Virus record (IMG/VR): IMGVR_UViG_3300045988_085028
Span: 1-21,572 of that record
Direction: 5' to 3' (one strand)
Source: a virus
Taxonomy: Duplodnaviria; Heunggongvirae; Uroviricota; Caudoviricetes
DNA length: 21,572 nucleotides
In this document: in pieces, positions 1-21,572 of the stretch
Layout of the letters: each line of letters starts with the position of its first letter
Position numbering within the stretch: position 1 is the stretch's first letter
Made by a program: the position numbers and the translations under genes
The notes under the pieces: model-generated
The model's input: only the letters and a program-made list of their open reading frames with translations
Databases searched by the model: none
Told to the model about the DNA's origin: nothing

Positions 1-76
1 TATTCCCCCTAATCAAACAACTATCAAGCCATTGTTCTTATGCGCATGATAGTTGCGAGTTGGCTTATAAACAATA

Positions 77-754
77 CTAAACCGCTTTGAGCGTTCCCCG
101 AACCGTACCGACAACATATATGTCAACTATAAGGTTACCGTTACCAGACGCTGCTGAGCTCAAGGTGCATCTAAGTACGCACCCATTTTCTGTCCGAGAA
201 AACGTTCTTACGTCGTAAAGAGTTGAATCTGGTTGACCAGGAATTGCCACACCGACAAGCTCTGTTATCACATTAGGAGTTGCAACCCAACCAGTATATG
301 GATACGTTACTGTCAAATTGACAAATGAAGAGCCGGCTTGAATTGGTACTGATAACTGCTTTCTTACTACTGTATTCAACTCCCCCATTGAGGACACAAG
401 AGAAGAGTCCGGGGTGATATGAGTCATCAGGTTCACGCTGTTCAGGTTGCGCGTAATGTTAACAGCACTAATGCGGTTGGAAGTACTTTCATCCAATACA
501 GCGCTATACGCAGACAGAGCAGATTCCGAAATGATAACGCGGTTGTTAGCACTGGTAGCAGTTGCTCGCACCAATCTGTAGGTTAAGCCATTACTGTAAG
601 CACCTTTAATGTTCTGCATCAGCACCTGGTGCGAGGTCGCCCCATCCCCTAAGTACAGGAGGTTCGCACTATCTGCCGTGTCCCCATACTGACCGTCATA
701 CACTACTTGCGTATTAAGGATGTTAACACCAAATGCCCCTGCAGGGGACACCAT
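77..754 (-). CDS. Hypothetical beta-rich (S/T/N/V/G-rich) protein, 225 aa; candidate moron or lysogenic-conversion gene transcribed away from the att core
   Basis: Uninterrupted 225-codon ORF with ATG at 752-754 (MVSPAG encoded by the att core itself) and an in-frame stop immediately upstream. A GGGAG sits about 11 nt upstream. No signal peptide or TM segment is evident. I do not recognise the family. It is the only ORF of 60 aa or more in 1-878 on either strand. Confidence 0.45.
   Translation of the reverse strand: MVSPAGAFGVNILNTQVVYDGQYGDTADSANLLYLGDGATSHQVLMQNIKGAYSNGLTYRLVRATATSANNRVIISESALSAYSAVLDESTSNRISAVNITRNLNSVNLMTHITPDSSLVSSMGELNTVVRKQLSVPIQAGSSFVNLTVTYPYTGWVATPNVITELVGVAIPGQPDSTLYDVRTFSRTENGCVLRCTLSSAASGNGNLIVDIYVVGTVRGTLKAV
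738..753 (+). other. Attachment-site core: 16 bp identical to the 3' end (T-stem/acceptor/CCA) of tRNA-Arg(CCU) argW, without the rest of the tRNA
   Basis: CCTGCAGGGGACACCA at 738-753 matches the recalled 3' end of E. coli argW (...GATTCCTGCAGGGGACACCA). The sequence upstream (...caaatgcc) does not continue as a tRNA T-loop, so this looks like an attP-type core (or an attR-like junction), not an intact tRNA gene. Confidence 0.5.
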
Positions 755-914
755 TTATCAGTTCGCTCCCATCCGTACCAGTCCGCAAAATCCCCTGAAT
801 ATCAAGCCTTCCGTAGATTTACAGTTCGTCATGGTTCGCGTCAGATTGTTGACAGCCGCACTCCATGACGGGTAAAAAGTGGATAAAATAATTTTACCCA
901 CCGGATTTTTACCC

Positions 915-2072
915 ATGCTCACCGTTAAGCAGATTGAAGCAGCAAAGCCGAAAGAAAAACCATACCGCCTACTCGATGGTAATGGCCTGTACCTTTATGT
1001 CCCTGTATCAGGGAAAAAGGTATGGCAGCTTCGCTACAAGATTGACGGTAAGGAGAAAATCCTGACCATCTGAAAATATCCGCTTATGACTTTGCAGAAG
1101 GCAAGGGATAAGGCATGGACTGCGAGGAAAGACATCTCGGTTGGCATCGATCCGGTAAAGGCGAAAAAGGCTTCGTCTAACAACAATTCCTTTAGTGCGA
1201 TTTACAAGGAATGGTACGAGCACAAGAAGCAAGTCTGGTCAGTAGGGTATGCGACTGAACTTGCAAAAATGTTTGATGACGACATTTTACCTATCATCGG
1301 CGTCCTTGAAATTCAGGATATTGAGCCGATGCAACTGCTGGAAGTAATCCGCAGATTTGAAGATCGCGGTGCAATGGAGCGAGCCAACAAAGCCCGCAGA
1401 AGATGCGGCGAGGTTTTCCGTTACGCTATTGTCACTGGTAGGGCTAAATATAACCCGGCACCTGACCTTGCTGACGCCATGAAGGGATACCGCAAGAAGA
1501 ACTTCCCATTTTTACCTGCCGACCAGATCCCGGCATTCAACAAAGCACTTGCAACATTTTCAGGAAGTATCGTATCGCTCATTGCTACTAAAATTTTACG
1601 CTACACCGCCCTAAGAACGAAAGAGCTTCGTTCCATGCAATGGAAGAACGTCGATTTTGAAAACAGGATTATCACCATCGACGCCAGTGTGATGAAGGGA
1701 CGCAAAATTCATGTGGTTCCTATGTCAGACCAGGTGGTTGAACTTCTCACTACGCTAAACTCAATCACCAAACCAGTATCAGAGTTTGTTTTTGCCGGGC
1801 GCAACGATAAGAAGAAGCCAATTTGCGAGAACGCTGTACTGCTTGTGATCAAACAAATCGGCTATGAAGGTCTGGAAAGCGGTCACGGATTCAGGCATGA
1901 ATTCAGCACGATTATGAACGAGCACGAATGGCCTGCTGATGCTATTGAAGTGCAACTGGCACATGCCAACGGCGGATCTGTGCGCGGGATTTACAACCAT
2001 GCTCAGTATCTCGATAAGCGCAGAGAAGTGATGCAGTGGTGGGCGGATTGGATTGATGAAAAGGTGGAGTGA
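915..2072 (+). pseudogene. intS: P4/IntS-family tyrosine integrase (about 385 codons) interrupted by an in-frame TGA at 1071-1073
   Basis: ORF-track segments 879..1073 and 1086..2072 are in the same frame and together read as one integrase: an N-terminal arm-binding (DUF4102-like) region MLTVKQIEAAKPKEKPYRLLDGNGLYLYVPVSGKKVWQLRYKIDGKEKILTI, then TGA, then KYPLMTLQKARDKAW and the catalytic domain. From memory this is close to E. coli IntS (CPS-53/KpLE1), which has TVGKYP where this window has TI-stop-KYP. The likely start is ATG at 915; position 879 is a GTG lying inside repeat motifs. The 328-aa downstream ORF alone would lack the arm-binding domain. Confidence 0.7.
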
Positions 2073-2088
2073 TCCACCTTTTCTGTTA
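2061..2088 (+). terminator. Intrinsic terminator hairpin between convergent int and tailspike, possibly bidirectional
   Basis: AAGGTGGA (2061-2068), loop GTGA, TCCACCTT (2073-2080), followed by TTCTGTT on the + strand. The int stop codon lies in the loop, and an A-rich run precedes the stem on the - strand. Confidence 0.6.
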
Positions 2089-2089
2089 A

Positions 2090-4084
2090 TTATTCAGCCT
2101 TAGCAAAAGTGGTCATAGTTGTTCCACTGAAAGTGAATGACCTGTCTGTAAGAGTAACATCCTGAATAGCAAAGTAATCGCCAACACCAGCGCCATTTAC
2201 ATAAAACTCGAATATCTCAGATGTATTTTCCGGAATAATATTATTAGCAATATAACACGTAGATAAAGAACCATTTGTTGATGGTAAAGTTCCAAATAGC
2301 GTTGCATCCGATGCAGCATATATCGAACTGCTTAAATAAATATTTATATCAACATTACTCTCATAAGTAACAATTAAGTACACCCGGTCGTTAACCTTCC
2401 ACCCTCTGTCTTTTATCTTAGTATTAAGTGATAGCTTGTTAGAACTAGGGTTCGTTACGGTATTAATGGTTATTTTTGCTCCTATTGAGTTGTATCTGCT
2501 TCTGGTTACTGTATTACCAGTATTGTTCATTGTATAAAGGATTGCCCTGCTTTCTGCAAACGTCCTCATATTGATCTTGCCTAAACAATCTCCTTCCATA
2601 ACTTGTGGGCCAGACACAGTTGCACCAATATAACAATCAGTAAATACAGCATGAGCCCTGTTGTCAGTGCTTGATGCAAGTAATGAAAGTTTAAAGTTGC
2701 CCTGATCTGCAATCCAGCAACTATCAACCTTAACTACAGCATCATTGTCAAGAACAACAAACCTTCCTCCCTCATTGTAATATCCTACAAAAGCATTTAC
2801 ACCGCTTATTTTTACTACTCCATCTGGAACCGTAAAGATATCGCCTTGTATCGCTTCGCCATAGTACCCGCCAACAATATTGGTCACTCGGGTATTTAAG
2901 TACATGCCATGCCCAATGCCGAACTCAAGGTCACATCCAATTAAGCTTAAACCTTCAATAGGGGAAGTACCAGAAGCATAAAAGGCATATTCACCGACCT
3001 TATTTGATGCAAATCCACAGTTATTGAACGTTACGCGGTTGTTAGCCCCAGCAAGGTGAACTCCGCGATTTGGCGCAGGAACAAAAGAACAGCAATCATA
3101 GGTATTAAGCCAGTCGTTTATAGTATAGAAGTTCGCCACCGCGCCATTGATGAAACGACAATTATGGGTTCTTCCTAGGTGAACATATTGAATTCGGCAA
3201 GGATAGTTGGCGATGTTGTTCCCATCAACTGTAACGTGAGAGATAGATGTGCTACGTCTTATAGAGTCAGTTTCGTAGTACATGTTGACAACTGCCTCTC
3301 CAGTGAACCCACTCCCCGCAATAATGAATGACTTCTCAACGCCATCCCCGAATAGGTCAACAGTGCCTATTGTTAAATCAACTGGTGACTTAACATAGTA
3401 AGTTCCTGCAGGGACAAACAGCCTCTTTCCTGCCGATAAAGCAACTGCTGCAGCAGCATTAAAGCTAGCTGAGTTATCTGCCGCTGGATCACCAGTAATG
3501 GGGAAAAATTGAGCAACAGAAATATAATCTGCTACCGTCACTTCGTACCATGGCAAAGCAGGAGATGACGGAAGAGTGCCACTACCACCGGTGTAGATTT
3601 TATTATTATACCACCACCAGTTATCAACATTAGATAACGCCCCCTCCTGCCATACACCGCCTAACGAGAAATCAAGACCGTAAGAAGTAGCTATCTGACT
3701 TAATGATAATGTTGCCCCTCTGTCAGAAGCTAATTCTTGCCTTAATTGGTCAGGGTCATACTTCAGGACATTAGGAAAATAGAACTGCTGCGCACCGTAC
3801 GCATCATAAACAGCCATAGAATGGCCTTGCACAGTTACGAATTTGGCAATCTGTCCGTTATATACAGGATAACCAGCAGCGTTAATGATGATTGGTTGCG
3901 AAACAGGAACGTGAGAACCGTCTTCGTTCTCTACATAAACCGGAATCTGGTTTTCAGTATTTACCGGGTCAGTGTCAATTTTACCGATATAAATTTTGCC
4001 ATTAGCTACGGCTTTAAAAGAACGCGCCATAGTGAAGAGTTGCGAAGGCATGCTAACTACAACATTGGCTGTAATGTCTGTCAT
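2090..4084 (-). CDS. Tailspike protein: P22 gp9-type N-terminal head-binding domain fused to a divergent beta-helix receptor-binding/depolymerase domain (664 aa)
   Basis: The N-terminal ~110 aa ([42 protein letters not shown]...VLKYDPDQ) match the conserved P22/Sf6 tailspike head-binding domain from memory. The remainder is not P22- or Sf6-like, is AT-richer, and has asparagine/glycine-ladder character typical of right-handed beta-helix depolymerases. A GGAG lies about 9 nt upstream of the ATG at 4082-4084. Confidence 0.9.
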
Positions 4085-4140
4085 TTAATTTGCTCCAGAT
4101 ACAAGGAATCGCCGCAGCGTGGCTACGGTGAATTTTGGGC

Positions 4141-4166
4141 ATAAAAAACCCAGCCGAAGCTGGGTC
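4141..4166 (-). terminator. Rho-independent terminator upstream of the tailspike, downstream of the ancestral ant reading frame
   Basis: On the - strand: CCCAGC-TTCG-GCTGGG (+ strand 4149-4164) followed by TTTTTTAT (complement of 4141-4148). Position matches the ant/gene 9 terminator arrangement of P22. Confidence 0.6.
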
Positions 4167-4354
4167 GTTGCGTTGGCTATCTGTCAGTAGTTATGTACTG
4201 AAGGAGGTAATTCTTTATTCTTAAGTCTCATCCATGCAGAAAGATTCGTTGGTCCGTCTGGCTCATTGATATCAACATCTCGTGTGTGGTTTATTAAAAC
4301 GTCTCTCGCCATCCCGATAACATACGAAAACTCATGACCGTAGTCGTAGCATCT

Positions 4355-4416
4355 GCCGGAATAGTTAGATTGTATTTGTTTTAATGCCGGAATAGTTAGA
4401 TTGTATTTGTTTTAAT
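4355..4416. repeat. Perfect tandem direct duplication of a 31-bp unit (gccggaatagttagattgtatttgttttaat x2, followed by a partial gccgga)
   Basis: Units at 4355-4385 and 4386-4416 are identical. The unit is 31 bp (not a multiple of 3) and lies at the 3' end of the ant reading frame. Confidence 0.9.
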
Positions 4417-5093
4417 GCCGGATACAGTTCGCGGAATAATGCCTGTGATCGGTTGGCATAATCCCATAACCATACAAGGCTGTTTGCTTCTTTTGCAGAA
4501 AGCTCGTTGGTTTTCTTCTCTTGTTTGCCAATGAACTCACCTTCAAGCACTACCCTGTGGATGTACTCTACGGCCAGCGGGATTTGTTCAATTGAAAGTT
4601 CATCAATGCTGTCAATACCAAAACGCTGATGAACCATATTGTATGCATCGTCATAACGAAGTCCTTTCTTTCCTACCAGCATGTTTACTGCATCGCGTAG
4701 CGGTGTTCTTTCCTCAACAGTGGTTTTCTTTCCTTTTACATACTCGCCATGTTTGCGAATTGAAGGCAGAACTTCTGCTGTTACCCACTTGCGGAATTTG
4801 TGCGGGACTGAACCTTTATTGACTGCATCGCGGCAGCGCAGAACCAATGTATACATACCTGATTCGCTCACAATGCTTAGATTCTGCTCACCACCAAGGG
4901 TGTAACTTAAAGTTACTCCCTTTTCATCGTCATCAAGTGCAGTAAGCGCCTTGCGTGAGTTAGTCAGGGTTAAAGCATCACAAACATCTTTTGCTACAAA
5001 CCACGGCTCACCGCACTTGTTGATGACGCGGATTTCACTGTCGCCGAATTTGAAGATGGTGAAATCGTTTTGTGCCTTTGCTATACTTTTCAT
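4365..5093 (-). CDS. ant: Antirepressor Ant (BRO-N/KilA-type), C-terminally truncated by the 31-bp duplication (242 aa as encoded)
   Basis: Sits downstream of arc on the same strand, as in P22 immI. N-terminal region is BRO/antirepressor-like. AGGAA lies about 9 nt upstream of the ATG at 5091-5093. The last 7 codons (GIKTNTI-stop) are read from the second repeat copy in a shifted frame. Confidence 0.8.
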
Positions 5094-5152
5094 GTCAATA
5101 TTTCCTAATCCGATTTGTTGATGCCGAAGCCCTGACTGTTACAGCAGTTGGG
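5083..5152 (+). ncRNA. sar: Candidate sar-like antisense RNA (about 68-70 nt) complementary to the ant ribosome-binding site and start codon
   Basis: Putative promoter inside the ant 5' end: -35 TTGAAG (5049-5054), 16-bp spacer, -10 TATACT (5071-5076). Putative 3' end at hairpin GAAGCCC...GGGCTTC (5116-5147) followed by AACTTTA. The implied length matches the 68-69 nt P22 sar RNA, and the position (arc-ant intercistronic region, antisense) matches too. Confidence 0.45.
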
Positions 5153-5161
5153 GCTTCAACT

Positions 5162-5323
5162 TTACGCACCAATGCGCCCTTCCTTCTTAAAGCTTTCCAT
5201 TACTCTCTGATAAATCTCAGAGTTAACAGACCGACCATTCTCTTCCGCCACCTTGCGTATCAAATCCAATACTTCTTTAGGCCACCGCAAATTGAACTGC
5301 GGCATCTTGCTCATTCCTTTCAT
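5162..5323 (-). CDS. arc: Arc repressor (53 aa, ribbon-helix-helix)
   Basis: MKGMSKMPQFNLRWPKEVLDLIRKVAEENGRSVNSEIYQRVMESFKKEGRIGA is near-identical to P22 Arc from memory. GAGGTG lies 3 nt upstream of the ATG at 5321-5323. The ORF-track entry 5162..5533 is an upstream in-frame extension with no support. Confidence 0.9.
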   Translation of the reverse strand: MKGMSKMPQFNLRWPKEVLDLIRKVAEENGRSVNSEIYQRVMESFKKEGRIGA

Positions 5324-5338
5324 ATTCACCTCACAATA

Positions 5339-5386
5339 TAGGTCCACGGTGGACCTATTGAGAATATAGTAGACTGCTTCTATCAT
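5339..5386. promoter_or_regulatory. Divergent immI control region carrying the Mnt operator (palindrome TAGGTCCACGGTGGACCTA, 5339-5357) and the Arc operator (ATAGTAGACTGCTTCTATCAT, 5366-5386), overlapping the Pant/Pmnt promoters
   Basis: The 19-bp perfect palindrome matches the P22 Omnt sequence. The adjacent 21-bp site is the P22 Oarc sequence with one or two substitutions. Both lie in the 90-bp gap between the divergent arc and mnt starts. Confidence 0.75.
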
Positions 5387-5413
5387 GTCAATACACTGAC
5401 TTGGAGTAATGGC

Positions 5414-5668
5414 ATGGCTAGAGATGATCCGCACTTTAACTTCCGCATGCCTTTGGAAGTGAGAGAAAAATTGAAATTCAGAGCAGAGGCGAATGGGAGA
5501 TCCATGAACTCCGAGCTGTTGCAAATCGTCCAAGATGCTCTATCGAGACCATCTCCTGTAAAAGGTAATCGCAATGAAGCTGAACGATTAGCCGAGATGC
5601 AGGCTGAACAGTTCAAGTCTGTGGTATTTGAGACACTTAAAAACATGTATGGCAAGGATGCAAAATGA
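5414..5668 (+). CDS. mnt: Mnt maintenance repressor (84 aa)
   Basis: MARDDPHFNFRMPLEVREKLKFRAEANGRSMNSELLQIVQDAL... matches P22 Mnt from memory. GGAG lies 8 nt upstream of the ATG. Its stop overlaps the next start (ATGA). Confidence 0.9.
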   Translation: MARDDPHFNFRMPLEVREKLKFRAEANGRSMNSELLQIVQDALSRPSPVKGNRNEAERLAEMQAEQFKSVVFETLKNMYGKDAK

Positions 5669-6246
5669 TCGATTACAACCCAGCAAAAAAAGAAATCATC
5701 GCAGCTAAAAAGTGCCTAGAGCAGATGAAATCATCTACAAACCATGATGATTTTGAAATGCACTGGCGAGAATGTCTTGGGCATATAGAAAAGTCTTTCA
5801 GTAAGTTGCTCTGTGCAACAAAGCCGGTTAGTGGAAAATTTAGCAGCCACTTCAACCAAAAGTTCATGCTTAGAAAAACAGACAAAACACTTGCTTACCT
5901 TCACCAGGCAAGGAATGCTGATCATCATTCCACTATGGAAATCTCAAAACTTGAACCTCCTTATACTACTCTTGGGGCATTTCCGGGAGCAAGAAGTCAT
6001 TATATTAAAGAGTTAATCATTGATTCAACAGGGGAAATAGCAAAATACGAAGGCGACCCTATGATAGTTGAGTTTCATCCAGCAACAACTATGCCTATAA
6101 CCGTAAGAAACCAAGGCAAAGATTATCCACCTCCAACAGAACATCTTGGCGAAAAGCTTGTTGATATACATCCATCTGTTCTTGCCTATCTCGGTATACA
6201 ATTTTATGAAAAATGGATAGATGAGTCGTGTGCAACGTTTAGATAG
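5665..6246 (+). CDS. Hypothetical soluble protein (193 aa), translationally coupled to mnt; function unknown
   Basis: ATG at 5665-5667 overlaps the mnt stop (TGA 5666-5668). Uninterrupted ORF in an AT-rich segment. No TM segments. I do not recognise the family. Confidence 0.6.
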   Translation: MIDYNPAKKEIIAAKKCLEQMKSSTNHDDFEMHWRECLGHIEKSFSKLLCATKPVSGKFSSHFNQKFMLRKTDKTLAYLHQARNADHHSTMEISKLEPPYTTLGAFPGARSHYIKELIIDSTGEIAKYEGDPMIVEFHPATTMPITVRNQGKDYPPPTEHLGEKLVDIHPSVLAYLGIQFYEKWIDESCATFR

Positions 6247-6463
6247 TTATTTTTGATAATTTCAAGTATTTCCTCTTGACTTTGATTTACCCAAACGTGA
6301 TCACACTCATGAAACCAGATTATGCTTCCTGTTTCGCCTTGTGCAATATAGGTGATCATGTTTTCATTAACAATTATTACTGAGTTATCATGTGCGCAAT
6401 TTAGTTTTATCAATTCGCATATCCTATCGTGACAAAGTAACTAGAAAAACTAAAGAGGTTGGT

Positions 6464-6958
6464 GTGTCTGATTCTATGAGTTACGCTGTGCTAGTTGCCG
6501 CAACTCTATTTATGGGGATAGGGTTGCAGATTGCGTGGTTCTTTTTTTCTAGTTTTATTAAACGCAAAAGAATTGAATCAAGGATATCTGAGATTTCTAT
6601 TGCTATAGGGAAAAATGCTGAAAATCCAGAGAATGAGGCCTGCGCACTGAATTACCTTAAAGAAAAGTTTTCCCCTGAAAAATTTGAAAATAGAATTACT
6701 GATGCTCTTGGATTGGTAATATCAGTAATTCATACGCCACTAAGTTTGCTGATAACAGTGTGGTACTTCGCCATGATCGCCGGAAGAATATTTGGTTTAA
6801 TGAATATAGAGCCTGTAGTTCTTTGGGTTCCAATGATACTGCAACTGTTGTTAAGCGTTGCTATCTTTATTTTTTCTGTTTTTATAAAAATTGTCTTTGG
6901 AAGATACCCCGGAGAAGCTAAGGGATTTAATAAAGAATTCATAAAAACTATAAAATAA
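6464..6958 (+). CDS. Predicted inner-membrane protein (about 4 TM helices) at the position of P22 sieA; candidate superinfection-exclusion protein
   Basis: Hydrophobic segments [47 protein letters not shown] and [24 protein letters not shown]. The ORF track starts at GTG 6392 with no RBS. GTG 6464 has AAAGAGG 6 nt upstream; ATG 6476 is the alternative. Stop at 6956-6958. Lies between mnt and gp16 like P22 sieA, but sequence similarity to SieA is not established. Confidence 0.55.
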
Positions 6959-6980
6959 ATGCCGTCCTTGGCTTACAGTG

Positions 6981-8822
6981 CTACTGCCGGGTCGCTTCGT
7001 TAGCTAAGAGCGGGCGCACGGCAGTAGCAGCCTGATTTAGCGCTCTTTCATAAGCCGGCGTTCCAGCTTTAGTGTTTGCCAGACGTAAGAGAGCATTCCT
7101 TGCTACTTTGGACTCATACAAGCGCATCATTGCACCGAAACCAGCCTCAATCCCCATTGATACGCCAAGAGTCGCAGTTGCGCCAATCGTCCTTATCCTG
7201 TTGGCTTGCGATTGCCCCGTCTGAGTTACTACATTTGCGGTGTCTGACCTTGCTGTTTGCTGTAGAACTTCATGAAGAGCATCAAGCTCTTTCATGTGCT
7301 TTCCAGAAAAAATAGTGTTGTAAATTTCACCGCCTGACTGAGATTTCAGCTTATTAACTTCAGTGATGAACTTGGCTGGAGAGTCACCGGCCTTTTCCGC
7401 TATTTTGCTGACGTAAGCTGCACGCATAGCATCTTTCCCTTTATCATCCAATGCGCTCCAGATTCGTTTCACGTCAGATGGTTTTCTGCTTAATACAACG
7501 GTATTTATAAGTTCAGGACTGGCTTCACTGCTTGCCTTGTTGAGCTTGTTAGCAATGTTTTTATTAAGCACCTTATTATAAACGTTTGCATAATCGGAAT
7601 TTGCTTTAAGGTATTTTGCTGCGTCTGATGCACCGAGGTTTTTAGCAACTGCGTTACGAAGGTCTTTTGACATTGCATTCTCTACCATATTGGTAGCTGC
7701 TTTTGCCTGGTTGGGGAAGACCATAGCATCTCCCTGAACATTAGATCTAAATGCTGTTCTGTGCTGACGCAAGAGATCAAACGTAACATCCAAATCAGTT
7801 GCAGGGTTTGCTAATTCTTCACGTAGGTTACGCAAGGATGTAAGCAGGCTTTGATTGGCAGACGTCCCAAGTCGTTCCTGTCTTGCGATCGCTGTATTCA
7901 GAGCATTCATAGTATTTGTGGTATCAACTGCGGCATTACCCATTTTATTGGTGACGTCATTGATAACAGCGCCAGCGGCATCCTTCCGCCCCCTTAACGT
8001 GGTGGTCAGAGATTTCACCACATCATCAGGGTTGTACTCACCAAAACGATCAAAATAATTACTTACCAGCTTACTACGCGTTTCATATTGCTCCGCTCGC
8101 TTTGAGCCTGTCCCGAGCAAAGCCCCCTCGGCATCCTGAGTAAGTCCGCGAGTGAAAGCATTTTTCGGCGGGATAACATCAGATGTCATTGGTGTCACGC
8201 CCATCGATTCTGATGTGGCAATTTTCTTCGCCACTTCTGGCGCAATATCACCTTTTATAGCCGTTATTCCACGCCCTATTCCCTTTGCTGCTGCGGAAAG
8301 AACACCCTGAGCGGCAAGGTTAACTCCGGCATTTTTAGCTGCATTTTGTGCGAAATCGCCTTTCTGATTTGCGGCCTCTGCCAGCGATCCAATAGCCATG
8401 CTTCCTGCCGTTCCAACTCCTGGAACTAAATACCCACCAATTGTTTCACCGGCTTGTGCGTATGGGTCTGTCGGTCTGTCTACTGGACGATAAACATCAT
8501 CCAAAACTTTTGGCCCACCAAGCCCCTGGCTGATTGCATTAATCAGACTTGCGCCACCCTGCAATACGTCAAATGGTATGTTTACCAGACCACGACCAGC
8601 CTGCTCTGCAATTTTCCCTGCACTTTGACCACCTGTGAGCCAATCGCCAGCTTGTTGCATCAATGATGGTTCTTCCCGTGTTGGTGCATTATTGGCCTGA
8701 TTAACTGTTTGTTGCTGAACAGCCTGACCAGCAAAATACTCATCAATGGCGGTGCCAATATCTTCGGTGCTCGTACCATCAGGGAAGGTAAATGTCTTAC
8801 CGTTTGCAGTTACTTTCATCAT
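6981..8822 (-). CDS. Ejection (DNA-transfer) protein gp16
   Basis: 613 aa, begins [16 protein letters not shown] like P22 gp16 (about 609 aa). Last of the gp7-gp20-gp16 trio. Start overlaps the gp20 stop. Confidence 0.85.
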
Positions 8823-10225
8823 TCCACCGTAAATTGAATGCCTGATTTTGAGGTATATGATCCAACCTGATTCCTTGGTTCTCCTGAAGGTGTCGAATCT
8901 TGTGCTGGCGCTGCGTCAGTATTCATTGACATATACCGCTTAACGGCACTCCCCAATGATTCACCTTTTTTAACATCCAACCCCAATATCTGACCGCCAT
9001 TACGCGATTGTCCTGGATTGCCATTCGCGCTCATCCACTCGGCTTTAAACTCATTAAACTGCGCGTTTCGTCGCTCAAGGTTTGCCATCGCATCAAGCCA
9101 TCTTGCGACCGTCTCAGGGTTATCCATGTCAGTTGGCGCACCCTGTCGAACGATCTCAACGTCTTTATCCGTTGCTGGGCCGGGAGGTAGGAATTTAAGA
9201 ACCTGACTGTTAACAAGGGCATTTTGGCGAATGCGCAAATCACGCAATGTTGTATCGCTTCCGGTAAGTTTTGCGAACATGTTCTGTGCGTTACCGAACA
9301 AACCTGTCGTTGGTTTTTCTGCTCTGAACTGTTGAGCAAGCGCACTCATAGAATTGGCTGAGTTTGATGATGCTGTAGCATTGTTTACAGCCGTCTCGAT
9401 GCCTTTTTCCATGTTTACTGACAGCTTAGGTGCTTCGCTAATCAACTGCTGAGCCTTTTCCTGCGCTTGCTGCATCTTAAACCCGAACTCTTGCTGATCC
9501 AGAGCCAAGCGTTGTGCTGCGATATTGTGCCCTGTCATTGCTGACTGATAGGAAAGGTTTTGCCCTCTCGCCTGAAGTGCCTCGCCAGCCTGATTGCTGC
9601 GGATTGTCTCTGCCAGCCTGCCTCGGTCAATCTCACGACCAGCCATCTTGTCCTGAACATTGAAGTAGTCAATCGGACCGAGAGCAGCCATCCCAAGGTG
9701 ATCAACAAACTCACCAAATCCTGAAGGATTCTGCTGATACATCTGAGCAACGCTGTTAGGGTCAACACCGACGCGAGTCAGTTCCTTGGCGTTGTTTTGC
9801 AGCCATGATTGCATTGCTTCTGGAGACGATGACGCAAGGCGTGCGCCAGCCGCTAAGGTGCCGATAGAATTGCGCTGGTCTTCATCAATGAATCCCATGC
9901 CTTTACGAACGGATTCAATCTGGTCTGGATATTGAGTAGCCAACTGACGCAAAGCACCGCGATCACCAGACGCATAAGCATTAGCGTACGCCTGCTGAAA
10001 TTCTTTCTGCCGCTGAGCCTGCTTTTCCTGCTGAAACACCCCTGCAATGCCTGAAAGGCCTTGCAAAGCAGTAAGCCCAACATTGTTAGCGCCTGAACGC
10101 TCAATATCATTGTTCTGCCTGATAAGCTGAAGCGTATTGCCGATGTCATTTACGCTCGGAGCGTTTGAGTTGACGCCGCCGATACCAGCTAACAATCCGC
10201 CATTTGATCCTTGCCAAGTAGCCAT
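8819..10225 (-). CDS. Ejection protein gp20
   Basis: 468 aa (P22 gp20 is about 471 aa), [10 protein letters not shown]... N-terminus, conserved position between gp7 and gp16. Confidence 0.85.
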
Positions 10226-10234
10226 GATTACCCC

Positions 10235-10927
10235 TTAAAACAACGAGCCAAGCAATCCGATACCAGCACCAATGCCAGCGCCCCAAGGTGTTGATGTTCC
10301 CAAAAGGCTGGCAAGACCTGCACCGGCAATCGCACCAGACGTTCCGCCACTAATTGCTGTCTGAAGACTTGATGGTTTGTTGGCATTAGCAGCGGCAAGA
10401 GCTGCGCTTTGCTGTGCAATGCTGCTCATGTTGTTGGCGTACGTCTGCCCGGCGTTTGCCTGACCTTGCAGAGCACCAAGCCCAACGTTTGCCAGATTGT
10501 TGTAATTGCTCATCTGGTTTGATAACCAAGACTGACCGAGAGTCGGCGCGATCGTAGCCAGTTGATTGCTTGTGGCTGTCGAACCAAGTCCTCCCGTAGC
10601 CTCCGCAGCAGCAAGACTCTGGTAACGAGCCTGACCTGCAAGGTCTTTATACTGCTGAGAGTTGTAATACTGATTAAGTGCCTGCCCCTGACCTTCTAAA
10701 CTGGAAAGGTTCTGAAGCTGGTTAACATACTGCTCCGCAAGAGGCGTGAACGGAGCAAGGTTTTTCATGATCGTCTGCCACTGCTGATTTTGCAGGTCTG
10801 CGGCATACTTCTGAGCTTCTGCTGCATACTTTGCGCTTTTATCAGAGCTACCACCTTTCCCGCCTTTTTCAGGGCACCAAGGTTCCTCGCCGCGCAGTTT
10901 TCTGCCCAGCTTAAATGCATATAACAT
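10235..10927 (-). CDS. Ejection protein gp7
   Basis: 230 aa; MLYAFKLGRKLRGEEP...GGKGGSSDKSAKYAAEAQKYAADLQNQQ and the glycine-rich C-terminus closely match P22 gp7 from memory. Confidence 0.85.
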   Translation of the reverse strand: MLYAFKLGRKLRGEEPWCPEKGGKGGSSDKSAKYAAEAQKYAADLQNQQWQTIMKNLAPFTPLAEQYVNQLQNLSSLEGQGQALNQYYNSQQYKDLAGQARYQSLAAAEATGGLGSTATSNQLATIAPTLGQSWLSNQMSNYNNLANVGLGALQGQANAGQTYANNMSSIAQQSAALAAANANKPSSLQTAISGGTSGAIAGAGLASLLGTSTPWGAGIGAGIGLLGSLF

Positions 10928-10929
10928 GG

Positions 10930-11385
10930 CTATCTCCCATGATTCAGGAAGTCGATTAGTTCTTCGCGTGTTGCGCTGTAAAAAGTCACGTCATCCACGC
11001 CTTTGAAGTATTTCTTGATGGTTCCTACACGCTTAAGGCCAATCATTGCGCAGTACATCTGCCCGTGGCGGAATTTGCGTGCAGCGAACGATGTTACGCA
11101 CTGAACGGTGGTGTTAGTCAGAATGTATCGCCAGAACGCCAGCCCGATTTCCTTGCTGAATCCACGAACCTCTGGCAGGTACATGGCGTGGCAATCGAAT
11201 GTCAGCGGCTGAATCTCCTGATAGTAAACAATGCCGCCGAACTGCCCGTGCACGTTCACCTCAAAGTAACGGCATTCAGGCTTGTAGTCGTATCCATCAC
11301 CGTTGTTGCTTCCGGCAATAATGTCAGGGTGATTTCCGACAGCTTCGATCAGGTCGATGTTTCGCGTTGGTTTGAATGTAATCAT
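10930..11385 (-). CDS. Head/ejection-associated protein gp14
   Basis: 151 aa, at the conserved position between tail needle gp26 and gp7. Start overlaps the gp26 stop (ATGA). Confidence 0.7.
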   Translation of the reverse strand: MITFKPTRNIDLIEAVGNHPDIIAGSNNGDGYDYKPECRYFEVNVHGQFGGIVYYQEIQPLTFDCHAMYLPEVRGFSKEIGLAFWRYILTNTTVQCVTSFAARKFRHGQMYCAMIGLKRVGTIKKYFKGVDDVTFYSATREELIDFLNHGR

Positions 11386-12086
11386 CAGTCAATCAGCCCA
11401 TGTAATCTAAGTGCCGTTTCAAGCGCCAGAATACGCTGCCGCGCCTGCTGCAAACCTGTAGCGAGAGCCGCGACTTCGGATTGTGTGTACGTAGTGCCGA
11501 CCGTGTATGACTGGTTAGCGTTGAATGAGCCAAGAAGAGGTGTACCTGTGGCTGCAGTCCATCCGGTCTGCCTTGCTCCAACGACCTGAATTCCATCAAC
11601 TGAATATGATGTTTTTACATCCAGCGGTGACGCAAGAGACTGCGATTCGGTTACGGTTTTCGATACGTAATCACTCTTAATGCCAGAGACATCGTTTTCT
11701 ACGTTATCCAGTCTTTGGTCAACAGTGACCAGATGCGCCTGAATATCGATAACCTCATCCAGCAAGTAATCAACATCGCTACGCAGTACGACTATCTTCC
11801 CTTCGGCAGTTGTTAACCTGACCTCAAGTAGATTTATCGATTTTGTGTTTGCGGTGATTCTTGCATCGTGATCTGCCAGTTCGACGTCCTGTTCATCGTT
11901 TTTTACCTGGGCATCGTAAGCGCCCTGACCAGCCTGATTTGCCTTCCCGGCAATTGCGCCGACATCAGCCCCCTGATTAATGACATACAGCAGGTAAGAC
12001 TGGCTGAATATATTGCGTGGCAAAATTGAAGTATCAAGGCGCGTAGCCTGAACCGCGACAGGATTATTCAGTGATGAATCCGCCAT
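11385..12086 (-). CDS. Tail needle protein gp26 (trimeric coiled-coil plug)
   Basis: 233 aa. The N-terminus [36 protein letters not shown]...[31 protein letters not shown] and the C-terminal ...ALRLHGLID match P22 gp26 from memory. Confidence 0.85.
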
Positions 12087-13504
12087 TACTCAATCCTTAT
12101 CTGGCAGCCTGACAGAGTGACAGGTGACTTCGTGATAACGCGCAATTTGAAACCGACATTTTTCCTGATGCGCCCTACTCGCTTCCACAAAACGCGTTTG
12201 TCGTAAACGAACGGTTCATTCTGCTCAATCATCTGCTCACGACCGTAATTGATGCCGTCAGTGGTTGCAGAGAGGAACAGGCGGTCAGCGTACTGCGCAA
12301 CGCCAGTTGAAGATTCAACTTCAAGGTCGAAAACTCTGGCGTTATCTGCTTTGAACAACGGAGTAAACAGCAGGTGTTCCTGTTGCTTGTCGTACTGGCT
12401 GCTGATATCGAACTGCAATTTCCCGGTCACGGACTCCAGCTTATCGCCGCACGTTATCTGATTGCCTTCGTAAATGAAGTCGATAGCGCGGTACACATCG
12501 TCATACAGGCCTGTTTTCAACACACACCATTGCGGACCATTGGCGCTTGAAGATGCGTCGTACACGAGAACATGGCGCGGAAGGTGGATAATCAGCAACT
12601 CATGAGCATCAAATCGCAGCGATTCCATCACACCATCAGCCAGTTCATCAGCAGTGTAGGAGCGGAGGATTTTCTCAATGCTCGCGCTGGCGATTGGTGA
12701 CACCTGACCGGAGCCGATGATGTATACAGACGGCGCACCTGTTGCCGGATTGCTGATGAACGCATACGAATCAGCAAACGGCGTTTTGCAGTAAGTCCCG
12801 GCAATGCCTTTCTGCACCATCAGCGATGGCTGTGCGACATACAAAGCAGCACCAACTGTGGTTGCACCAGTCAGGGAGAAATATTCAATCGTCGATGAAC
12901 CAAAGCAGACGATGAAGTCTCGCCATGTGCCGATACCGATGATGCCGTCCGGCTGCGATTCTGCGCGATATTGTGCGCTGTAACGGTCAGGATGCGATTC
13001 GTCTTCAAGGTCAGTGATAAACCATGAATCAGTGCCGTCTTTTGACCACGCATAACGCCCACGTAAGCGCGTAATGTCACGAACAGAACCTAACTCATAC
13101 TGCGTAAACCCGCTGTCTGCAGGCCAGTTTGAGACGGTTTTAACCGTGCCATCATAACGGTATTCGACCAGTTGCCCGTTAACGCCTACCGCCTGTGATG
13201 TTCGACCATGCGCCATTGATACGCGACCACTTCCGGCAACATCACCGACTTCACTTTCGCCCTTATACAACTTGCCACCGCAAACGCGATAAACAGCATT
13301 CTGCGCCATGTTGTGCTCGACACCGCGCGATACACCATTCACATCAGAACGTTTGGCAATGCCCGGGAATGAGCGAAGATATCCGCTGCTGTTGAGGATT
13401 TCTTTGGGTGTAGCCAGCATATTCACTGGCAGATAGTCGATATAGTCGGCGTTTCGAAAGTCTTTGCCGACACCTTTCATAAGCGGAAGTTGCTGAATCG
13501 GCAT
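12086..13504 (-). CDS. Tail hub/head-completion protein gp10
   Basis: 472 aa, the same length as P22 gp10, at the conserved position between gp4 and gp26. Confidence 0.8.
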
Positions 13505-13513
13505 TTATTCACC

Positions 13514-13975
13514 TCACGTACTCGGATCATCTTTCTCGATGTAAAACCGATTCCACGTAAACGCGCTTTTGTTACCACTACCGCGAGGCATATCATTTCG
13601 CCGCTCAAGTGGTGGTATTTTGGTTAAAGCGATGCAGATTGTCTGATATGCACTGTCAGCAGCGGTAAGGAGAGCGTCTGACGGCTGAATGACGTTATCC
13701 ATGCACACCTGCACAGCGAGCTTCAAAGCGACGCCATCATTTGCCCATGCAGGGATACCTGAATCATCGTCAGGTAACGGCATGATGCCGTTTTCTGTAT
13801 CAGCAAACTGATATCCAAGCTCGATACCTTTAGCCTGCCATGCTGCCATCATGTCTTCGAGGTCATTAATGGCATCTTCAATTGCCTGAGGGTCAGCATC
13901 TGTCAACGTGGCATTGGAATACAGCCCGGCTTTTCGTAAAGCCTTAAGAACGAGATCACCCTTCGTTTTCGCCAT
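13514..13975 (-). CDS. Head-completion/tail adaptor protein gp4
   Basis: 153 aa. MAKTKGDLVLKALRKAG...TLTDADPQAIEDAINDLEDMMAAW and the C-terminal ...MPRGSGN motif resemble P22 gp4 from memory. Confidence 0.75.
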   Translation of the reverse strand: MAKTKGDLVLKALRKAGLYSNATLTDADPQAIEDAINDLEDMMAAWQAKGIELGYQFADTENGIMPLPDDDSGIPAWANDGVALKLAVQVCMDNVIQPSDALLTAADSAYQTICIALTKIPPLERRNDMPRGSGNKSAFTWNRFYIEKDDPST

Positions 13976-14144
13976 CTTCTTCCGCCTTAGCCACTTTATG
14001 CTTCGTTGCGGTTTCTTCAGGAGTTTTTACCCAGCCTTTTTTCAGGTGAGATTTAACTTCTTCGTCATCAACAATGATGTAATCGACAGCAAACTGACCA
14101 CAGGTGATCATGTTGCCAGGCTTATAGAGCATTGTTCGTGCCAT
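13956..14144 (-). CDS. Small hypothetical protein (62 aa) between coat and gp4
   Basis: ATG at 14142-14144 is preceded by GGGAGAAG. The ORF-track start at 14183 would run through the coat terminator hairpin, so the shorter start is preferred. Overlaps the gp4 start by 20 nt. Confidence 0.4.
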   Translation of the reverse strand: MARTMLYKPGNMITCGQFAVDYIIVDDEEVKSHLKKGWVKTPEETATKHKVAKAEEDGENEG

Positions 14145-14155
14145 TGTCTTCTCCC

Positions 14156-14180
14156 AATAAAAATGGGGCCGAAGCCCCAC
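14156..14180 (-). terminator. Rho-independent terminator immediately downstream of the coat gene
   Basis: On the - strand: GGGGC-TTCG-GCCCC (+ strand 14165-14178) followed by ATTTTTATT. It begins 7 nt after the coat stop codon. Confidence 0.65.
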
Positions 14181-14185
14181 CAAAA

Positions 14186-15439
14186 TTACTGCCCGGCAAT
14201 AACGATGCCCGTATATTCAGGAACAAGTACAGAGCAACCGTACAGAGTGGTGAAACGAGCAGTGGTTACGCCTTTGATGTGGTCGAAGGCGTAAGACATG
14301 ATCAGCGTAGCGCCCTGCTCGGTGGTTGCTGTCATTACCTGTGGACCCTGACCAGTCGGGAACGCCAGTTTTCCGTACATCAGTTCAACAGAACCATCAG
14401 CCCAGAACAGGTTAGCCGGTGCTGCATTTTTGTTGAGAATGGTAATTGCTGCACCATTTGCCGCGTTAGCATCAACGTTTGCATATGGACGGCTGGCAAC
14501 ATCTGCGTTGTCAGGCGGCAGAATTTTCGGGGAGATAGTTACTGTCGTTCCGCTTACTGCCAGAACGCGGAATACCTGCGGCTGCCCGGTGGTGTCTTTG
14601 GTGATCTGGTGTACAGAATTCACGCCAGCAATGGTGAACGCATCGCCAACCTGCAAACCAGATGCAGATACCGTAATGGTCCCCTGTCGGTTATCCACTG
14701 GCATATCGTTGGCATCTTTCGCTTCAACCTTGTGCGCAGGTTCAGCCGCCAGCGTCAGGGAAGTTGCTGTACCTTTCGGAACACGACCAGAAATATCGGT
14801 CTTGTAGCTATCGAAGGACGCAACCGGAGGGATCTGCGCTTTTTCGTATGCTGTCAGGGTTGCGCCCTGAGCATAGGCACGGTGACCAAGCTCGCCAGCA
14901 AGGTCTTTGTAGTTGAAGGGGTTCCAGAAAGAGCGACGGTTGATACCCTGAGGTACACCAATCGCCGTCATGGTGGCATCAATACCTGCCGCACAGTTCC
15001 ACAAATCACGGCCCTGTGAACCAGTGGTTGAGTCAGCCATTGTGATCACGTTAGTAGCACGCTGCGTGACCATGGAAATCAGGTCAGAGTCAATCTGTGC
15101 AGCAAGGCGCATACCTGCGGCGCGACCAGCTTCAGTTTTATGTTCCGGGTCACGCATTTCACGCGCATCCAGAGTGTACAGAATGTTTTTCGGCTCCTTG
15201 AACACAGAAGGAACAAGGCGCTGAACCAGTGCTGTTGGCGTTTTGCTGCTGAGGTCGAGGCCTTCCTCAATATTCATGTGGTAATGCTGCGGACGATACA
15301 GAACATCACCTGCTCGCTGCATTGCTGTATCACCGGGACGGAATTTTTTAGCGTTACGGGAAACTACGCAGGCGGCCTCAAAGCCTTCAACGTAGTTTTC
15401 GAACATGATTTCAAGGTCTTTTGCTAATTGGTTAGCCAT
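14186..15439 (-). CDS. Major capsid (coat) protein, P22 gp5 family
   Basis: 417 aa, between scaffold and gp4 in the conserved morphogenetic order, with a strong terminator after it. Sequence is diverged from P22 coat, so the call is by position, size and context. Confidence 0.8.
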   Translation of the reverse strand: MANQLAKDLEIMFENYVEGFEAACVVSRNAKKFRPGDTAMQRAGDVLYRPQHYHMNIEEGLDLSSKTPTALVQRLVPSVFKEPKNILYTLDAREMRDPEHKTEAGRAAGMRLAAQIDSDLISMVTQRATNVITMADSTTGSQGRDLWNCAAGIDATMTAIGVPQGINRRSFWNPFNYKDLAGELGHRAYAQGATLTAYEKAQIPPVASFDSYKTDISGRVPKGTATSLTLAAEPAHKVEAKDANDMPVDNRQGTITVSASGLQVGDAFTIAGVNSVHQITKDTTGQPQVFRVLAVSGTTVTISPKILPPDNADVASRPYANVDANAANGAAITILNKNAAPANLFWADGSVELMYGKLAFPTGQGPQVMTATTEQGATLIMSYAFDHIKGVTTARFTTLYGCSVLVPEYTGIVIAGQ

Positions 15440-15457
15440 GCTTAATGCTCCGATAGG

Positions 15458-16351
15458 TTATTTTTTTGCCTTTTTAGCGGCGAAATACGGCGTCCAGTCA
15501 CCAGTTTCCAGCGCCTTGGCTTTCAATTTGTCGATGTTGTTGATTACTGCGCCGTTGCTCCCCTTAACTGTCGGGGTTGTGGCTGCCGTGGTTTTTGCTT
15601 TTGGCATGATTCTGGCCTTCGATTCGATACGTTCCAGCAGACGACCAATTGCTACGGGGTTGGTAGCTTCTGCCAGTTGCTTGCGCAGTTCAGCGTTGCG
15701 ACCGAGTGCCAGAACAACGATTTCCGGCTTCTCTGACTCAAACAGGATCGCGTTTTGTGTCTCGATGGGGATTTCCTCGAGTACGGCCTGCTCAGCTTCC
15801 TGATAGCCAGGAACTTTGAGAGCCTTAACACGTTGCTGATATTTGGATAATCGCTCTTGATAGGCAGCCTGAAGCTCCTGCTCCTTCTGCTTGCGAGCCA
15901 TCTCCTGTTGCTGGTACTTGCCGTTATCCTCTGCCCACTTAGCCATGCGTTGCTGGTAGATTTCTTCATCGAAACCGATGTCCTCATCGTCCAGTTTTGG
16001 CATTCGCGGTGGTTGAGTAATTACCGGCTGCTGCTCGACGGGTTTCTGAGACTGACGCATCAGCTCTTTCAGCTCGCGGTCTTTCTCTTTAATCGTCTTG
16101 CGCAGGTGTTTTACCAGTCCATGCTCTGCGCCATCTTCGCTGGTTGGCGAATCCAGCTTTTCGTCACCAAAGTAGAATTCCTGTTCTGATTCGTCGTCAT
16201 CAGTTTCAGTAGCTTCCTCTGCATCATTGCCGGAGGACTCACTGCCATCTTCTGTTTCGACTTCTTCAGCCAGTTCGACATCATCAGGAATCTGCTCTGA
16301 CGCGTCGGTTTCGATTTCAACTTCTGGTGTGTTTTCTGCCATCTGGTCCAT
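15458..16351 (-). CDS. Scaffolding protein
   Basis: 297 aa. Very acidic N-terminus (D/E-rich), Q/E/K-rich coiled-coil middle and a basic C-terminal tail (...FAAKKAKK). Lies between portal and coat as in P22 (gp8). Confidence 0.75.
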   Translation of the reverse strand: MDQMAENTPEVEIETDASEQIPDDVELAEEVETEDGSESSGNDAEEATETDDDESEQEFYFGDEKLDSPTSEDGAEHGLVKHLRKTIKEKDRELKELMRQSQKPVEQQPVITQPPRMPKLDDEDIGFDEEIYQQRMAKWAEDNGKYQQQEMARKQKEQELQAAYQERLSKYQQRVKALKVPGYQEAEQAVLEEIPIETQNAILFESEKPEIVVLALGRNAELRKQLAEATNPVAIGRLLERIESKARIMPKAKTTAATTPTVKGSNGAVINNIDKLKAKALETGDWTPYFAAKKAKK

Positions 16352-16441
16352 TTGTTACCCCTGTTTACTCGATGTTCAGCCCATCGGAAGGCAATAGGTT
16401 GCCAGGCCTCATAAAGACAGCCATTGCACGTTATGGGTTAA

Positions 16442-18640
16442 TTACTGCTGTGGTTGTTTCTGAGTTGATTTTTGCAGGATGCTGCTGATGTCCATGCGCT
16501 GCGCATGGCCCTGTGCCTGACTTTTCAGGACAAGCTCTGCATCAGCACGGGCATTGTCTCCTTGCTGTTGCTGGAACTGTCCGAGCAGTTTCAGAGCCTC
16601 GCGGATATCAGATTTCTGCTGGCTATCGGCAGATGCGAGGATTTTCACAACATTTGCCGCTGCAACCTGAGCATCAGTCTGTGCCTGGAATGCTTTAACC
16701 TGAATGGCTGCCTGTTCGTTCTGAGCTTTCTGCAATTCAGCCTGACCAGCAAGAAGCTGACCTTGCGCTGCAACCATAGCCGGATCTGGCTGACTGGCCT
16801 GTTGTTGTTTCGCCTGTTCAACCATCTGCTGTTCTTCAGGCGTTCTCGGCTTGATAACGCCAGACAGAAGCAACTGATTGCGGTTGTATTCTTTAAGGTC
16901 GTCCATCCCTTCGCCGTCCATATTGTCGAGAATCATCGACGATACAAGGTCATGCTTCGGCGTTCCTGGCGGGATAAGTGCCAGCATGGAAAGTAACGAC
17001 TTAACCGTTGCATCACGGCGAGTAGCGAACGACTGACCGACATCGACAGTCACTTCATAGTTACCCTGCGAAAGGTCGTTAAGCGCGATAACCTGCCCTG
17101 TCTGACGGTCAACCACTTCACCAGTCATCAGCGCCACGTCATCGCTGCCGTCCTCATTAACGATGCGCATTGGCGTATCGCTGCCATAGACTTCACGAGC
17201 CATAGAAAGCCACACGACGCCAGCACGGCGCATGGATTTAGCCATGTTGTCCATGTAGATATATGACTGCGTGTCCATCCTGTTAAAGATGCTATCAACG
17301 GTATCGGTGGCGACGTTGCTCGGCATGTTCTCAAGCTGCGACGCACCTGTAATTTGCTGAATAGCCGTTCCGGTGTACTGCAATAGCCCGGCAAGAGCTG
17401 GAGGCATTTGTGTTGGAGGGGTCCAGCCAGCAACCTGAGCCTCTGAAATGACTGTTCCGTTTTTGTCCTTCTTGCTGGTCATAGGAAGAACTGCAGGTCT
17501 TTTCTTATTCCTCTCTGCCCAGTGATTCATTAATGGACCGGGAATGAAATCAACATCCACGATAGGAATGCCATCACCGCCAGCCTGAGTAGCGTTATCT
17601 GCAATCATGGAAACCATAAGGTTCTCAAGACGCTGTGCATCCATCGCTTTTGCAGCGTGGCCTTCGATTCGCTCCTGATTATCAACAAATGAGCGACGCC
17701 CATATACCGGGATGAGAGGAATATGTTCACCCGGAATACGCTTCGGTTCTTCCAGCCATTCAGCGCCAGACAGAAGGCCGCAATAAACGCGGCGTTTCTT
17801 CACTGTCCGCTCGCCAATCAGTTCGAATGCGCCATCGGTCAGCTCGTCAACAACATCTTTGATTTGCTCTTCATCATAGATTGCCGTTTCTCCGCTAACA
17901 GGGTTGCGCCACGCCGTGAGCTTCACCTTCTCTATGCGAACTTCGTAGTAGCGTCCAACATAGATGGCATCGGGCGTTGACCAGTCATACTGAGTACCAG
18001 TGTCATCACGAGAAAGGCTTGCTGCGATGGAATCAGGGTATTCAGCCTCGAACGCTTTTGGCGTCATGGAGAACATTTCCATAGCCCACATAGCATCAGA
18101 GCGGTCATATTGCTTGCTGTCCTGATCGAAGAAGACGCATGTCGCCGGGTCGTAAACAGGAAGAAGACTGATGCGTCGCTGCTCGTTACTCGGATCCATT
18201 TCATCTTCGTAATCGGCACACATGCGGAAACAACCGAATCCGCCCGTTACAGCATCATCAAATGCGTTATCACACGCTTCACCACCTGATGTTTCCTGAT
18301 AGTCAGCGCGGAATTTGCCGTTCATCTTTTCGGCTAACGCTTCCGATGCCTTATCGTCCTTCGGCCTGAATTTAACGCTGATGCGATTCTGTCGATACTC
18401 GCCAATGATGCGATCACATTCACGGGCAATCTTATTCAGTTTAAAGCGCGGGTAATGCTCAAACCTGCCTTCATCAAATGAGTAACCAGCGTTTGTGCTG
18501 CCTTCCCACTGTGCGCCGGACACCCGGACGAAACGTTGAGCCTCAATAATCTGCTCACGCATATCCTGCGTTGCTGACCAGGCATTATCAAAGTTGCACA
18601 GCACCTTGCGATGCCAGTCAGTCATCTTTTTTTCTGCCAT
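16442..18640 (-). CDS. Portal protein
   Basis: 732 aa (P22 portal is 725 aa). The C-terminal Q/A-rich barrel region (...PEEQQMVEQAKQQQASQPDPAMVAAQGQLLAGQAELQKAQNEQ...) matches the P22 portal C-terminus from memory. Immediately downstream of TerL. Confidence 0.9.
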   Translation of the reverse strand: MAEKKMTDWHRKVLCNFDNAWSATQDMREQIIEAQRFVRVSGAQWEGSTNAGYSFDEGRFEHYPRFKLNKIARECDRIIGEYRQNRISVKFRPKDDKASEALAEKMNGKFRADYQETSGGEACDNAFDDAVTGGFGCFRMCADYEDEMDPSNEQRRISLLPVYDPATCVFFDQDSKQYDRSDAMWAMEMFSMTPKAFEAEYPDSIAASLSRDDTGTQYDWSTPDAIYVGRYYEVRIEKVKLTAWRNPVSGETAIYDEEQIKDVVDELTDGAFELIGERTVKKRRVYCGLLSGAEWLEEPKRIPGEHIPLIPVYGRRSFVDNQERIEGHAAKAMDAQRLENLMVSMIADNATQAGGDGIPIVDVDFIPGPLMNHWAERNKKRPAVLPMTSKKDKNGTVISEAQVAGWTPPTQMPPALAGLLQYTGTAIQQITGASQLENMPSNVATDTVDSIFNRMDTQSYIYMDNMAKSMRRAGVVWLSMAREVYGSDTPMRIVNEDGSDDVALMTGEVVDRQTGQVIALNDLSQGNYEVTVDVGQSFATRRDATVKSLLSMLALIPPGTPKHDLVSSMILDNMDGEGMDDLKEYNRNQLLLSGVIKPRTPEEQQMVEQAKQQQASQPDPAMVAAQGQLLAGQAELQKAQNEQAAIQVKAFQAQTDAQVAAANVVKILASADSQQKSDIREALKLLGQFQQQQGDNARADAELVLKSQAQGHAQRMDISSILQKSTQKQPQQ

Positions 18641-18641
18641 A

Positions 18642-20057
18642 TCAACCTACACCACAAGGAATTGAGTAACTGGAATAGTCGGGTTGCGCAGCCGACTCCG
18701 GGCAATGCATACACATCATCAACGCATCAGCCAGGTTAGGAGATGGAATACCGAGCTTCTGCTTCATTTCGACCTTAGTCATTAGCTCCAGCTTCCCGTT
18801 GTTATTGAATTTGCGCTGAATCTGCGTCAGTTCTGCAAACAGCTTCTCCAGTATCTTCTCGCCTATCGCTTCTTTGTCGAAACTCAGCATGTCGTCGGGA
18901 TCTGCATACTCACCGTGAACAACCGCCCGATATGTCAGATACAGCCTGTCAGCCAGCGCGTAATAGAATTGCGCTCGCTTATTGCGGAATACATCGCCAA
19001 TAGTGCGAACGTTGTCACCCTGTACGACTTCATCAGCCCATGCTCCGGCCTGATATGGTGCATCTTCATCGAATGGCGATTCACTGCCCTTGAACATCGT
19101 GGCGGTGATTTTCTTGCCGGAGAACGCTTCCGTTGTCTGTCTGCGTAGCCCCGCACCGACGCCATCACCATCCCACAGGTAATGGTCAGCGCCGTCTTCA
19201 ATCGCCAGCGAAGTAGCCCAGTCAGCACCCTCGTTGATGTCCATCAGCAGACCTTCGGCAATGCGCTTAACTACCGAACCGTGACGCGATGCGTAACCTT
19301 TAGCATCTGGCCCTGTATCTGATGGGTCATGCGCAGAGACAACCGCGCCCTTCGCTTTCCATCCGAGTTTCTTGTGCGCATCGGTTGCGGCTTCAAGCCA
19401 TTCACGTTTGATGATTGCCATATCACTTGCGCTTACTGGCTCACCAAGCCAGATGTGACGATACAATGTCGGATTTCTGCGTTTGCACTCTTCCATCTCC
19501 AGACGGAGAACTTCAGGAAAGTGCGGGTTGTCGGTGTAGTTCACCGTCAGCAGACAAATATCATCGGGAGGGTTTACTACGAATCGCTGATAGGTATCGT
19601 CGAGGATGTTTTTCGGGTTGAAGCTCACCCATATTTCGGAAAATGGCTTGCGGATGGTTGGTATCAGGATATCCCATGATTCCTTCGTTACCGCTTCCGC
19701 TTCCTCCACCCAGCAGATATCAATGCCTTCGAGCGATTTAATCTTCGTCGGGTTGTTTTTGATGCCGTAGAACATGAATTCAGCATTCGTTCCGAGATGA
19801 CGAATCATGGAACGCTGAATTTCAAACTCGGCCGAATACCCTTCCCGCTCTATGGTGTCTTCAAGCAACCGGATTACCGAATCGCTGATACTGTTTTGCA
19901 GTTCACGAGCGCAGAGAATACGCACAGGCTGCCGACGCGCCGCTTCAACAAGCAGCCTAGCAATTGCCCATGACTTACCGCTACCTCGACCGCCTTTGGC
20001 GACTTTGTAGCGATGCGCCTCAATGAACGGTTCAAAGATAGGATTAATCGAGGTCAT
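18642..20057 (-). CDS. Terminase large subunit (Sf6 gp2-like)
   Basis: 471 aa with Walker A KGGRGSGKS near the N-terminus. The N-terminal sequence MTSINPIFEPFIEAHRYKVAKGGRGSGKSWAIARLL matches Sf6 TerL from memory. Start overlaps the TerS stop (ATGA). Confidence 0.9.
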   Translation of the reverse strand: MTSINPIFEPFIEAHRYKVAKGGRGSGKSWAIARLLVEAARRQPVRILCARELQNSISDSVIRLLEDTIEREGYSAEFEIQRSMIRHLGTNAEFMFYGIKNNPTKIKSLEGIDICWVEEAEAVTKESWDILIPTIRKPFSEIWVSFNPKNILDDTYQRFVVNPPDDICLLTVNYTDNPHFPEVLRLEMEECKRRNPTLYRHIWLGEPVSASDMAIIKREWLEAATDAHKKLGWKAKGAVVSAHDPSDTGPDAKGYASRHGSVVKRIAEGLLMDINEGADWATSLAIEDGADHYLWDGDGVGAGLRRQTTEAFSGKKITATMFKGSESPFDEDAPYQAGAWADEVVQGDNVRTIGDVFRNKRAQFYYALADRLYLTYRAVVHGEYADPDDMLSFDKEAIGEKILEKLFAELTQIQRKFNNNGKLELMTKVEMKQKLGIPSPNLADALMMCMHCPESAAQPDYSSYSIPCGVG

Positions 20058-20476
20058 TTTCCGAATAGAGTGCTCATCGGTGATGTTTCAATCTGGATTG
20101 CGCCACCGTCTTTGCCGACAAGCTCATTAGTTACCTTGTCGCCATACTTACGGGGATTCATTCTGGCCAGCGCCCATTTGCGGGTATCAACGCGAAGTCT
20201 TGCCTTTGCCACCTCGGCAGCATCTGGAATCGCATTGTCAGCAATTTCGAATATCTCTTCGAAAATAGAATCAGCTCGTGCCTCAGTTGCCTTCGCGTAC
20301 TTGTCGCGAAAATCCTCATGCTTTGCCAACCAGCGGAAAACAGTGGACTTATCCGGCATACCAGGACGCTTACATACTTTCAGCAAACTTTCGCCAGAAG
20401 AAAGCAACGAGCAGATATCGTCAGCCACCTCCGGCATATAATCAGAGGGGCGACCAGCTTTTGGTTCAGTCGCCAT
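20054..20476 (-). CDS. Terminase small subunit (Sf6 gp1-like)
   Basis: MATEPKAGRPSDYMPEVADDICSLLSSGESLLKVCKRPGMPDKSTVFRWLAKHEDFRDKY... matches the Sf6 small terminase from memory. The ORF track begins two codons earlier (MNM..., 20482); the second ATG has better spacing from GAG. Confidence 0.85.
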   Translation of the reverse strand: MATEPKAGRPSDYMPEVADDICSLLSSGESLLKVCKRPGMPDKSTVFRWLAKHEDFRDKYAKATEARADSIFEEIFEIADNAIPDAAEVAKARLRVDTRKWALARMNPRKYGDKVTNELVGKDGGAIQIETSPMSTLFGK

Positions 20477-20511
20477 ATTCATCTCACTTAGTTGTTATTT
20501 CAGGTTGAGCG

Positions 20512-20754
20512 TCATGCTCTGGTAGTGAACAGGTCTAACGCTTCCTTCGATTTACGCACCGCTTCGATAGTGCGGGTCGTGATATCTGAATTAGCGCCAC
20601 CTGACTGGAAGTGAATTTTGAATAGCTCAAGCTTCAGCTCGTCAGTGCCAATGAATTGAAATGCTTCTTCTGCGGCTGCGTTCTGGTTCATGACCAGTTT
20701 GTAAATCTCTAACTGGAATTTCTGTTCTTCAGTCATGGGAATAATCTCTGCCAT
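20512..20754 (-). CDS. Hypothetical protein (80 aa) immediately upstream of terS
   Basis: Uninterrupted ORF co-oriented with the late operon. GGAG lies 6 nt upstream of the ATG at 20752-20754. Function unknown. Confidence 0.5.
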   Translation of the reverse strand: MAEIIPMTEEQKFQLEIYKLVMNQNAAAEEAFQFIGTDELKLELFKIHFQSGGANSDITTRTIEAVRKSKEALDLFTTRA

Positions 20755-20853
20755 TGTTGGCTCCGTTTATCCGTTAAAAGGGATATCAGTTAAGTTATCC
20801 CGTGTAGGGTATAAGCCATTATCAAGCCCACCCGTAGATGGGCTTTGTAATGA

Positions 20854-21129
20854 CTACAGTAACGGACTGCACAATGCGCCTGTATTTCGAGGATGACGTC
20901 CAAATACGTTAATCTTCTCGCGAACGCTCTCACTACACATTCGCTCTACAATTCGCCAAACAGCCTTTTCAGGTAAAAATTTCGGCGCTAGTGCTGAAAT
21001 AGCACGCCACAGACCCCGACTAAGCGAGCACGCTGTGCTACCGAAACTAAAGATGGCGAACGAAATAGACGTGATAAACGCCCAGCAACCAGAGAGAAAA
21101 GTTGAGATGCGGTGATAAAGCTTAGTCAT
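20854..21129 (-). CDS. Small hydrophobic hypothetical protein (about 91 aa) downstream of Rz/Rz1
   Basis: AGGAG lies 7 nt upstream of the ATG at 21127-21129. The ORF-track start at 21159 adds 10 codons containing an A9 tract and has no RBS. One hydrophobic stretch (ISTFLSGCWAFITSISFAIFSFG). Confidence 0.45.
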   Translation of the reverse strand: MTKLYHRISTFLSGCWAFITSISFAIFSFGSTACSLSRGLWRAISALAPKFLPEKAVWRIVERMCSESVREKINVFGRHPRNTGALCSPLL

Positions 21130-21166
21130 GTATTGCTCCTGTTTTTTTTTGGTTTTCATCGCCCGA

Positions 21167-21572
21167 TCATTTCAGGCATTGCGTCCTGATGTATTCCTGC
21201 AGGTAGTTAACCTGCGCGGTTATCCTGTCGATTCCACTTCGGAGACGGTAATAATTGAGTTCAGCATCTGCTGTAAGTCTTGGGCTTTCTCCATCGCCCA
21301 TGCTGCTGGCTCCGGTCGTTGACTTTGCACAGGTGGCGGCGACTTGCAGGCGCTTACGACCAGCAGAAACATCAGCACGGAGACTTTCGATAGTCGCGTT
21401 AGCATCAGCAAGCTCCTTTGTGTATCTGGCGTCGAGTTCTGCTACATCACGTTGACGCTTCTGCATGTCAGCGATGATGTACGTGGCTTTATCGCGCTGG
21501 GTTTTGTAGGTAATGGCGTTATTACGGTAATGATTAACAGCCCATGACAGGCAGACGATGATGCAGATAACC
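21167..21572 (-). CDS. Rz: Rz i-spanin, 5'-partial (start lies beyond the right edge of the window)
   Basis: The frame is open to the window edge, and the translation ...[28 protein letters not shown]...[22 protein letters not shown]...[11 protein letters not shown] aligns with lambda Rz from memory. The ORF-track start at 21466 is an internal Met. Confidence 0.85.
21220..21411 (-). CDS. Rz1: Rz1 o-spanin lipoprotein, embedded in the +1 frame of Rz
   Basis: 63 aa, lipoprotein signal with lipobox (LLVVSAC), proline-rich mature part ([13 protein letters not shown]), fully nested within Rz as in lambda. Confidence 0.75.

Follow-up and report, generated by a model that had tools for sequence, protein, structure and literature searches.

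Among the closest described systems is the attL/IntS/TorI module of KplE1 (CPS-53) in Escherichia coli K-12 (PMC2951348; PMC3509656). Experimental dissection of KplE1 attL identified five TorI sites of the GTTCG/GTCCG/GATCG type, arranged in two blocks, and four IntS arm-type sites (P'1–P'4), all containing TAAA (PMC2951348). The intS promoter, PintS, has the -35 element TTGACA and the -10 element TAaAAa, the latter overlapped by P'1, and its transcription start is mapped (PMC2951348). In K-12, intS is repressed by both IntS and TorI, and mutation of the TorI site I5 abolishes TorI repression while raising basal promoter activity (PMC2951348). The four arm-type sites there mediate the autorepression by IntS and contribute to intasome assembly. 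The related phages HK620 and Sf6 (AF335538, AF547987) carry the site in attP form. On its left arm, torI/hkaC and a pair of GGGTAAAAT sites lie no more than ~90 bp from the core, an arrangement common to HK620, Sf6 and the attR of strain 2018-01-1CC.

The window examined here, 21,572 nucleotides of viral DNA in total, contains at 738–914 what is very probably a hybrid attachment-site relic derived from the IntS module of KplE1/CPS-53, HK620, Sf6 and CUS-3, with a history of deletion, renewed integration and transfer proposed below. Its core is that of KplE1 attL. Between core and intS ATG, the two differ at 3 of 180 bases, none of them in P'1–P'4. KplE1 and the window are also alike in the position of P'1 over the -10 box, the TTGACA -35 element, the two TorI blocks and the spacing to the intS ATG. 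In contrast to KplE1, the window lacks an argW body left of the core, carries a stop at codon 53 of intS, reads GATTG rather than GATCG at I5, and represents a copy inside a lambda-att prophage instead of one at argW. Rightward from 739 it is 96.6–97.4% identical to the HK620 and Sf6 attP regions. Leftward, where those phages have hkaB/hkaC (hkaC being torI) and the GGGTAAAAT sites, the window has a tailspike fragment instead.

The original prediction assigned the 16 bp at 738–753 to the 3' end of tRNA-Arg(CCU). Exact search and alignment confirmed that this sequence, CCTGCAGGGGACACCA, is identical to the final 16 bases of argW tRNA-Arg(CCU) as annotated in K-12, and the same match to the argW 3' end was obtained in UPEC-245U and 2018-01-1CC. 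The common core of real attP and attB sites is 15 bp rather than 16 (CTGCAGGGGACACCA, 739–753, plus strand) and is annotated as 'attP core' in HK620 and Sf6. Base 738 is C in the window versus T in both phage attP sites; a T likewise precedes CTGCAGG in true attP and normal attR. C738 is supplied by the tailspike flank and, together with the 15-bp core, makes up the 16-mer. A chance match was ruled out because homology to IntS-type phages continues for 1.3 kb: in a megablast comparison with phages (HK620, Sf6, CUS-3 and relatives) it starts at 738/739 and runs rightward through the integrase gene at 96–97% identity. Only one IntS core-like site occurs in the whole window when up to three mismatches are allowed. 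The junction also produces a perfect 12-bp palindrome, CCCCTGCAGGGG, at 736–747.

ARAGORN found no tRNA in the 21.6-kb window. The search for a hidden or partial tRNA was likewise negative, with no Rfam match in 400–1100 even at E≤10. The predicted absence of a tRNA body left of the core is thus borne out. Opposite the integrase, where a tRNA-Arg body abuts the core of an IntS-type attL, the tailspike fragment is found, and the prediction was right that this is no attL with an intact tRNA.

The integrase-side arm contains three copies of GGGTAAAA within 45 bp, at 870–877 (plus strand), 892–899 and 907–914 (both minus strand). The motif occurs four times in the whole window against 0.54 expected, a count reached in 0 of 100 shuffles, and three of the four copies fall within 870–914. 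A degenerate fourth arm copy, GGATAAAA, lies at 881–888. Once it is counted, the layout becomes two direct followed by two inverted copies, without the strict alternation of the prediction. The imperfect palindrome predicted between core and integrase gene can be read directly at 879–901 (GTGGATAAAAT / ATTTTACCCAC). Mapped by sequence, the four copies (870–914) correspond to the IntS arm-type sites of KplE1 (PMC2951348): P'1 (870–877, plus strand), P'3 (892–899, minus) and P'4 (907–914, minus) are of the GGGTAAAA type, and P'2 (881–888, plus) is GGATAAAA. As in KplE1, P'1 extends over the -10 box of PintS. The HK620 'attP' repeat_regions map to 869–915 of the window and, taken with the HK620 'prophage excision' promoter, to 849–915.

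TorI and promoter positions were transferred from K-12, where they are numbered from the intS ATG (PMC2951348). For the excisionase (RDF) TorI, block I1;2 (759–786, plus strand) contains GTTCG at 761–765 and GTCCG at 781–785, and block I3;4;5 (822–849, plus strand) contains GTTCG at 824–828 and 834–838 and GATTG at 844–848. Four of the five sites are intact and I5 carries one substitution, C to T at 847, which is one of the three differences from K-12. GATTG is also the sequence of I5 in P13-6, versus GATCG in K-12, HK620 and Sf6. PintS (849–878, plus strand) consists of the -35 box TTGACA at 849–854, a 17/18-nt spacer and the -10 box TAAAAA at 873–878. A promoter is annotated at this position in HK620 and Sf6, and the -35 box is invariant across 16 aligned sequences. 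A simple promoter scan of the window did not report PintS, returning a weaker overlapping match, because the -10 box TAAAAA breaks the scan's T-at-position-6 rule; the assignment relies on the published transcription-start mapping (PMC2951348). The arm thus has the composition of an IntS-type attL, with four TAAA sites over PintS and five TorI sites. Judged from sequence, the repeats are the IntS arm-type and regulatory sites already known for the KplE1/HK620/Sf6 module. The original prediction had proposed such functions for them, correctly, and they are already in print through the KplE1 experiments (PMC2951348) and the HK620 annotation.

Conservation of this arm was assessed in 23 IntS-like loci gathered from other Enterobacterales. 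A complete tRNA-Arg(CCT) abuts the core in 22 of them. The order -35 / GGGTAAA / GGGTAAA / TTTACCC / TTTACCC / ATG is maintained while the spacers drift; across 15 loci from other genera, conservation was 0.83–0.96 for arm sites versus 0.56–0.71 for spacers. Where the integrase is 58–62% identical to IntS (loci L020, L028–L031 and L035), the motif becomes GGGCATA / TATGCCC with an unchanged layout, ~70 bp upstream of int. Site and integrase change together, as expected of a protein-binding site, and arm site, RDF site and proteins appear to covary across lineages. These same loci also adjoin tRNA-Arg(CCT), and their upstream pentamer repeats differ from GTTCG. Two further loci showed individual features. 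In Xenorhabdus hominickii, the 9-bp unit AAATCCCTT is repeated in tandem ~100–180 bp upstream of int, occupying the gap between tRNA-Arg and the int-proximal repeats. Mixta mediterraneensis has an IntS-like integrase and conserved arm sites without a tRNA-Arg (ARAGORN) or an upstream core, and may be another non-tRNA junction.

The intS gene of the window (915–2072, plus strand) encodes a P4-family tyrosine integrase and is a pseudogene, with an in-frame TGA at 1071–1073 (codon 53) where relatives have GGA. The intact intS frame of an IntS-type attL is therefore lacking. P13-6 has the identical stop, recorded by RefSeq as 'internal stop', and 2018-01-1CC and ETEC4090 have GGA. An integrase followed by phage genes had been predicted to the right of the core; the integrase is indeed of the IntS type, but its pseudogene status had been missed. 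The codon-53 stop splits intS into a 52-aa ORF with an Arm-DNA-bind_3 Pfam match and a 328-aa ORF (1086–2072) with the core-binding and catalytic domains. The 3' end of the gene (1989–2063, plus strand, 75 bp) recurs as a 100% identical copy ~3.3 kb leftward, beyond the window and beside a lambda-type arm. This left copy was located in P13-6 (18722–18796 of record L003) and in the metagenome scaffold L071, and the two copies bracket an imported cassette.

Left of the core, 77–754 on the minus strand encodes the C-terminal 225 codons of a truncated P22-type tailspike, ~residues 474–694 of a 694-aa protein, derived from an older argW prophage (prophage A). The fragment is 76% identical to residues 474–694 of the 694-aa tailspike of ST12468 (BLASTP), and over DNA 1–429 the identity to genes labelled 'phage head-binding domain' is 96.7%. 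Translation placed a stop immediately upstream of its ATG (752–754, minus strand). This ATG was made by the junction, from the CA of the tRNA CCA end and the first T of the phage arm. RefSeq annotates a shorter fragment ORF starting at an internal Met. The resident P22-like prophage has an intact tailspike of its own at 2090–4084 (minus strand, 664 aa, Pfam Head_binding and pectate-lyase), convergent with intS and 98% identical to the UMNF18 tailspike. Duplication of this gene as the source of the left fragment was rejected because the two sequences are unrelated.

The 225-aa fragment had no tblastn match in 50,697 phage records. Among 5.8 billion proteins, nothing was retrieved but the fragment and a shorter copy of it, with no intact allele sharing the same central part. 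The ancestral breakpoint sequence was therefore deduced from the 76%-identical homologue. At the breakpoint, the ST12468 tailspike reads ccaaatgcTcctgTaggggCGTTA and the window ccaaatgcCcctgCaggggACACC; tailspike and att core agree over 10 bp at 738–747 (plus strand). Tailspike homology reaches 747 and core homology begins at 738/739, so the junction lies within this 10-bp core look-alike (CCTGYAGGGG), which is in direct orientation with attR. A deletion endpoint would fall within 738–747, with a pseudo-core presumably present in the ancestor, as the 76%-identical homologue suggests. Lambda-family integrases are capable of aberrant recombination at secondary sites, and microhomology-mediated deletion of prophages is also known. 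An endpoint in a 10-bp core look-alike, directly oriented with respect to attR, would be in keeping with either process.

The torI-side arm motif GGGTAAAAT is absent from 600–737, and no homology to the torI-side arm was found there. This bears on the phage-form alternative of the original prediction, in which an IntS-type phage in circular form would account for the window, the left flank being that phage's own second arm. A core without a tRNA body, followed by integrase and phage genes, does have this appearance, and the HK620 and Sf6 attP sites likewise sit just upstream of int. However, torI/hkaC and both GGGTAAAAT sites are missing left of the core, the flank is instead an N-terminally truncated tailspike, and the integrase gene has a premature stop. 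Furthermore, in an identical scaffold and in six complete genomes the structure is found within a prophage integrated at the lambda site beside ybhB. We give a live attP next to no credence, and the phage-form designation was abandoned.

The relic interpretation draws on genomes in which the junction, or its constituents, occur in four observed states. In ST12468, prophage A is intact at argW with the order argW-intS-acyltransferase-tailspike. UPEC-245U retains a 3.3-kb remnant, argW-intS-acyltransferase-tailspike fragment-core, followed by the host csc/dsd genes; the right junction of this remnant is 99.3% identical to window 1–753, and no prophage B is present. In 2018-01-1CC the order is argW-intS_A-acyltransferase-tailspike fragment-core-intS_B-prophage B-attR. 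Here, prophage B is full and P22-like, ending in torI, a normal attR with two GGGTAAAAT sites, and dsdC, and an intact argW tRNA lies 3.3 kb further left of the junction. The 2018-01-1CC junction is identical to that of the window over the core and 70 bp to its left, and 98.6% identical over window 1–1000. Over the core and the 70 bp to its left, the tailspike-fragment/core junction is the same in the array, the UPEC-245U remnant and the window. The copies in 2018-01-1CC and UPEC-245U lie at argW with full intS_A and the tRNA further left, whereas the window copy is preceded by an 84-bp intS_A remnant and a lambda-type arm. As to its origin, the prediction of a junction between tandem elements was apt, since in 2018-01-1CC this junction separates a small remnant from a complete IntS prophage. 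Its left flank is a deletion endpoint and not a native attR arm.

The remnant in UPEC-245U helps to discriminate between two routes to this junction. Phage B could have integrated directly into CCTGYAGGGG within the intact prophage A tailspike, the remainder of A being lost later. The pseudo-core microhomology would fit this route equally well. Tyrosine integrases, as exemplified by lambda Int, use core-like secondary sites, and by analogy the IntS of phage B may have done so. In UPEC-245U, however, prophage B is absent and the core connects the fragment straight to the host DNA that follows argW, so direct integration requires an additional precise deletion or excision. Better targets would also have been at hand in the two argW cores flanking prophage A, at its attL and attR. 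We therefore consider direct integration into the tailspike unlikely and favour deletion within prophage A as the source of the junction.

In the fourth state the junction adjoins ybhB, in the bio region, and not argW. It was found there in P13-6, ETEC1716, ETEC4090, ETEC1706, ETEC4073 and EM20-18-50. Left of the acyltransferase, these strains have an 84-bp intS 3' remnant, a lambda-type P arm and the 15-bp lambda core, which was seen beside ybhB in P13-6, ETEC4090 and EM20-18-50. Both prophage ends were inspected in two strains, P13-6 and EM20-18-50, and in both the lambda core is repeated at the ybhC side. Beside ybhC, EM20-18-50 has an intact excisionase and lambda-type integrase and P13-6 a truncated lambda-type integrase. 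The P13-6 genome has a single IntS-arm location and therefore lacks a partner att site or a second intS. In UMNF18, the P22-like prophage at this same lambda site lacks the insert and runs lambda arm-intS 3' remnant-tailspike. The window form corresponds to the UMNF18 form plus ~3.3 kb comprising the acyltransferase, tailspike fragment, core and most of intS. The lambda arm with its intS remnant is found in many diverse genomes, E. coli B strains included, at 91–99% identity; the junction-bearing form was found in only nine complete genomes.

Independent IS insertions and deletions mark the relatives of the window that share this cassette and prophage (ETEC4073, ETEC4090, EM20-18-50 and P13-6). 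IS100 sits within the tailspike fragment, IS1 within or next to the acyltransferase, and IS2 in the late region. In EM20-18-50, intS is reduced to 93 bp and fused to erf. The prophage element is decaying in several lineages.

Megablast against complete E. coli genomes yielded no record covering at least 80% of the window. An exact protein match led to the metagenome scaffold L071 (40,991 bp; ENA ERZ28577305, scaffold_412), which has no mismatches to the window over 6,754 bp. To the left of the window, L071 continues for 1,544 bp, taking in the acyltransferase, the 84-bp intS remnant and the lambda-type arm, and stops after 43 bp of host DNA from the ybhB side. Its lambda-type core, TTAGTATAAAAAGGC, has one mismatch to the 15-bp lambda core found at both P13-6 prophage ends. 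A stop 43 bp into host DNA is as expected if the assembly graph branches at an att site. From the L071 arrangement and the intS stop common to P13-6, the window was assigned to the lambda-att form. In the replicon matching the window, the IntS structure is 2.3 kb from the edge of a prophage whose bounds, judging from L071 on the ybhB side and from P13-6 at both ends, are lambda att sites at ybhB/ybhC. A functional att site of the carrier prophage would lie at the host boundary and recur at the other end; the window has a single IntS core-like site, and the P13-6 prophage is bounded by the lambda core. The lambda-type int of this particular prophage is predicted from its relatives P13-6 and EM20-18-50. 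Window 2090–21572, on the minus strand, appears to be an intact P22-like region, with genes for the tailspike, an ant/arc/mnt immunity region, sieA, ejection proteins, head, portal and large terminase; the matching region of P13-6 is disrupted.

These findings also address whether the site could be a degraded attL still at argW, its tRNA body deleted or overwritten. In favour of such a location, the IntS arm is present in 1,900 of 5,426 E. coli genomes and adjoins argW among the top matches listed. Against it, a tailspike fragment can still be recognised in the left flank, which is no decayed tRNA, and the argW tRNA of 2018-01-1CC is intact 3.3 kb further left. At the host junction, which the original prediction had suggested checking, L071 runs past the lambda-type arm into ybhB-side host DNA. 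A degraded attL is accordingly a very unlikely explanation.

We propose the following history for the relic hybrid site. A P22-like prophage A would have resided at argW in the order argW-intS-acyltransferase-tailspike. CCTGYAGGGG in its tailspike gene may then have recombined with the attR core, deleting most of prophage A and leaving intS-acyltransferase-tailspike fragment-core. This could have occurred by aberrant IntS/TorI excision at a secondary site or by microhomology-mediated deletion. A second IntS phage, B, would have integrated into the remaining core to give the present junction, although the deletion and the integration of phage B could have taken place in reverse order. Homologous recombination would subsequently have moved the acyltransferase-tailspike fragment-core-intS segment into a P22-like phage with a lambda-type Int and an attachment site at ybhB/ybhC. 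The simplest partners would be a UMNF18-type phage and an argW array like that of 2018-01-1CC. One crossover may have used the 75-bp intS 3' end that such phages carry beside the tailspike, with the other in the late genes.

Within a lambda-att phage, the IntS module would be redundant and decaying. Signs of decay are the TGA at codon 53, common to P13-6, the mutated I5 and the lack of a partner site in the window at up to three mismatches. We infer that the module is now inactive passenger DNA, remote from the prophage boundary. It is probably retained through linkage to the acyltransferase (Pfam Acyl_transf_3), itself likely a lysogenic-conversion gene.

Core and arm are intact, and IntS supplied in trans might still act on the relic. 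A bolder proposal holds that the relic is still recognised by the IntS/TorI of another argW prophage, and that integrase-mediated deletion at a core look-alike within a tailspike gene, with later homologous capture through a 75-bp int remnant, is a recurrent route; we think this improbable. If true, incoming phages could use the relic as a landing pad or other sites could recombine with it, resulting in nested prophages or argW-to-lambda-att rearrangements, and O-antigen acyltransferase cargo genes would move recurrently between phages with unrelated integrases.

The locus is a new instance of known phenomena and implies no new biochemical mechanism or element class. The genome series documents the steps by which ordinary recombination can transfer a prophage remnant with an acyltransferase gene between integration systems. 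Prediction of prophage ends from a tRNA fragment and an adjacent int would mis-call this element, whose real boundaries are the lambda att sites. A tRNA-derived core with an adjoining integrase need not be the attachment site used by the prophage in which it lies.

Follow-up and report, generated by a model that had tools for sequence, protein, structure and literature searches.

The closest named relative of the locus described here is KplE1 (CPS-53), the degraded prophage at argW of Escherichia coli K-12, in which int, O-antigen-modification genes and tail-gene scraps lie next to argW. Lambda-type secondary-site recombination offers a mechanistic parallel: a short identity with the att core is used, the core is regenerated, and the resulting hybrid site can be reused. 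The lysogenic-conversion morons oac of Sf6 and gtrABC of P22 occupy the place between tailspike and int/att. The integrases of helper-embedded PICIs target prophage late genes (PMC10111431), and for the argW-type phages and elements Kapi1, Sf6, HK620 and KplE1 the att sequence has been given as CTGCAGGGGACACCAT (bioRxiv 10.1101/2021.04.09.439263).

Here we consider a 225-aa ORF with an ATG start in the ORF listing, found in a 21,572-nucleotide stretch of a Caudoviricetes genome (IMG/VR record IMGVR_UViG_3300045988_085028) that we call the window. The original prediction placed this ORF among the lysogenic-conversion morons, starting inside an att core. We find that it is very probably the last ~221 codons of a P22/Sf6-type tailspike gene, fused in frame to an argW core; in other words, a remnant. 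By analogy, the locus would work as a classical cryptic-prophage scar. As in KplE1, there is the same 16-bp core with an IntS-type integrase, and a degraded prophage keeps int, O-antigen-modification genes and scraps of tail genes by argW; the KplE1 IntS/TorI module also has its counterpart in the tandem genome 2018-01-1CC, where torI lies at the far end. Unlike KplE1, the right boundary of the remnant is a tailspike gene fused directly to the core, and the window's module sits inside a lambda-att prophage, off argW, with its intS inactivated. The likeness to lambda-type secondary-site recombination extends to the short identity with the core, the regenerated core and the reuse of the hybrid site; the differences are that we infer IntS catalysis here and that what was targeted is a tailspike gene, of the phage itself or of a co-resident phage, and not a site in the chromosome. 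Helper-embedded PICIs are similar only superficially, in that an att core lies in a prophage late gene and the fragment abuts an int arm. Their integrases form a dedicated clade, the sites they use have evolved and recur, and the gene interruption is reversible (PMC10111431), whereas this locus has one junction lineage (9 of 5,426 genomes), an argW-specific integrase and no matching N-terminal half. With the morons of Sf6 and P22 the locus shares its place, and the adjacent Acyl_transf_3 gene fits, but the 225-aa ORF has no similarity to such enzymes. Among the P22/Sf6/HK620-type tailspikes themselves, the intact relatives' gene lies beside intS and the acyltransferase as the Sf6 tailspike lies beside oac, and the fragment is colinear with the C-terminal 221 residues of a tailspike that has a head-binding domain; unlike these proteins, the fragment is missing the head-binding domain together with some two thirds of the receptor-binding domain, and its C-terminal domain is H-type-lectin-like.

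The tailspike link was obtained through DNA matches in E. coli genomes and an exhaustive HMMER search. Residues 3-225 of the ORF are colinear with residues 474-694, the C-terminal end, of the 694-aa tailspike of ST12468 (76% identity, E 4e-115), and window 1..429 has 96.7% DNA identity to the 3' end of the corresponding 2,085-nt gene. The genome annotation calls that gene a 'phage head-binding domain-containing protein', and its product carries the P22/Sf6 head-binding domain PF09008 at residues 1-113, a domain that Pfam does not find in the 225-aa ORF. Other searches with the ORF return little: Pfam gives nothing beyond a sub-threshold PDZ_1 match, PHROGs and PDB sequence searches give no match, tblastn against 50,697 phage records gives no match, and a word-indexed search of 5.8-billion proteins returns only the fragment's own cluster and a frameshifted copy. 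The HMMER search, run against 1.84 billion cluster representatives, yields six relatives and no stand-alone homologue; five of the six are 573-792 aa long and are matched only over their last ~220 residues, and the sixth, of 149 aa, is the fragment itself in a frameshifted copy (EM20-18-50, P0002). The predicted protein had been described as possibly fibre-like or a fragment of something larger, and the tailspike alignment bears out both of these hedges. Its lack of resemblance to O-antigen modification enzymes is likewise upheld, there being no Pfam or PHROG match to acyltransferase-3, GtrA, GtrB or glucosyltransferase families.

What kind of tailspike does the fragment come from? It is 44-52% identical to the C-termini of four of the long relatives (P0003-P0006), and the long relatives as a whole (P0003-P0007, L003, L004, L010) have in common a receptor-binding module of ~570 aa, to which is attached a P22 head-binding adaptor, a T7 tail-fibre N-terminus, a tail-collar fibre adaptor or no N-terminal adaptor at all. 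Several adaptors on one receptor-binding module is the usual modular build of tailspikes and depolymerases. The module has no sequence relative in Pfam, PHROGs or PDB and defines an uncharacterised family of tailspikes or depolymerases whose tip is of the H-type-lectin kind; the complete module is not present in the ORF, which spans only the last ~221 columns of its alignment. Kinship of the fragment with the window's own complete tailspike was considered and rejected, as there is no significant similarity, and the two are unrelated outside the family's N-terminal adaptor.

The fragment is itself a mosaic. Its 3' 429 nt are 96.7-99% identical to other tailspike alleles, and upstream of a boundary at ~429 the tailspike alleles fall to ~50-55% amino-acid identity, a pattern that suggests exchange of the C-terminal lectin-like domain as a module. 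For the upstream part, a full-length parent allele of 430-737 is absent from complete E. coli genomes and IMG/VR, the best IMG/VR relative being a 76%-identical allele of the ST12468 type, and no close phage or viral-contig relative of 430..737 was found.

Structure prediction adds a physical picture. A single-sequence AlphaFold model is unusable (pLDDT 38), and a model built on an 8-sequence alignment has a mean pLDDT of 74.8, the shallow alignment leaving the N-terminal 100 residues only moderately confident. Residues 1-100 are modelled as short beta strands resembling rungs, residues 104-123 as a low-confidence linker, and residues 124-225 as a confident beta-sandwich (pLDDT 84-95), in agreement with the beta-rich protein of the original prediction. 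The top Foldseek matches in the PDB are the tailspikes phi297 gp61, AP22 gp54 and LKA1 gp49 (probability 1.0), with further matches to the tailspikes of Det7 and Sf6 (TSP); for the last ~95 aa the matches are H-type lectins and the R1 pyocin fibre tip. The fragment thus runs from the last rungs of the beta-helix through a linker to a beta-sandwich of H-type-lectin-like fold at the C-terminus, and is without the virion adaptor and most of the beta-helix. In the model, the first ~100 residues appear to be an incomplete, uncapped beta-helix unable to cap itself, and the compact lectin-like domain of the C-terminal ~100 aa could in principle fold alone.

Table 1. Features of the locus, in window coordinates unless another sequence is named, with the observations on which each rests.
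Feature	Position	Strand	Basis
Intergenic spacer from tailspike stop codon to acyltransferase start	1..76	-	Related genomes and L011
ORF: tailspike 3' fragment plus two att-core codons	77..754	-	ORF listing, ST12468 alignment
Most conserved part of the fragment: C-terminal beta-sandwich (H-type-lectin-like) and linker, as modelled	77..429	-	DNA match, model
Divergent part of the fragment: last beta-helix rungs of the receptor-binding domain, as modelled	430..737	-	Genome, phage and viral-contig searches, model
Crossover interval CCTGCAGGGG, common to the tailspike pseudo-site and the argW core	738..747	.	Three-way comparison
Fossil argW-type att core CTGCAGGGGACACCAT, 3' end of tRNA-Arg(argW)	739..754	+	HK620 annotation, alignment
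Int-proximal (P') arm of HK620/Sf6-type attP and intS promoter region	755..914	+	Homology, annotation
intS pseudogene, codon 53 GGA->TGA at 1071-1073	915..2072	+	Codon-by-codon comparison with intact intS
The prophage's own complete tailspike, 664 aa, head-binding and pectate-lyase-like	2090..4084	-	PF09008, PF12708
Acyltransferase, 75-bp intS scrap, lambda-type P arm and core, ybhB-side host DNA	L011 10755-12298; L001 6457-8000		

The start codon of the ORF (752-754) does lie in the att core, as predicted, and intS is on the other side of that core. By alignment, the core matches the annotated attP core of HK620. The ATG is made up of the terminal CA of the tRNA and the first T of the int-proximal arm, reverse-complemented, such that the core supplies codons 1-2 (ATG GTG) and the tailspike 3' fragment supplies codons 3-225. 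DNA homology to HK620, Sf6 and CUS-3 sets in abruptly at 738/739 and continues through intS to about 2080, with 96-97% identity from 739 on, and other argW-integrating P22-like phages are homologous to the window over the same interval. In the P' arm region, the HK620 annotation shows attP repeats and a promoter, and at 865-892 a consensus scan picks out a promoter-like site on the plus strand. To the left of the core the picture changes: the flank differs from both the HK620 P arm and argW, it consists of tailspike DNA with neither a P arm nor an intact tRNA-Arg, and a tRNA search finds no tRNA gene in the window. That a gene initiates at the core we could not confirm; the only ORF annotated at the locus in RefSeq starts at an internal ATG and is 180 aa long (window 77..619), and the UPEC-245U copy reads CTG at 752-754.

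The junction itself is best seen on the coding strand, where the fragment reads TCCCCTGCAGGGGCATTTGG, the ST12468 tailspike GCCCCTaCAGGaGCATTTGG and the reverse complement of argW TCCCCTGCAGGAATCG. Written as codons, the fragment has ATG GTG TCC CCT GCA GGG GCA TTT GGT and the ST12468 tailspike has AAC GCC CCT ACA GGA GCA TTT GGT at the homologous place; the argW reverse complement at the junction is ATGGTGTCCCCTGCAGGAATCG. The ST12468 allele CCCCTaCAGGa matches the core, CCCCTGCAGGA, at 10 of 11 positions. In the full-length relatives the core-like sequence falls within a conserved P-x-G-A-F-G motif of the tailspike family, exactly where the fragment joins the core. The comparison places the crossover from tailspike to att within CCTGCAGGGG (738-747), and an Int-mediated event would require the overlap region to lie inside CTGCAGGGG (window 739-747). 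A match to this decamer at 9 of 10 positions is expected by chance about once per 21 kb, and therefore the pseudo-site is not statistically special; the weight of the junction comes instead from a breakpoint that falls exactly on the core-like site and from a complete core regenerated in register. The fusion of tailspike and core also creates a perfect 12-bp palindrome, CCCCTGCAGGGG at 736-747, consisting of CCTGCAGGGG and the two preceding C's with both strands matched; argW itself has only the 8-bp CCTGCAGG.

How is the fragment arranged in bacterial genomes? Of 5,426 complete E. coli genomes, 9 carry window 400-737, each as a truncated copy; the whole window is in no complete E. coli genome, with a best coverage of 76%. 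An intact prophage, in ST12468, has the order argW, intS, acyltransferase, full tailspike and late genes. The remnant stands alone in UPEC-245U, with argW, intS, acyltransferase, fragment and core followed by the host csc genes; there, the core is followed by the native B' arm, with the sequence of the empty attB, and a synthetic argW+B' query has an end-to-end match in 1,471 genomes. In 2018-01-1CC the remnant is in tandem with a second prophage, its proximal half reading argW, intS1, acyltransferase, fragment, core and intS2, and the order after intS2 being a hypothetical gene, tailspike2, late genes, early genes, torI, attR and dsdC, so that the far end of the second prophage is the normal torI-attR-dsdC. 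Finally, in P13-6, EM20-18-50 and ETEC4073 the segment is captured between ybhB and ybhC, where a 75-bp intS 3' scrap is followed by acyltransferase, fragment, core, intS and further prophage genes; towards ybhB, this cassette is bordered by a P arm of lambda type and the lambda core, TTAGTATAAAAAAGC, and next to ybhC there is an int of lambda type, with or without xis. A phage inserted in a resident tailspike with the N-terminal half still flanking was not seen; such an arrangement is possible as an intermediate.

Two side observations concern these genomes. Between the tailspike and intS of the second prophage in the 2018-01-1CC tandem, and in ETEC4073, there is a 446-aa hypothetical protein (L004 41083-42423; L007 10870-12210), which in its oac position is a different, uncharacterised moron that is not in the window. 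Additionally, IS100 interrupts the ETEC4073 fragment with duplication of window 393-400 (L007 7050/9001), and IS3 interrupts the otherwise full-length tailspike of 2017.04.03CC after window 397 (L008 9397); these two independent insertions near one linker point before the C-terminal domain may reflect a hotspot or a coincidence.

The source of the window has the captured arrangement. An ENA metagenome scaffold of 40,991 bp, L011, encodes the exact protein of the ORF; it matches the window at 100% identity over 10,754 bp, and to the left of this match it has the acyltransferase, then the 75-bp intS scrap, then a lambda P arm with its core, and finally ~40 bp of host DNA from the ybhB side. The scrap duplicates the 3' end of intS (window 1989-2063). 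In the source element the whole cassette is thus inside a P22-like prophage at the lambda att site, and about 1.9 kb separate the argW core, now an internal fossil, from the true end of the prophage. We also considered, and rejected, a plain attP or a prophage-host junction as the identity of the window, there being no tRNA or P arm on the left and a lambda att junction further left; the predicted placement of the ORF's 5' end at a host junction fails with it, the real junction being the lambda-type att ~1.9 kb to the left. No intact cognate integrase for the argW-type core is found in the window, as codon 53 of intS is TGA, which leaves an Arm-DNA-binding piece of 52 aa and a second piece of 328 aa. 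P13-6 and three short Logan contigs share this split, the P13-6 intS being annotated 'internal stop', and a dead intS fits a prophage that now uses a lambda-type integrase. Elsewhere in the window, the immI region has at 5095-5161 (+) a sar antisense RNA of P22 type (Rfam RF00262, 65.6 bits), between ant (4365-5093, -) and the arc/mnt genes, and a 193-aa ORF at 5665-6246 (+), between mnt/arc and sieA, has no Pfam family among the precomputed hits of the source contig.

The gene adjoining the fragment deserves attention of its own. Immediately downstream, just outside the window, is a 371-aa acyltransferase of the Acyl_transf_3 family, at most 31% identical to the phage O-acetyltransferases in our phage collection, and this is the real conversion-gene candidate of the locus. 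In L011 and in all related genomes, its CDS has a boundary at the base just before the window match. The idea of a conversion-gene position survives for this neighbor, although not for the ORF itself, which is unrelated to O-antigen-modifying enzymes.

From these arrangements the history of the junction can be assembled in part. The ancestral prophage had the order argW-intS-acyltransferase-tailspike-late genes, and its tailspike had a match to the left part of the core, CCTGCAGGGG, in the conserved P-x-G-A-F-G motif. Recombination of this pseudo-site with a genuine att core, in which IntS was most likely the catalyst, would have deleted everything upstream of the site and left intS-acyltransferase-tailspike'-core as its product. 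Two routes could lead there. In the first, the middle attP of a tandem lysogen would recombine with the pseudo-attB in the upstream prophage's tailspike, and the intervening DNA would be lost; in the second, another phage would integrate into the resident tailspike, and an excision-type recombination with the distal attR would follow. The hybrid site was then used at least once more in a precise site-specific event, as its left arm is the same whether what follows is the B' arm, in one genome, or the P' arm and intS of a second prophage, in others. Subsequently, the tandem segment was captured into a P22-like phage integrating at the lambda att site.

Was an integrase needed for the original fusion? 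The same remnant could have arisen without Int, if tailspike and attR had been joined through their 9-10-bp microhomology, CCTGCAGGGG, by replication slippage or by end joining. Int catalysis and a 10-bp microhomology deletion are indistinguishable at the junction because their sequence outcome is the same; direct recombination of a pseudo-site with attR is, moreover, no canonical Int reaction in established lambda-type Int biology, and near-matches to the decamer are common by chance. Set against an Int-independent fusion are the complete core regenerated in register, the later use of the hybrid site in a precise event, which shows that the site is Int-competent, and the rarity of microhomology deletions that span ~35 kb. 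On balance we regard this course as rather doubtful, and IntS catalysis of the original fusion as most likely.

Turning to the fate of the remnant, the copies show both preservation and decay. The frame is intact in most copies, the window's included. The EM20-18-50 fragment has a 1-nt insertion and is frameshifted, the ETEC4073 fragment is split by IS100 with retention of the 400 bp proximal to the acyltransferase, and the remnant-only UPEC-245U copy has CTG instead of ATG as codon 1. The ATG is present only when the phage P' arm follows the core and is an accident of the core/P' junction. Lack of conservation in related elements had been named as grounds for discarding the ORF, and here the result is divided: DNA conservation holds across the copies, and yet the set includes one frameshifted and one IS-split copy. 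Besides the start codon, the substitutions among copies amount to about 3 synonymous and 2 non-synonymous changes, too few for relaxed selection to be demonstrated. As for expression, a consensus scan that is blind to weak or activated promoters finds no minus-strand sigma-70-like promoter site in 1-1000, and by eye there is a weak candidate in 1-76 (TTGTTT-17 nt-TATCAT, 8/12); a GGGAG about 11 nt upstream of the ATG makes translation from 752-754 possible. We conclude that the fragment is most probably non-functional and that it probably persists because of its position between a selected acyltransferase gene and the rest of the prophage.

Could the DNA have been kept for another reason? As promoter or 5' leader DNA of the downstream acyltransferase, rather than as a coding gene, the fragment would have an obvious place: in every genome the acyltransferase has the orientation of the tailspike frame and starts 76 nt past that frame's stop codon, a lysogen keeps the late operon off, from which we infer that the acyltransferase needs its own promoter nearby, and the IS100-split copy keeps the 400 bp next to that gene. 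However, the region offers only the by-eye candidate in 1-76 and nothing in the consensus scan of 1-1000, and nothing in such a role requires the 430-754 part; we consider it unlikely. Bolder still is the reading that IntS uses the pseudo-att site in the tailspike motif as a repeatable, Int-driven way of grounding the intS-acyltransferase cassette, and that the frame is expressed. This we hold to be very unlikely; if it were true, self-amputation at a phage's own tailspike would be a route to domesticating O-antigen conversion genes, and the product from the core ATG or Met46 would be a free, trimeric, H-type-lectin-like O-antigen-binding protein. Least probable of all is a stand-alone moron expressed in the lysogen, for example as a free trimeric lectin-like O-antigen binder or a superinfection blocker: the open frame of most copies, a C-terminal H-type-lectin fold that in other proteins is trimeric and carbohydrate-binding, and the conversion-gene neighbourhood speak for it, but no stand-alone homologue exists among the 1.84e9 representatives, the start codon is lost in one arrangement, a frameshift and an IS disruption are tolerated, the modelled first ~100 residues form an incomplete beta-helix with no self-capping, and promoter-like sites in the scan and Pfam, PHROG or PDB sequence matches are all lacking. 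The lysogenic-conversion moron of the original prediction, in short, is not supported, the ORF being the 3' third of a tailspike gene.

The remnant reading has several consequences. It is first of all a correction: a 'hypothetical protein' in moron position is a tailspike stub, and there is no new conversion or adhesin gene to pursue here. Truncated phage genes at fossil att sites are a known kind of feature, and what is new is this instance. It provides a clean natural record of an att-core-guided prophage truncation that spared the pair of integrase and O-antigen acyltransferase genes, and the junction also documents the reuse of a hybrid site. Additionally, the scar was captured by a phage with another integration system, so that an int pseudogene and a fossil attL-like site now lie within a lambda-att prophage, and fossil att cores of this kind can mislead the prediction of prophage boundaries.

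Follow-up and report, generated by a model that had tools for sequence, protein, structure and literature searches.

The integrase IntS of KplE1 (CPS-53), a cryptic prophage of E. coli K-12, is active together with the RDF TorI at argW, and it represses its own promoter via the attL sites that this promoter overlaps (PMC2951348). The P22-like phages HK620, Sf6 and CUS-3 (Lederbergvirus) also integrate at the tRNA-Arg gene argW. Their int is an intact gene of 385 aa that is convergent with the adjoining tailspike gene, and their attP is complete, with a P arm and an HkaC/HkaB region. The window, by which we mean the whole stretch of 21,572 nt analyzed here, contains a gene with 96-97% nucleotide identity to int of these three phages. 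IntS of KplE1 falls into the same protein cluster at an identity of at least 90%, and PGAP gives the name intS to close relatives in complete E. coli genomes, of which more than 2,000 carry one. With HK620, Sf6 and CUS-3 the locus has in common the att core, the int promoter, the P' arm repeats and the convergence of int with a tailspike gene, and its promoter overlaps the attL arm sites in the same layout as in KplE1 (PMC2951348). It differs from the phages in that codon 53 is TGA, a tailspike fragment stands in place of the P arm, no RDF was detected, and the prophage lies at the lambda attB rather than at argW. Unlike KplE1 IntS, the window copy is interrupted, lacks a detectable RDF and is far from argW. 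We consider it very probable that this gene is a genuine, inherited nonsense pseudogene of the HK620/Sf6/KplE1 IntS type, and that the mutation struck a gene which had become redundant before.

Table 1. Predicted features of the IntS locus and its surroundings. Positions refer to the window.
Feature	Position	Strand	Remarks
C-terminal fragment of a different tailspike gene, 225-aa ORF	77..754	-	Replaces P arm; fused to att core
IntS-type att core (3' end of tRNA-Arg argW), attL-like half-site only	739..754	+	16/16 identical to annotated HK620 attP core
int promoter (HK620 "prophage excision" promoter)	849..898	+	50/50 identical to HK620 annotation
Sigma-70-like match	865..892	+	Within int promoter
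P'-side arm-type repeats of IntS att site	869..915	+	22/22 and 26/26 identical to HK620 attP repeats
IntS/HK620/Sf6-type tyrosine integrase pseudogene	915..2072	+	386 codons including internal and terminal stop
52-aa N-terminal ORF	915..1073	+	First ~58% of arm-binding domain only; PF13356 Arm-DNA-bind_3
In-frame TGA in place of invariant Gly53 codon GGA	1071..1073	+	G to T at 1071
328-aa ORF from Met58 codon	1086..2072	+	Arm-binding domain tail, core-binding domain, catalytic domain (Pfam)
Arm-type repeat inside int	1283..1293	+	11/11 identical to HK620 annotation
Segment recurring 100% identical as 75-nt 3' remnant of a second intS copy	1989..2063	+	Remnant at L008 266-340
Terminator-like hairpin, 11-pair stem	2058..2083	+	Between convergent int and tailspike genes
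Intact tailspike of resident P22-like prophage	2090..4084	-	PF09008 Head_binding and pectate-lyase-like domain; convergent with int

From the ATG at 915 to the terminal TGA at 2070-2072 the integrase occupies one frame, and the TGA at 1071-1073 is its sole internal stop, as the initial annotation had described (Table 1). No uninterrupted ORF of about 385 aa is present, codon 53 being TGA. That annotation had also named a glycine codon, GGA, at the equivalent position of IntS, and this proved correct. Codon 53 is GGA in all ten intact alleles that were aligned (HK620, Sf6 and eight from E. coli, with GTC, GTA or ATC as the preceding codon), and the 120 best family representatives, drawn from several enterobacterial genera and 80-98% identical, have Gly53 without exception. 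HK620, Sf6 and three intact E. coli intS alleles have GTC or GTA followed by GGA at the site of ATC TGA in the window; the intact "ATC GGA" haplotype occurs in eight complete genomes. Given GGA in the intact alleles and TGA in the window, the stop is accounted for by a single G-to-T change at position 1071. Full-length IntS is not encoded here, as the result of this single-base nonsense change in the GGA glycine codon.

The domains expected of an IntS-type protein, PF13356, Phage_int_M (PF22022) and Phage_integrase (PF00589), are all recognizable across 915-2072, split over two ORFs. While the initial annotation was right to place them in one integrase frame, its description of the TGA as a divider that sets the arm-binding domain apart from what follows does not hold, as the stop cuts this domain itself. 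The 52-aa ORF matches positions 1-48 of the 83 in the PF13356 profile (E=7e-12), and the 328-aa ORF matches positions 54-82 of that profile, followed by PF22022 and by positions 2-170 of the 172 in PF00589. Homologous arm domains of known structure (3JU0 and 3JTZ) align to residues 2-89, and the core-binding domain matches PDB entry 2KJ8, "putative prophage CPS-53 integrase". Of the catalytic residues R..K..HxxR..H..Y, the first Arg pairs with the Arg of the TGQR motif of lambda-type Int in a BLASTP alignment that covers that region only. The translation contains the motifs HGFRH and LAH(x9)Y, the later catalytic residues having been picked by eye.

Among 5426 complete E. coli genomes, the exact 31-mer centred on the T at 1071 occurs in two, both from pigs: NZ_CP080223.1 (O141:H4 strain P13-6, France) and NZ_CP122880.1 (strain ETEC1716, Belgium). 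RefSeq annotates both copies (KZW89_RS16595 in P13-6 and QDX09_RS17400 in ETEC1716) as "prophage integrase IntS, pseudogene, internal stop". They match the window at 1157 of 1158 nt, with the identical TGA and identical neighbours. The product of the 52-aa ORF is on record in 42 public assembly collection blocks, from which 24 contigs were read; besides the two genomes, the TGA is present in at least 24 public contigs from isolates and metagenomes, one of them seen in 20 or more samples. All TGA-bearing alleles are 0-2 nt from the window allele, save one recombinant that has its 3' half from another allele. Coverage of the whole window reaches at best 76% in complete E. coli genomes and at best 61% in phage records. 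The left flank was read from ENA metagenome scaffold ERZ28577305 scaffold_412 (40,991 bp), which is 100% identical to the window.

The initial annotation had listed a sequencing error among its explanations, and under this reading the true codon would be GGA and the integrase intact. The window does derive from a metagenome scaffold, and one of its bases, T1303, is private to that scaffold. Against this, the identical TGA and its flanking haplotype recur in two genomes that were finished by different laboratories in different countries, as well as in no fewer than 24 other contigs, and a G-to-T substitution is untypical of homopolymer or indel artefacts. We therefore regard the sequencing or assembly error as effectively refuted, with next to no probability left to it. 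The TGA is a genuine inherited nonsense change, and the exact pseudogene is already known and flagged in RefSeq. As the stop is real, annotators should leave the TGA unrepaired.

The prophage is P22-like, and both in the contig of the window and in ETEC1716 and P13-6 it sits between ybhB and ybhC, which is the lambda attachment site. The genes bioA-ybhB lie upstream in every TGA-bearing contig with enough flank. Intact relatives of the integrase gene directly adjoin tRNA-Arg argW, among them all five of the intact "ATC GGA" alleles that were examined, and no tRNA gene that would mark an argW-type junction was found in the window. The end of the window's contig consists of 43 nt from the host, located downstream of ybhB, followed by a lambda core, a putative lambda-like P arm and a putative sib/tI-like hairpin. 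In ETEC1716 the prophage is flanked by two perfect 15-bp lambda cores, and its ybhC end carries an excisionase Xis (PF07825) and an Int of 356 aa whose arm-binding domain is of the lambda type (PF09003). Because an attR stands at the contig end and 99%-identical relatives carry these genes, we infer that the contig of the window itself has a lambda-type int/xis pair, at a distance of more than 10 kb from the window.

These findings bear on the consequences of the stop. The initial annotation had proposed that an inactive integrase would lock in the prophage or prevent lysogeny, a proposal that finds no support: the prophage is located at the lambda attB between lambda att cores, close relatives carry lambda-type Int and Xis at the other end, and the IntS gene is orphaned. 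IntS function thus appears to be dispensable or replaced, with lambda att cores flanking the prophage, lambda-type Int/Xis in ETEC1716 and attR in the window's contig. Integration and excision of the prophage would depend on the lambda-type system, in which case the stop would be without effect on lysogeny or on prophage lock-in. Since the element uses a lambda-type integration module at the lambda attB, the stop is no evidence for a locked-in or non-lysogenizing prophage. The attR core at the contig end (positions 44-58 of the extended contig, L008) reads TTAGTATAAAAAGGC, with one mismatch. Set against the perfect cores of ETEC1716, this mismatch may be a real, excision-impairing core mutation or a contig-end error.

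What remains of the IntS attachment module is consistent with an orphaned gene. Homology of the window to the intact argW relatives and to phage attP starts exactly at the 16-bp core, and this core is the sole IntS core in the whole of the related ETEC1716 prophage. The P-arm repeat was absent from the colinear position, from the rest of the window, from the extended contig L008 and from the whole ETEC1716 prophage. A tblastn search with HK620 HkaC for an HkaC/TorI-type RDF gave no significant match to either the window or the prophage of ETEC1716. Of a cognate att site with a core and both arms, only the core and the P' repeats are thus present. By these comparisons the IntS gene is an internal orphan relic, without P arm, partner core or cognate RDF.

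The place of the P arm is taken by the tailspike fragment. Its ORF and the last 224 aa of an intact tailspike (L023 8289-8954) are 76% identical in amino acids, and no Pfam match was found in the ORF. The fragment is joined to the att core at a pseudo-core in its source gene, CCTGTAGGGGC against CCTGCAGGGGA. This junction suggests a secondary-site integration or a microhomology-mediated deletion. The intact tailspike gene that is convergent with int is annotated as a tailspike in relatives. In two further contigs, L030 and L034 (GCA_012929705.1 and GCA_012929805.1), the same pseudogene is accompanied by the 3' part of the tailspike gene, with homology up to window position 3722; a different 5' part is joined there, giving a 763-aa protein without a Head_binding match. 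It is suggested that the attR-proximal module may be retained during exchanges that affect the remainder of the prophage.

A trace of a second intS copy lies just left of the window. This 75-nt remnant abuts the lambda-like sib/tI hairpin and attR, and it carries the rare V372 and I380 codons that are also found in the window allele. The remnant appears to mark the point at which integration modules were swapped, and the two intS copies have possibly undergone gene conversion. A 371-aa Acyl_transf_3 protein is encoded on the minus strand at L008 429-1544, just left of the window and between the two integrase relics; its gene occupies the position of the Sf6 oac O-antigen acetylase and is likely a serotype-converting moron.

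A tandem or captured order with both intS genes intact is found at argW in strain 2018-01-1CC (NZ_AP021892.1, L005 4713-9373), where tRNA-Arg is followed by intS#1, an acyltransferase gene, a tailspike fragment, an att core, intS#2 and tail genes. This arrangement is the probable precursor of the window layout. In the history that we propose, a phage would have picked up such an argW arrangement, comprising intS#1, the acyltransferase gene, the tailspike fragment, the core and intS#2. A lambda int-xis-attP-sib module would then have taken the place of the functional attP and of all but 75 nt of intS#1. The orphaned intS#2, now at 915-2072, would have drifted, acquiring the stop and missense changes at otherwise invariant residues, and no full-length IntS would be produced from it.

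The substitutions in the gene can be compared with this history. Six bases are private to the window allele relative to the ten intact alleles: the nonsense change and those giving E62K, G130V, S282N, M372V and L380I. All six are non-synonymous and none is synonymous, as compared with 8 non-synonymous and 21 synonymous private changes pooled over the ten intact alleles (Fisher p=0.0019), although the counts are small and V372 and I380 are common to the 75-nt remnant. As these two codons also occur in the remnant, gene conversion rather than independent drift may explain both. A naive test, which set 5 of 5 missense changes against a pairwise non-synonymous fraction of 0.124, was dropped in favour of this private-change control, since an excess of non-synonymous changes is seen among private variants of intact genes as well. 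The pattern of private changes fits relaxed constraint. Two of the residues altered, Glu62 (E62K) and Met372 (M372V), are invariant in 120 of the 120 representatives. T1303, which changes Gly130 to Val, was found in the window's contig only, among all TGA-bearing alleles examined, which indicates that G130V arose after the stop. T1303 may be a post-inactivation mutation or a metagenome assembly variant.

The age of the stop relative to other losses can be estimated from the morphogenesis genes. The window holds a complete set of P22-type morphogenesis ORFs (142, 471, 732, 297, 417, 153, 472, 233, 151, 230, 468 and 613 aa). The segment 11482-19870, which extends from the tail gene gp26/gp10 to most of the large terminase gene and includes gp4, coat, scaffold and portal, is present in the window; the prophages of ETEC1716 and P13-6, elsewhere 98-99% identical, have a precise deletion of it. 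The P13-6 prophage has a further IS2 insertion in a DNA-transfer gene. Since the head genes are kept in the window and lost in the two complete genomes, and the TGA is common to all three, the stop predates the later decay; with its morphogenesis genes retained, the metagenomic copy seems much less decayed than those of ETEC1716 and P13-6. Sister prophages with the same lambda location (ETEC4073) retain an intact orphan intS, so that orphaning by itself has not brought about rapid decay. In the window, the frame is intact save for the one stop and the promoter is perfectly conserved, which makes some expression of fragments possible.

A short distance between a stop and a following ATG permits some termination-reinitiation in bacterial translation. 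ATG 1086 lies only 12 nt past the stop, and it is conceivable for this reason that a 328-aa product is made by re-initiation. Its core-binding and catalytic domains would be intact by Pfam, the int promoter is conserved, and the product might keep a function in core-site cleavage, in topoisomerase-like activity or in junction resolution. Several lines of evidence make such a functional product very unlikely. ATG 1086 is simply the family-invariant Met58 codon, found in 120 of 120 representatives, and it is preceded by no Shine-Dalgarno-like sequence. The initial annotation had raised the possibility that homologous integrases begin naturally at the equivalent of 1086. Among the 120 best cluster representatives we found none of about 328 aa that starts near Met58 and lacks PF13356: 119 are 384-393 aa long, one is 367 aa, and the arm-binding domain PF13356 is present in all.

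The behaviour of lambda Int also argues against a working 328-aa fragment. Its C-terminal part alone, or its separate N- and C-terminal parts when mixed, do not recombine, and the arm-binding and catalytic parts as separate polypeptides, a situation like that of the two ORFs in the window, are dead unless engineered (PMC9791396). Lambda Int belongs to a different subfamily, with the arm domain PF09003 instead of PF13356, and the argument is thus carried over by analogy. The lambda protein was split after its arm domain whereas the break in the window falls inside it, and by this analogy the window case should be worse. A 328-aa product would moreover find neither a partner att site nor an RDF, and the substitution pattern of the gene fits relaxed constraint.

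UGA is the leakiest stop codon in E. coli, and the frame beyond it is open. Low-level read-through or programmed recoding could thus yield some full-length IntS, an outcome that we consider highly improbable. No Rfam recoding family (for example SECIS) reached the gathering score anywhere in the window, and the fold of an 81-nt stretch that includes the stop and the sequence following it is no more stable than those of shuffled sequences (z=+0.40). The TGA is limited to one near-clonal allele and occurs in 0 of the 120 family representatives, which argues against a conserved recoding site. Near-cognate read-through of UGA most likely inserts Trp, which would then replace the invariant Gly. Even a full-length enzyme would be without P arm, partner core and RDF.

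It has also to be considered that the 52-aa peptide is retained as an arm-site-binding regulator or decoy, acting on the int promoter or against incoming argW-integrating phages. Self-repression by IntS is known (PMC2951348), the repeats and promoter involved are perfectly conserved in the window, and the allele persists across prophages with differing tailspike modules. The peptide, however, comprises only positions 1-48 of the 83 in the arm-domain profile, and without the second half of the solved domain (residues 2-89) its stable folding is doubtful. No sign of selection for keeping the peptide was seen, and recent common ancestry accounts for the conserved promoter and repeats, as the alleles differ by 0-2 nt. 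We regard a role of this kind as extremely improbable. Given that KplE1 IntS represses itself, loss of the arm domain would be expected to relieve control of the promoter, unless another IntS acts in trans. More generally, there is a very slight chance that the gene is not inert and that its 52-aa or 328-aa fragment may bind IntS-type att sites and modulate other argW-integrating elements of the KplE1/HK620/Sf6 type. If a fragment were active, it might for example interfere with the integration or excision of argW elements in the same cell.

The pseudogene reading, to which we return, makes 915-2072 an ordinary case, a decaying, redundant integrase in a mosaic prophage. Integrase pseudogenes are common in prophages, and the feature matters little by itself. 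The locus is a clean worked example of the swapping of integration modules and of the decay of a captured second integrase.

Two other regions of the window contain recognizable elements. On the plus strand, 5095-5161 matches the P22 sar antisense RNA in Rfam (RF00262, 65.6 bits), in an immI-like region. Near it are an Arc-family gene, a second gene with Pfam matches to Arc and the Mnt repressor, and a gene for a 242-aa antirepressor-like protein of the Bro-N/P22_AR_C type. On the minus strand, 21167-21466 is an Rz-like lysis ORF (PF03245) of 99 aa, as compared with 145-156 aa in relatives. Records of this short 99-aa form exist for 21 contigs; either a truncation or the use of another start may explain it.

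Follow-up and report, generated by a model that had tools for sequence, protein, structure and literature searches.

A P22-like Escherichia coli prophage tailspike with an exchanged receptor domain and O141 as its predicted target

The tailspike gene in a 21,572-nt virus sequence (IMG/VR record IMGVR_UViG_3300045988_085028, the whole of which was analysed and is called the window below) begins like those of P22 and Sf6 and then departs from them, which raises the questions of what the remainder of the protein is, how it was joined to its anchor and which surface it recognises. A sequence-only reading had described the gene as a two-part mosaic, a P22/Sf6 head-binding domain joined to an unrelated, AT-rich beta-helix. 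We favour, with moderate confidence, an account in which this is a four-module tailspike of a P22-like E. coli prophage, its receptor cassette moved by homologous recombination and its target the O141 antigen. Coordinates are collected in Table 1.

Table 1. Features of the tailspike region in the window, and prophage contexts and anchor/receptor combinations of the receptor domain in E. coli genomes
Feature	Position	Strand	Remarks
Tailspike gene	2090..4084	(-)	Uninterrupted ORF, 664 codons plus stop; complete
Module 1, P22-type head-binding (anchor) domain, aa 1-113	3746..4084	(-)	Pfam PF09008, phmmer, identity counts
Module 2, conserved linker of about 60 aa, aa 114-175	3560..3745	(-)	Near-invariant across proteins with different N-termini
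Module 3, right-handed parallel beta-helix (predicted), about aa 176-500	2585..3559	(-)	Capping helix aa 205-217, rungs about aa 221-499
Module 4, C-terminal beta-sandwich (predicted), about aa 501-664	2093..2584	(-)	All-beta, pLDDT 84-97; follows the helix collinearly across nearly the whole family
Candidate catalytic acids	2855..2926	(-)	E387 2924-2926, E410 2855-2857; D385 2930-2932 beside
AT-rich part of tailspike gene	2093-2704	(-)	GC profile
intS integrase	915..2072	(+)	Convergent with tailspike; in-frame TGA at codon 53 (1071-1073)
3' end of intS and intergenic DNA, co-transferred right-hand arm	1950..2089	(.)	ETEC4090 identity; 135-nt pseudogene fragment
Hairpin with 11-bp stem spanning the intS stop codon, between convergent intS and tailspike	2058..2083	(.)	Terminator scan
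Terminator-like hairpin upstream of tailspike start	4147..4166	(-)	Terminator scan; position of P22 t-ant
Context 1, P22-like prophage beside argW			VG48B2
Context 2, P22-like prophage beside bioA-ybhB			UMNF18, P13-6
Context 3, P22-like prophage beside dacD			ST12468, ET245; identical protein accession
Context 4, other podovirus-type prophage			ETEC4090, ETEC1716; residues 121-664 behind a 219-aa anchor
Anchor/receptor combinations	L014 4494-6875 (VG48B2), L002 11343-13634 (ETEC4090), L003 4001-6085		Both phiV10-type constructs keep the 135-nt intS fragment

The P22-type anchor and the end of its homology

By its anchor and its genomic position the gene is a P22-like (Lederbergvirus-type) tailspike. 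The window ORFs are collinear with gp16, gp20, gp7, gp14, gp26, gp10, gp4, coat, scaffold, portal and terminase, and are 93–97% identical to the annotated prophages of E. coli VG48B2 and 2018-01-1CC. As in P22, Sf6, HK620 and CUS-3, which share the anchor (77–98% amino acid identity) and the overall plan of anchor, beta-helix and C-terminal domain, the tailspike lies downstream of the ejection-protein genes and the immI (arc/mnt/ant) region, and it stands beside the integrase end as in Sf6 and HK620. The annotations of P22 and HK620 also place a terminator between ant and gene 9. The window differs in the gap between tailspike and integrase, which holds oac in Sf6, a wzy-like gene in HK620 and gtrABC in P22, whereas the window has no O-antigen modification gene there. 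A 100% identical copy of the protein in VG48B2 is named ‘phage tailspike protein’ in RefSeq, and PHROG 7173 (‘tail spike protein’) matches the tailspike over its full length (E 4.9e-190), the receptor domain by itself scoring E 6.5e-90. This PHROG is a sequence family with only a predicted function, and the receptor domain occurs in none of 50,697 phage genomes.

The anchor is covered by the full length of Pfam Head_binding (PF09008, aa 1–113, E 3.5e-66), and its phmmer matches in the PDB are the N-termini of Sf6, P22 and HK620-type tailspikes. Identical positions over the 113 residues number 111 for CUS-3, 109 for HK620, 103 for Sf6 and 87 for P22, hence the anchor is nearest to CUS-3 and HK620. 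Near-identity of the first ~110 residues to P22 and Sf6, as initially claimed, is a fair description for Sf6 (91%) and a generous one for P22 (77% amino acid, 73% nucleotide identity).

The divergence noted beyond this domain was borne out. DNA homology to the four phages begins 5' of the start codon and ends at gene nucleotide 340 (P22), 341 (Sf6), 345 (HK620) or 355 (CUS-3), which locates the junction at codons 113–118, at or directly past the YDPDQ motif. Megablast matches against 50,697 phage records were confined to the first ~355 nt of the gene, and tblastn of aa 121–664 against the same records returned no match. Megablast, phmmer, tblastn and a BFVD fold search revealed no full-length identity to a characterised tailspike; in the last of these, nothing above 19% identity to the receptor domain was found.

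The linker and exchange of the receptor domain

The gene is more than a two-part mosaic of anchor and helix, as a third module of about 60 residues (aa 114–175), absent from CUS-3, HK620, Sf6 and P22, sits between them. This linker is near-invariant behind head-binding domains, PF18668 (TSP1/gp66-type), T7-tail-fibre-like PF03906 and at least one further N-terminal type. Among 124 collected proteins phmmer detected it in P0001–P0026 and P0066 and found it absent from the other distant relatives of the receptor domain; the linker is thus not intrinsic to the receptor-domain family. A second C-terminal domain (‘P0015 type’), unrelated to that of the window, is likewise found behind this linker. 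DNA homology to a P0015-type gene begins ahead of the start codon and stops at nucleotide 518 (codon 173), and homology to the ETEC4090 gene begins at nucleotide 363 (codon 121), the linker being a recombination joint on both sides in these comparisons. Linker DNA is confined to 13 complete E. coli genomes of the 5426 searched, and 11 of these are O141; tblastn against the 50,697 phage records gave one weak match, to Erwinia phage MIF8. Its AlphaFold2 confidence is low to moderate (pLDDT 51–74). In the PDB, phmmer returned sub-significant matches (E 0.05–0.7), of which about 40 of 46 were SH3 domains (Src, Fyn, Yes), with alignments resting on the motif DFS.GG...WW...TG.G.LPS; the linker is possibly an SH3-like mini-domain, a lead and not a finding.

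The anchor was matched in 1133 of the 5426 E. coli genomes and the whole receptor domain in seven: VG48B2 (100% identity) and ST12468, ET245, UMNF18, P13-6, ETEC1716 and ETEC4090 (98.5–99.4%). The 219-aa anchor of ETEC4090 and ETEC1716 is 78–82% identical to those of phiV10, TL-2011b, SPN1S and epsilon15-like phages, and across the two anchor types the receptor domain retains 97.6–99% amino acid identity. The presence of one receptor domain behind two anchors and in four prophage contexts substantiates the view of a mosaic with an exchanged receptor-binding part.

Comparison of flanking DNA delimits the exchanged segment. Window positions 1950–3722 are 98.5% identical to ETEC4090 (L002 13774–12001), where homology continues 140 nt past the tailspike stop codon, through the hairpin, which is a probable bidirectional terminator, and into the 3' end of intS, kept as a 135-nt pseudogene fragment. 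Retention of this fragment in ETEC4090 indicates that the P22-like, intS-adjacent arrangement was the donor. In UMNF18, homology to the window starts at 1989. VG48B2 carries the reciprocal construct, an epsilon15/phiV10-type anchor followed by the linker, the P0015-type domain and then the 135-nt intS fragment; therefore all four combinations of the two anchors and two unrelated receptor domains exist in O141 strains, each through the same linker. Between the window and the P22-like prophage of VG48B2 (L001) there are zero mismatches from ~1722 to ~4090 (2.4 kb, the 3' third of intS and the whole tailspike gene), whereas the 5' part of intS differs by 3% and the DNA upstream of the tailspike by >10%. 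A block of this kind with divergent flanks indicates a very recent whole-gene exchange between different P22-like prophages.

The receptor-binding part (aa ~121–664) is thus a cassette moving by homologous recombination, with its left crossover in or beside the anchor–linker region and its right crossover in the intS 3' end and hairpin. Conceivably, the linker (possibly SH3-like) and the intS fragment with its hairpin serve as left and right homology arms that make the receptor domain portable among temperate phages of enterobacteria. One of the two O141 receptor domains travels with putative O-antigen-modifying genes (wzy-like, acyltransferase), so the pair might read native and phage-converted forms of one O-antigen, a speculative extension for which the relationship of Salmonella epsilon15 and epsilon34 is the counterpart.

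Fold, candidate active site and probable target of the receptor domain

An AlphaFold2 model of residues 115–664 (monomer, 64-sequence alignment; mean pLDDT 89.5, pTM 0.84) shows a capping helix, a run of short strands that form a right-handed parallel beta-helix and end near aa 500, and a C-terminal domain that is all beta. The predicted beta-helix is of the depolymerase type, in keeping with the sequence-only reading, and its nearest solved folds include phage depolymerases: 7chu (Geobacillus virus E2 ORF18), CBA120 TSP2 and TSP4, the Klebsiella K2-2 tailspike and Depo32, together with AlgE4, at 10–19% identity. TM-scores to these structures are about 0.4–0.5, and their substrates are unrelated and their catalytic residues not transferable. 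Pfam PF12708 (Pect-lyase_RHGA_epim) matches aa 194–295 weakly but above threshold (36.8 bits against a cutoff of 27); by this match and the predicted fold, the receptor domain is assigned to the pectate-lyase-like beta-helix superfamily.

With a profile built from the family, 7chu is found at E 7e-23 and the Sf6 tailspike at E 2.4e-21, in the latter case over the N-terminal half of the helix only (Sf6 residues 101–339), and a single-sequence phmmer search reaches Sf6 residues 160–267 marginally (i-E 0.0017). Calling the beta-helix unrelated was therefore too strong, as its N-terminal half is distantly homologous to the Sf6 helix, of which it is a very distant relative. The receptor domains of HK620, CUS-3 and P22 have no recognisable similarity to it. 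The acid pair of Sf6 is E366 and D399, and the Sf6 match ends at residue 339, with no alignment of the Sf6-type catalytic region in either the profile or the phmmer search; because this region does not align, the tailspike falls outside the Sf6 endorhamnosidase group. A HMMER scan of 1.84 billion representatives recovered 102 relatives at E<=1e-3, of which one (P0005, 57%) exceeded 50% identity and the rest were at 32% or less; the gene for P0005 lies behind those for tape measure and distal tail on a siphovirus-like contig of 47 kb.

Within the helix, E387 and E410 are the sole acids conserved in at least 90% of the 64-sequence alignment and lie 23 residues, one rung, apart. Together with D385 they are invariant in a 10-sequence alignment, and H302, N348 and Y407 are conserved too. 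This conservation makes E387 and E410 putative catalytic residues. Two glutamates one rung apart are typical of beta-helix hydrolases (GH28 and the P22, Sf6 and HK620 tailspikes), and we tentatively propose a hydrolytic mechanism through this pair. A polysaccharide lyase that attacks a uronic acid by beta-elimination is the main chemical rival, epimerases and lyases being among the nearest folds, but seems a rather improbable alternative: the conserved glutamate pair is of the hydrolase kind, and the pathway genes of the O141 cluster are those for dTDP-L-rhamnose and GDP-mannose, with none for a uronic acid, though ugd adjoins the cluster.

P22, Sf6 and HK620 carry six tailspike trimers per tail and cleave O-antigen. 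By analogy, the head-binding anchor would fix a trimer to the tail, six such trimers would attach in this way, and the groove of the beta-helix would bind long O-antigen chains and most likely cleave them; the C-terminal beta-sandwich would complete the protein, and endoglycosidase cleavage through E387 and E410 on adjacent rungs would let the virion work its way down to the outer membrane. On the same analogy a depolymerase role is predicted for the receptor domain. PHROG 8280, a tailspike family labelled ‘colanic acid degradation’, was also considered and set aside: its match comes from the anchor and the receptor domain alone misses it, therefore no inference on colanic acid is drawn.

The hosts of the receptor domain point to a particular glycan. 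VG48B2 has an O-antigen cluster with annotated O141 wzx and wzy, rmlBDAC, manC, manB and four glycosyltransferases. O141 wzy is present in 14 of the 5426 genomes, and five of the seven receptor-domain carriers are among these (one-sided Fisher p 1e-12, a value inflated by likely clonality among porcine isolates). The carriers come from porcine ETEC, human blood, a farm environment and a frog. All five genome records that hold a complete P0015-type domain are O141 (Fisher 5e-14). As the receptor domain is found almost only in O141 E. coli, the O141 O-antigen is its probable substrate, held with moderate confidence, and the distinct O-antigen or capsule specificity first proposed can be narrowed, by host association, to serogroup O141.

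The two carriers lacking O141 wzy are UMNF18, which PMC4551483 assigns to O147, and ET245, whose different O-antigen cluster lies between IS1 copies. Prophage and integration site are in each case shared with an O141 strain (UMNF18 with P13-6, ET245 with ST12468), from which we infer inheritance through an O-antigen switch. These two exceptions could instead suggest that the target is another surface polysaccharide, a K-type capsule or exopolysaccharide, co-inherited with the carrier lineages; many structural neighbours are capsule depolymerases, and with two unrelated receptor domains both associated with O141, at least one could read something else. We consider this unlikely, given the diverse sources of the carriers, among which the O141 cluster is the sole glycan feature tested that most share, the shared sites that fit an O-antigen switch, and the typical O-antigen specificity of receptor-binding proteins (RBPs) from Lederberg- and Uetake-type prophages (PMC10408124).

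The host-association argument for O141 is the one that Pas et al. 2023 (PMC10408124) apply to the RBP subtypes of Lederberg- and Uetakevirus prophages, in which one receptor-binding domain (RBD) occurs on P22/HK620- and phiV10/epsilon15-type anchors within one serogroup. The same holds here, with one RBD subtype behind Lederberg-type and Uetake-type anchors in hosts sharing a serogroup, and the anchor lengths match the delineation at 124 and 205 aa in that study. O141 was not among its 14 serogroups, and it described conserved flanking motifs for lytic genera only, not for Lederbergvirus and Uetakevirus prophages, whereas the phages here are temperate and have the linker upstream and the intS fragment and hairpin downstream. 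Our literature search retrieved no paper on this receptor domain or its predicted serogroup specificity.

The biology confirms textbook tailspike modularity and brings no new principle; what is new is limited to an uncharacterised receptor domain, its predicted serogroup, the linker module and the cassette arms in temperate phages. O141 E. coli rank among the classical agents of post-weaning diarrhoea and oedema disease in pigs, and a defined O141-specific tailspike domain could serve to detect the serogroup, to retarget phages or tailocins or, as a predicted O141-specific depolymerase, in its own right. In the O141 strains, the shuffling of receptor domains between two podovirus lineages can also be seen in an unusually clean natural form, and a two-by-two set of anchors and receptor domains with identifiable arms on both sides provides a design rule for the RBPs of temperate phages.

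Base composition, integrity of the prophage and neighbouring remnants

The drop in base composition said to follow the N-terminal domain was not found, as GC is flat across the junction (42.8% for aa 1–113, 43.5% for aa 114–175 and 43.7% for aa 176–460), and the label of an AT-rich beta-helix does not hold for a helix at 43.7%. GC falls gradually toward the 3' end, the AT-rich part being limited to the C-terminal third (last ~200 codons), where aa 461–664 have 37.1% GC and GC3 declines from 36% to 30%. The whole tailspike gene, anchor included, is below the 47–51% GC of the adjacent head and ejection genes. This fall could mark the C-terminal third as a separately acquired module with a second junction inside the receptor-binding part, but it is gradual, and in nearly all relatives among the 1.84 billion representatives the alignment spans roughly residues 10–480 of a query of 489 residues, with the helix and C-terminal domain co-occurring. 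P0005 (57–58% identical) is collinear to the last residue, and no E. coli or phage sequence matched only one of the two parts. We therefore rejected a second junction as very improbable.

The window intS has TGA at codon 53, where VG48B2 and K-12-type IntS have GGA (Gly), and is otherwise collinear; the P13-6 copy is annotated with an ‘internal stop’. The prophage, judged from this codon, may therefore be unable to excise. The nonsense codon in intS, and a VG48B2 copy housed in a prophage that IS elements have disrupted, could point to a relic of a defective prophage or a tailspike that binds without enzyme activity, which is the least probable of the readings considered, since the ORF is intact and 98.5–100% conserved in seven genomes and four contexts, the acidic pair and helix fold are retained across the family down to 20–30% identity, and the window has a complete-looking P22-like set of head, portal, terminase and ejection genes. 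This reading and that of a glycan other than the O-antigen are both less likely than cleavage of the O141 antigen.

Window positions 80–748 (minus strand) hold a 5'-truncated remnant of a second tailspike, with 76% protein identity to residues 475–695 of a 695-aa P0015-type tailspike. Its 760-bp segment is at least 99% identical in eight O141 genome records, and in P13-6, close to bioA-ybhB, it has an acyltransferase gene on one side and intS on the other. At 739–754 the sequence CTGCAGGGGACACCAT, which we take to be the 16-nt core of a KplE1/Sf6/HK620-type att site, exactly matches the 3' end of the VG48B2 tRNA-Arg (argW), at the point where homology to VG48B2 begins; no whole tRNA was found in the window. 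A core abutting the truncated remnant suggests that an older prophage contained a secondary site at which integration or recombination took place.

Genes downstream of the P0015-type tailspike or its remnant were found at L003 6153–7493, L014 6943–8283 and L015 4885–6000. Behind the P0015-type tailspike comes a protein of 446 aa with weak similarity to Wzy_C (E 9e-5, below the Pfam cutoff), and behind the P13-6 remnant an acyltransferase family protein; both are probably O-antigen-modifying, and no such gene accompanies the window-type tailspike. The P0015-type receptor domain itself (P0015 aa ~180–695) matched no Pfam or PHROG family, and its AlphaFold2 model from 11 sequences was poor (pLDDT 52.9), so this domain is less understood than that of the window and equally tied to O141.

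A low-GC island (33–37%) occupies window positions 5665–6958, between the immI-like region and the ejection genes, and contains an ORF of 193 aa (5665–6246) and a hydrophobic one of 188 aa (6392–6958). P22, ET245 and ST12468 have sieA at the same position, thus the island is probably a superinfection-exclusion or moron locus.

Follow-up and report, generated by a model that had tools for sequence, protein, structure and literature searches.

In the phage sequence analyzed here, the reading frame of the antirepressor gene ant ends prematurely within a perfectly duplicated 31-bp segment, which raises the question of whether the gene was inactivated by mutation, is subject to a reversible slipped-strand switch, or was altered only during sequence assembly. 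The window, i.e., the whole stretch of 21,572 nucleotides that was analyzed (IMG/VR record IMGVR_UViG_3300045988_085028), comprises the late region and the integration end of a P22-like (Lederbergvirus-type) temperate Escherichia coli phage. The best whole-window matches were E. coli prophages and the phages CUS-3, phiv205-1 and Kapi1 (~95–97% over 54–76%), and no near-identical match was found in this comparison. Among the three alternatives mentioned, which had been put forward in an initial annotation of the locus, the evidence favors a genuine inactivating mutation. Bearing in mind that the two-copy allele is known from one sequence and that 31 is a very common de Bruijn k-mer length, the lesion is probably a genuine, very recent and lineage-private loss-of-function mutation of ant in a P22-like temperate E. 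coli phage.

Structure of the duplication and the interrupted reading frame

The repeat was reported by Tandem Repeats Finder at positions 4354–4422 (period 31, 2.2 copies, 100% matches, 0 indels, score 138), and it was the only strong tandem array reported by this program in the window. Self-identity at an offset of 31 spans positions 4354–4391, corresponding to two full 31-bp units and the first 7 bases of another. According to our own arithmetic, the chance of 38 consecutive matches at one offset is about 4^-38 (~1e-23) per position; therefore, the repeat is not a chance occurrence. On the coding (minus) strand, the sequence reads ...CTG TAT / CCGGCATTAAAACAAATACAATCTAACTATT / CCGGCATTAAAACAAATACAATCTAACTATT / CCGGCAG ATG C..., and AACTATTCCGGCATTAAAAC was taken as the two-copy junction sequence. 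In one of the eight equivalent registers, the gene-proximal copy occupies positions 4391–4421, the gene-distal copy 4360–4390, and the beginning of the third unit 4354–4359. The comparison with relatives and the offset-31 scan also delimited a 7-bp microhomology on the coding strand, TCCGGCA (TGCCGGA on the plus strand), which is found at 4354–4360, 4385–4391 and 4416–4422. The perfect 31-bp tandem duplication within ant that had been proposed in the initial annotation was therefore confirmed by both approaches; the span given for it there (4184–4416) covers the repeat together with the orphaned 3′ end of the gene, but the repeat itself corresponds to 4354–4422.

Since 31 equals 3n+1, translation proceeds out of the native frame after Gly236, adding the residues IKTNTI before a stop codon. 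The resulting truncated ORF (4365–5093, minus strand), defined from the ORF list, the domain search and the comparison with the restored protein, encodes 242 aa, i.e., 236 native residues plus IKTNTI, and ends at the premature TAA 4365–4367. The frameshift and the truncation of ant to 242 aa were thus as previously described. However, seven aberrant residues had been claimed, whereas only six were counted, with residue 237 being the first difference between the truncated and the restored proteins, because the 7-bp microhomology keeps S235 and G236 native. When one unit was deleted in silico, an 879-nt ORF was obtained, encoding 292 aa and ending at TGA 4184–4186, and the 57 further codons expected after this repair were found to correspond to 56 residues and the stop. 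These last 56 native residues and the TGA constitute the orphaned 3′ end of ant (4184–4364, minus strand), which was defined by frame check and allele comparisons. In agreement with the initial annotation, this segment is open in one frame only, that of the restored Ant, while several stops are found in the other two frames.

Programmed frameshifting (recoding) was also considered as an explanation for this arrangement. Recoding signals were sought by reading the sequence from the alternative-frame TAA of the first copy up to TAA 4365–4367 and none was seen. Recoding is unlikely, since neither a canonical slippery heptamer nor a +1 site of the prfB type is present there.

Domain content and relationship with P22 Ant

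Two domains were recognized in the antirepressor. Bro-N (PF02498) occupies residues 20–110 (profile positions 1–96 of 96; 72.8 bits, cut-off 25.6), and P22_AR_C (PF10548) occupies residues 192–264 of the restored protein (profile positions 1–73 of 73; 103.5 bits, cut-off 22.4). In the actual 242-aa ORF, only positions 1–45 of the 73-position P22_AR_C profile are covered (62.5 bits). Therefore, ant is a disrupted member of the P22-type antirepressors, with an incomplete P22_AR_C domain. The lost segment of 56 residues comprises the last 28 of the 73 P22_AR_C positions and a 28-residue tail; 50 of these residues (~89%) are identical to those of P22 Ant, and 6 of the 57 codons are non-synonymous. 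A search for Ant in NCBIfam gave no match.

Residues 122–292 of the restored Ant align with residues 130–300 of P22 Ant with 85% identity over 171 aa (E=5e-114), up to the final residue, which demonstrates that the C-terminal extension recovered by the in silico repair is strongly Ant-like, as the proposed alignment to Ant homologues was meant to verify. The length of ~292 aa had been noted to be close to the 300 aa of P22 Ant; likeness in sequence holds for these C-terminal 171 residues, but not for the N-terminus, where the first 120 residues, carrying the Bro-N domain, are unrelated to the P22 Ant N-terminus. In addition to this N-terminal replacement, the gene differs from that of P22 in being split by the 31-bp duplication. 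It was previously reported that Ant proteins are modular mosaics, whose N- and C-terminal parts are exchanged, and that the Ant of the Stx phage Phi24B is 82% identical to P22 Ant across the final 104 residues (PMC3064807). The Ant described here is a mosaic like that of Phi24B.

Among the closest known counterparts are the 292-aa Ant proteins of Enterobacteriaceae prophages (P0121/P0001 cluster, e.g., WP_434398083.1 from the E. coli BA92 prophage), which share the same Bro-N and P22_AR_C combination. The repaired Ant is identical to P0121 and 97% identical to the cluster representative, whereas the actual product of the window has 242 aa instead of 292 and carries the six-residue aberrant tail. 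The Ant-family homologues listed overwhelmingly present the full C-terminus (292–304 aa). Additionally, the AlphaFold2 model of a 97%-identical 292-aa homologue (mean pLDDT 62; 65–81 over residues 201–260) predicts, with moderate confidence, long helices at residues 200–229 and 235–259. According to this model, and with the same moderate confidence, the cut at residue 236 would remove the second predicted helix at its start. No solved structure of an Ant homologue was retrieved by a PDB sequence search.

Among the Ant-like homologues, four proteins of 401–483 aa (P0075–P0078) present JAB (PF14464) and NlpC/P60 (PF00877) domains between Bro-N and P22AR_C, an odd architecture that may reflect gene fusion or mis-assembly.

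The immI region and its regulatory elements

The genes around ant are arranged in the order tailspike, terminator, ant, arc, Pant/Oarc/Omnt, mnt, a gene without assigned function and a SieA-like gene. An immI context of the kind expected for a P22-type Ant was found by P22 alignment, Pfam search and promoter/terminator scans. The order and orientation are the same as those of the P22 immI region, with mnt divergent from arc-ant, followed by the terminator and the tailspike gene, and the Pant/Oarc/Omnt sites are nearly identical in both. The arc gene (5162–5323, minus strand; 53 aa) and the mnt gene (5414–5668, plus strand; 84 aa), which encodes an Arc-like RHH and the Mnt C-terminal domain and is divergent from arc-ant, are both intact according to P22 alignment and Pfam. 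The Pant promoter (5363–5391, minus strand; TTGACA, 17 nt, TATATT, 11 of 12 matches) was detected by promoter scan and P22 alignment and overlaps the Arc operator, while the Mnt operator ATAGGTCCACCGTGGACCTAT is found just downstream of it. Pant and both operators align with the annotated P22 sites. The same two approaches revealed a promoter-like site in antisense orientation to the 5′ end of ant (5059–5087, plus strand), at the position of P22 Psar. According to the alignment with the P22 record, the hairpin of the sar terminator has been conserved in the interval between arc and ant.

On the other side of the gene, a terminator scan identified the ant intrinsic terminator (4147–4166, minus strand), composed of an 8-bp G+C-rich stem and a T run. 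It lies 18 nt past the native stop codon, is kept in the relatives and is found at the position of the annotated P22 ant terminator. The next gene downstream of ant encodes the tailspike (2090–4084, minus strand), with a P22-type head-binding domain and a pectate-lyase-like beta-helix. In phage Kapi1 (locus L002, 2560–3060), an HNH endonuclease gene is located between ant and tailspike, and it is absent from both the window and BA92.

The possibility that the loss of ant was selected as a suppressor of a defect in arc, mnt or their operators was rejected, since no damage was seen in arc, mnt, Oarc, Omnt or sar. Two differences were observed in this region: at its central base, the Arc operator has G in the window and C in P22 and BA92 (within 5363–5391), and Arc carries V22I (codon 22, about 5258–5260). 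Both are shared with the E. coli P13-6 prophage, whose ant is intact, and they are therefore not linked to the ant lesion.

Beyond mnt, a gene whose start overlaps the mnt stop codon (5665–6246, plus strand) encodes a 193-aa protein assigned to phrog_23516, without Pfam match. It is followed by a gene for a SieA-like superinfection-exclusion protein of 188 aa (6392–6958, plus strand; phrog_7745).

Distribution of the one-copy and two-copy alleles

A natural protein (P0121) found on 965 public contigs, entitled ‘MULTISPECIES: P22AR C-terminal domain-containing protein [Enterobacteriaceae]’, has exactly the sequence of the restored 292-aa Ant. In contrast, the truncated 242-aa Ant was found on a single 40,991-bp contig (sources JGI/IMG and ENA) among ~15 billion proteins. 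One copy of the 31-bp unit is present in every relative examined, namely the E. coli BA92 prophage, in which ant is annotated at 879 nt and 292 aa, phage Kapi1, the E. coli P13-6 prophage and E. coli ST12468. The comparison of the same locus among relatives, which had been recommended as a check, therefore revealed one-copy alleles throughout and no conserved short Ant.

A 106-bp probe spanning the repeat matched 689 E. coli genomes, and each of the top matches listed is split into two pieces that together cover 75 bases (106 minus 31). With the E-value limit set such that only an uninterrupted two-copy match could pass it, neither the 5,426 complete E. coli genomes nor the 50,697 phage records searched gave a match. 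On the other hand, 974 E. coli genomes gave gap-free matches covering 80% or more of the 280-nt segment carrying one copy in silico, with the best match reaching 99.6%. It was also observed that the 3′ half of ant is multi-copy and mosaic, occurring in up to six places per E. coli genome.

Searches for the junction itself gave a similar picture. The exact 30-mer junction had no matches in the GTDB representative genomes or in IMG/VR. A degenerate 22-mer version matched three genomes and four metagenome loci in the GTDB representatives and JGI metagenomes, and none in IMG/VR. These seven matches were rejected as two-copy alleles and attributed to chance, since none of them fits the longer junction pattern; the flanks of the four metagenome loci are unrelated, and the three genome matches belong to Chlorobiota or Lachnospiraceae MAGs.

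The closest allele, that of ST12468, is identical to the window sequence through the whole unit and everything downstream of it to the terminator, and the only differences are a single synonymous base change upstream (CGC/CGA) and the absence of the second copy. The A found in AAATACAAT was considered as a candidate window-private change older than the duplication, which was rejected because ST12468 carries it in its single copy. The orphaned 3′ end presents no differences from the one-copy ST12468 allele, which indicates that the orphaned tail is undecayed, and its 57 codons present five synonymous and no non-synonymous codon differences from BA92. The recent origin that had been attributed to the duplication is supported by both comparisons. 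Judging from these allele comparisons, the two-copy ant allele appears to be private and very young.

Origin of the duplication

The one-copy alleles of Kapi1, P13-6 and ST12468 carry two TCCGGCA heptamers at a distance of exactly 31 bp, while BA92 has an imperfect first heptamer (TCCGGCG). The endpoints of the duplication coincide with this heptamer, and the periodic run is 62+7 bases long because the duplication starts and ends on it. The 21.5-kb window contains only two offset-31 runs of 7 bp or more; therefore, an arbitrary 31-bp duplication, such as one resulting from an untrimmed k=31 overlap, would coincide with such a run at p~7.4e-4. Endpoints placed on a pre-existing 7-bp direct repeat are a signature of replication slippage. 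It is already established that small variable segments of bacterial genomes can arise by slippage between repeats of less than 30 bp (PMC2884548).

The event could be explained by a simple model. In the intact ant, the two TCCGGCA heptamers would stand 31 bp apart, and, once the second heptamer had been copied during replication, the nascent strand could re-pair with the first one, so that the intervening 31 bp would be copied again. This process would correspond to slipped-strand mispairing or short-homology illegitimate recombination. As in the cases described for the latter, a short segment bounded by a direct repeat of less than 30 bp was gained (PMC2884548); deletions are the outcome more commonly noted, whereas the ant case is a duplication, which otherwise has no distinctive feature.

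Additional evidence comes from the composition of the gene and from other alleles. In the restored ant, 11 pairs of direct repeats of 7 bp or more were counted at 8–100 bp spacing, against 4.0 ± 2.0 in shuffled sequences. A 247-aa homologue (P0004) presents an in-frame 45-residue deletion exactly between 11-bp repeats (CGCGATGCAGT, spacing 135 nt), and a 221-aa homologue (P0016) presents an in-frame 71-residue deletion exactly between 10-bp repeats (AAGAAAACCA, spacing 213 nt); each of them was found on a single contig. By the position of their endpoints, both are slippage alleles that arose independently in this gene. Overall, ant seems prone to slippage events.

Alternative explanations

A different origin would be technical: the real ant would be one-copy, and the second copy would result from a k-mer overlap (k=31 or 32) joined untrimmed, or from a polymerase slip during library amplification. 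The unit length coincides with a de Bruijn k in very wide use, the allele was found on one contig among ~15 billion proteins and in no other collection searched, and the multi-copy, mosaic 3′ half of ant is the type of site where assembly graphs branch. The absence of decay in the orphaned tail is also predicted by such an origin, and slippage of a polymerase in vitro would leave the same microhomology signature. However, a k-mer join duplicates an arbitrary 31-mer, while the endpoints observed here are those of a native 7-bp repeat, a coincidence of p~7.4e-4 that slippage predicts. By our own reasoning, a 7-bp repeat is also too short to create a graph cycle at k of at least 21. Moreover, no other indel noise was detected, late-gene lengths agree with those of relatives, and the stop codon found in the integrase gene also occurs in an independent genome. 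The technical explanation is weakened by these observations and is considered unlikely. A genuine mutation is preferred, and we infer that the lesion arose in vivo.

If genuine, the duplication could still be one state of a reversible switch, with one-copy (Ant ON) and two-copy (Ant OFF) forms alternating as a bet-hedging control of anti-immunity. The perfect 38-bp direct repeat could indeed be precisely removed by the same slippage, restoring an undamaged gene, and the heptamer pair is conserved in several relatives. However, BA92 carries TCCGGCG as its first heptamer, which leaves the motif without evident constraint, and no copy-number polymorphism was detected, with no two-copy allele among the 974 E. 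coli genomes carrying the segment or among the phage records, and no true junction match in IMG/VR, GTDB representatives or JGI metagenomes. Repeat-number polymorphism among related genomes, by which a phase-variable locus is recognized, was thus not found. Known contingency loci consist of long tracts of short units, unlike the two 31-bp copies described here, and ant already has three dedicated regulators, all of them intact. An evolved switch finds no support in these data, and it is highly improbable that the one- and two-copy states interconvert often enough to provide a heritable, reversible OFF/ON antirepressor switch. Were it the case, some virions could overcome the immunity of a resident prophage and others could not, and a fourth layer of ant control would be added to Mnt, Arc and sar. 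A genuine mutation might also be neutral remodelling of the C-terminus, with the 242-aa protein still functional as an antirepressor or in another Bro-N-dependent role. The intact Bro-N (72.8 bits) and residues 1–236, as well as the modular mosaic nature of Ant proteins (PMC3064807), are compatible with this idea. On the other hand, the lost 56-residue segment ranks with the best-conserved parts of the family (50 residues as in P22 Ant), in line with the 82% identity between Phi24B and P22 Ant across the final 104 residues (PMC3064807), and the homologues listed overwhelmingly retain the full C-terminus (292–304 aa). The cut would also fall, with moderate confidence, at the start of the predicted helix 235–259, after the helix 200–229. 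Residual function is therefore regarded as improbable, and the preferred explanation remains a loss-of-function mutation.

Consequences of the ant lesion

Considering conservation and domain coverage, the 242-aa product is most likely inactive as an antirepressor, although it would keep Bro-N and the conserved middle region of the protein. The phage should still grow and lysogenize, without Ant-mediated inactivation of a resident c2/CI-type repressor; if the allele is real, it should fail to anti-repress resident prophages. The downstream terminator and the tailspike gene are unchanged by the ant lesion, and tailspike expression is expected to be unaffected. All late genes of the window match their GPEC859 counterparts in length, and all virion genes look intact.

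The ant gene is an accessory and dispensable gene. In the P22-like phages HK620 and Scho1, the ant genes are degraded, and the ‘ant moron’ was described as a high-flux region (PMC2629481). As in these phages, an accessory ant located between the DNA-injection genes and the tailspike was lost while the virion genes remained intact (PMC2629481). However, HK620 and Scho1 carry degraded remnants, whereas a single fresh lesion is found here, with the rest of ant undecayed and its regulators intact. The loss of ant was presumably neutral or mildly favorable. What is observed is an ordinary frameshift allele of recent origin, in a well-known accessory gene of a well-known regulatory module, and it involves no new system or mechanism; it offers a clean, datable textbook case of the onset of decay in temperate-phage ‘moron’ genes. 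In annotations, the locus should appear as a single disrupted ant (pseudogene, frameshifted by a 31-bp tandem duplication) rather than as a gene for a 242-aa antirepressor with 180 bp of intergenic DNA behind it.

Other features of the window

The integrase gene of the window (915–2072, plus strand), of the IntS/argW type and encoding 384 aa in relatives, carries an in-frame TGA at 1071–1073 (codon 53). The corresponding codon is GGA in GPEC859, and the ORF finder gives only a 328-aa ORF starting at 1086. In E. coli O141:H4 P13-6, intS is a RefSeq pseudogene with an ‘internal stop’. Since the stop is also found in this independent genome, the lesion was inherited and is no error of the window sequence. 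Being shared with P13-6 and older than the ant event, it cannot be used as an argument for a decaying prophage.

Homology to argW-integrated prophages begins at about 738 (~738–754) with a tRNA-Arg 3′ end (CCTGCAGGGGACACCA), and no tRNA genes were detected in the window by ARAGORN. Positions 1–737 match P13-6 at 99.7% (locus L012, NZ_CP080223.1, 1–5072). In this genome, the block formed by an acyltransferase gene, a hypothetical protein gene, an att remnant and the dead intS lies inside a defective prophage located between bioA/ybhB and ybhC. By this comparison, the integration module of the argW type resembles a fossil that is carried along as cargo. A 225-aa ORF (77–754, minus strand), without Pfam or PHROG match, corresponds to a 180-aa hypothetical protein in P13-6. 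The neighbor of its P13-6 homologue is an acyltransferase-family gene, possibly involved in O-antigen modification, which would lie just beyond the window start.

Finally, an imperfect 21-bp tandem repeat of two copies, with 86% identity and in-frame length, is located at 10797–10838, within the gene for a 230-aa gp7-like DNA-transfer protein (10235–10927, minus strand).

Follow-up and report, generated by a model that had tools for sequence, protein, structure and literature searches.

Does the antirepressor gene ant of an Escherichia coli P22-like prophage carry, opposite its 5' end, a gene for a sar-type antisense RNA? In phage P22, the promoter Psar drives sar RNA, which blocks translation of Ant by pairing with the arc-ant mRNA at the ribosome-binding region of ant and so helps to keep the antirepressor from inactivating the prophage repressor (PMC2629481, PMC7968456). 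The primary studies of P22 sar and Psar (Liao et al., 1987; Wu et al., 1987; Schaefer and McClure, 1997) are cited here through these two papers, and our statements about P22 sar rest on secondary papers and on curated GenBank features. The DNA analysed here, which we call the window, is a stretch of 21,572 nucleotides (IMG/VR record IMGVR_UViG_3300045988_085028). An original prediction, made from the letters of the sequence, had proposed that an antisense RNA of the sar type is transcribed within it from a promoter of its own inside the 5' end of ant.

A P22-type immI region between the tailspike and ejection genes

The window covers the late region of a P22-like prophage with an E. coli host. 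The tailspike gene occupies 2090-4084 on the - strand, and the ejection, head, and terminase genes lie farther right; between the tailspike gene and the ejection genes sits a P22-type immI "ant moron" consisting of ant, arc, and mnt. The antirepressor gene ant, the target of the putative sar, runs from 5093 to 4365 on the - strand (Pfam Bro-N and a partial P22_AR_C; PHROGs anti-repressor Ant), with its start codon at 5093-5091 and a Shine-Dalgarno sequence, AGGA, at 5106-5103. On the same strand, arc (5162-5323) encodes a 53-residue Arc repressor (Pfam Arc, E = 8e-31) and is positioned as arc is in P22, while mnt, encoding the Mnt repressor, is on the + strand at 5414-5668 (Pfam Arc and Repressor_Mnt). 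A promoter scan placed two overlapping, divergent promoters between arc and mnt (5358-5391): Pant (TTGACA-17-TATATT, 5391-5363, - strand), the promoter of the arc-ant mRNA, and Pmnt (TTGAGA-17-TATCAT, 5358-5386, + strand). The same arrangement is curated in P22. By Pfam and promoter scan, the window therefore holds the gene set and the divergent promoter pair of a P22-type immI region; an intact antirepressor gene, which also belongs to such a region, is missing from it. In megablast searches, P22 and its relatives matched from about position 5078 rightwards, and the segment 5078-5420 is ~92% identical to P22 immI. The closest phages are the Escherichia phages EC.P3, Kapi1, and PhiR12.

Two open reading frames follow mnt on the + strand. 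The first, of 193 codons (5665-6246), has a start that overlaps the mnt stop codon (ATGA) and sits where P22 has orf59a; its sole match was to phrog_23516, a family of unknown function, over the full length (E = 4e-119), and a Pfam search returned no match for it. The second (6392-6958) is a SieA-like superinfection-exclusion gene (phrog_7745, E = 3e-107). Its listed GTG start puts 24 residues before the profile match, and the true start is probably downstream.

The strand opposite the ant leader encodes a member of the sar family

The Rfam model of sar (RF00262), whose gathering score is 43, matched the + strand at 5095-5161 with 65.6 bits (E = 8.2e-12). The match spans model positions 1-68 of 68, and thus the full length of the family, and RF00262 was the only Rfam family to match the window. 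A custom covariance model, R1, scored the same RNA at 88.5 bits. In addition, the region aligns without gaps to the features "sar promoter", "sar antisense RNA", and "sar terminator" of P22 (BK000583), and it also aligns to the sar annotated in phage epsilon34. Together, the Rfam match, the custom model, and the alignments to curated features define a sar RNA of 68-70 nt at 5094-5163 (+). Alignment to the P22 annotation sets its 5' end at G5094, adjacent to the ant start codon, and its 3' end falls at 5161, 5162, or 5163, depending on whether Rfam, the epsilon34 annotation (68 nt), or the P22 annotation (70 nt) is followed. The published length of P22 sar is 68-69 nt.

The RNA so defined is the complement of the entire arc-ant spacer, including the ant Shine-Dalgarno sequence. 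It leaves the ant start codon itself uncovered, and its 3' end is abutted or overlapped by the arc stop codon. P22 sar has the same design: it too is the complement of the arc-ant spacer, starts beside the ant start codon, and is 68-70 nt long. The antisense placement over the ant ribosome-binding site that characterises sar is therefore present in the window. Likewise, the sar of epsilon34, which was annotated by its similarity to P22 (EU570103; PMC2629481), belongs to an "ant moron" at the same site, between the tailspike and ejection-protein genes. From these comparisons we conclude with high confidence that an E. coli P22-like prophage carries here, within its P22-type immI region, the sar RNA gene at 5094-5163 (+).

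The central idea of the original prediction was thus borne out by the Rfam score, by the alignment to P22 and epsilon34, and by the arc, mnt, and Ant context. The + strand transcript of ~68 nt that it foresaw agrees with the predicted length, and the likeness to P22 sar in size and placement extends to a base-for-base alignment with the curated features. It had also described the RNA as antisense to both the ribosome-binding site and the start codon of ant; the first holds, as the RNA covers the Shine-Dalgarno sequence at 5106-5103, and the second does not, since the RNA only abuts the codon at 5091-5093.

The RNA is predicted to fold into two hairpins

The minimum free energy (MFE) fold of 5094-5163 is two hairpins, with a free energy of -29.8 kcal/mol (z = -5.96), and none of 200 shuffled sequences folded as well. 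The architecture is that of P22 sar, two stem-loops with an anti-Shine-Dalgarno sequence in loop I, and it joins a 3' terminator to a length of ~68-70 nt. Stem-loop I, the predicted target-recognition hairpin (5094-5122, stem 5094-5100 with 5116-5122), displays the anti-Shine-Dalgarno motif UCCU at 5103-5106 in its loop. Stem-loop II, the sar terminator hairpin (5126-5157), is a G+C-rich stem of 14 bp with arms at 5126-5139 and 5144-5157 and the loop UACA, and it is followed by AACUUU (5158-5163). It aligns to the feature annotated as the sar terminator in P22.

A generic terminator scan missed the sar terminator, which has only three T's after the stem. The tail of the P22 sar terminator is identical, with the same three U's, and the T run that follows the hairpin is longer than P22's in several relatives, on the + strand only. 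Because stem-loop II is homologous to a curated P22 feature, and because relatives carry longer T runs, we accepted it as a terminator.

A putative Psar lies within the first codons of ant

Upstream of G5094, the putative Psar consists of a -35 element, GTGAAA, at 5059-5064 (+), within ant codons 10-12, and an extended -10 element, TGcTATACT, at 5079-5087 (+), with TATACT itself at 5082-5087. The -35 element aligns with the curated P22 sar promoter and matches the consensus at 4 of 6 positions; the extended -10 is identical to that of P22. P22 Psar has the same layout, GTGnnn, a spacer of 17 bp, and TGcTATACT inside ant codons 3-12. The promoter scan found GTGAAA-17-TATACT independently, with its upstream TG two bases 5' of the -10. 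The window thus has, in sequence terms, a candidate promoter for sar in the first ant codons, directed opposite to Pant. Such matches are nevertheless common by chance: the scan found 7 promoter-like matches in the region, compared with 7.8 +/- 2.2 in shuffled sequences, and consensus matching was therefore left out as evidence for Psar. The evidence for Psar is its homology and its conservation.

This assignment changes the anatomy first proposed, in which TTGAAG and TATACT, separated by 16 bp, would start a transcript at about 5083 that ends at a hairpin at 5116-5147. Both hexamers are present on the + strand, and TATACT does lie in the first ant codons. TTGAAG, however, is at 5050-5055, which leaves a spacer of 26 bp to TATACT at 5082-5087, incompatible with sigma-70; it was rejected as the -35 in favour of GTGAAA, which aligns with P22 Psar. 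TTGAAG is also unconserved in P22-type relatives, whereas the GTG at the 17-bp position is conserved. A start at 5083 would fall within the -10 element itself, and alignment to P22 moves the start to ~5094. The G+C-rich hairpin is real but was misplaced, its arms being those given above for stem-loop II, and the interval once assigned to the whole feature, 5049-5152, stops 5 nt short of the end of the 3' arm and leaves out the tail. We therefore give that exact anatomy practically no chance of being right. All of its downstream coordinates fall short by 10-11 nt, as if a single block of ten bases had been miscounted.

The -10 element is also the reverse complement of coding sequence: TGCTATACT corresponds to ant codons 3-5 (Ser-Ile-Ala). 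The window Ant and P22 Ant both begin Met-x-Ser-Ile-Ala, and the rest of their N-terminal domains is not homologous. The -10 is kept across the mosaic junction at which similarity to P22 stops (~5078). The occurrence of Met-x-Ser-Ile-Ala on unrelated N-terminal domains is best read as selection at the DNA level for the putative Psar. The junction itself, at window position 5078, lies within ant codons 1-6, so that P22 similarity ends inside Psar.

Promoter and hairpins are conserved in relatives of the window copy

We compared the window with 14 further copies, drawn from Escherichia, Salmonella, Edwardsiella, and Klebsiella phages and from two E. coli prophages. The aligned set of 14 sequences comprises 13 further loci and the window; the copy from E. 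coli O157:H7 was scored in addition. The Rfam model exceeded its gathering score in 10 of the 13 loci. It missed Edno5 and scored GF-2 and a Klebsiella phage below gathering, and all three were recovered by the custom covariance model, which gave 64-90 bits on all 14 aligned sequences and 86.6 bits on the O157:H7 copy. Every aligned sequence (14/14) keeps the 17-bp spacer, the TG-extended TAnnnT, a CAT followed by the start, and the terminator hairpin, and TTGCTAnnnT varies little or not at all. Loss of the promoter or the hairpin in relatives that retain arc and ant had been named in advance as evidence that would speak against sar; we looked for it in the 14 further copies, and none had lost them. 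The 5' hairpin appears in the sequence's own MFE fold in 13 of 14 cases and is shorter in GF-2.

Covariation supports both helices. Standard pairs fill 93.1% of the pair cells when the sequences are aligned to the model, compared with 34-51% when the 3' partners are slid, and seven pairs show changes on both sides, 4 of the 6 in helix 1 and 3 of the 14 in helix 2; the helix 1 count comes from an alignment fitted to the model, which biases it in favour of the modelled structure. With an independently built MAFFT alignment as input, RNAalifold confirmed helix 2, with 3 compensatory pairs and 99.5% of cells paired, and it recovered helix 2 only. Helix 1 was missed there because the 5' stems of the P22 type and the window type are one nucleotide out of register. 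We handled this register problem with the covariance-model alignment, and the single-sequence folds agree with it independently in 13 of 14.

The hairpins could in principle belong to the other strand. Every antisense hairpin has a sense-strand counterpart, and the -10 overlaps conserved Ser-Ile-Ala codons, so that the hairpins might serve the - strand arc-ant mRNA, in its processing, stability, or attenuation, while the promoter-like sequence is a by-product of Ant codons and this variant makes no antisense RNA. The strands, however, do not behave alike. In all 14 homologues the + strand has the more stable fold, by 10.3 kcal/mol on average, because each sar contains 3-6 G.U pairs, which become C.A mismatches on the - strand. 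The consistent advantage of the + strand therefore indicates that the hairpins were selected in the sar orientation and not as structure of the ant mRNA. The + strand restriction of the T runs after the hairpin also argues against an mRNA role, as does the retention of the Met-x-Ser-Ile-Ala codons at the head of an Ant N-terminal domain that otherwise lacks homology, which fits promoter selection at the DNA level. Finally, the P22 homologue is known from experiment to be an RNA, having been detected by small-RNA sequencing (PMC13397905). A role confined to the mRNA is accordingly very improbable. Covariation, strand-specific G.U pairs, and promoter-constrained codons together make up clean comparative evidence that selection on the sar strand acts on both hairpins and on the promoter.

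The window variant is widespread in E. coli

Copies in PhiR12_1, Kapi1, EC.P3, E. coli C, E. coli BA92, and E. coli O157:H7 are 96-100% identical to the window over promoter and RNA, and all of them have the same variant 5' hairpin. The E. coli C copy is 100% identical over 5050-5165, and in the BA92 prophage Psar and sar (5030-5170) are identical to the window. Using 5050-5165 as the query, with coverage of at least 80%, we found window-type sar in 428 of 5,426 complete E. coli genomes. The sar of the window belongs to a known RNA family, as a diverged but ordinary E. coli-type copy. The RNA is unannotated in every record inspected for PhiR12_1, Kapi1, EC.P3, the prophages, and O157:H7, and the papers on Kapi1, which carries the same variant, do not mention sar; a look through them for expression of the variant found no data.

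Several phage records draw the ant coding sequence through sar. In the Kapi1 record (MT813197, 384-1328 of the fetched locus), ant is drawn from 66 nt upstream of the conserved start, across sar and into arc. The ant coding sequences of Edno5, GF-2, and SPN3UB run through part of the sar region, and those of GF-2 and SPN3UB overlap the next upstream gene. The ant starts in these four records are probably mis-called, and they hide sar.

The setting of the module also varies. In the prophage of E. coli O157:H7 FRIK2455 (666-2321 of the fetched locus), mnt, arc, sar, and ant lie between genes for a minor tail protein L and a C40 peptidase, among lambda-type tail genes, and not beside a P22 tailspike gene as in the window. 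The arc annotated there is just 111 bp, with a gap of ~300 bp to ant.

A tandem duplication truncates ant but leaves sar intact

Near the 3' end of ant, TRF detected a perfect tandem duplication of a 31-bp unit (4354-4422, 2.2 copies). DNA alignment shows that BA92 and Kapi1 have one copy of this unit, after which its first 7 bases (TGCCGGA) recur. The duplication shifts the reading frame, and Ant ends at 242 residues in the window. In relatives the gene is intact: BA92 and Kapi1 encode 292 residues when read from the homologous start, and the annotated coding sequence in O157:H7 is 879 bp. With the frameshift, the conserved C-terminal region loses its last 56 residues, and P22_AR_C is cut at profile position 45 of 73. 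No match spanning the duplication junction was found in the 5,426 complete E. coli genomes.

This truncation, with its loss of 56 conserved C-terminal residues, is what one would expect if the sar/ant module were no longer under selection here and sar were a decaying, non-functional relic. The state of sar itself points the other way. Its identity to BA92 extends over Psar and sar of a prophage whose 292-residue Ant is intact, its identity to E. coli C is complete, and nothing in sar or Psar is degraded. The repeat is also perfect, suggesting a recent duplication, and it is private to the window in the collection searched. We thus regard decay of the module as very improbable. Given that prophages whose ant is intact share the very same Psar and sar, the duplication appears to be either a lesion of recent origin, private to the window, or an artefact of assembly, and not a sign of decay in the module. 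As a lesion, it could be an inactivating or a reversible slippage mutation. As the sequence stands, the cis target of sar in this window is probably non-functional.

A conserved terminator half and a variable recognition half

The window and P22 copies differ unevenly along their length. Their terminator halves are identical at 37 of 38 positions, whereas the 5' 32 nt, which form hairpin I and recognise the ant leader, are identical at 13 of 32 (41%), with the stem kept by compensatory changes. The -35 is GTGTTA in P22 and GTGAAA in the window, and the 60 nt upstream of it are 25% identical to P22. The target proteins also differ: over its first ~120 residues the window Ant shows no clear similarity to P22 Ant, its N-terminal domain being Bro-N, and its C-terminal half is P22-like. 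In sequence, epsilon34 sar is of the P22 type from end to end; the alternative 5' hairpin is a feature of the window copy. The hosts are different too, E. coli for the window and Salmonella for P22. Because the 5' half is only 41% identical, the pairing kinetics of P22 sar should not be assumed for the window sar.

Discussion

The features described above suggest how sar would act in this prophage. Psar, a sigma-70 promoter embedded in the first 12 ant codons, would fire away from ant and towards arc. The transcript would begin beside the ant start codon and stop at the terminator hairpin at the end of arc. Loop I would display the anti-Shine-Dalgarno sequence, and sar would pair with the arc-ant mRNA made from Pant; the pairing would cover the ant ribosome-binding site, block translation of Ant, and so limit synthesis of an antirepressor that, if unlimited, would inactivate the prophage repressor. 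Since every sequence feature that the P22 mechanism needs is present and conserved, the window sar most probably works in the same manner, and we infer that this copy is expressed and active. With ant frameshifted, its regulatory output here may be moot, or may be exerted in trans only.

Comparable logic is found in other systems. IS10 RNA-OUT is a cis-antisense RNA that blocks a ribosome-binding site and, like sar, is short, structured, and constitutive, with a loop that contacts the target leader. The c4 RNA of immI in phages P1 and P7 exerts antisense control over an antirepressor, as sar does. Unlike sar, the c4 RNA of P1 arises by processing of the same transcript, has its targets at upstream sites, and is not a convergent cis-antisense RNA. 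Neither RNA-OUT nor c4 is known to have any sequence or structural relation to sar.

For the most part, these results add little beyond annotation. sar was among the earliest antisense regulators to be characterised, and a curated Rfam family detects the window copy directly. The useful outcomes are the corrected coordinates and promoter assignment, the finding that the variant is widespread in E. coli, including lambdoid prophages of O157:H7, and the recognition that some phage records draw ant through sar.

One aspect alone is mildly new: the recognition hairpin has diverged as a module, and repression by sar could be type-specific as a result. sar may be built from a near-invariant terminator half and a 5' recognition hairpin that occurs in mutually unalignable types, such as the P22 type, the window/Kapi1/O157 type, and the CUS-3 type, each tracking the type of the ant leader and of the Ant N-terminal domain. 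Repression in trans by an RNA of this kind would be confined to phages that share its type, and the types would then amount to immI specificity groups. We put this forward tentatively, as a possibility that is rather less likely than its opposite. If it is true, the promoter fixes the first residues of Ant, Met-x-Ser-Ile-Ala, across non-homologous N-terminal domains, and the specificity groups would apply to P22-like and lambdoid prophages that share a cell or superinfect it. The prophage described here, in which sar is intact although ant is dead, could then still shut off ant in an incoming phage of its own type.

Follow-up and report, generated by a model that had tools for sequence, protein, structure and literature searches.

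A predicted stand-alone HEPN-like protein, a candidate anti-phage gene, beside an independent type A SieA in the ant moron of a P22-like E. coli prophage

The well-studied exclusion protein SieA of P22, for which three transmembrane segments are predicted in the literature, is sufficient for exclusion alone and from a single chromosomal copy of its gene (Leavitt et al. 2024, mBio, PMC10883804). P22 carries orf59a just downstream of mnt, while other P22-like phages hold unrelated genes of unknown function in this slot (Villafane et al. 2008, PMC2629481). The HEPN superfamily includes, among others, the HepT/MNT toxins, AbiV, AbiD/F, AbiJ and Ymh (Anantharaman et al. 2013, PMC3710099). Stand-alone prophage HEPN nucleases were only recently shown to be complete defence systems, with HepS of the prophage Gifsy-1, which has the residue pair R100-H105 (Nature 2026, PMC13043305). 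Here we compare with these systems a locus in 21,572 nucleotides of phage DNA, which were analysed as a whole (the window). A preliminary description had seen downstream of mnt a soluble 193-aa protein and a membrane protein, and had proposed that the two form one new exclusion or abortive-infection module. We find instead that the interval consists of two independent accessory elements in the variable "ant moron" that a P22-like prophage of E. coli carries.

The left side of the interval is the immI region. It contains the sar antisense RNA at 5095..5161 on the plus strand (Rfam RF00262, 65.6 bits against a gathering score of 43, E=1.2e-12), followed by the arc repressor gene at 5162..5323 on the minus strand, where Pfam Arc matches the C-terminal 50 residues of a longer ORF (7.6e-30); in strain ET245, RefSeq annotates the equivalent 162-bp arc CDS. 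A consensus scan placed two overlapping divergent promoters at 5358..5391, Pmnt on the plus strand (TTGAGA-17-TATCAT, 10/12) and Pant on the minus strand (TTGACA-17-TATATT, 11/12). Their position fits the annotated Pmnt/Pant/operator cluster of P22, to which this stretch is nearly identical. The mnt gene itself lies at 5414..5668 (plus strand, 84 aa; Pfam Arc 6e-28, Repressor_Mnt 3e-11). Identity to P22 is lost after about 5595, within mnt, and the last 13-25 codons of the gene are part of an inserted cassette, which five E. coli genomes have in common only from 5628 onward. The GC content is 0.34-0.40 over 5600-7000 and 0.44-0.53 on both flanks, in agreement with the AT-rich and apparently horizontally acquired segment described before, which can now be read as prophage accessory DNA beside immI.

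On the right side, the 3' part of the cassette and the sieA leader occupy 6247..6463 on the plus strand, and no similarity to P22 is seen before 6446. This mobile insert measures about 850 bp, roughly from 5600 to 6446, and replaces orf59a, the mnt terminator and the promoter PsieA of P22. Indeed, we found in 6247..6463 neither PsieA nor a terminator nor a stable RNA structure, promoter and terminator prediction on the plus strand was empty there upstream of sieA, and a search of 6240-6470 gave no RNA element or terminator, with an RNA fold z-score of -0.27. The sieA leader is common to cassettes that have different downstream genes. The cargo of the insert is the gene of the soluble protein, ORF193, together with a small antisense ORF, ORF69. 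ORF193 takes the place of P22 orf59a, to which it is unrelated; it differs from orf59a also in its ATGA fusion to mnt and in being accompanied by a conserved antisense ORF. Cargo genes are exchanged at two separate points, one directly after mnt and the other at sieA.

The membrane protein is the known P22 exclusion protein SieA of type A, which acts alone. Over its full length, 150 of the 164 residues are identical to P22 SieA (91%, E=4e-113). The longest reading of its ORF runs from 6392 to 6958 on the plus strand and gives 188 aa, of which only residues 25-188 are matched by phrog_7745 (E=3e-107). Since homology to P22 and to the other cassettes begins only at the ribosome-binding site AAAGAGGTTGGTGTG, the real start is almost certainly the GTG at 6464, so that sieA spans 6464..6958 on the plus strand and encodes 164 aa; the 188-aa RefSeq annotation is over-extended. 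In the hydropathy profile, residues 5-32, 78-113 and 112-150 stand out as hydrophobic, which makes three blocks and not clearly the four transmembrane segments in about 165-188 aa that had been described. Residues 145-157 align with the published cytoplasmic motif FxRYPxEAxxFNK, and the gene sits between the homologues of genes 16 and 9 in the prophage, the position by which SieA is recognised in the literature. The gene 16 homologue, at 6981..8822 on the minus strand, forms the right flank of the ant moron according to the ORF list and P22 synteny; it encodes the ejection protein that is a target of SieA in P22 and is annotated in RefSeq as a DNA transfer protein. The tailspike gene lies at 2090-4084 on the minus strand. 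The window protein hence shares with P22 SieA its position, ribosome-binding site, GTG start and motif, while P22 SieA belongs to a Salmonella prophage and this one to an E. coli prophage. Unlike in P22, the PsieA region is replaced, and for this reason the source of sieA expression is probably read-through from Pmnt or a promoter that was not recognised. The preliminary description was therefore right to suspect an exclusion factor, but the factor is not a new one, and of the two proteins that it had not recognised only ORF193 still belongs to no known family.

ORF193 lies at 5665..6246 on the plus strand. Its ATG overlaps the TGA of mnt, as had been noted, with AAGGA 8 nt upstream, and the highest hydropathy over 19 residues is 0.66, in line with the soluble protein described before. 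The family that it defines comprises 1,772 clusters at E<=1e-3 and at least 1,297 at E<=1e-10, clustered at 50% identity, nearly all with 170-220 aa. None carries a name, the family has no Pfam, NCBIfam or PADLOC match, and no family in the PADLOC-DB v2 models matched ORF193 at E<=1. No homology of ORF193 to a characterised protein of unrelated function was found either, and a literature search with the RefSeq accessions and phrog_23516 returned no paper. Pfam scans of the long family members gave no informative fusions, the sole match being DUF6941 at E=4.5e-4, which is under its cut-off. ORF193 was absent from 50,697 phage records when these were searched at the DNA and at the protein level, and was seen in prophages and metagenomes only. 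Most sampled family members lie in prophages or mobile DNA. Besides the ant moron of the window, their contexts are the end of a prophage after the tailspike gene, siphovirus tail genes, a P2-like prophage where the gene follows gpD and lysozyme, and a prophage where it adjoins a HipA toxin-antitoxin pair. One further homologue follows a HEPN gene of the Ymh family at a distance of 6 nt, others adjoin an IS element or a DUF2971 gene, and some members are found in ordinary chromosomal surroundings. ORF193 is a reasonable candidate for a stand-alone anti-phage gene and has no characterised relative.

The structure model of ORF193 predicts a four-helix up-down bundle. W34, Y78, R83 and H88 are invariant both in 126 and in 87 diverse sequences of the family, and R83 and H88 lie at the C-terminal end of the modelled helix 74-88, which is helix 3. 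This helix thereby ends in an invariant R83-N-x3-H88, the signature of HEPN RNases. R83 is followed by N, D or H in 87% of alignment A4 (N 53%, D 23%, H 11%) and in 98% of alignment A5 (N 75%, D 20%, H 3%). In helix 2, where HEPN proteins typically carry a conserved acidic residue within Ex3[KR], the window protein reads E31-x3-R35, but conservation across the family is only moderate and counts against the assignment: position 31 is acidic in 76% of A4 (E 65%, D 11%) and is E in 44% of A5, while position 35 is K or R in 43% and 21%, respectively. A beta-rich insert of 80 residues (89-169) separates helices 3 and 4 and carries a near-invariant PPxxH160LG. We also considered whether the two histidines could mark a 2H phosphoesterase, but dropped this reading, as H-[STG]-I and H-L-G stand in place of the 2H motif H-h-[TS]-h.

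ORF193 is accordingly predicted, from the model and the alignments, to be a stand-alone HEPN-like, metal-independent RNase. It resembles the HEPN superfamily in its predicted up-down bundle, in an Rx4H that closes helix 3 and whose arginine is followed by N, D or H, and in its mobile or defence contexts. It differs in that the inserts of the superfamily usually lie between helices 2 and 3 and that of ORF193 between 3 and 4, in having no MNT nucleotidyltransferase next to it, and in its second histidine motif PPxxHLG, which is not described in HEPN families. The precedent is HepS, which we compared by its published description only and to which no sequence relationship was detected. Both are single prophage-borne genes of about 200 aa with no conserved partner, R83-H88 has the same four-residue spacer as R100-H105, and ORF193, like HepS, would be made constitutively in the lysogen. 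ORF193 is set apart by the beta insert of 80 residues that follows its helix 3, the HepS structures were not among its Foldseek matches, and in the LT2 Gifsy-1 record we found no ORF with R100-x4-H105.

The model and the alignments supply fold and motif; RNase activity, trigger and defence role are inferred. By analogy to stand-alone HEPN defence proteins such as HepS and AbiV, ORF193 would stay idle until a phage product triggers it, and would then cleave RNA and abort the infection, with the beta insert beside the active site possibly serving as the sensor. Because the gene is translationally coupled to mnt and Pmnt is conserved, its expression in lysogens, already expected in the preliminary description, is very probable and would be constitutive from Pmnt. 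The Pmnt transcript probably runs on into sieA, as neither a terminator nor a recognisable promoter precedes that gene. An independent SieA next to an insert that would supply the lysogen with a stand-alone HEPN-like defence nuclease is our best joint explanation of the locus, and we give it about an even chance of being correct. The new defence system that had been proposed would then not be a two-gene system, and ORF193 alone is its plausible single-gene candidate.

The strongest competing possibility is that ORF193 is neither a nuclease nor a defence protein, but a non-catalytic helical bundle with some other function in the lysogen or in regulation, for example modulation of the immI switch, lysogenic conversion or anti-defence. 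The HEPN assignment rests on a predicted structure and a short motif, and profile-level homology to HEPN was not seen: no HEPN Pfam family matched any of the 126 family members at E<=1, profile searches of PDB sequences with the family gave chance-level matches only, and hhalign of the family profile against a neighbouring Ymh HEPN protein returned a probability of 0.1, a comparison that is uninformative with a template of a single sequence. Foldseek with the ORF193 model found only generic helical bundles in the PDB (best E=1.7) and no significant match in BFVD. In addition, the chromosomal surroundings of some members fit such a role, and the ant-moron slot is known to carry non-defence genes as well (PMC2629481). 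However, R, H, W, Y and the second H are invariant or near-invariant at a mean pairwise identity of only about 25%, and this speaks for catalysis or for the precise binding of a ligand; the position of the motif and the N/D/H after the arginine closely fit HEPN, and phage or mobile DNA makes up the majority of the sampled contexts. We thus regard a non-catalytic role as unlikely, though it deserves to be taken seriously.

Could ORF193 be the toxin of a toxin-antitoxin-like pair, with the upstream ribbon-helix-helix protein Mnt, whose tail is cassette-borne, as the antitoxin? The ATGA overlap with a ribbon-helix-helix gene recurs at locus L018, where a 62% identical ORF193 homologue follows an 83-aa ribbon-helix-helix protein with 25% identity to Mnt, and the left cassette boundary inside the 3' end of mnt means that the Mnt tail travels with ORF193. 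Yet beyond the window type and L018 this arrangement was not encountered, an upstream ribbon-helix-helix gene being absent in six other contexts (L002, L013, L021, L025, L028, L031), and a recombination junction in conserved mnt sequence explains the boundary more simply. Mnt is moreover a well-characterised repressor of Pant, and its C-terminus is a tetramerisation coil. We consider such a pair improbable.

A conserved companion of ORF193 lies on the opposite strand. ORF69 (6204..6413, minus strand, 69 aa, TTG start with AGGA 8 nt upstream) is convergent with ORF193, with 43 nt of overlap at the 3' end of the latter. At the amino acid level it is 37% identical to an ORF of 65 aa at locus L028, which converges in the same way on an ORF193 homologue and overlaps it; this homologue is 53% identical to ORF193 of the window. 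The score of the two small proteins corresponds to z=9.8 against 2,000 shuffles, while the DNA is just 53% identical and the signal is confined to that frame. The L028 counterpart has a weak FlbD-like match. An all-against-all BLASTP of the small neighbouring ORFs around seven ORF193 homologues gave no other conserved partner gene. One may speculate that ORF193 and ORF69 are a defence and self-immunity pair split between the strands. The HEPN-like nuclease would be made from the Pmnt transcript in the lysogen, and ORF69 would be read only with PLate transcription on its way through the ant moron to the tailspike gene; it would then silence ORF193, either by its protein acting as an inhibitor or by the antisense transcription itself, so that the lytic cycle of the prophage itself is not aborted. 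This is a long shot, but if true, it would be a built-in answer to how a prophage escapes its own abortive-infection system.

Finally, ORF193 and sieA assort independently in E. coli. Among 5,426 complete genomes, 12 carry both ORF193 and this sieA, 9 ORF193 alone and 23 sieA alone. P22 has no ORF193, near-identical ORF193 cassettes also precede phrog_5962 and phrog_2651, two unrelated genes, and the distant ORF193 homologues have no membrane-protein neighbour, so that the analogy to RexA/RexB fails. A two-gene module is not supported by these data. The Rex-like two-component exclusion or abortive-infection system with ORF193 as soluble sensor and the membrane protein as effector, which the adjoining genes on the same strand, their probable co-transcription here, where the mnt terminator and PsieA of P22 are missing, and the 12 genomes with both had made attractive, is largely refuted by this distribution and by a SieA that is enough alone in P22, and we regard it as highly improbable.

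In summary, the analysis corrects the annotation of this region: the start of sieA has to be moved, ORF69 is unannotated in the two RefSeq records examined, and the slots downstream of mnt and at sieA are separate. If ORF193 is a HEPN-like defence protein, it adds to the stand-alone HEPN nucleases a large family that annotation resources do not name. Its architecture, with a beta-rich insert beside the active site, is different and may mean that the trigger is sensed differently. Placed under the immI maintenance repressor and accompanied by a small antisense ORF, ORF193 is readily testable in E. coli.

The interval 5665–6958 belongs to a P22-like prophage, where it sits in the immI or "ant moron" region. 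In order, this region holds the tailspike gene (2090–4084, minus strand), ant (4365–5093, minus strand, with an orphan C-terminal ORF downstream), the sar RNA (5095–5161; Rfam RF00262, E=1e-12), arc (5162–5323, minus strand), the divergent promoters Pant and Pmnt (5358–5391), mnt (5414–5668, plus strand), the 193-aa ORF193 (5665–6246, plus strand), a plus-strand membrane-protein ORF ending at 6958, and a homologue of the gene 16 ejection protein (6981–8822, minus strand). Positions 5600–6460 have a 100% identical counterpart in the chromosomes of two E. coli strains, ST12468 and ET245, showing that the host is E. coli. We confirmed several points of the preliminary description: mnt and ORF193 share an ATGA stop/start overlap, with AAGGA 8 nt upstream; ORF193 has no hydrophobic segment, as expected of a soluble protein; and the island is indeed AT-rich, with a GC content of 0.34–0.40 across 5600–7000 compared to 0.44–0.53 in the flanks. 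The tailspike gene is likewise AT-rich (GC 0.34–0.38) in its 3′ portion for receptor binding (2200–2800) and has a normal GC content in its N-terminal head-binding part, a pattern consistent with a swapped receptor-binding domain. The ant gene (4184–5093 including the orphan ORF) appears disrupted relative to the 300-aa Ant of ET245 and to P22. A 31-nt insertion following "...QSNYSG" shifts the frame, so that the product has 242 aa and the usual C-terminal part of Ant is encoded by an orphan ORF of 42 aa (4184–4312). At its N-terminus this Ant has a domain of the Bro-N and not the P22_AR_N type.

The membrane protein, previously described as belonging to no recognised family, is by its sequence SieA, an already known gene product. 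Read from GTG 6464, the ORF encodes 164 aa, 150 of which (91%) are identical to P22 SieA (E=4e-113), and residues 25–188 of the long form match PHROG 7745, "superinfection exclusion SieA-like" (E=3e-107). The SieA family motif is present, and the gene occupies the position common to every known sieA gene. RefSeq annotates 188 aa from GTG 6392. Both the P22 annotation and the points where homology breaks off favour the 164-aa form; the 24 additional codons (6392–6463) are a leader common to unrelated downstream genes. In P22, sieA suffices for exclusion without a partner gene (Leavitt et al., PMC10883804). Here, too, SieA would act apart from ORF193, by blocking injection by P22-like phages.

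Alignment with P22 gave high similarity across Pmnt and most of mnt, decaying past ~5595, then no similarity up to 6446, from where the two align again, beginning with the ribosome-binding site of sieA, AAAACTAAAGAGGTTGGTGTG. The gap thus marks a separate mobile insert with ORF193, which stands in place of orf59a, the mnt terminator and PsieA of P22. The sieA slot itself (6446–6466) is a cassette-exchange point exactly at the common ribosome-binding site and GTG. Among 5,426 complete E. coli genomes, 21 carry the ORF193 cassette. This sieA accompanies it in 12; in the remaining 9 the similarity ends at or just past the sieA start codon (query position 1053/1054), and in five of these it starts only at 5628. 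The same sieA (at least 95% identity) occurs without ORF193 in 24 records from 23 E. coli genomes. Metagenomic ORF193 copies with 99% identity precede two unrelated genes that have this leader and GTG in common, one for a 109-aa single-TM coiled-coil protein (L007 8728–9129, phrog_5962), the other for a 129-aa secreted protein followed by a YobH gene (L008 8728–9406, phrog_2651). All of these may be alternative exclusion genes. Distant ORF193 homologues (31–53% identity) have no SieA-like neighbour in any context sampled. With the membrane protein identified as SieA and no linkage between the pair, the proposed module of a soluble plus a membrane protein is unsupported. Other P22-like prophages of E. 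coli have different cargo 3′ of mnt, such as a ClpP-like protease subunit or a Rap1a/Tai-family immunity protein; directly 3′ of mnt lies a general exchange point for accessory genes.

ORF193 was rightly described as belonging to an unknown family. It has no match in Pfam, NCBIfam or PADLOC, its sole match is PHROG 23516, to which no function is assigned, and DNA and protein searches did not find it in 50,697 deposited phage genomes. A word-indexed search returned just 7 relatives. With an HMM run exhaustively against 1.84 billion representatives, we found 1,772 clusters at E<=1e-3 (1,297 at E<=1e-10, 140 at E<=1e-30), nearly all of 170–220 aa and none with a name or a Pfam domain. The distant homologues lie at a prophage end past the tailspike, amid siphovirus tail genes, 3′ of gpD and lysozyme in a P2-like prophage, and beside an IS1595 element. 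Conflict genes are further neighbours: a HipA/HTH toxin–antitoxin pair (L021 4583–6170, a prophage whose capsid genes are of T7 type), a Ymh-family HEPN gene 6 nt upstream (L033 6198–7567), and a DUF2971 gene, there together with a terminase remnant (L035 7638–8504).

Conservation was scored over two sets of diverse members (126 and 87 sequences, ~25% mean identity). W34, Y78, R83 and H88 are unchanged in all members of both alignments, P157 shows no variation in one and 98% conservation in the other, and R70, D73, L75, L76, A82 and H160 are at least 90% conserved in both; P156 and G162 reach at least 90% only in the 87-sequence set. The family core reads Y-L-x-Q-A-R-[NDH]-A-[DE]-x-H-[STG]-[ILV] plus Y-x-P-P-x-x-H-L-G. 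An AlphaFold2 model from the 87-sequence alignment (pLDDT 94.3, pTM 0.85) has helices at 5–23, 27–55, 60–88 (kinked at 73) and finally 170–192, with a beta-rich unit (94–154) and then the PPxxHLG loop. HEPN proteins have an R–H motif at the end of helix 3, mostly with N, D or H following the R, and often an acidic residue in helix 2 (Anantharaman et al., PMC3710099). [quoted passage not shown] Against this reading, helices 3 and 4 are separated by the large insert, and inserts in HEPN proteins usually lie between 2 and 3; profile searches gave no link to any HEPN family, and Foldseek with the model gave no significant match in PDB or BFVD. For these three reasons we call ORF193 HEPN-like with moderate confidence and assign it to no named HEPN family. 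That its role is instead non-enzymatic or outside defence we consider less likely. Still less probable is a toxin paired with an upstream ribbon-helix-helix antitoxin: the cassette boundary inside mnt favours such a pair, as does L018 (1328–2157), where the gene of an 83-aa Mnt-like ribbon-helix-helix protein, only 25% identical to Mnt, shares an ATGA overlap with an ORF193 homologue of 62% identity, but most family members lack this neighbour. The L018 context is not P22-like, with a UmuC-like fragment and a 210-aa membrane protein close by.

Antisense to ORF193, and overlapping its 3′ end by 43 nt, lies the 69-aa ORF69 (6204–6413, minus strand; TTG start, AGGA 8 nt upstream), which is missing from both RefSeq annotations examined. 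In the lambda-like tail-fibre context of locus L028, a 65-aa ORF takes the same convergent overlapping position beside P0174, a 53%-identical ORF193 homologue. Both small proteins share 37% identity, and their alignment scores 66 versus 24 ± 4.3 in 2,000 shuffles (z=9.8). At the DNA level identity is just 53%, and no other reading frame gives the signal. This frame-limited similarity at the protein level makes ORF69 very probably a real gene that accompanies part of the family; no similar ORF was found in the other contexts sampled. ORF69 has a weakly FlbD-like pattern, and the L028 ORF has a weak match to Pfam FlbD (E=0.018). In related prophages, arc and ant are separated by an 80-aa gene (L007 7268–7510, minus strand) with a sub-threshold FlbD match (E=1.7e-4) and the same small-protein pattern as ORF69. 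ORF69 may be expressed late, from PLate transcription running through the ant moron towards the tailspike gene, and in a more speculative reading of low probability it would be a self-immunity factor.

Pmnt is conserved, the P22 mnt terminator and PsieA are absent from the window, and the ORF193–sieA interval contains no predicted terminator or stable RNA structure. Pmnt would drive mnt and ORF193 in the lysogen, probably on into sieA, so that ORF193 would be made constitutively. It is presumably kept inactive pending a trigger, because an always-active stand-alone HEPN nuclease would be harmful. HepS, a stand-alone HEPN prophage defence protein, provides a precedent: it forms an inactive tetramer that, once a phage tail-tip protein has opened it, cleaves tRNA anticodon loops (PMC13043305). 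In ORF193, the beta insert and the PPxxH160LG loop probably lie at the R83/H88 end of the bundle, a placement read off the up-down topology of the model and not its coordinates, and would be obvious candidates to sense the trigger or bind the substrate. Of the proposed new defence system, the two-gene form falls away with the known SieA and the lack of linkage, and ORF193 alone stands as a credible single-gene defence candidate, with HEPN-like features, an unusual architecture and a large family that is unnamed in any resource.
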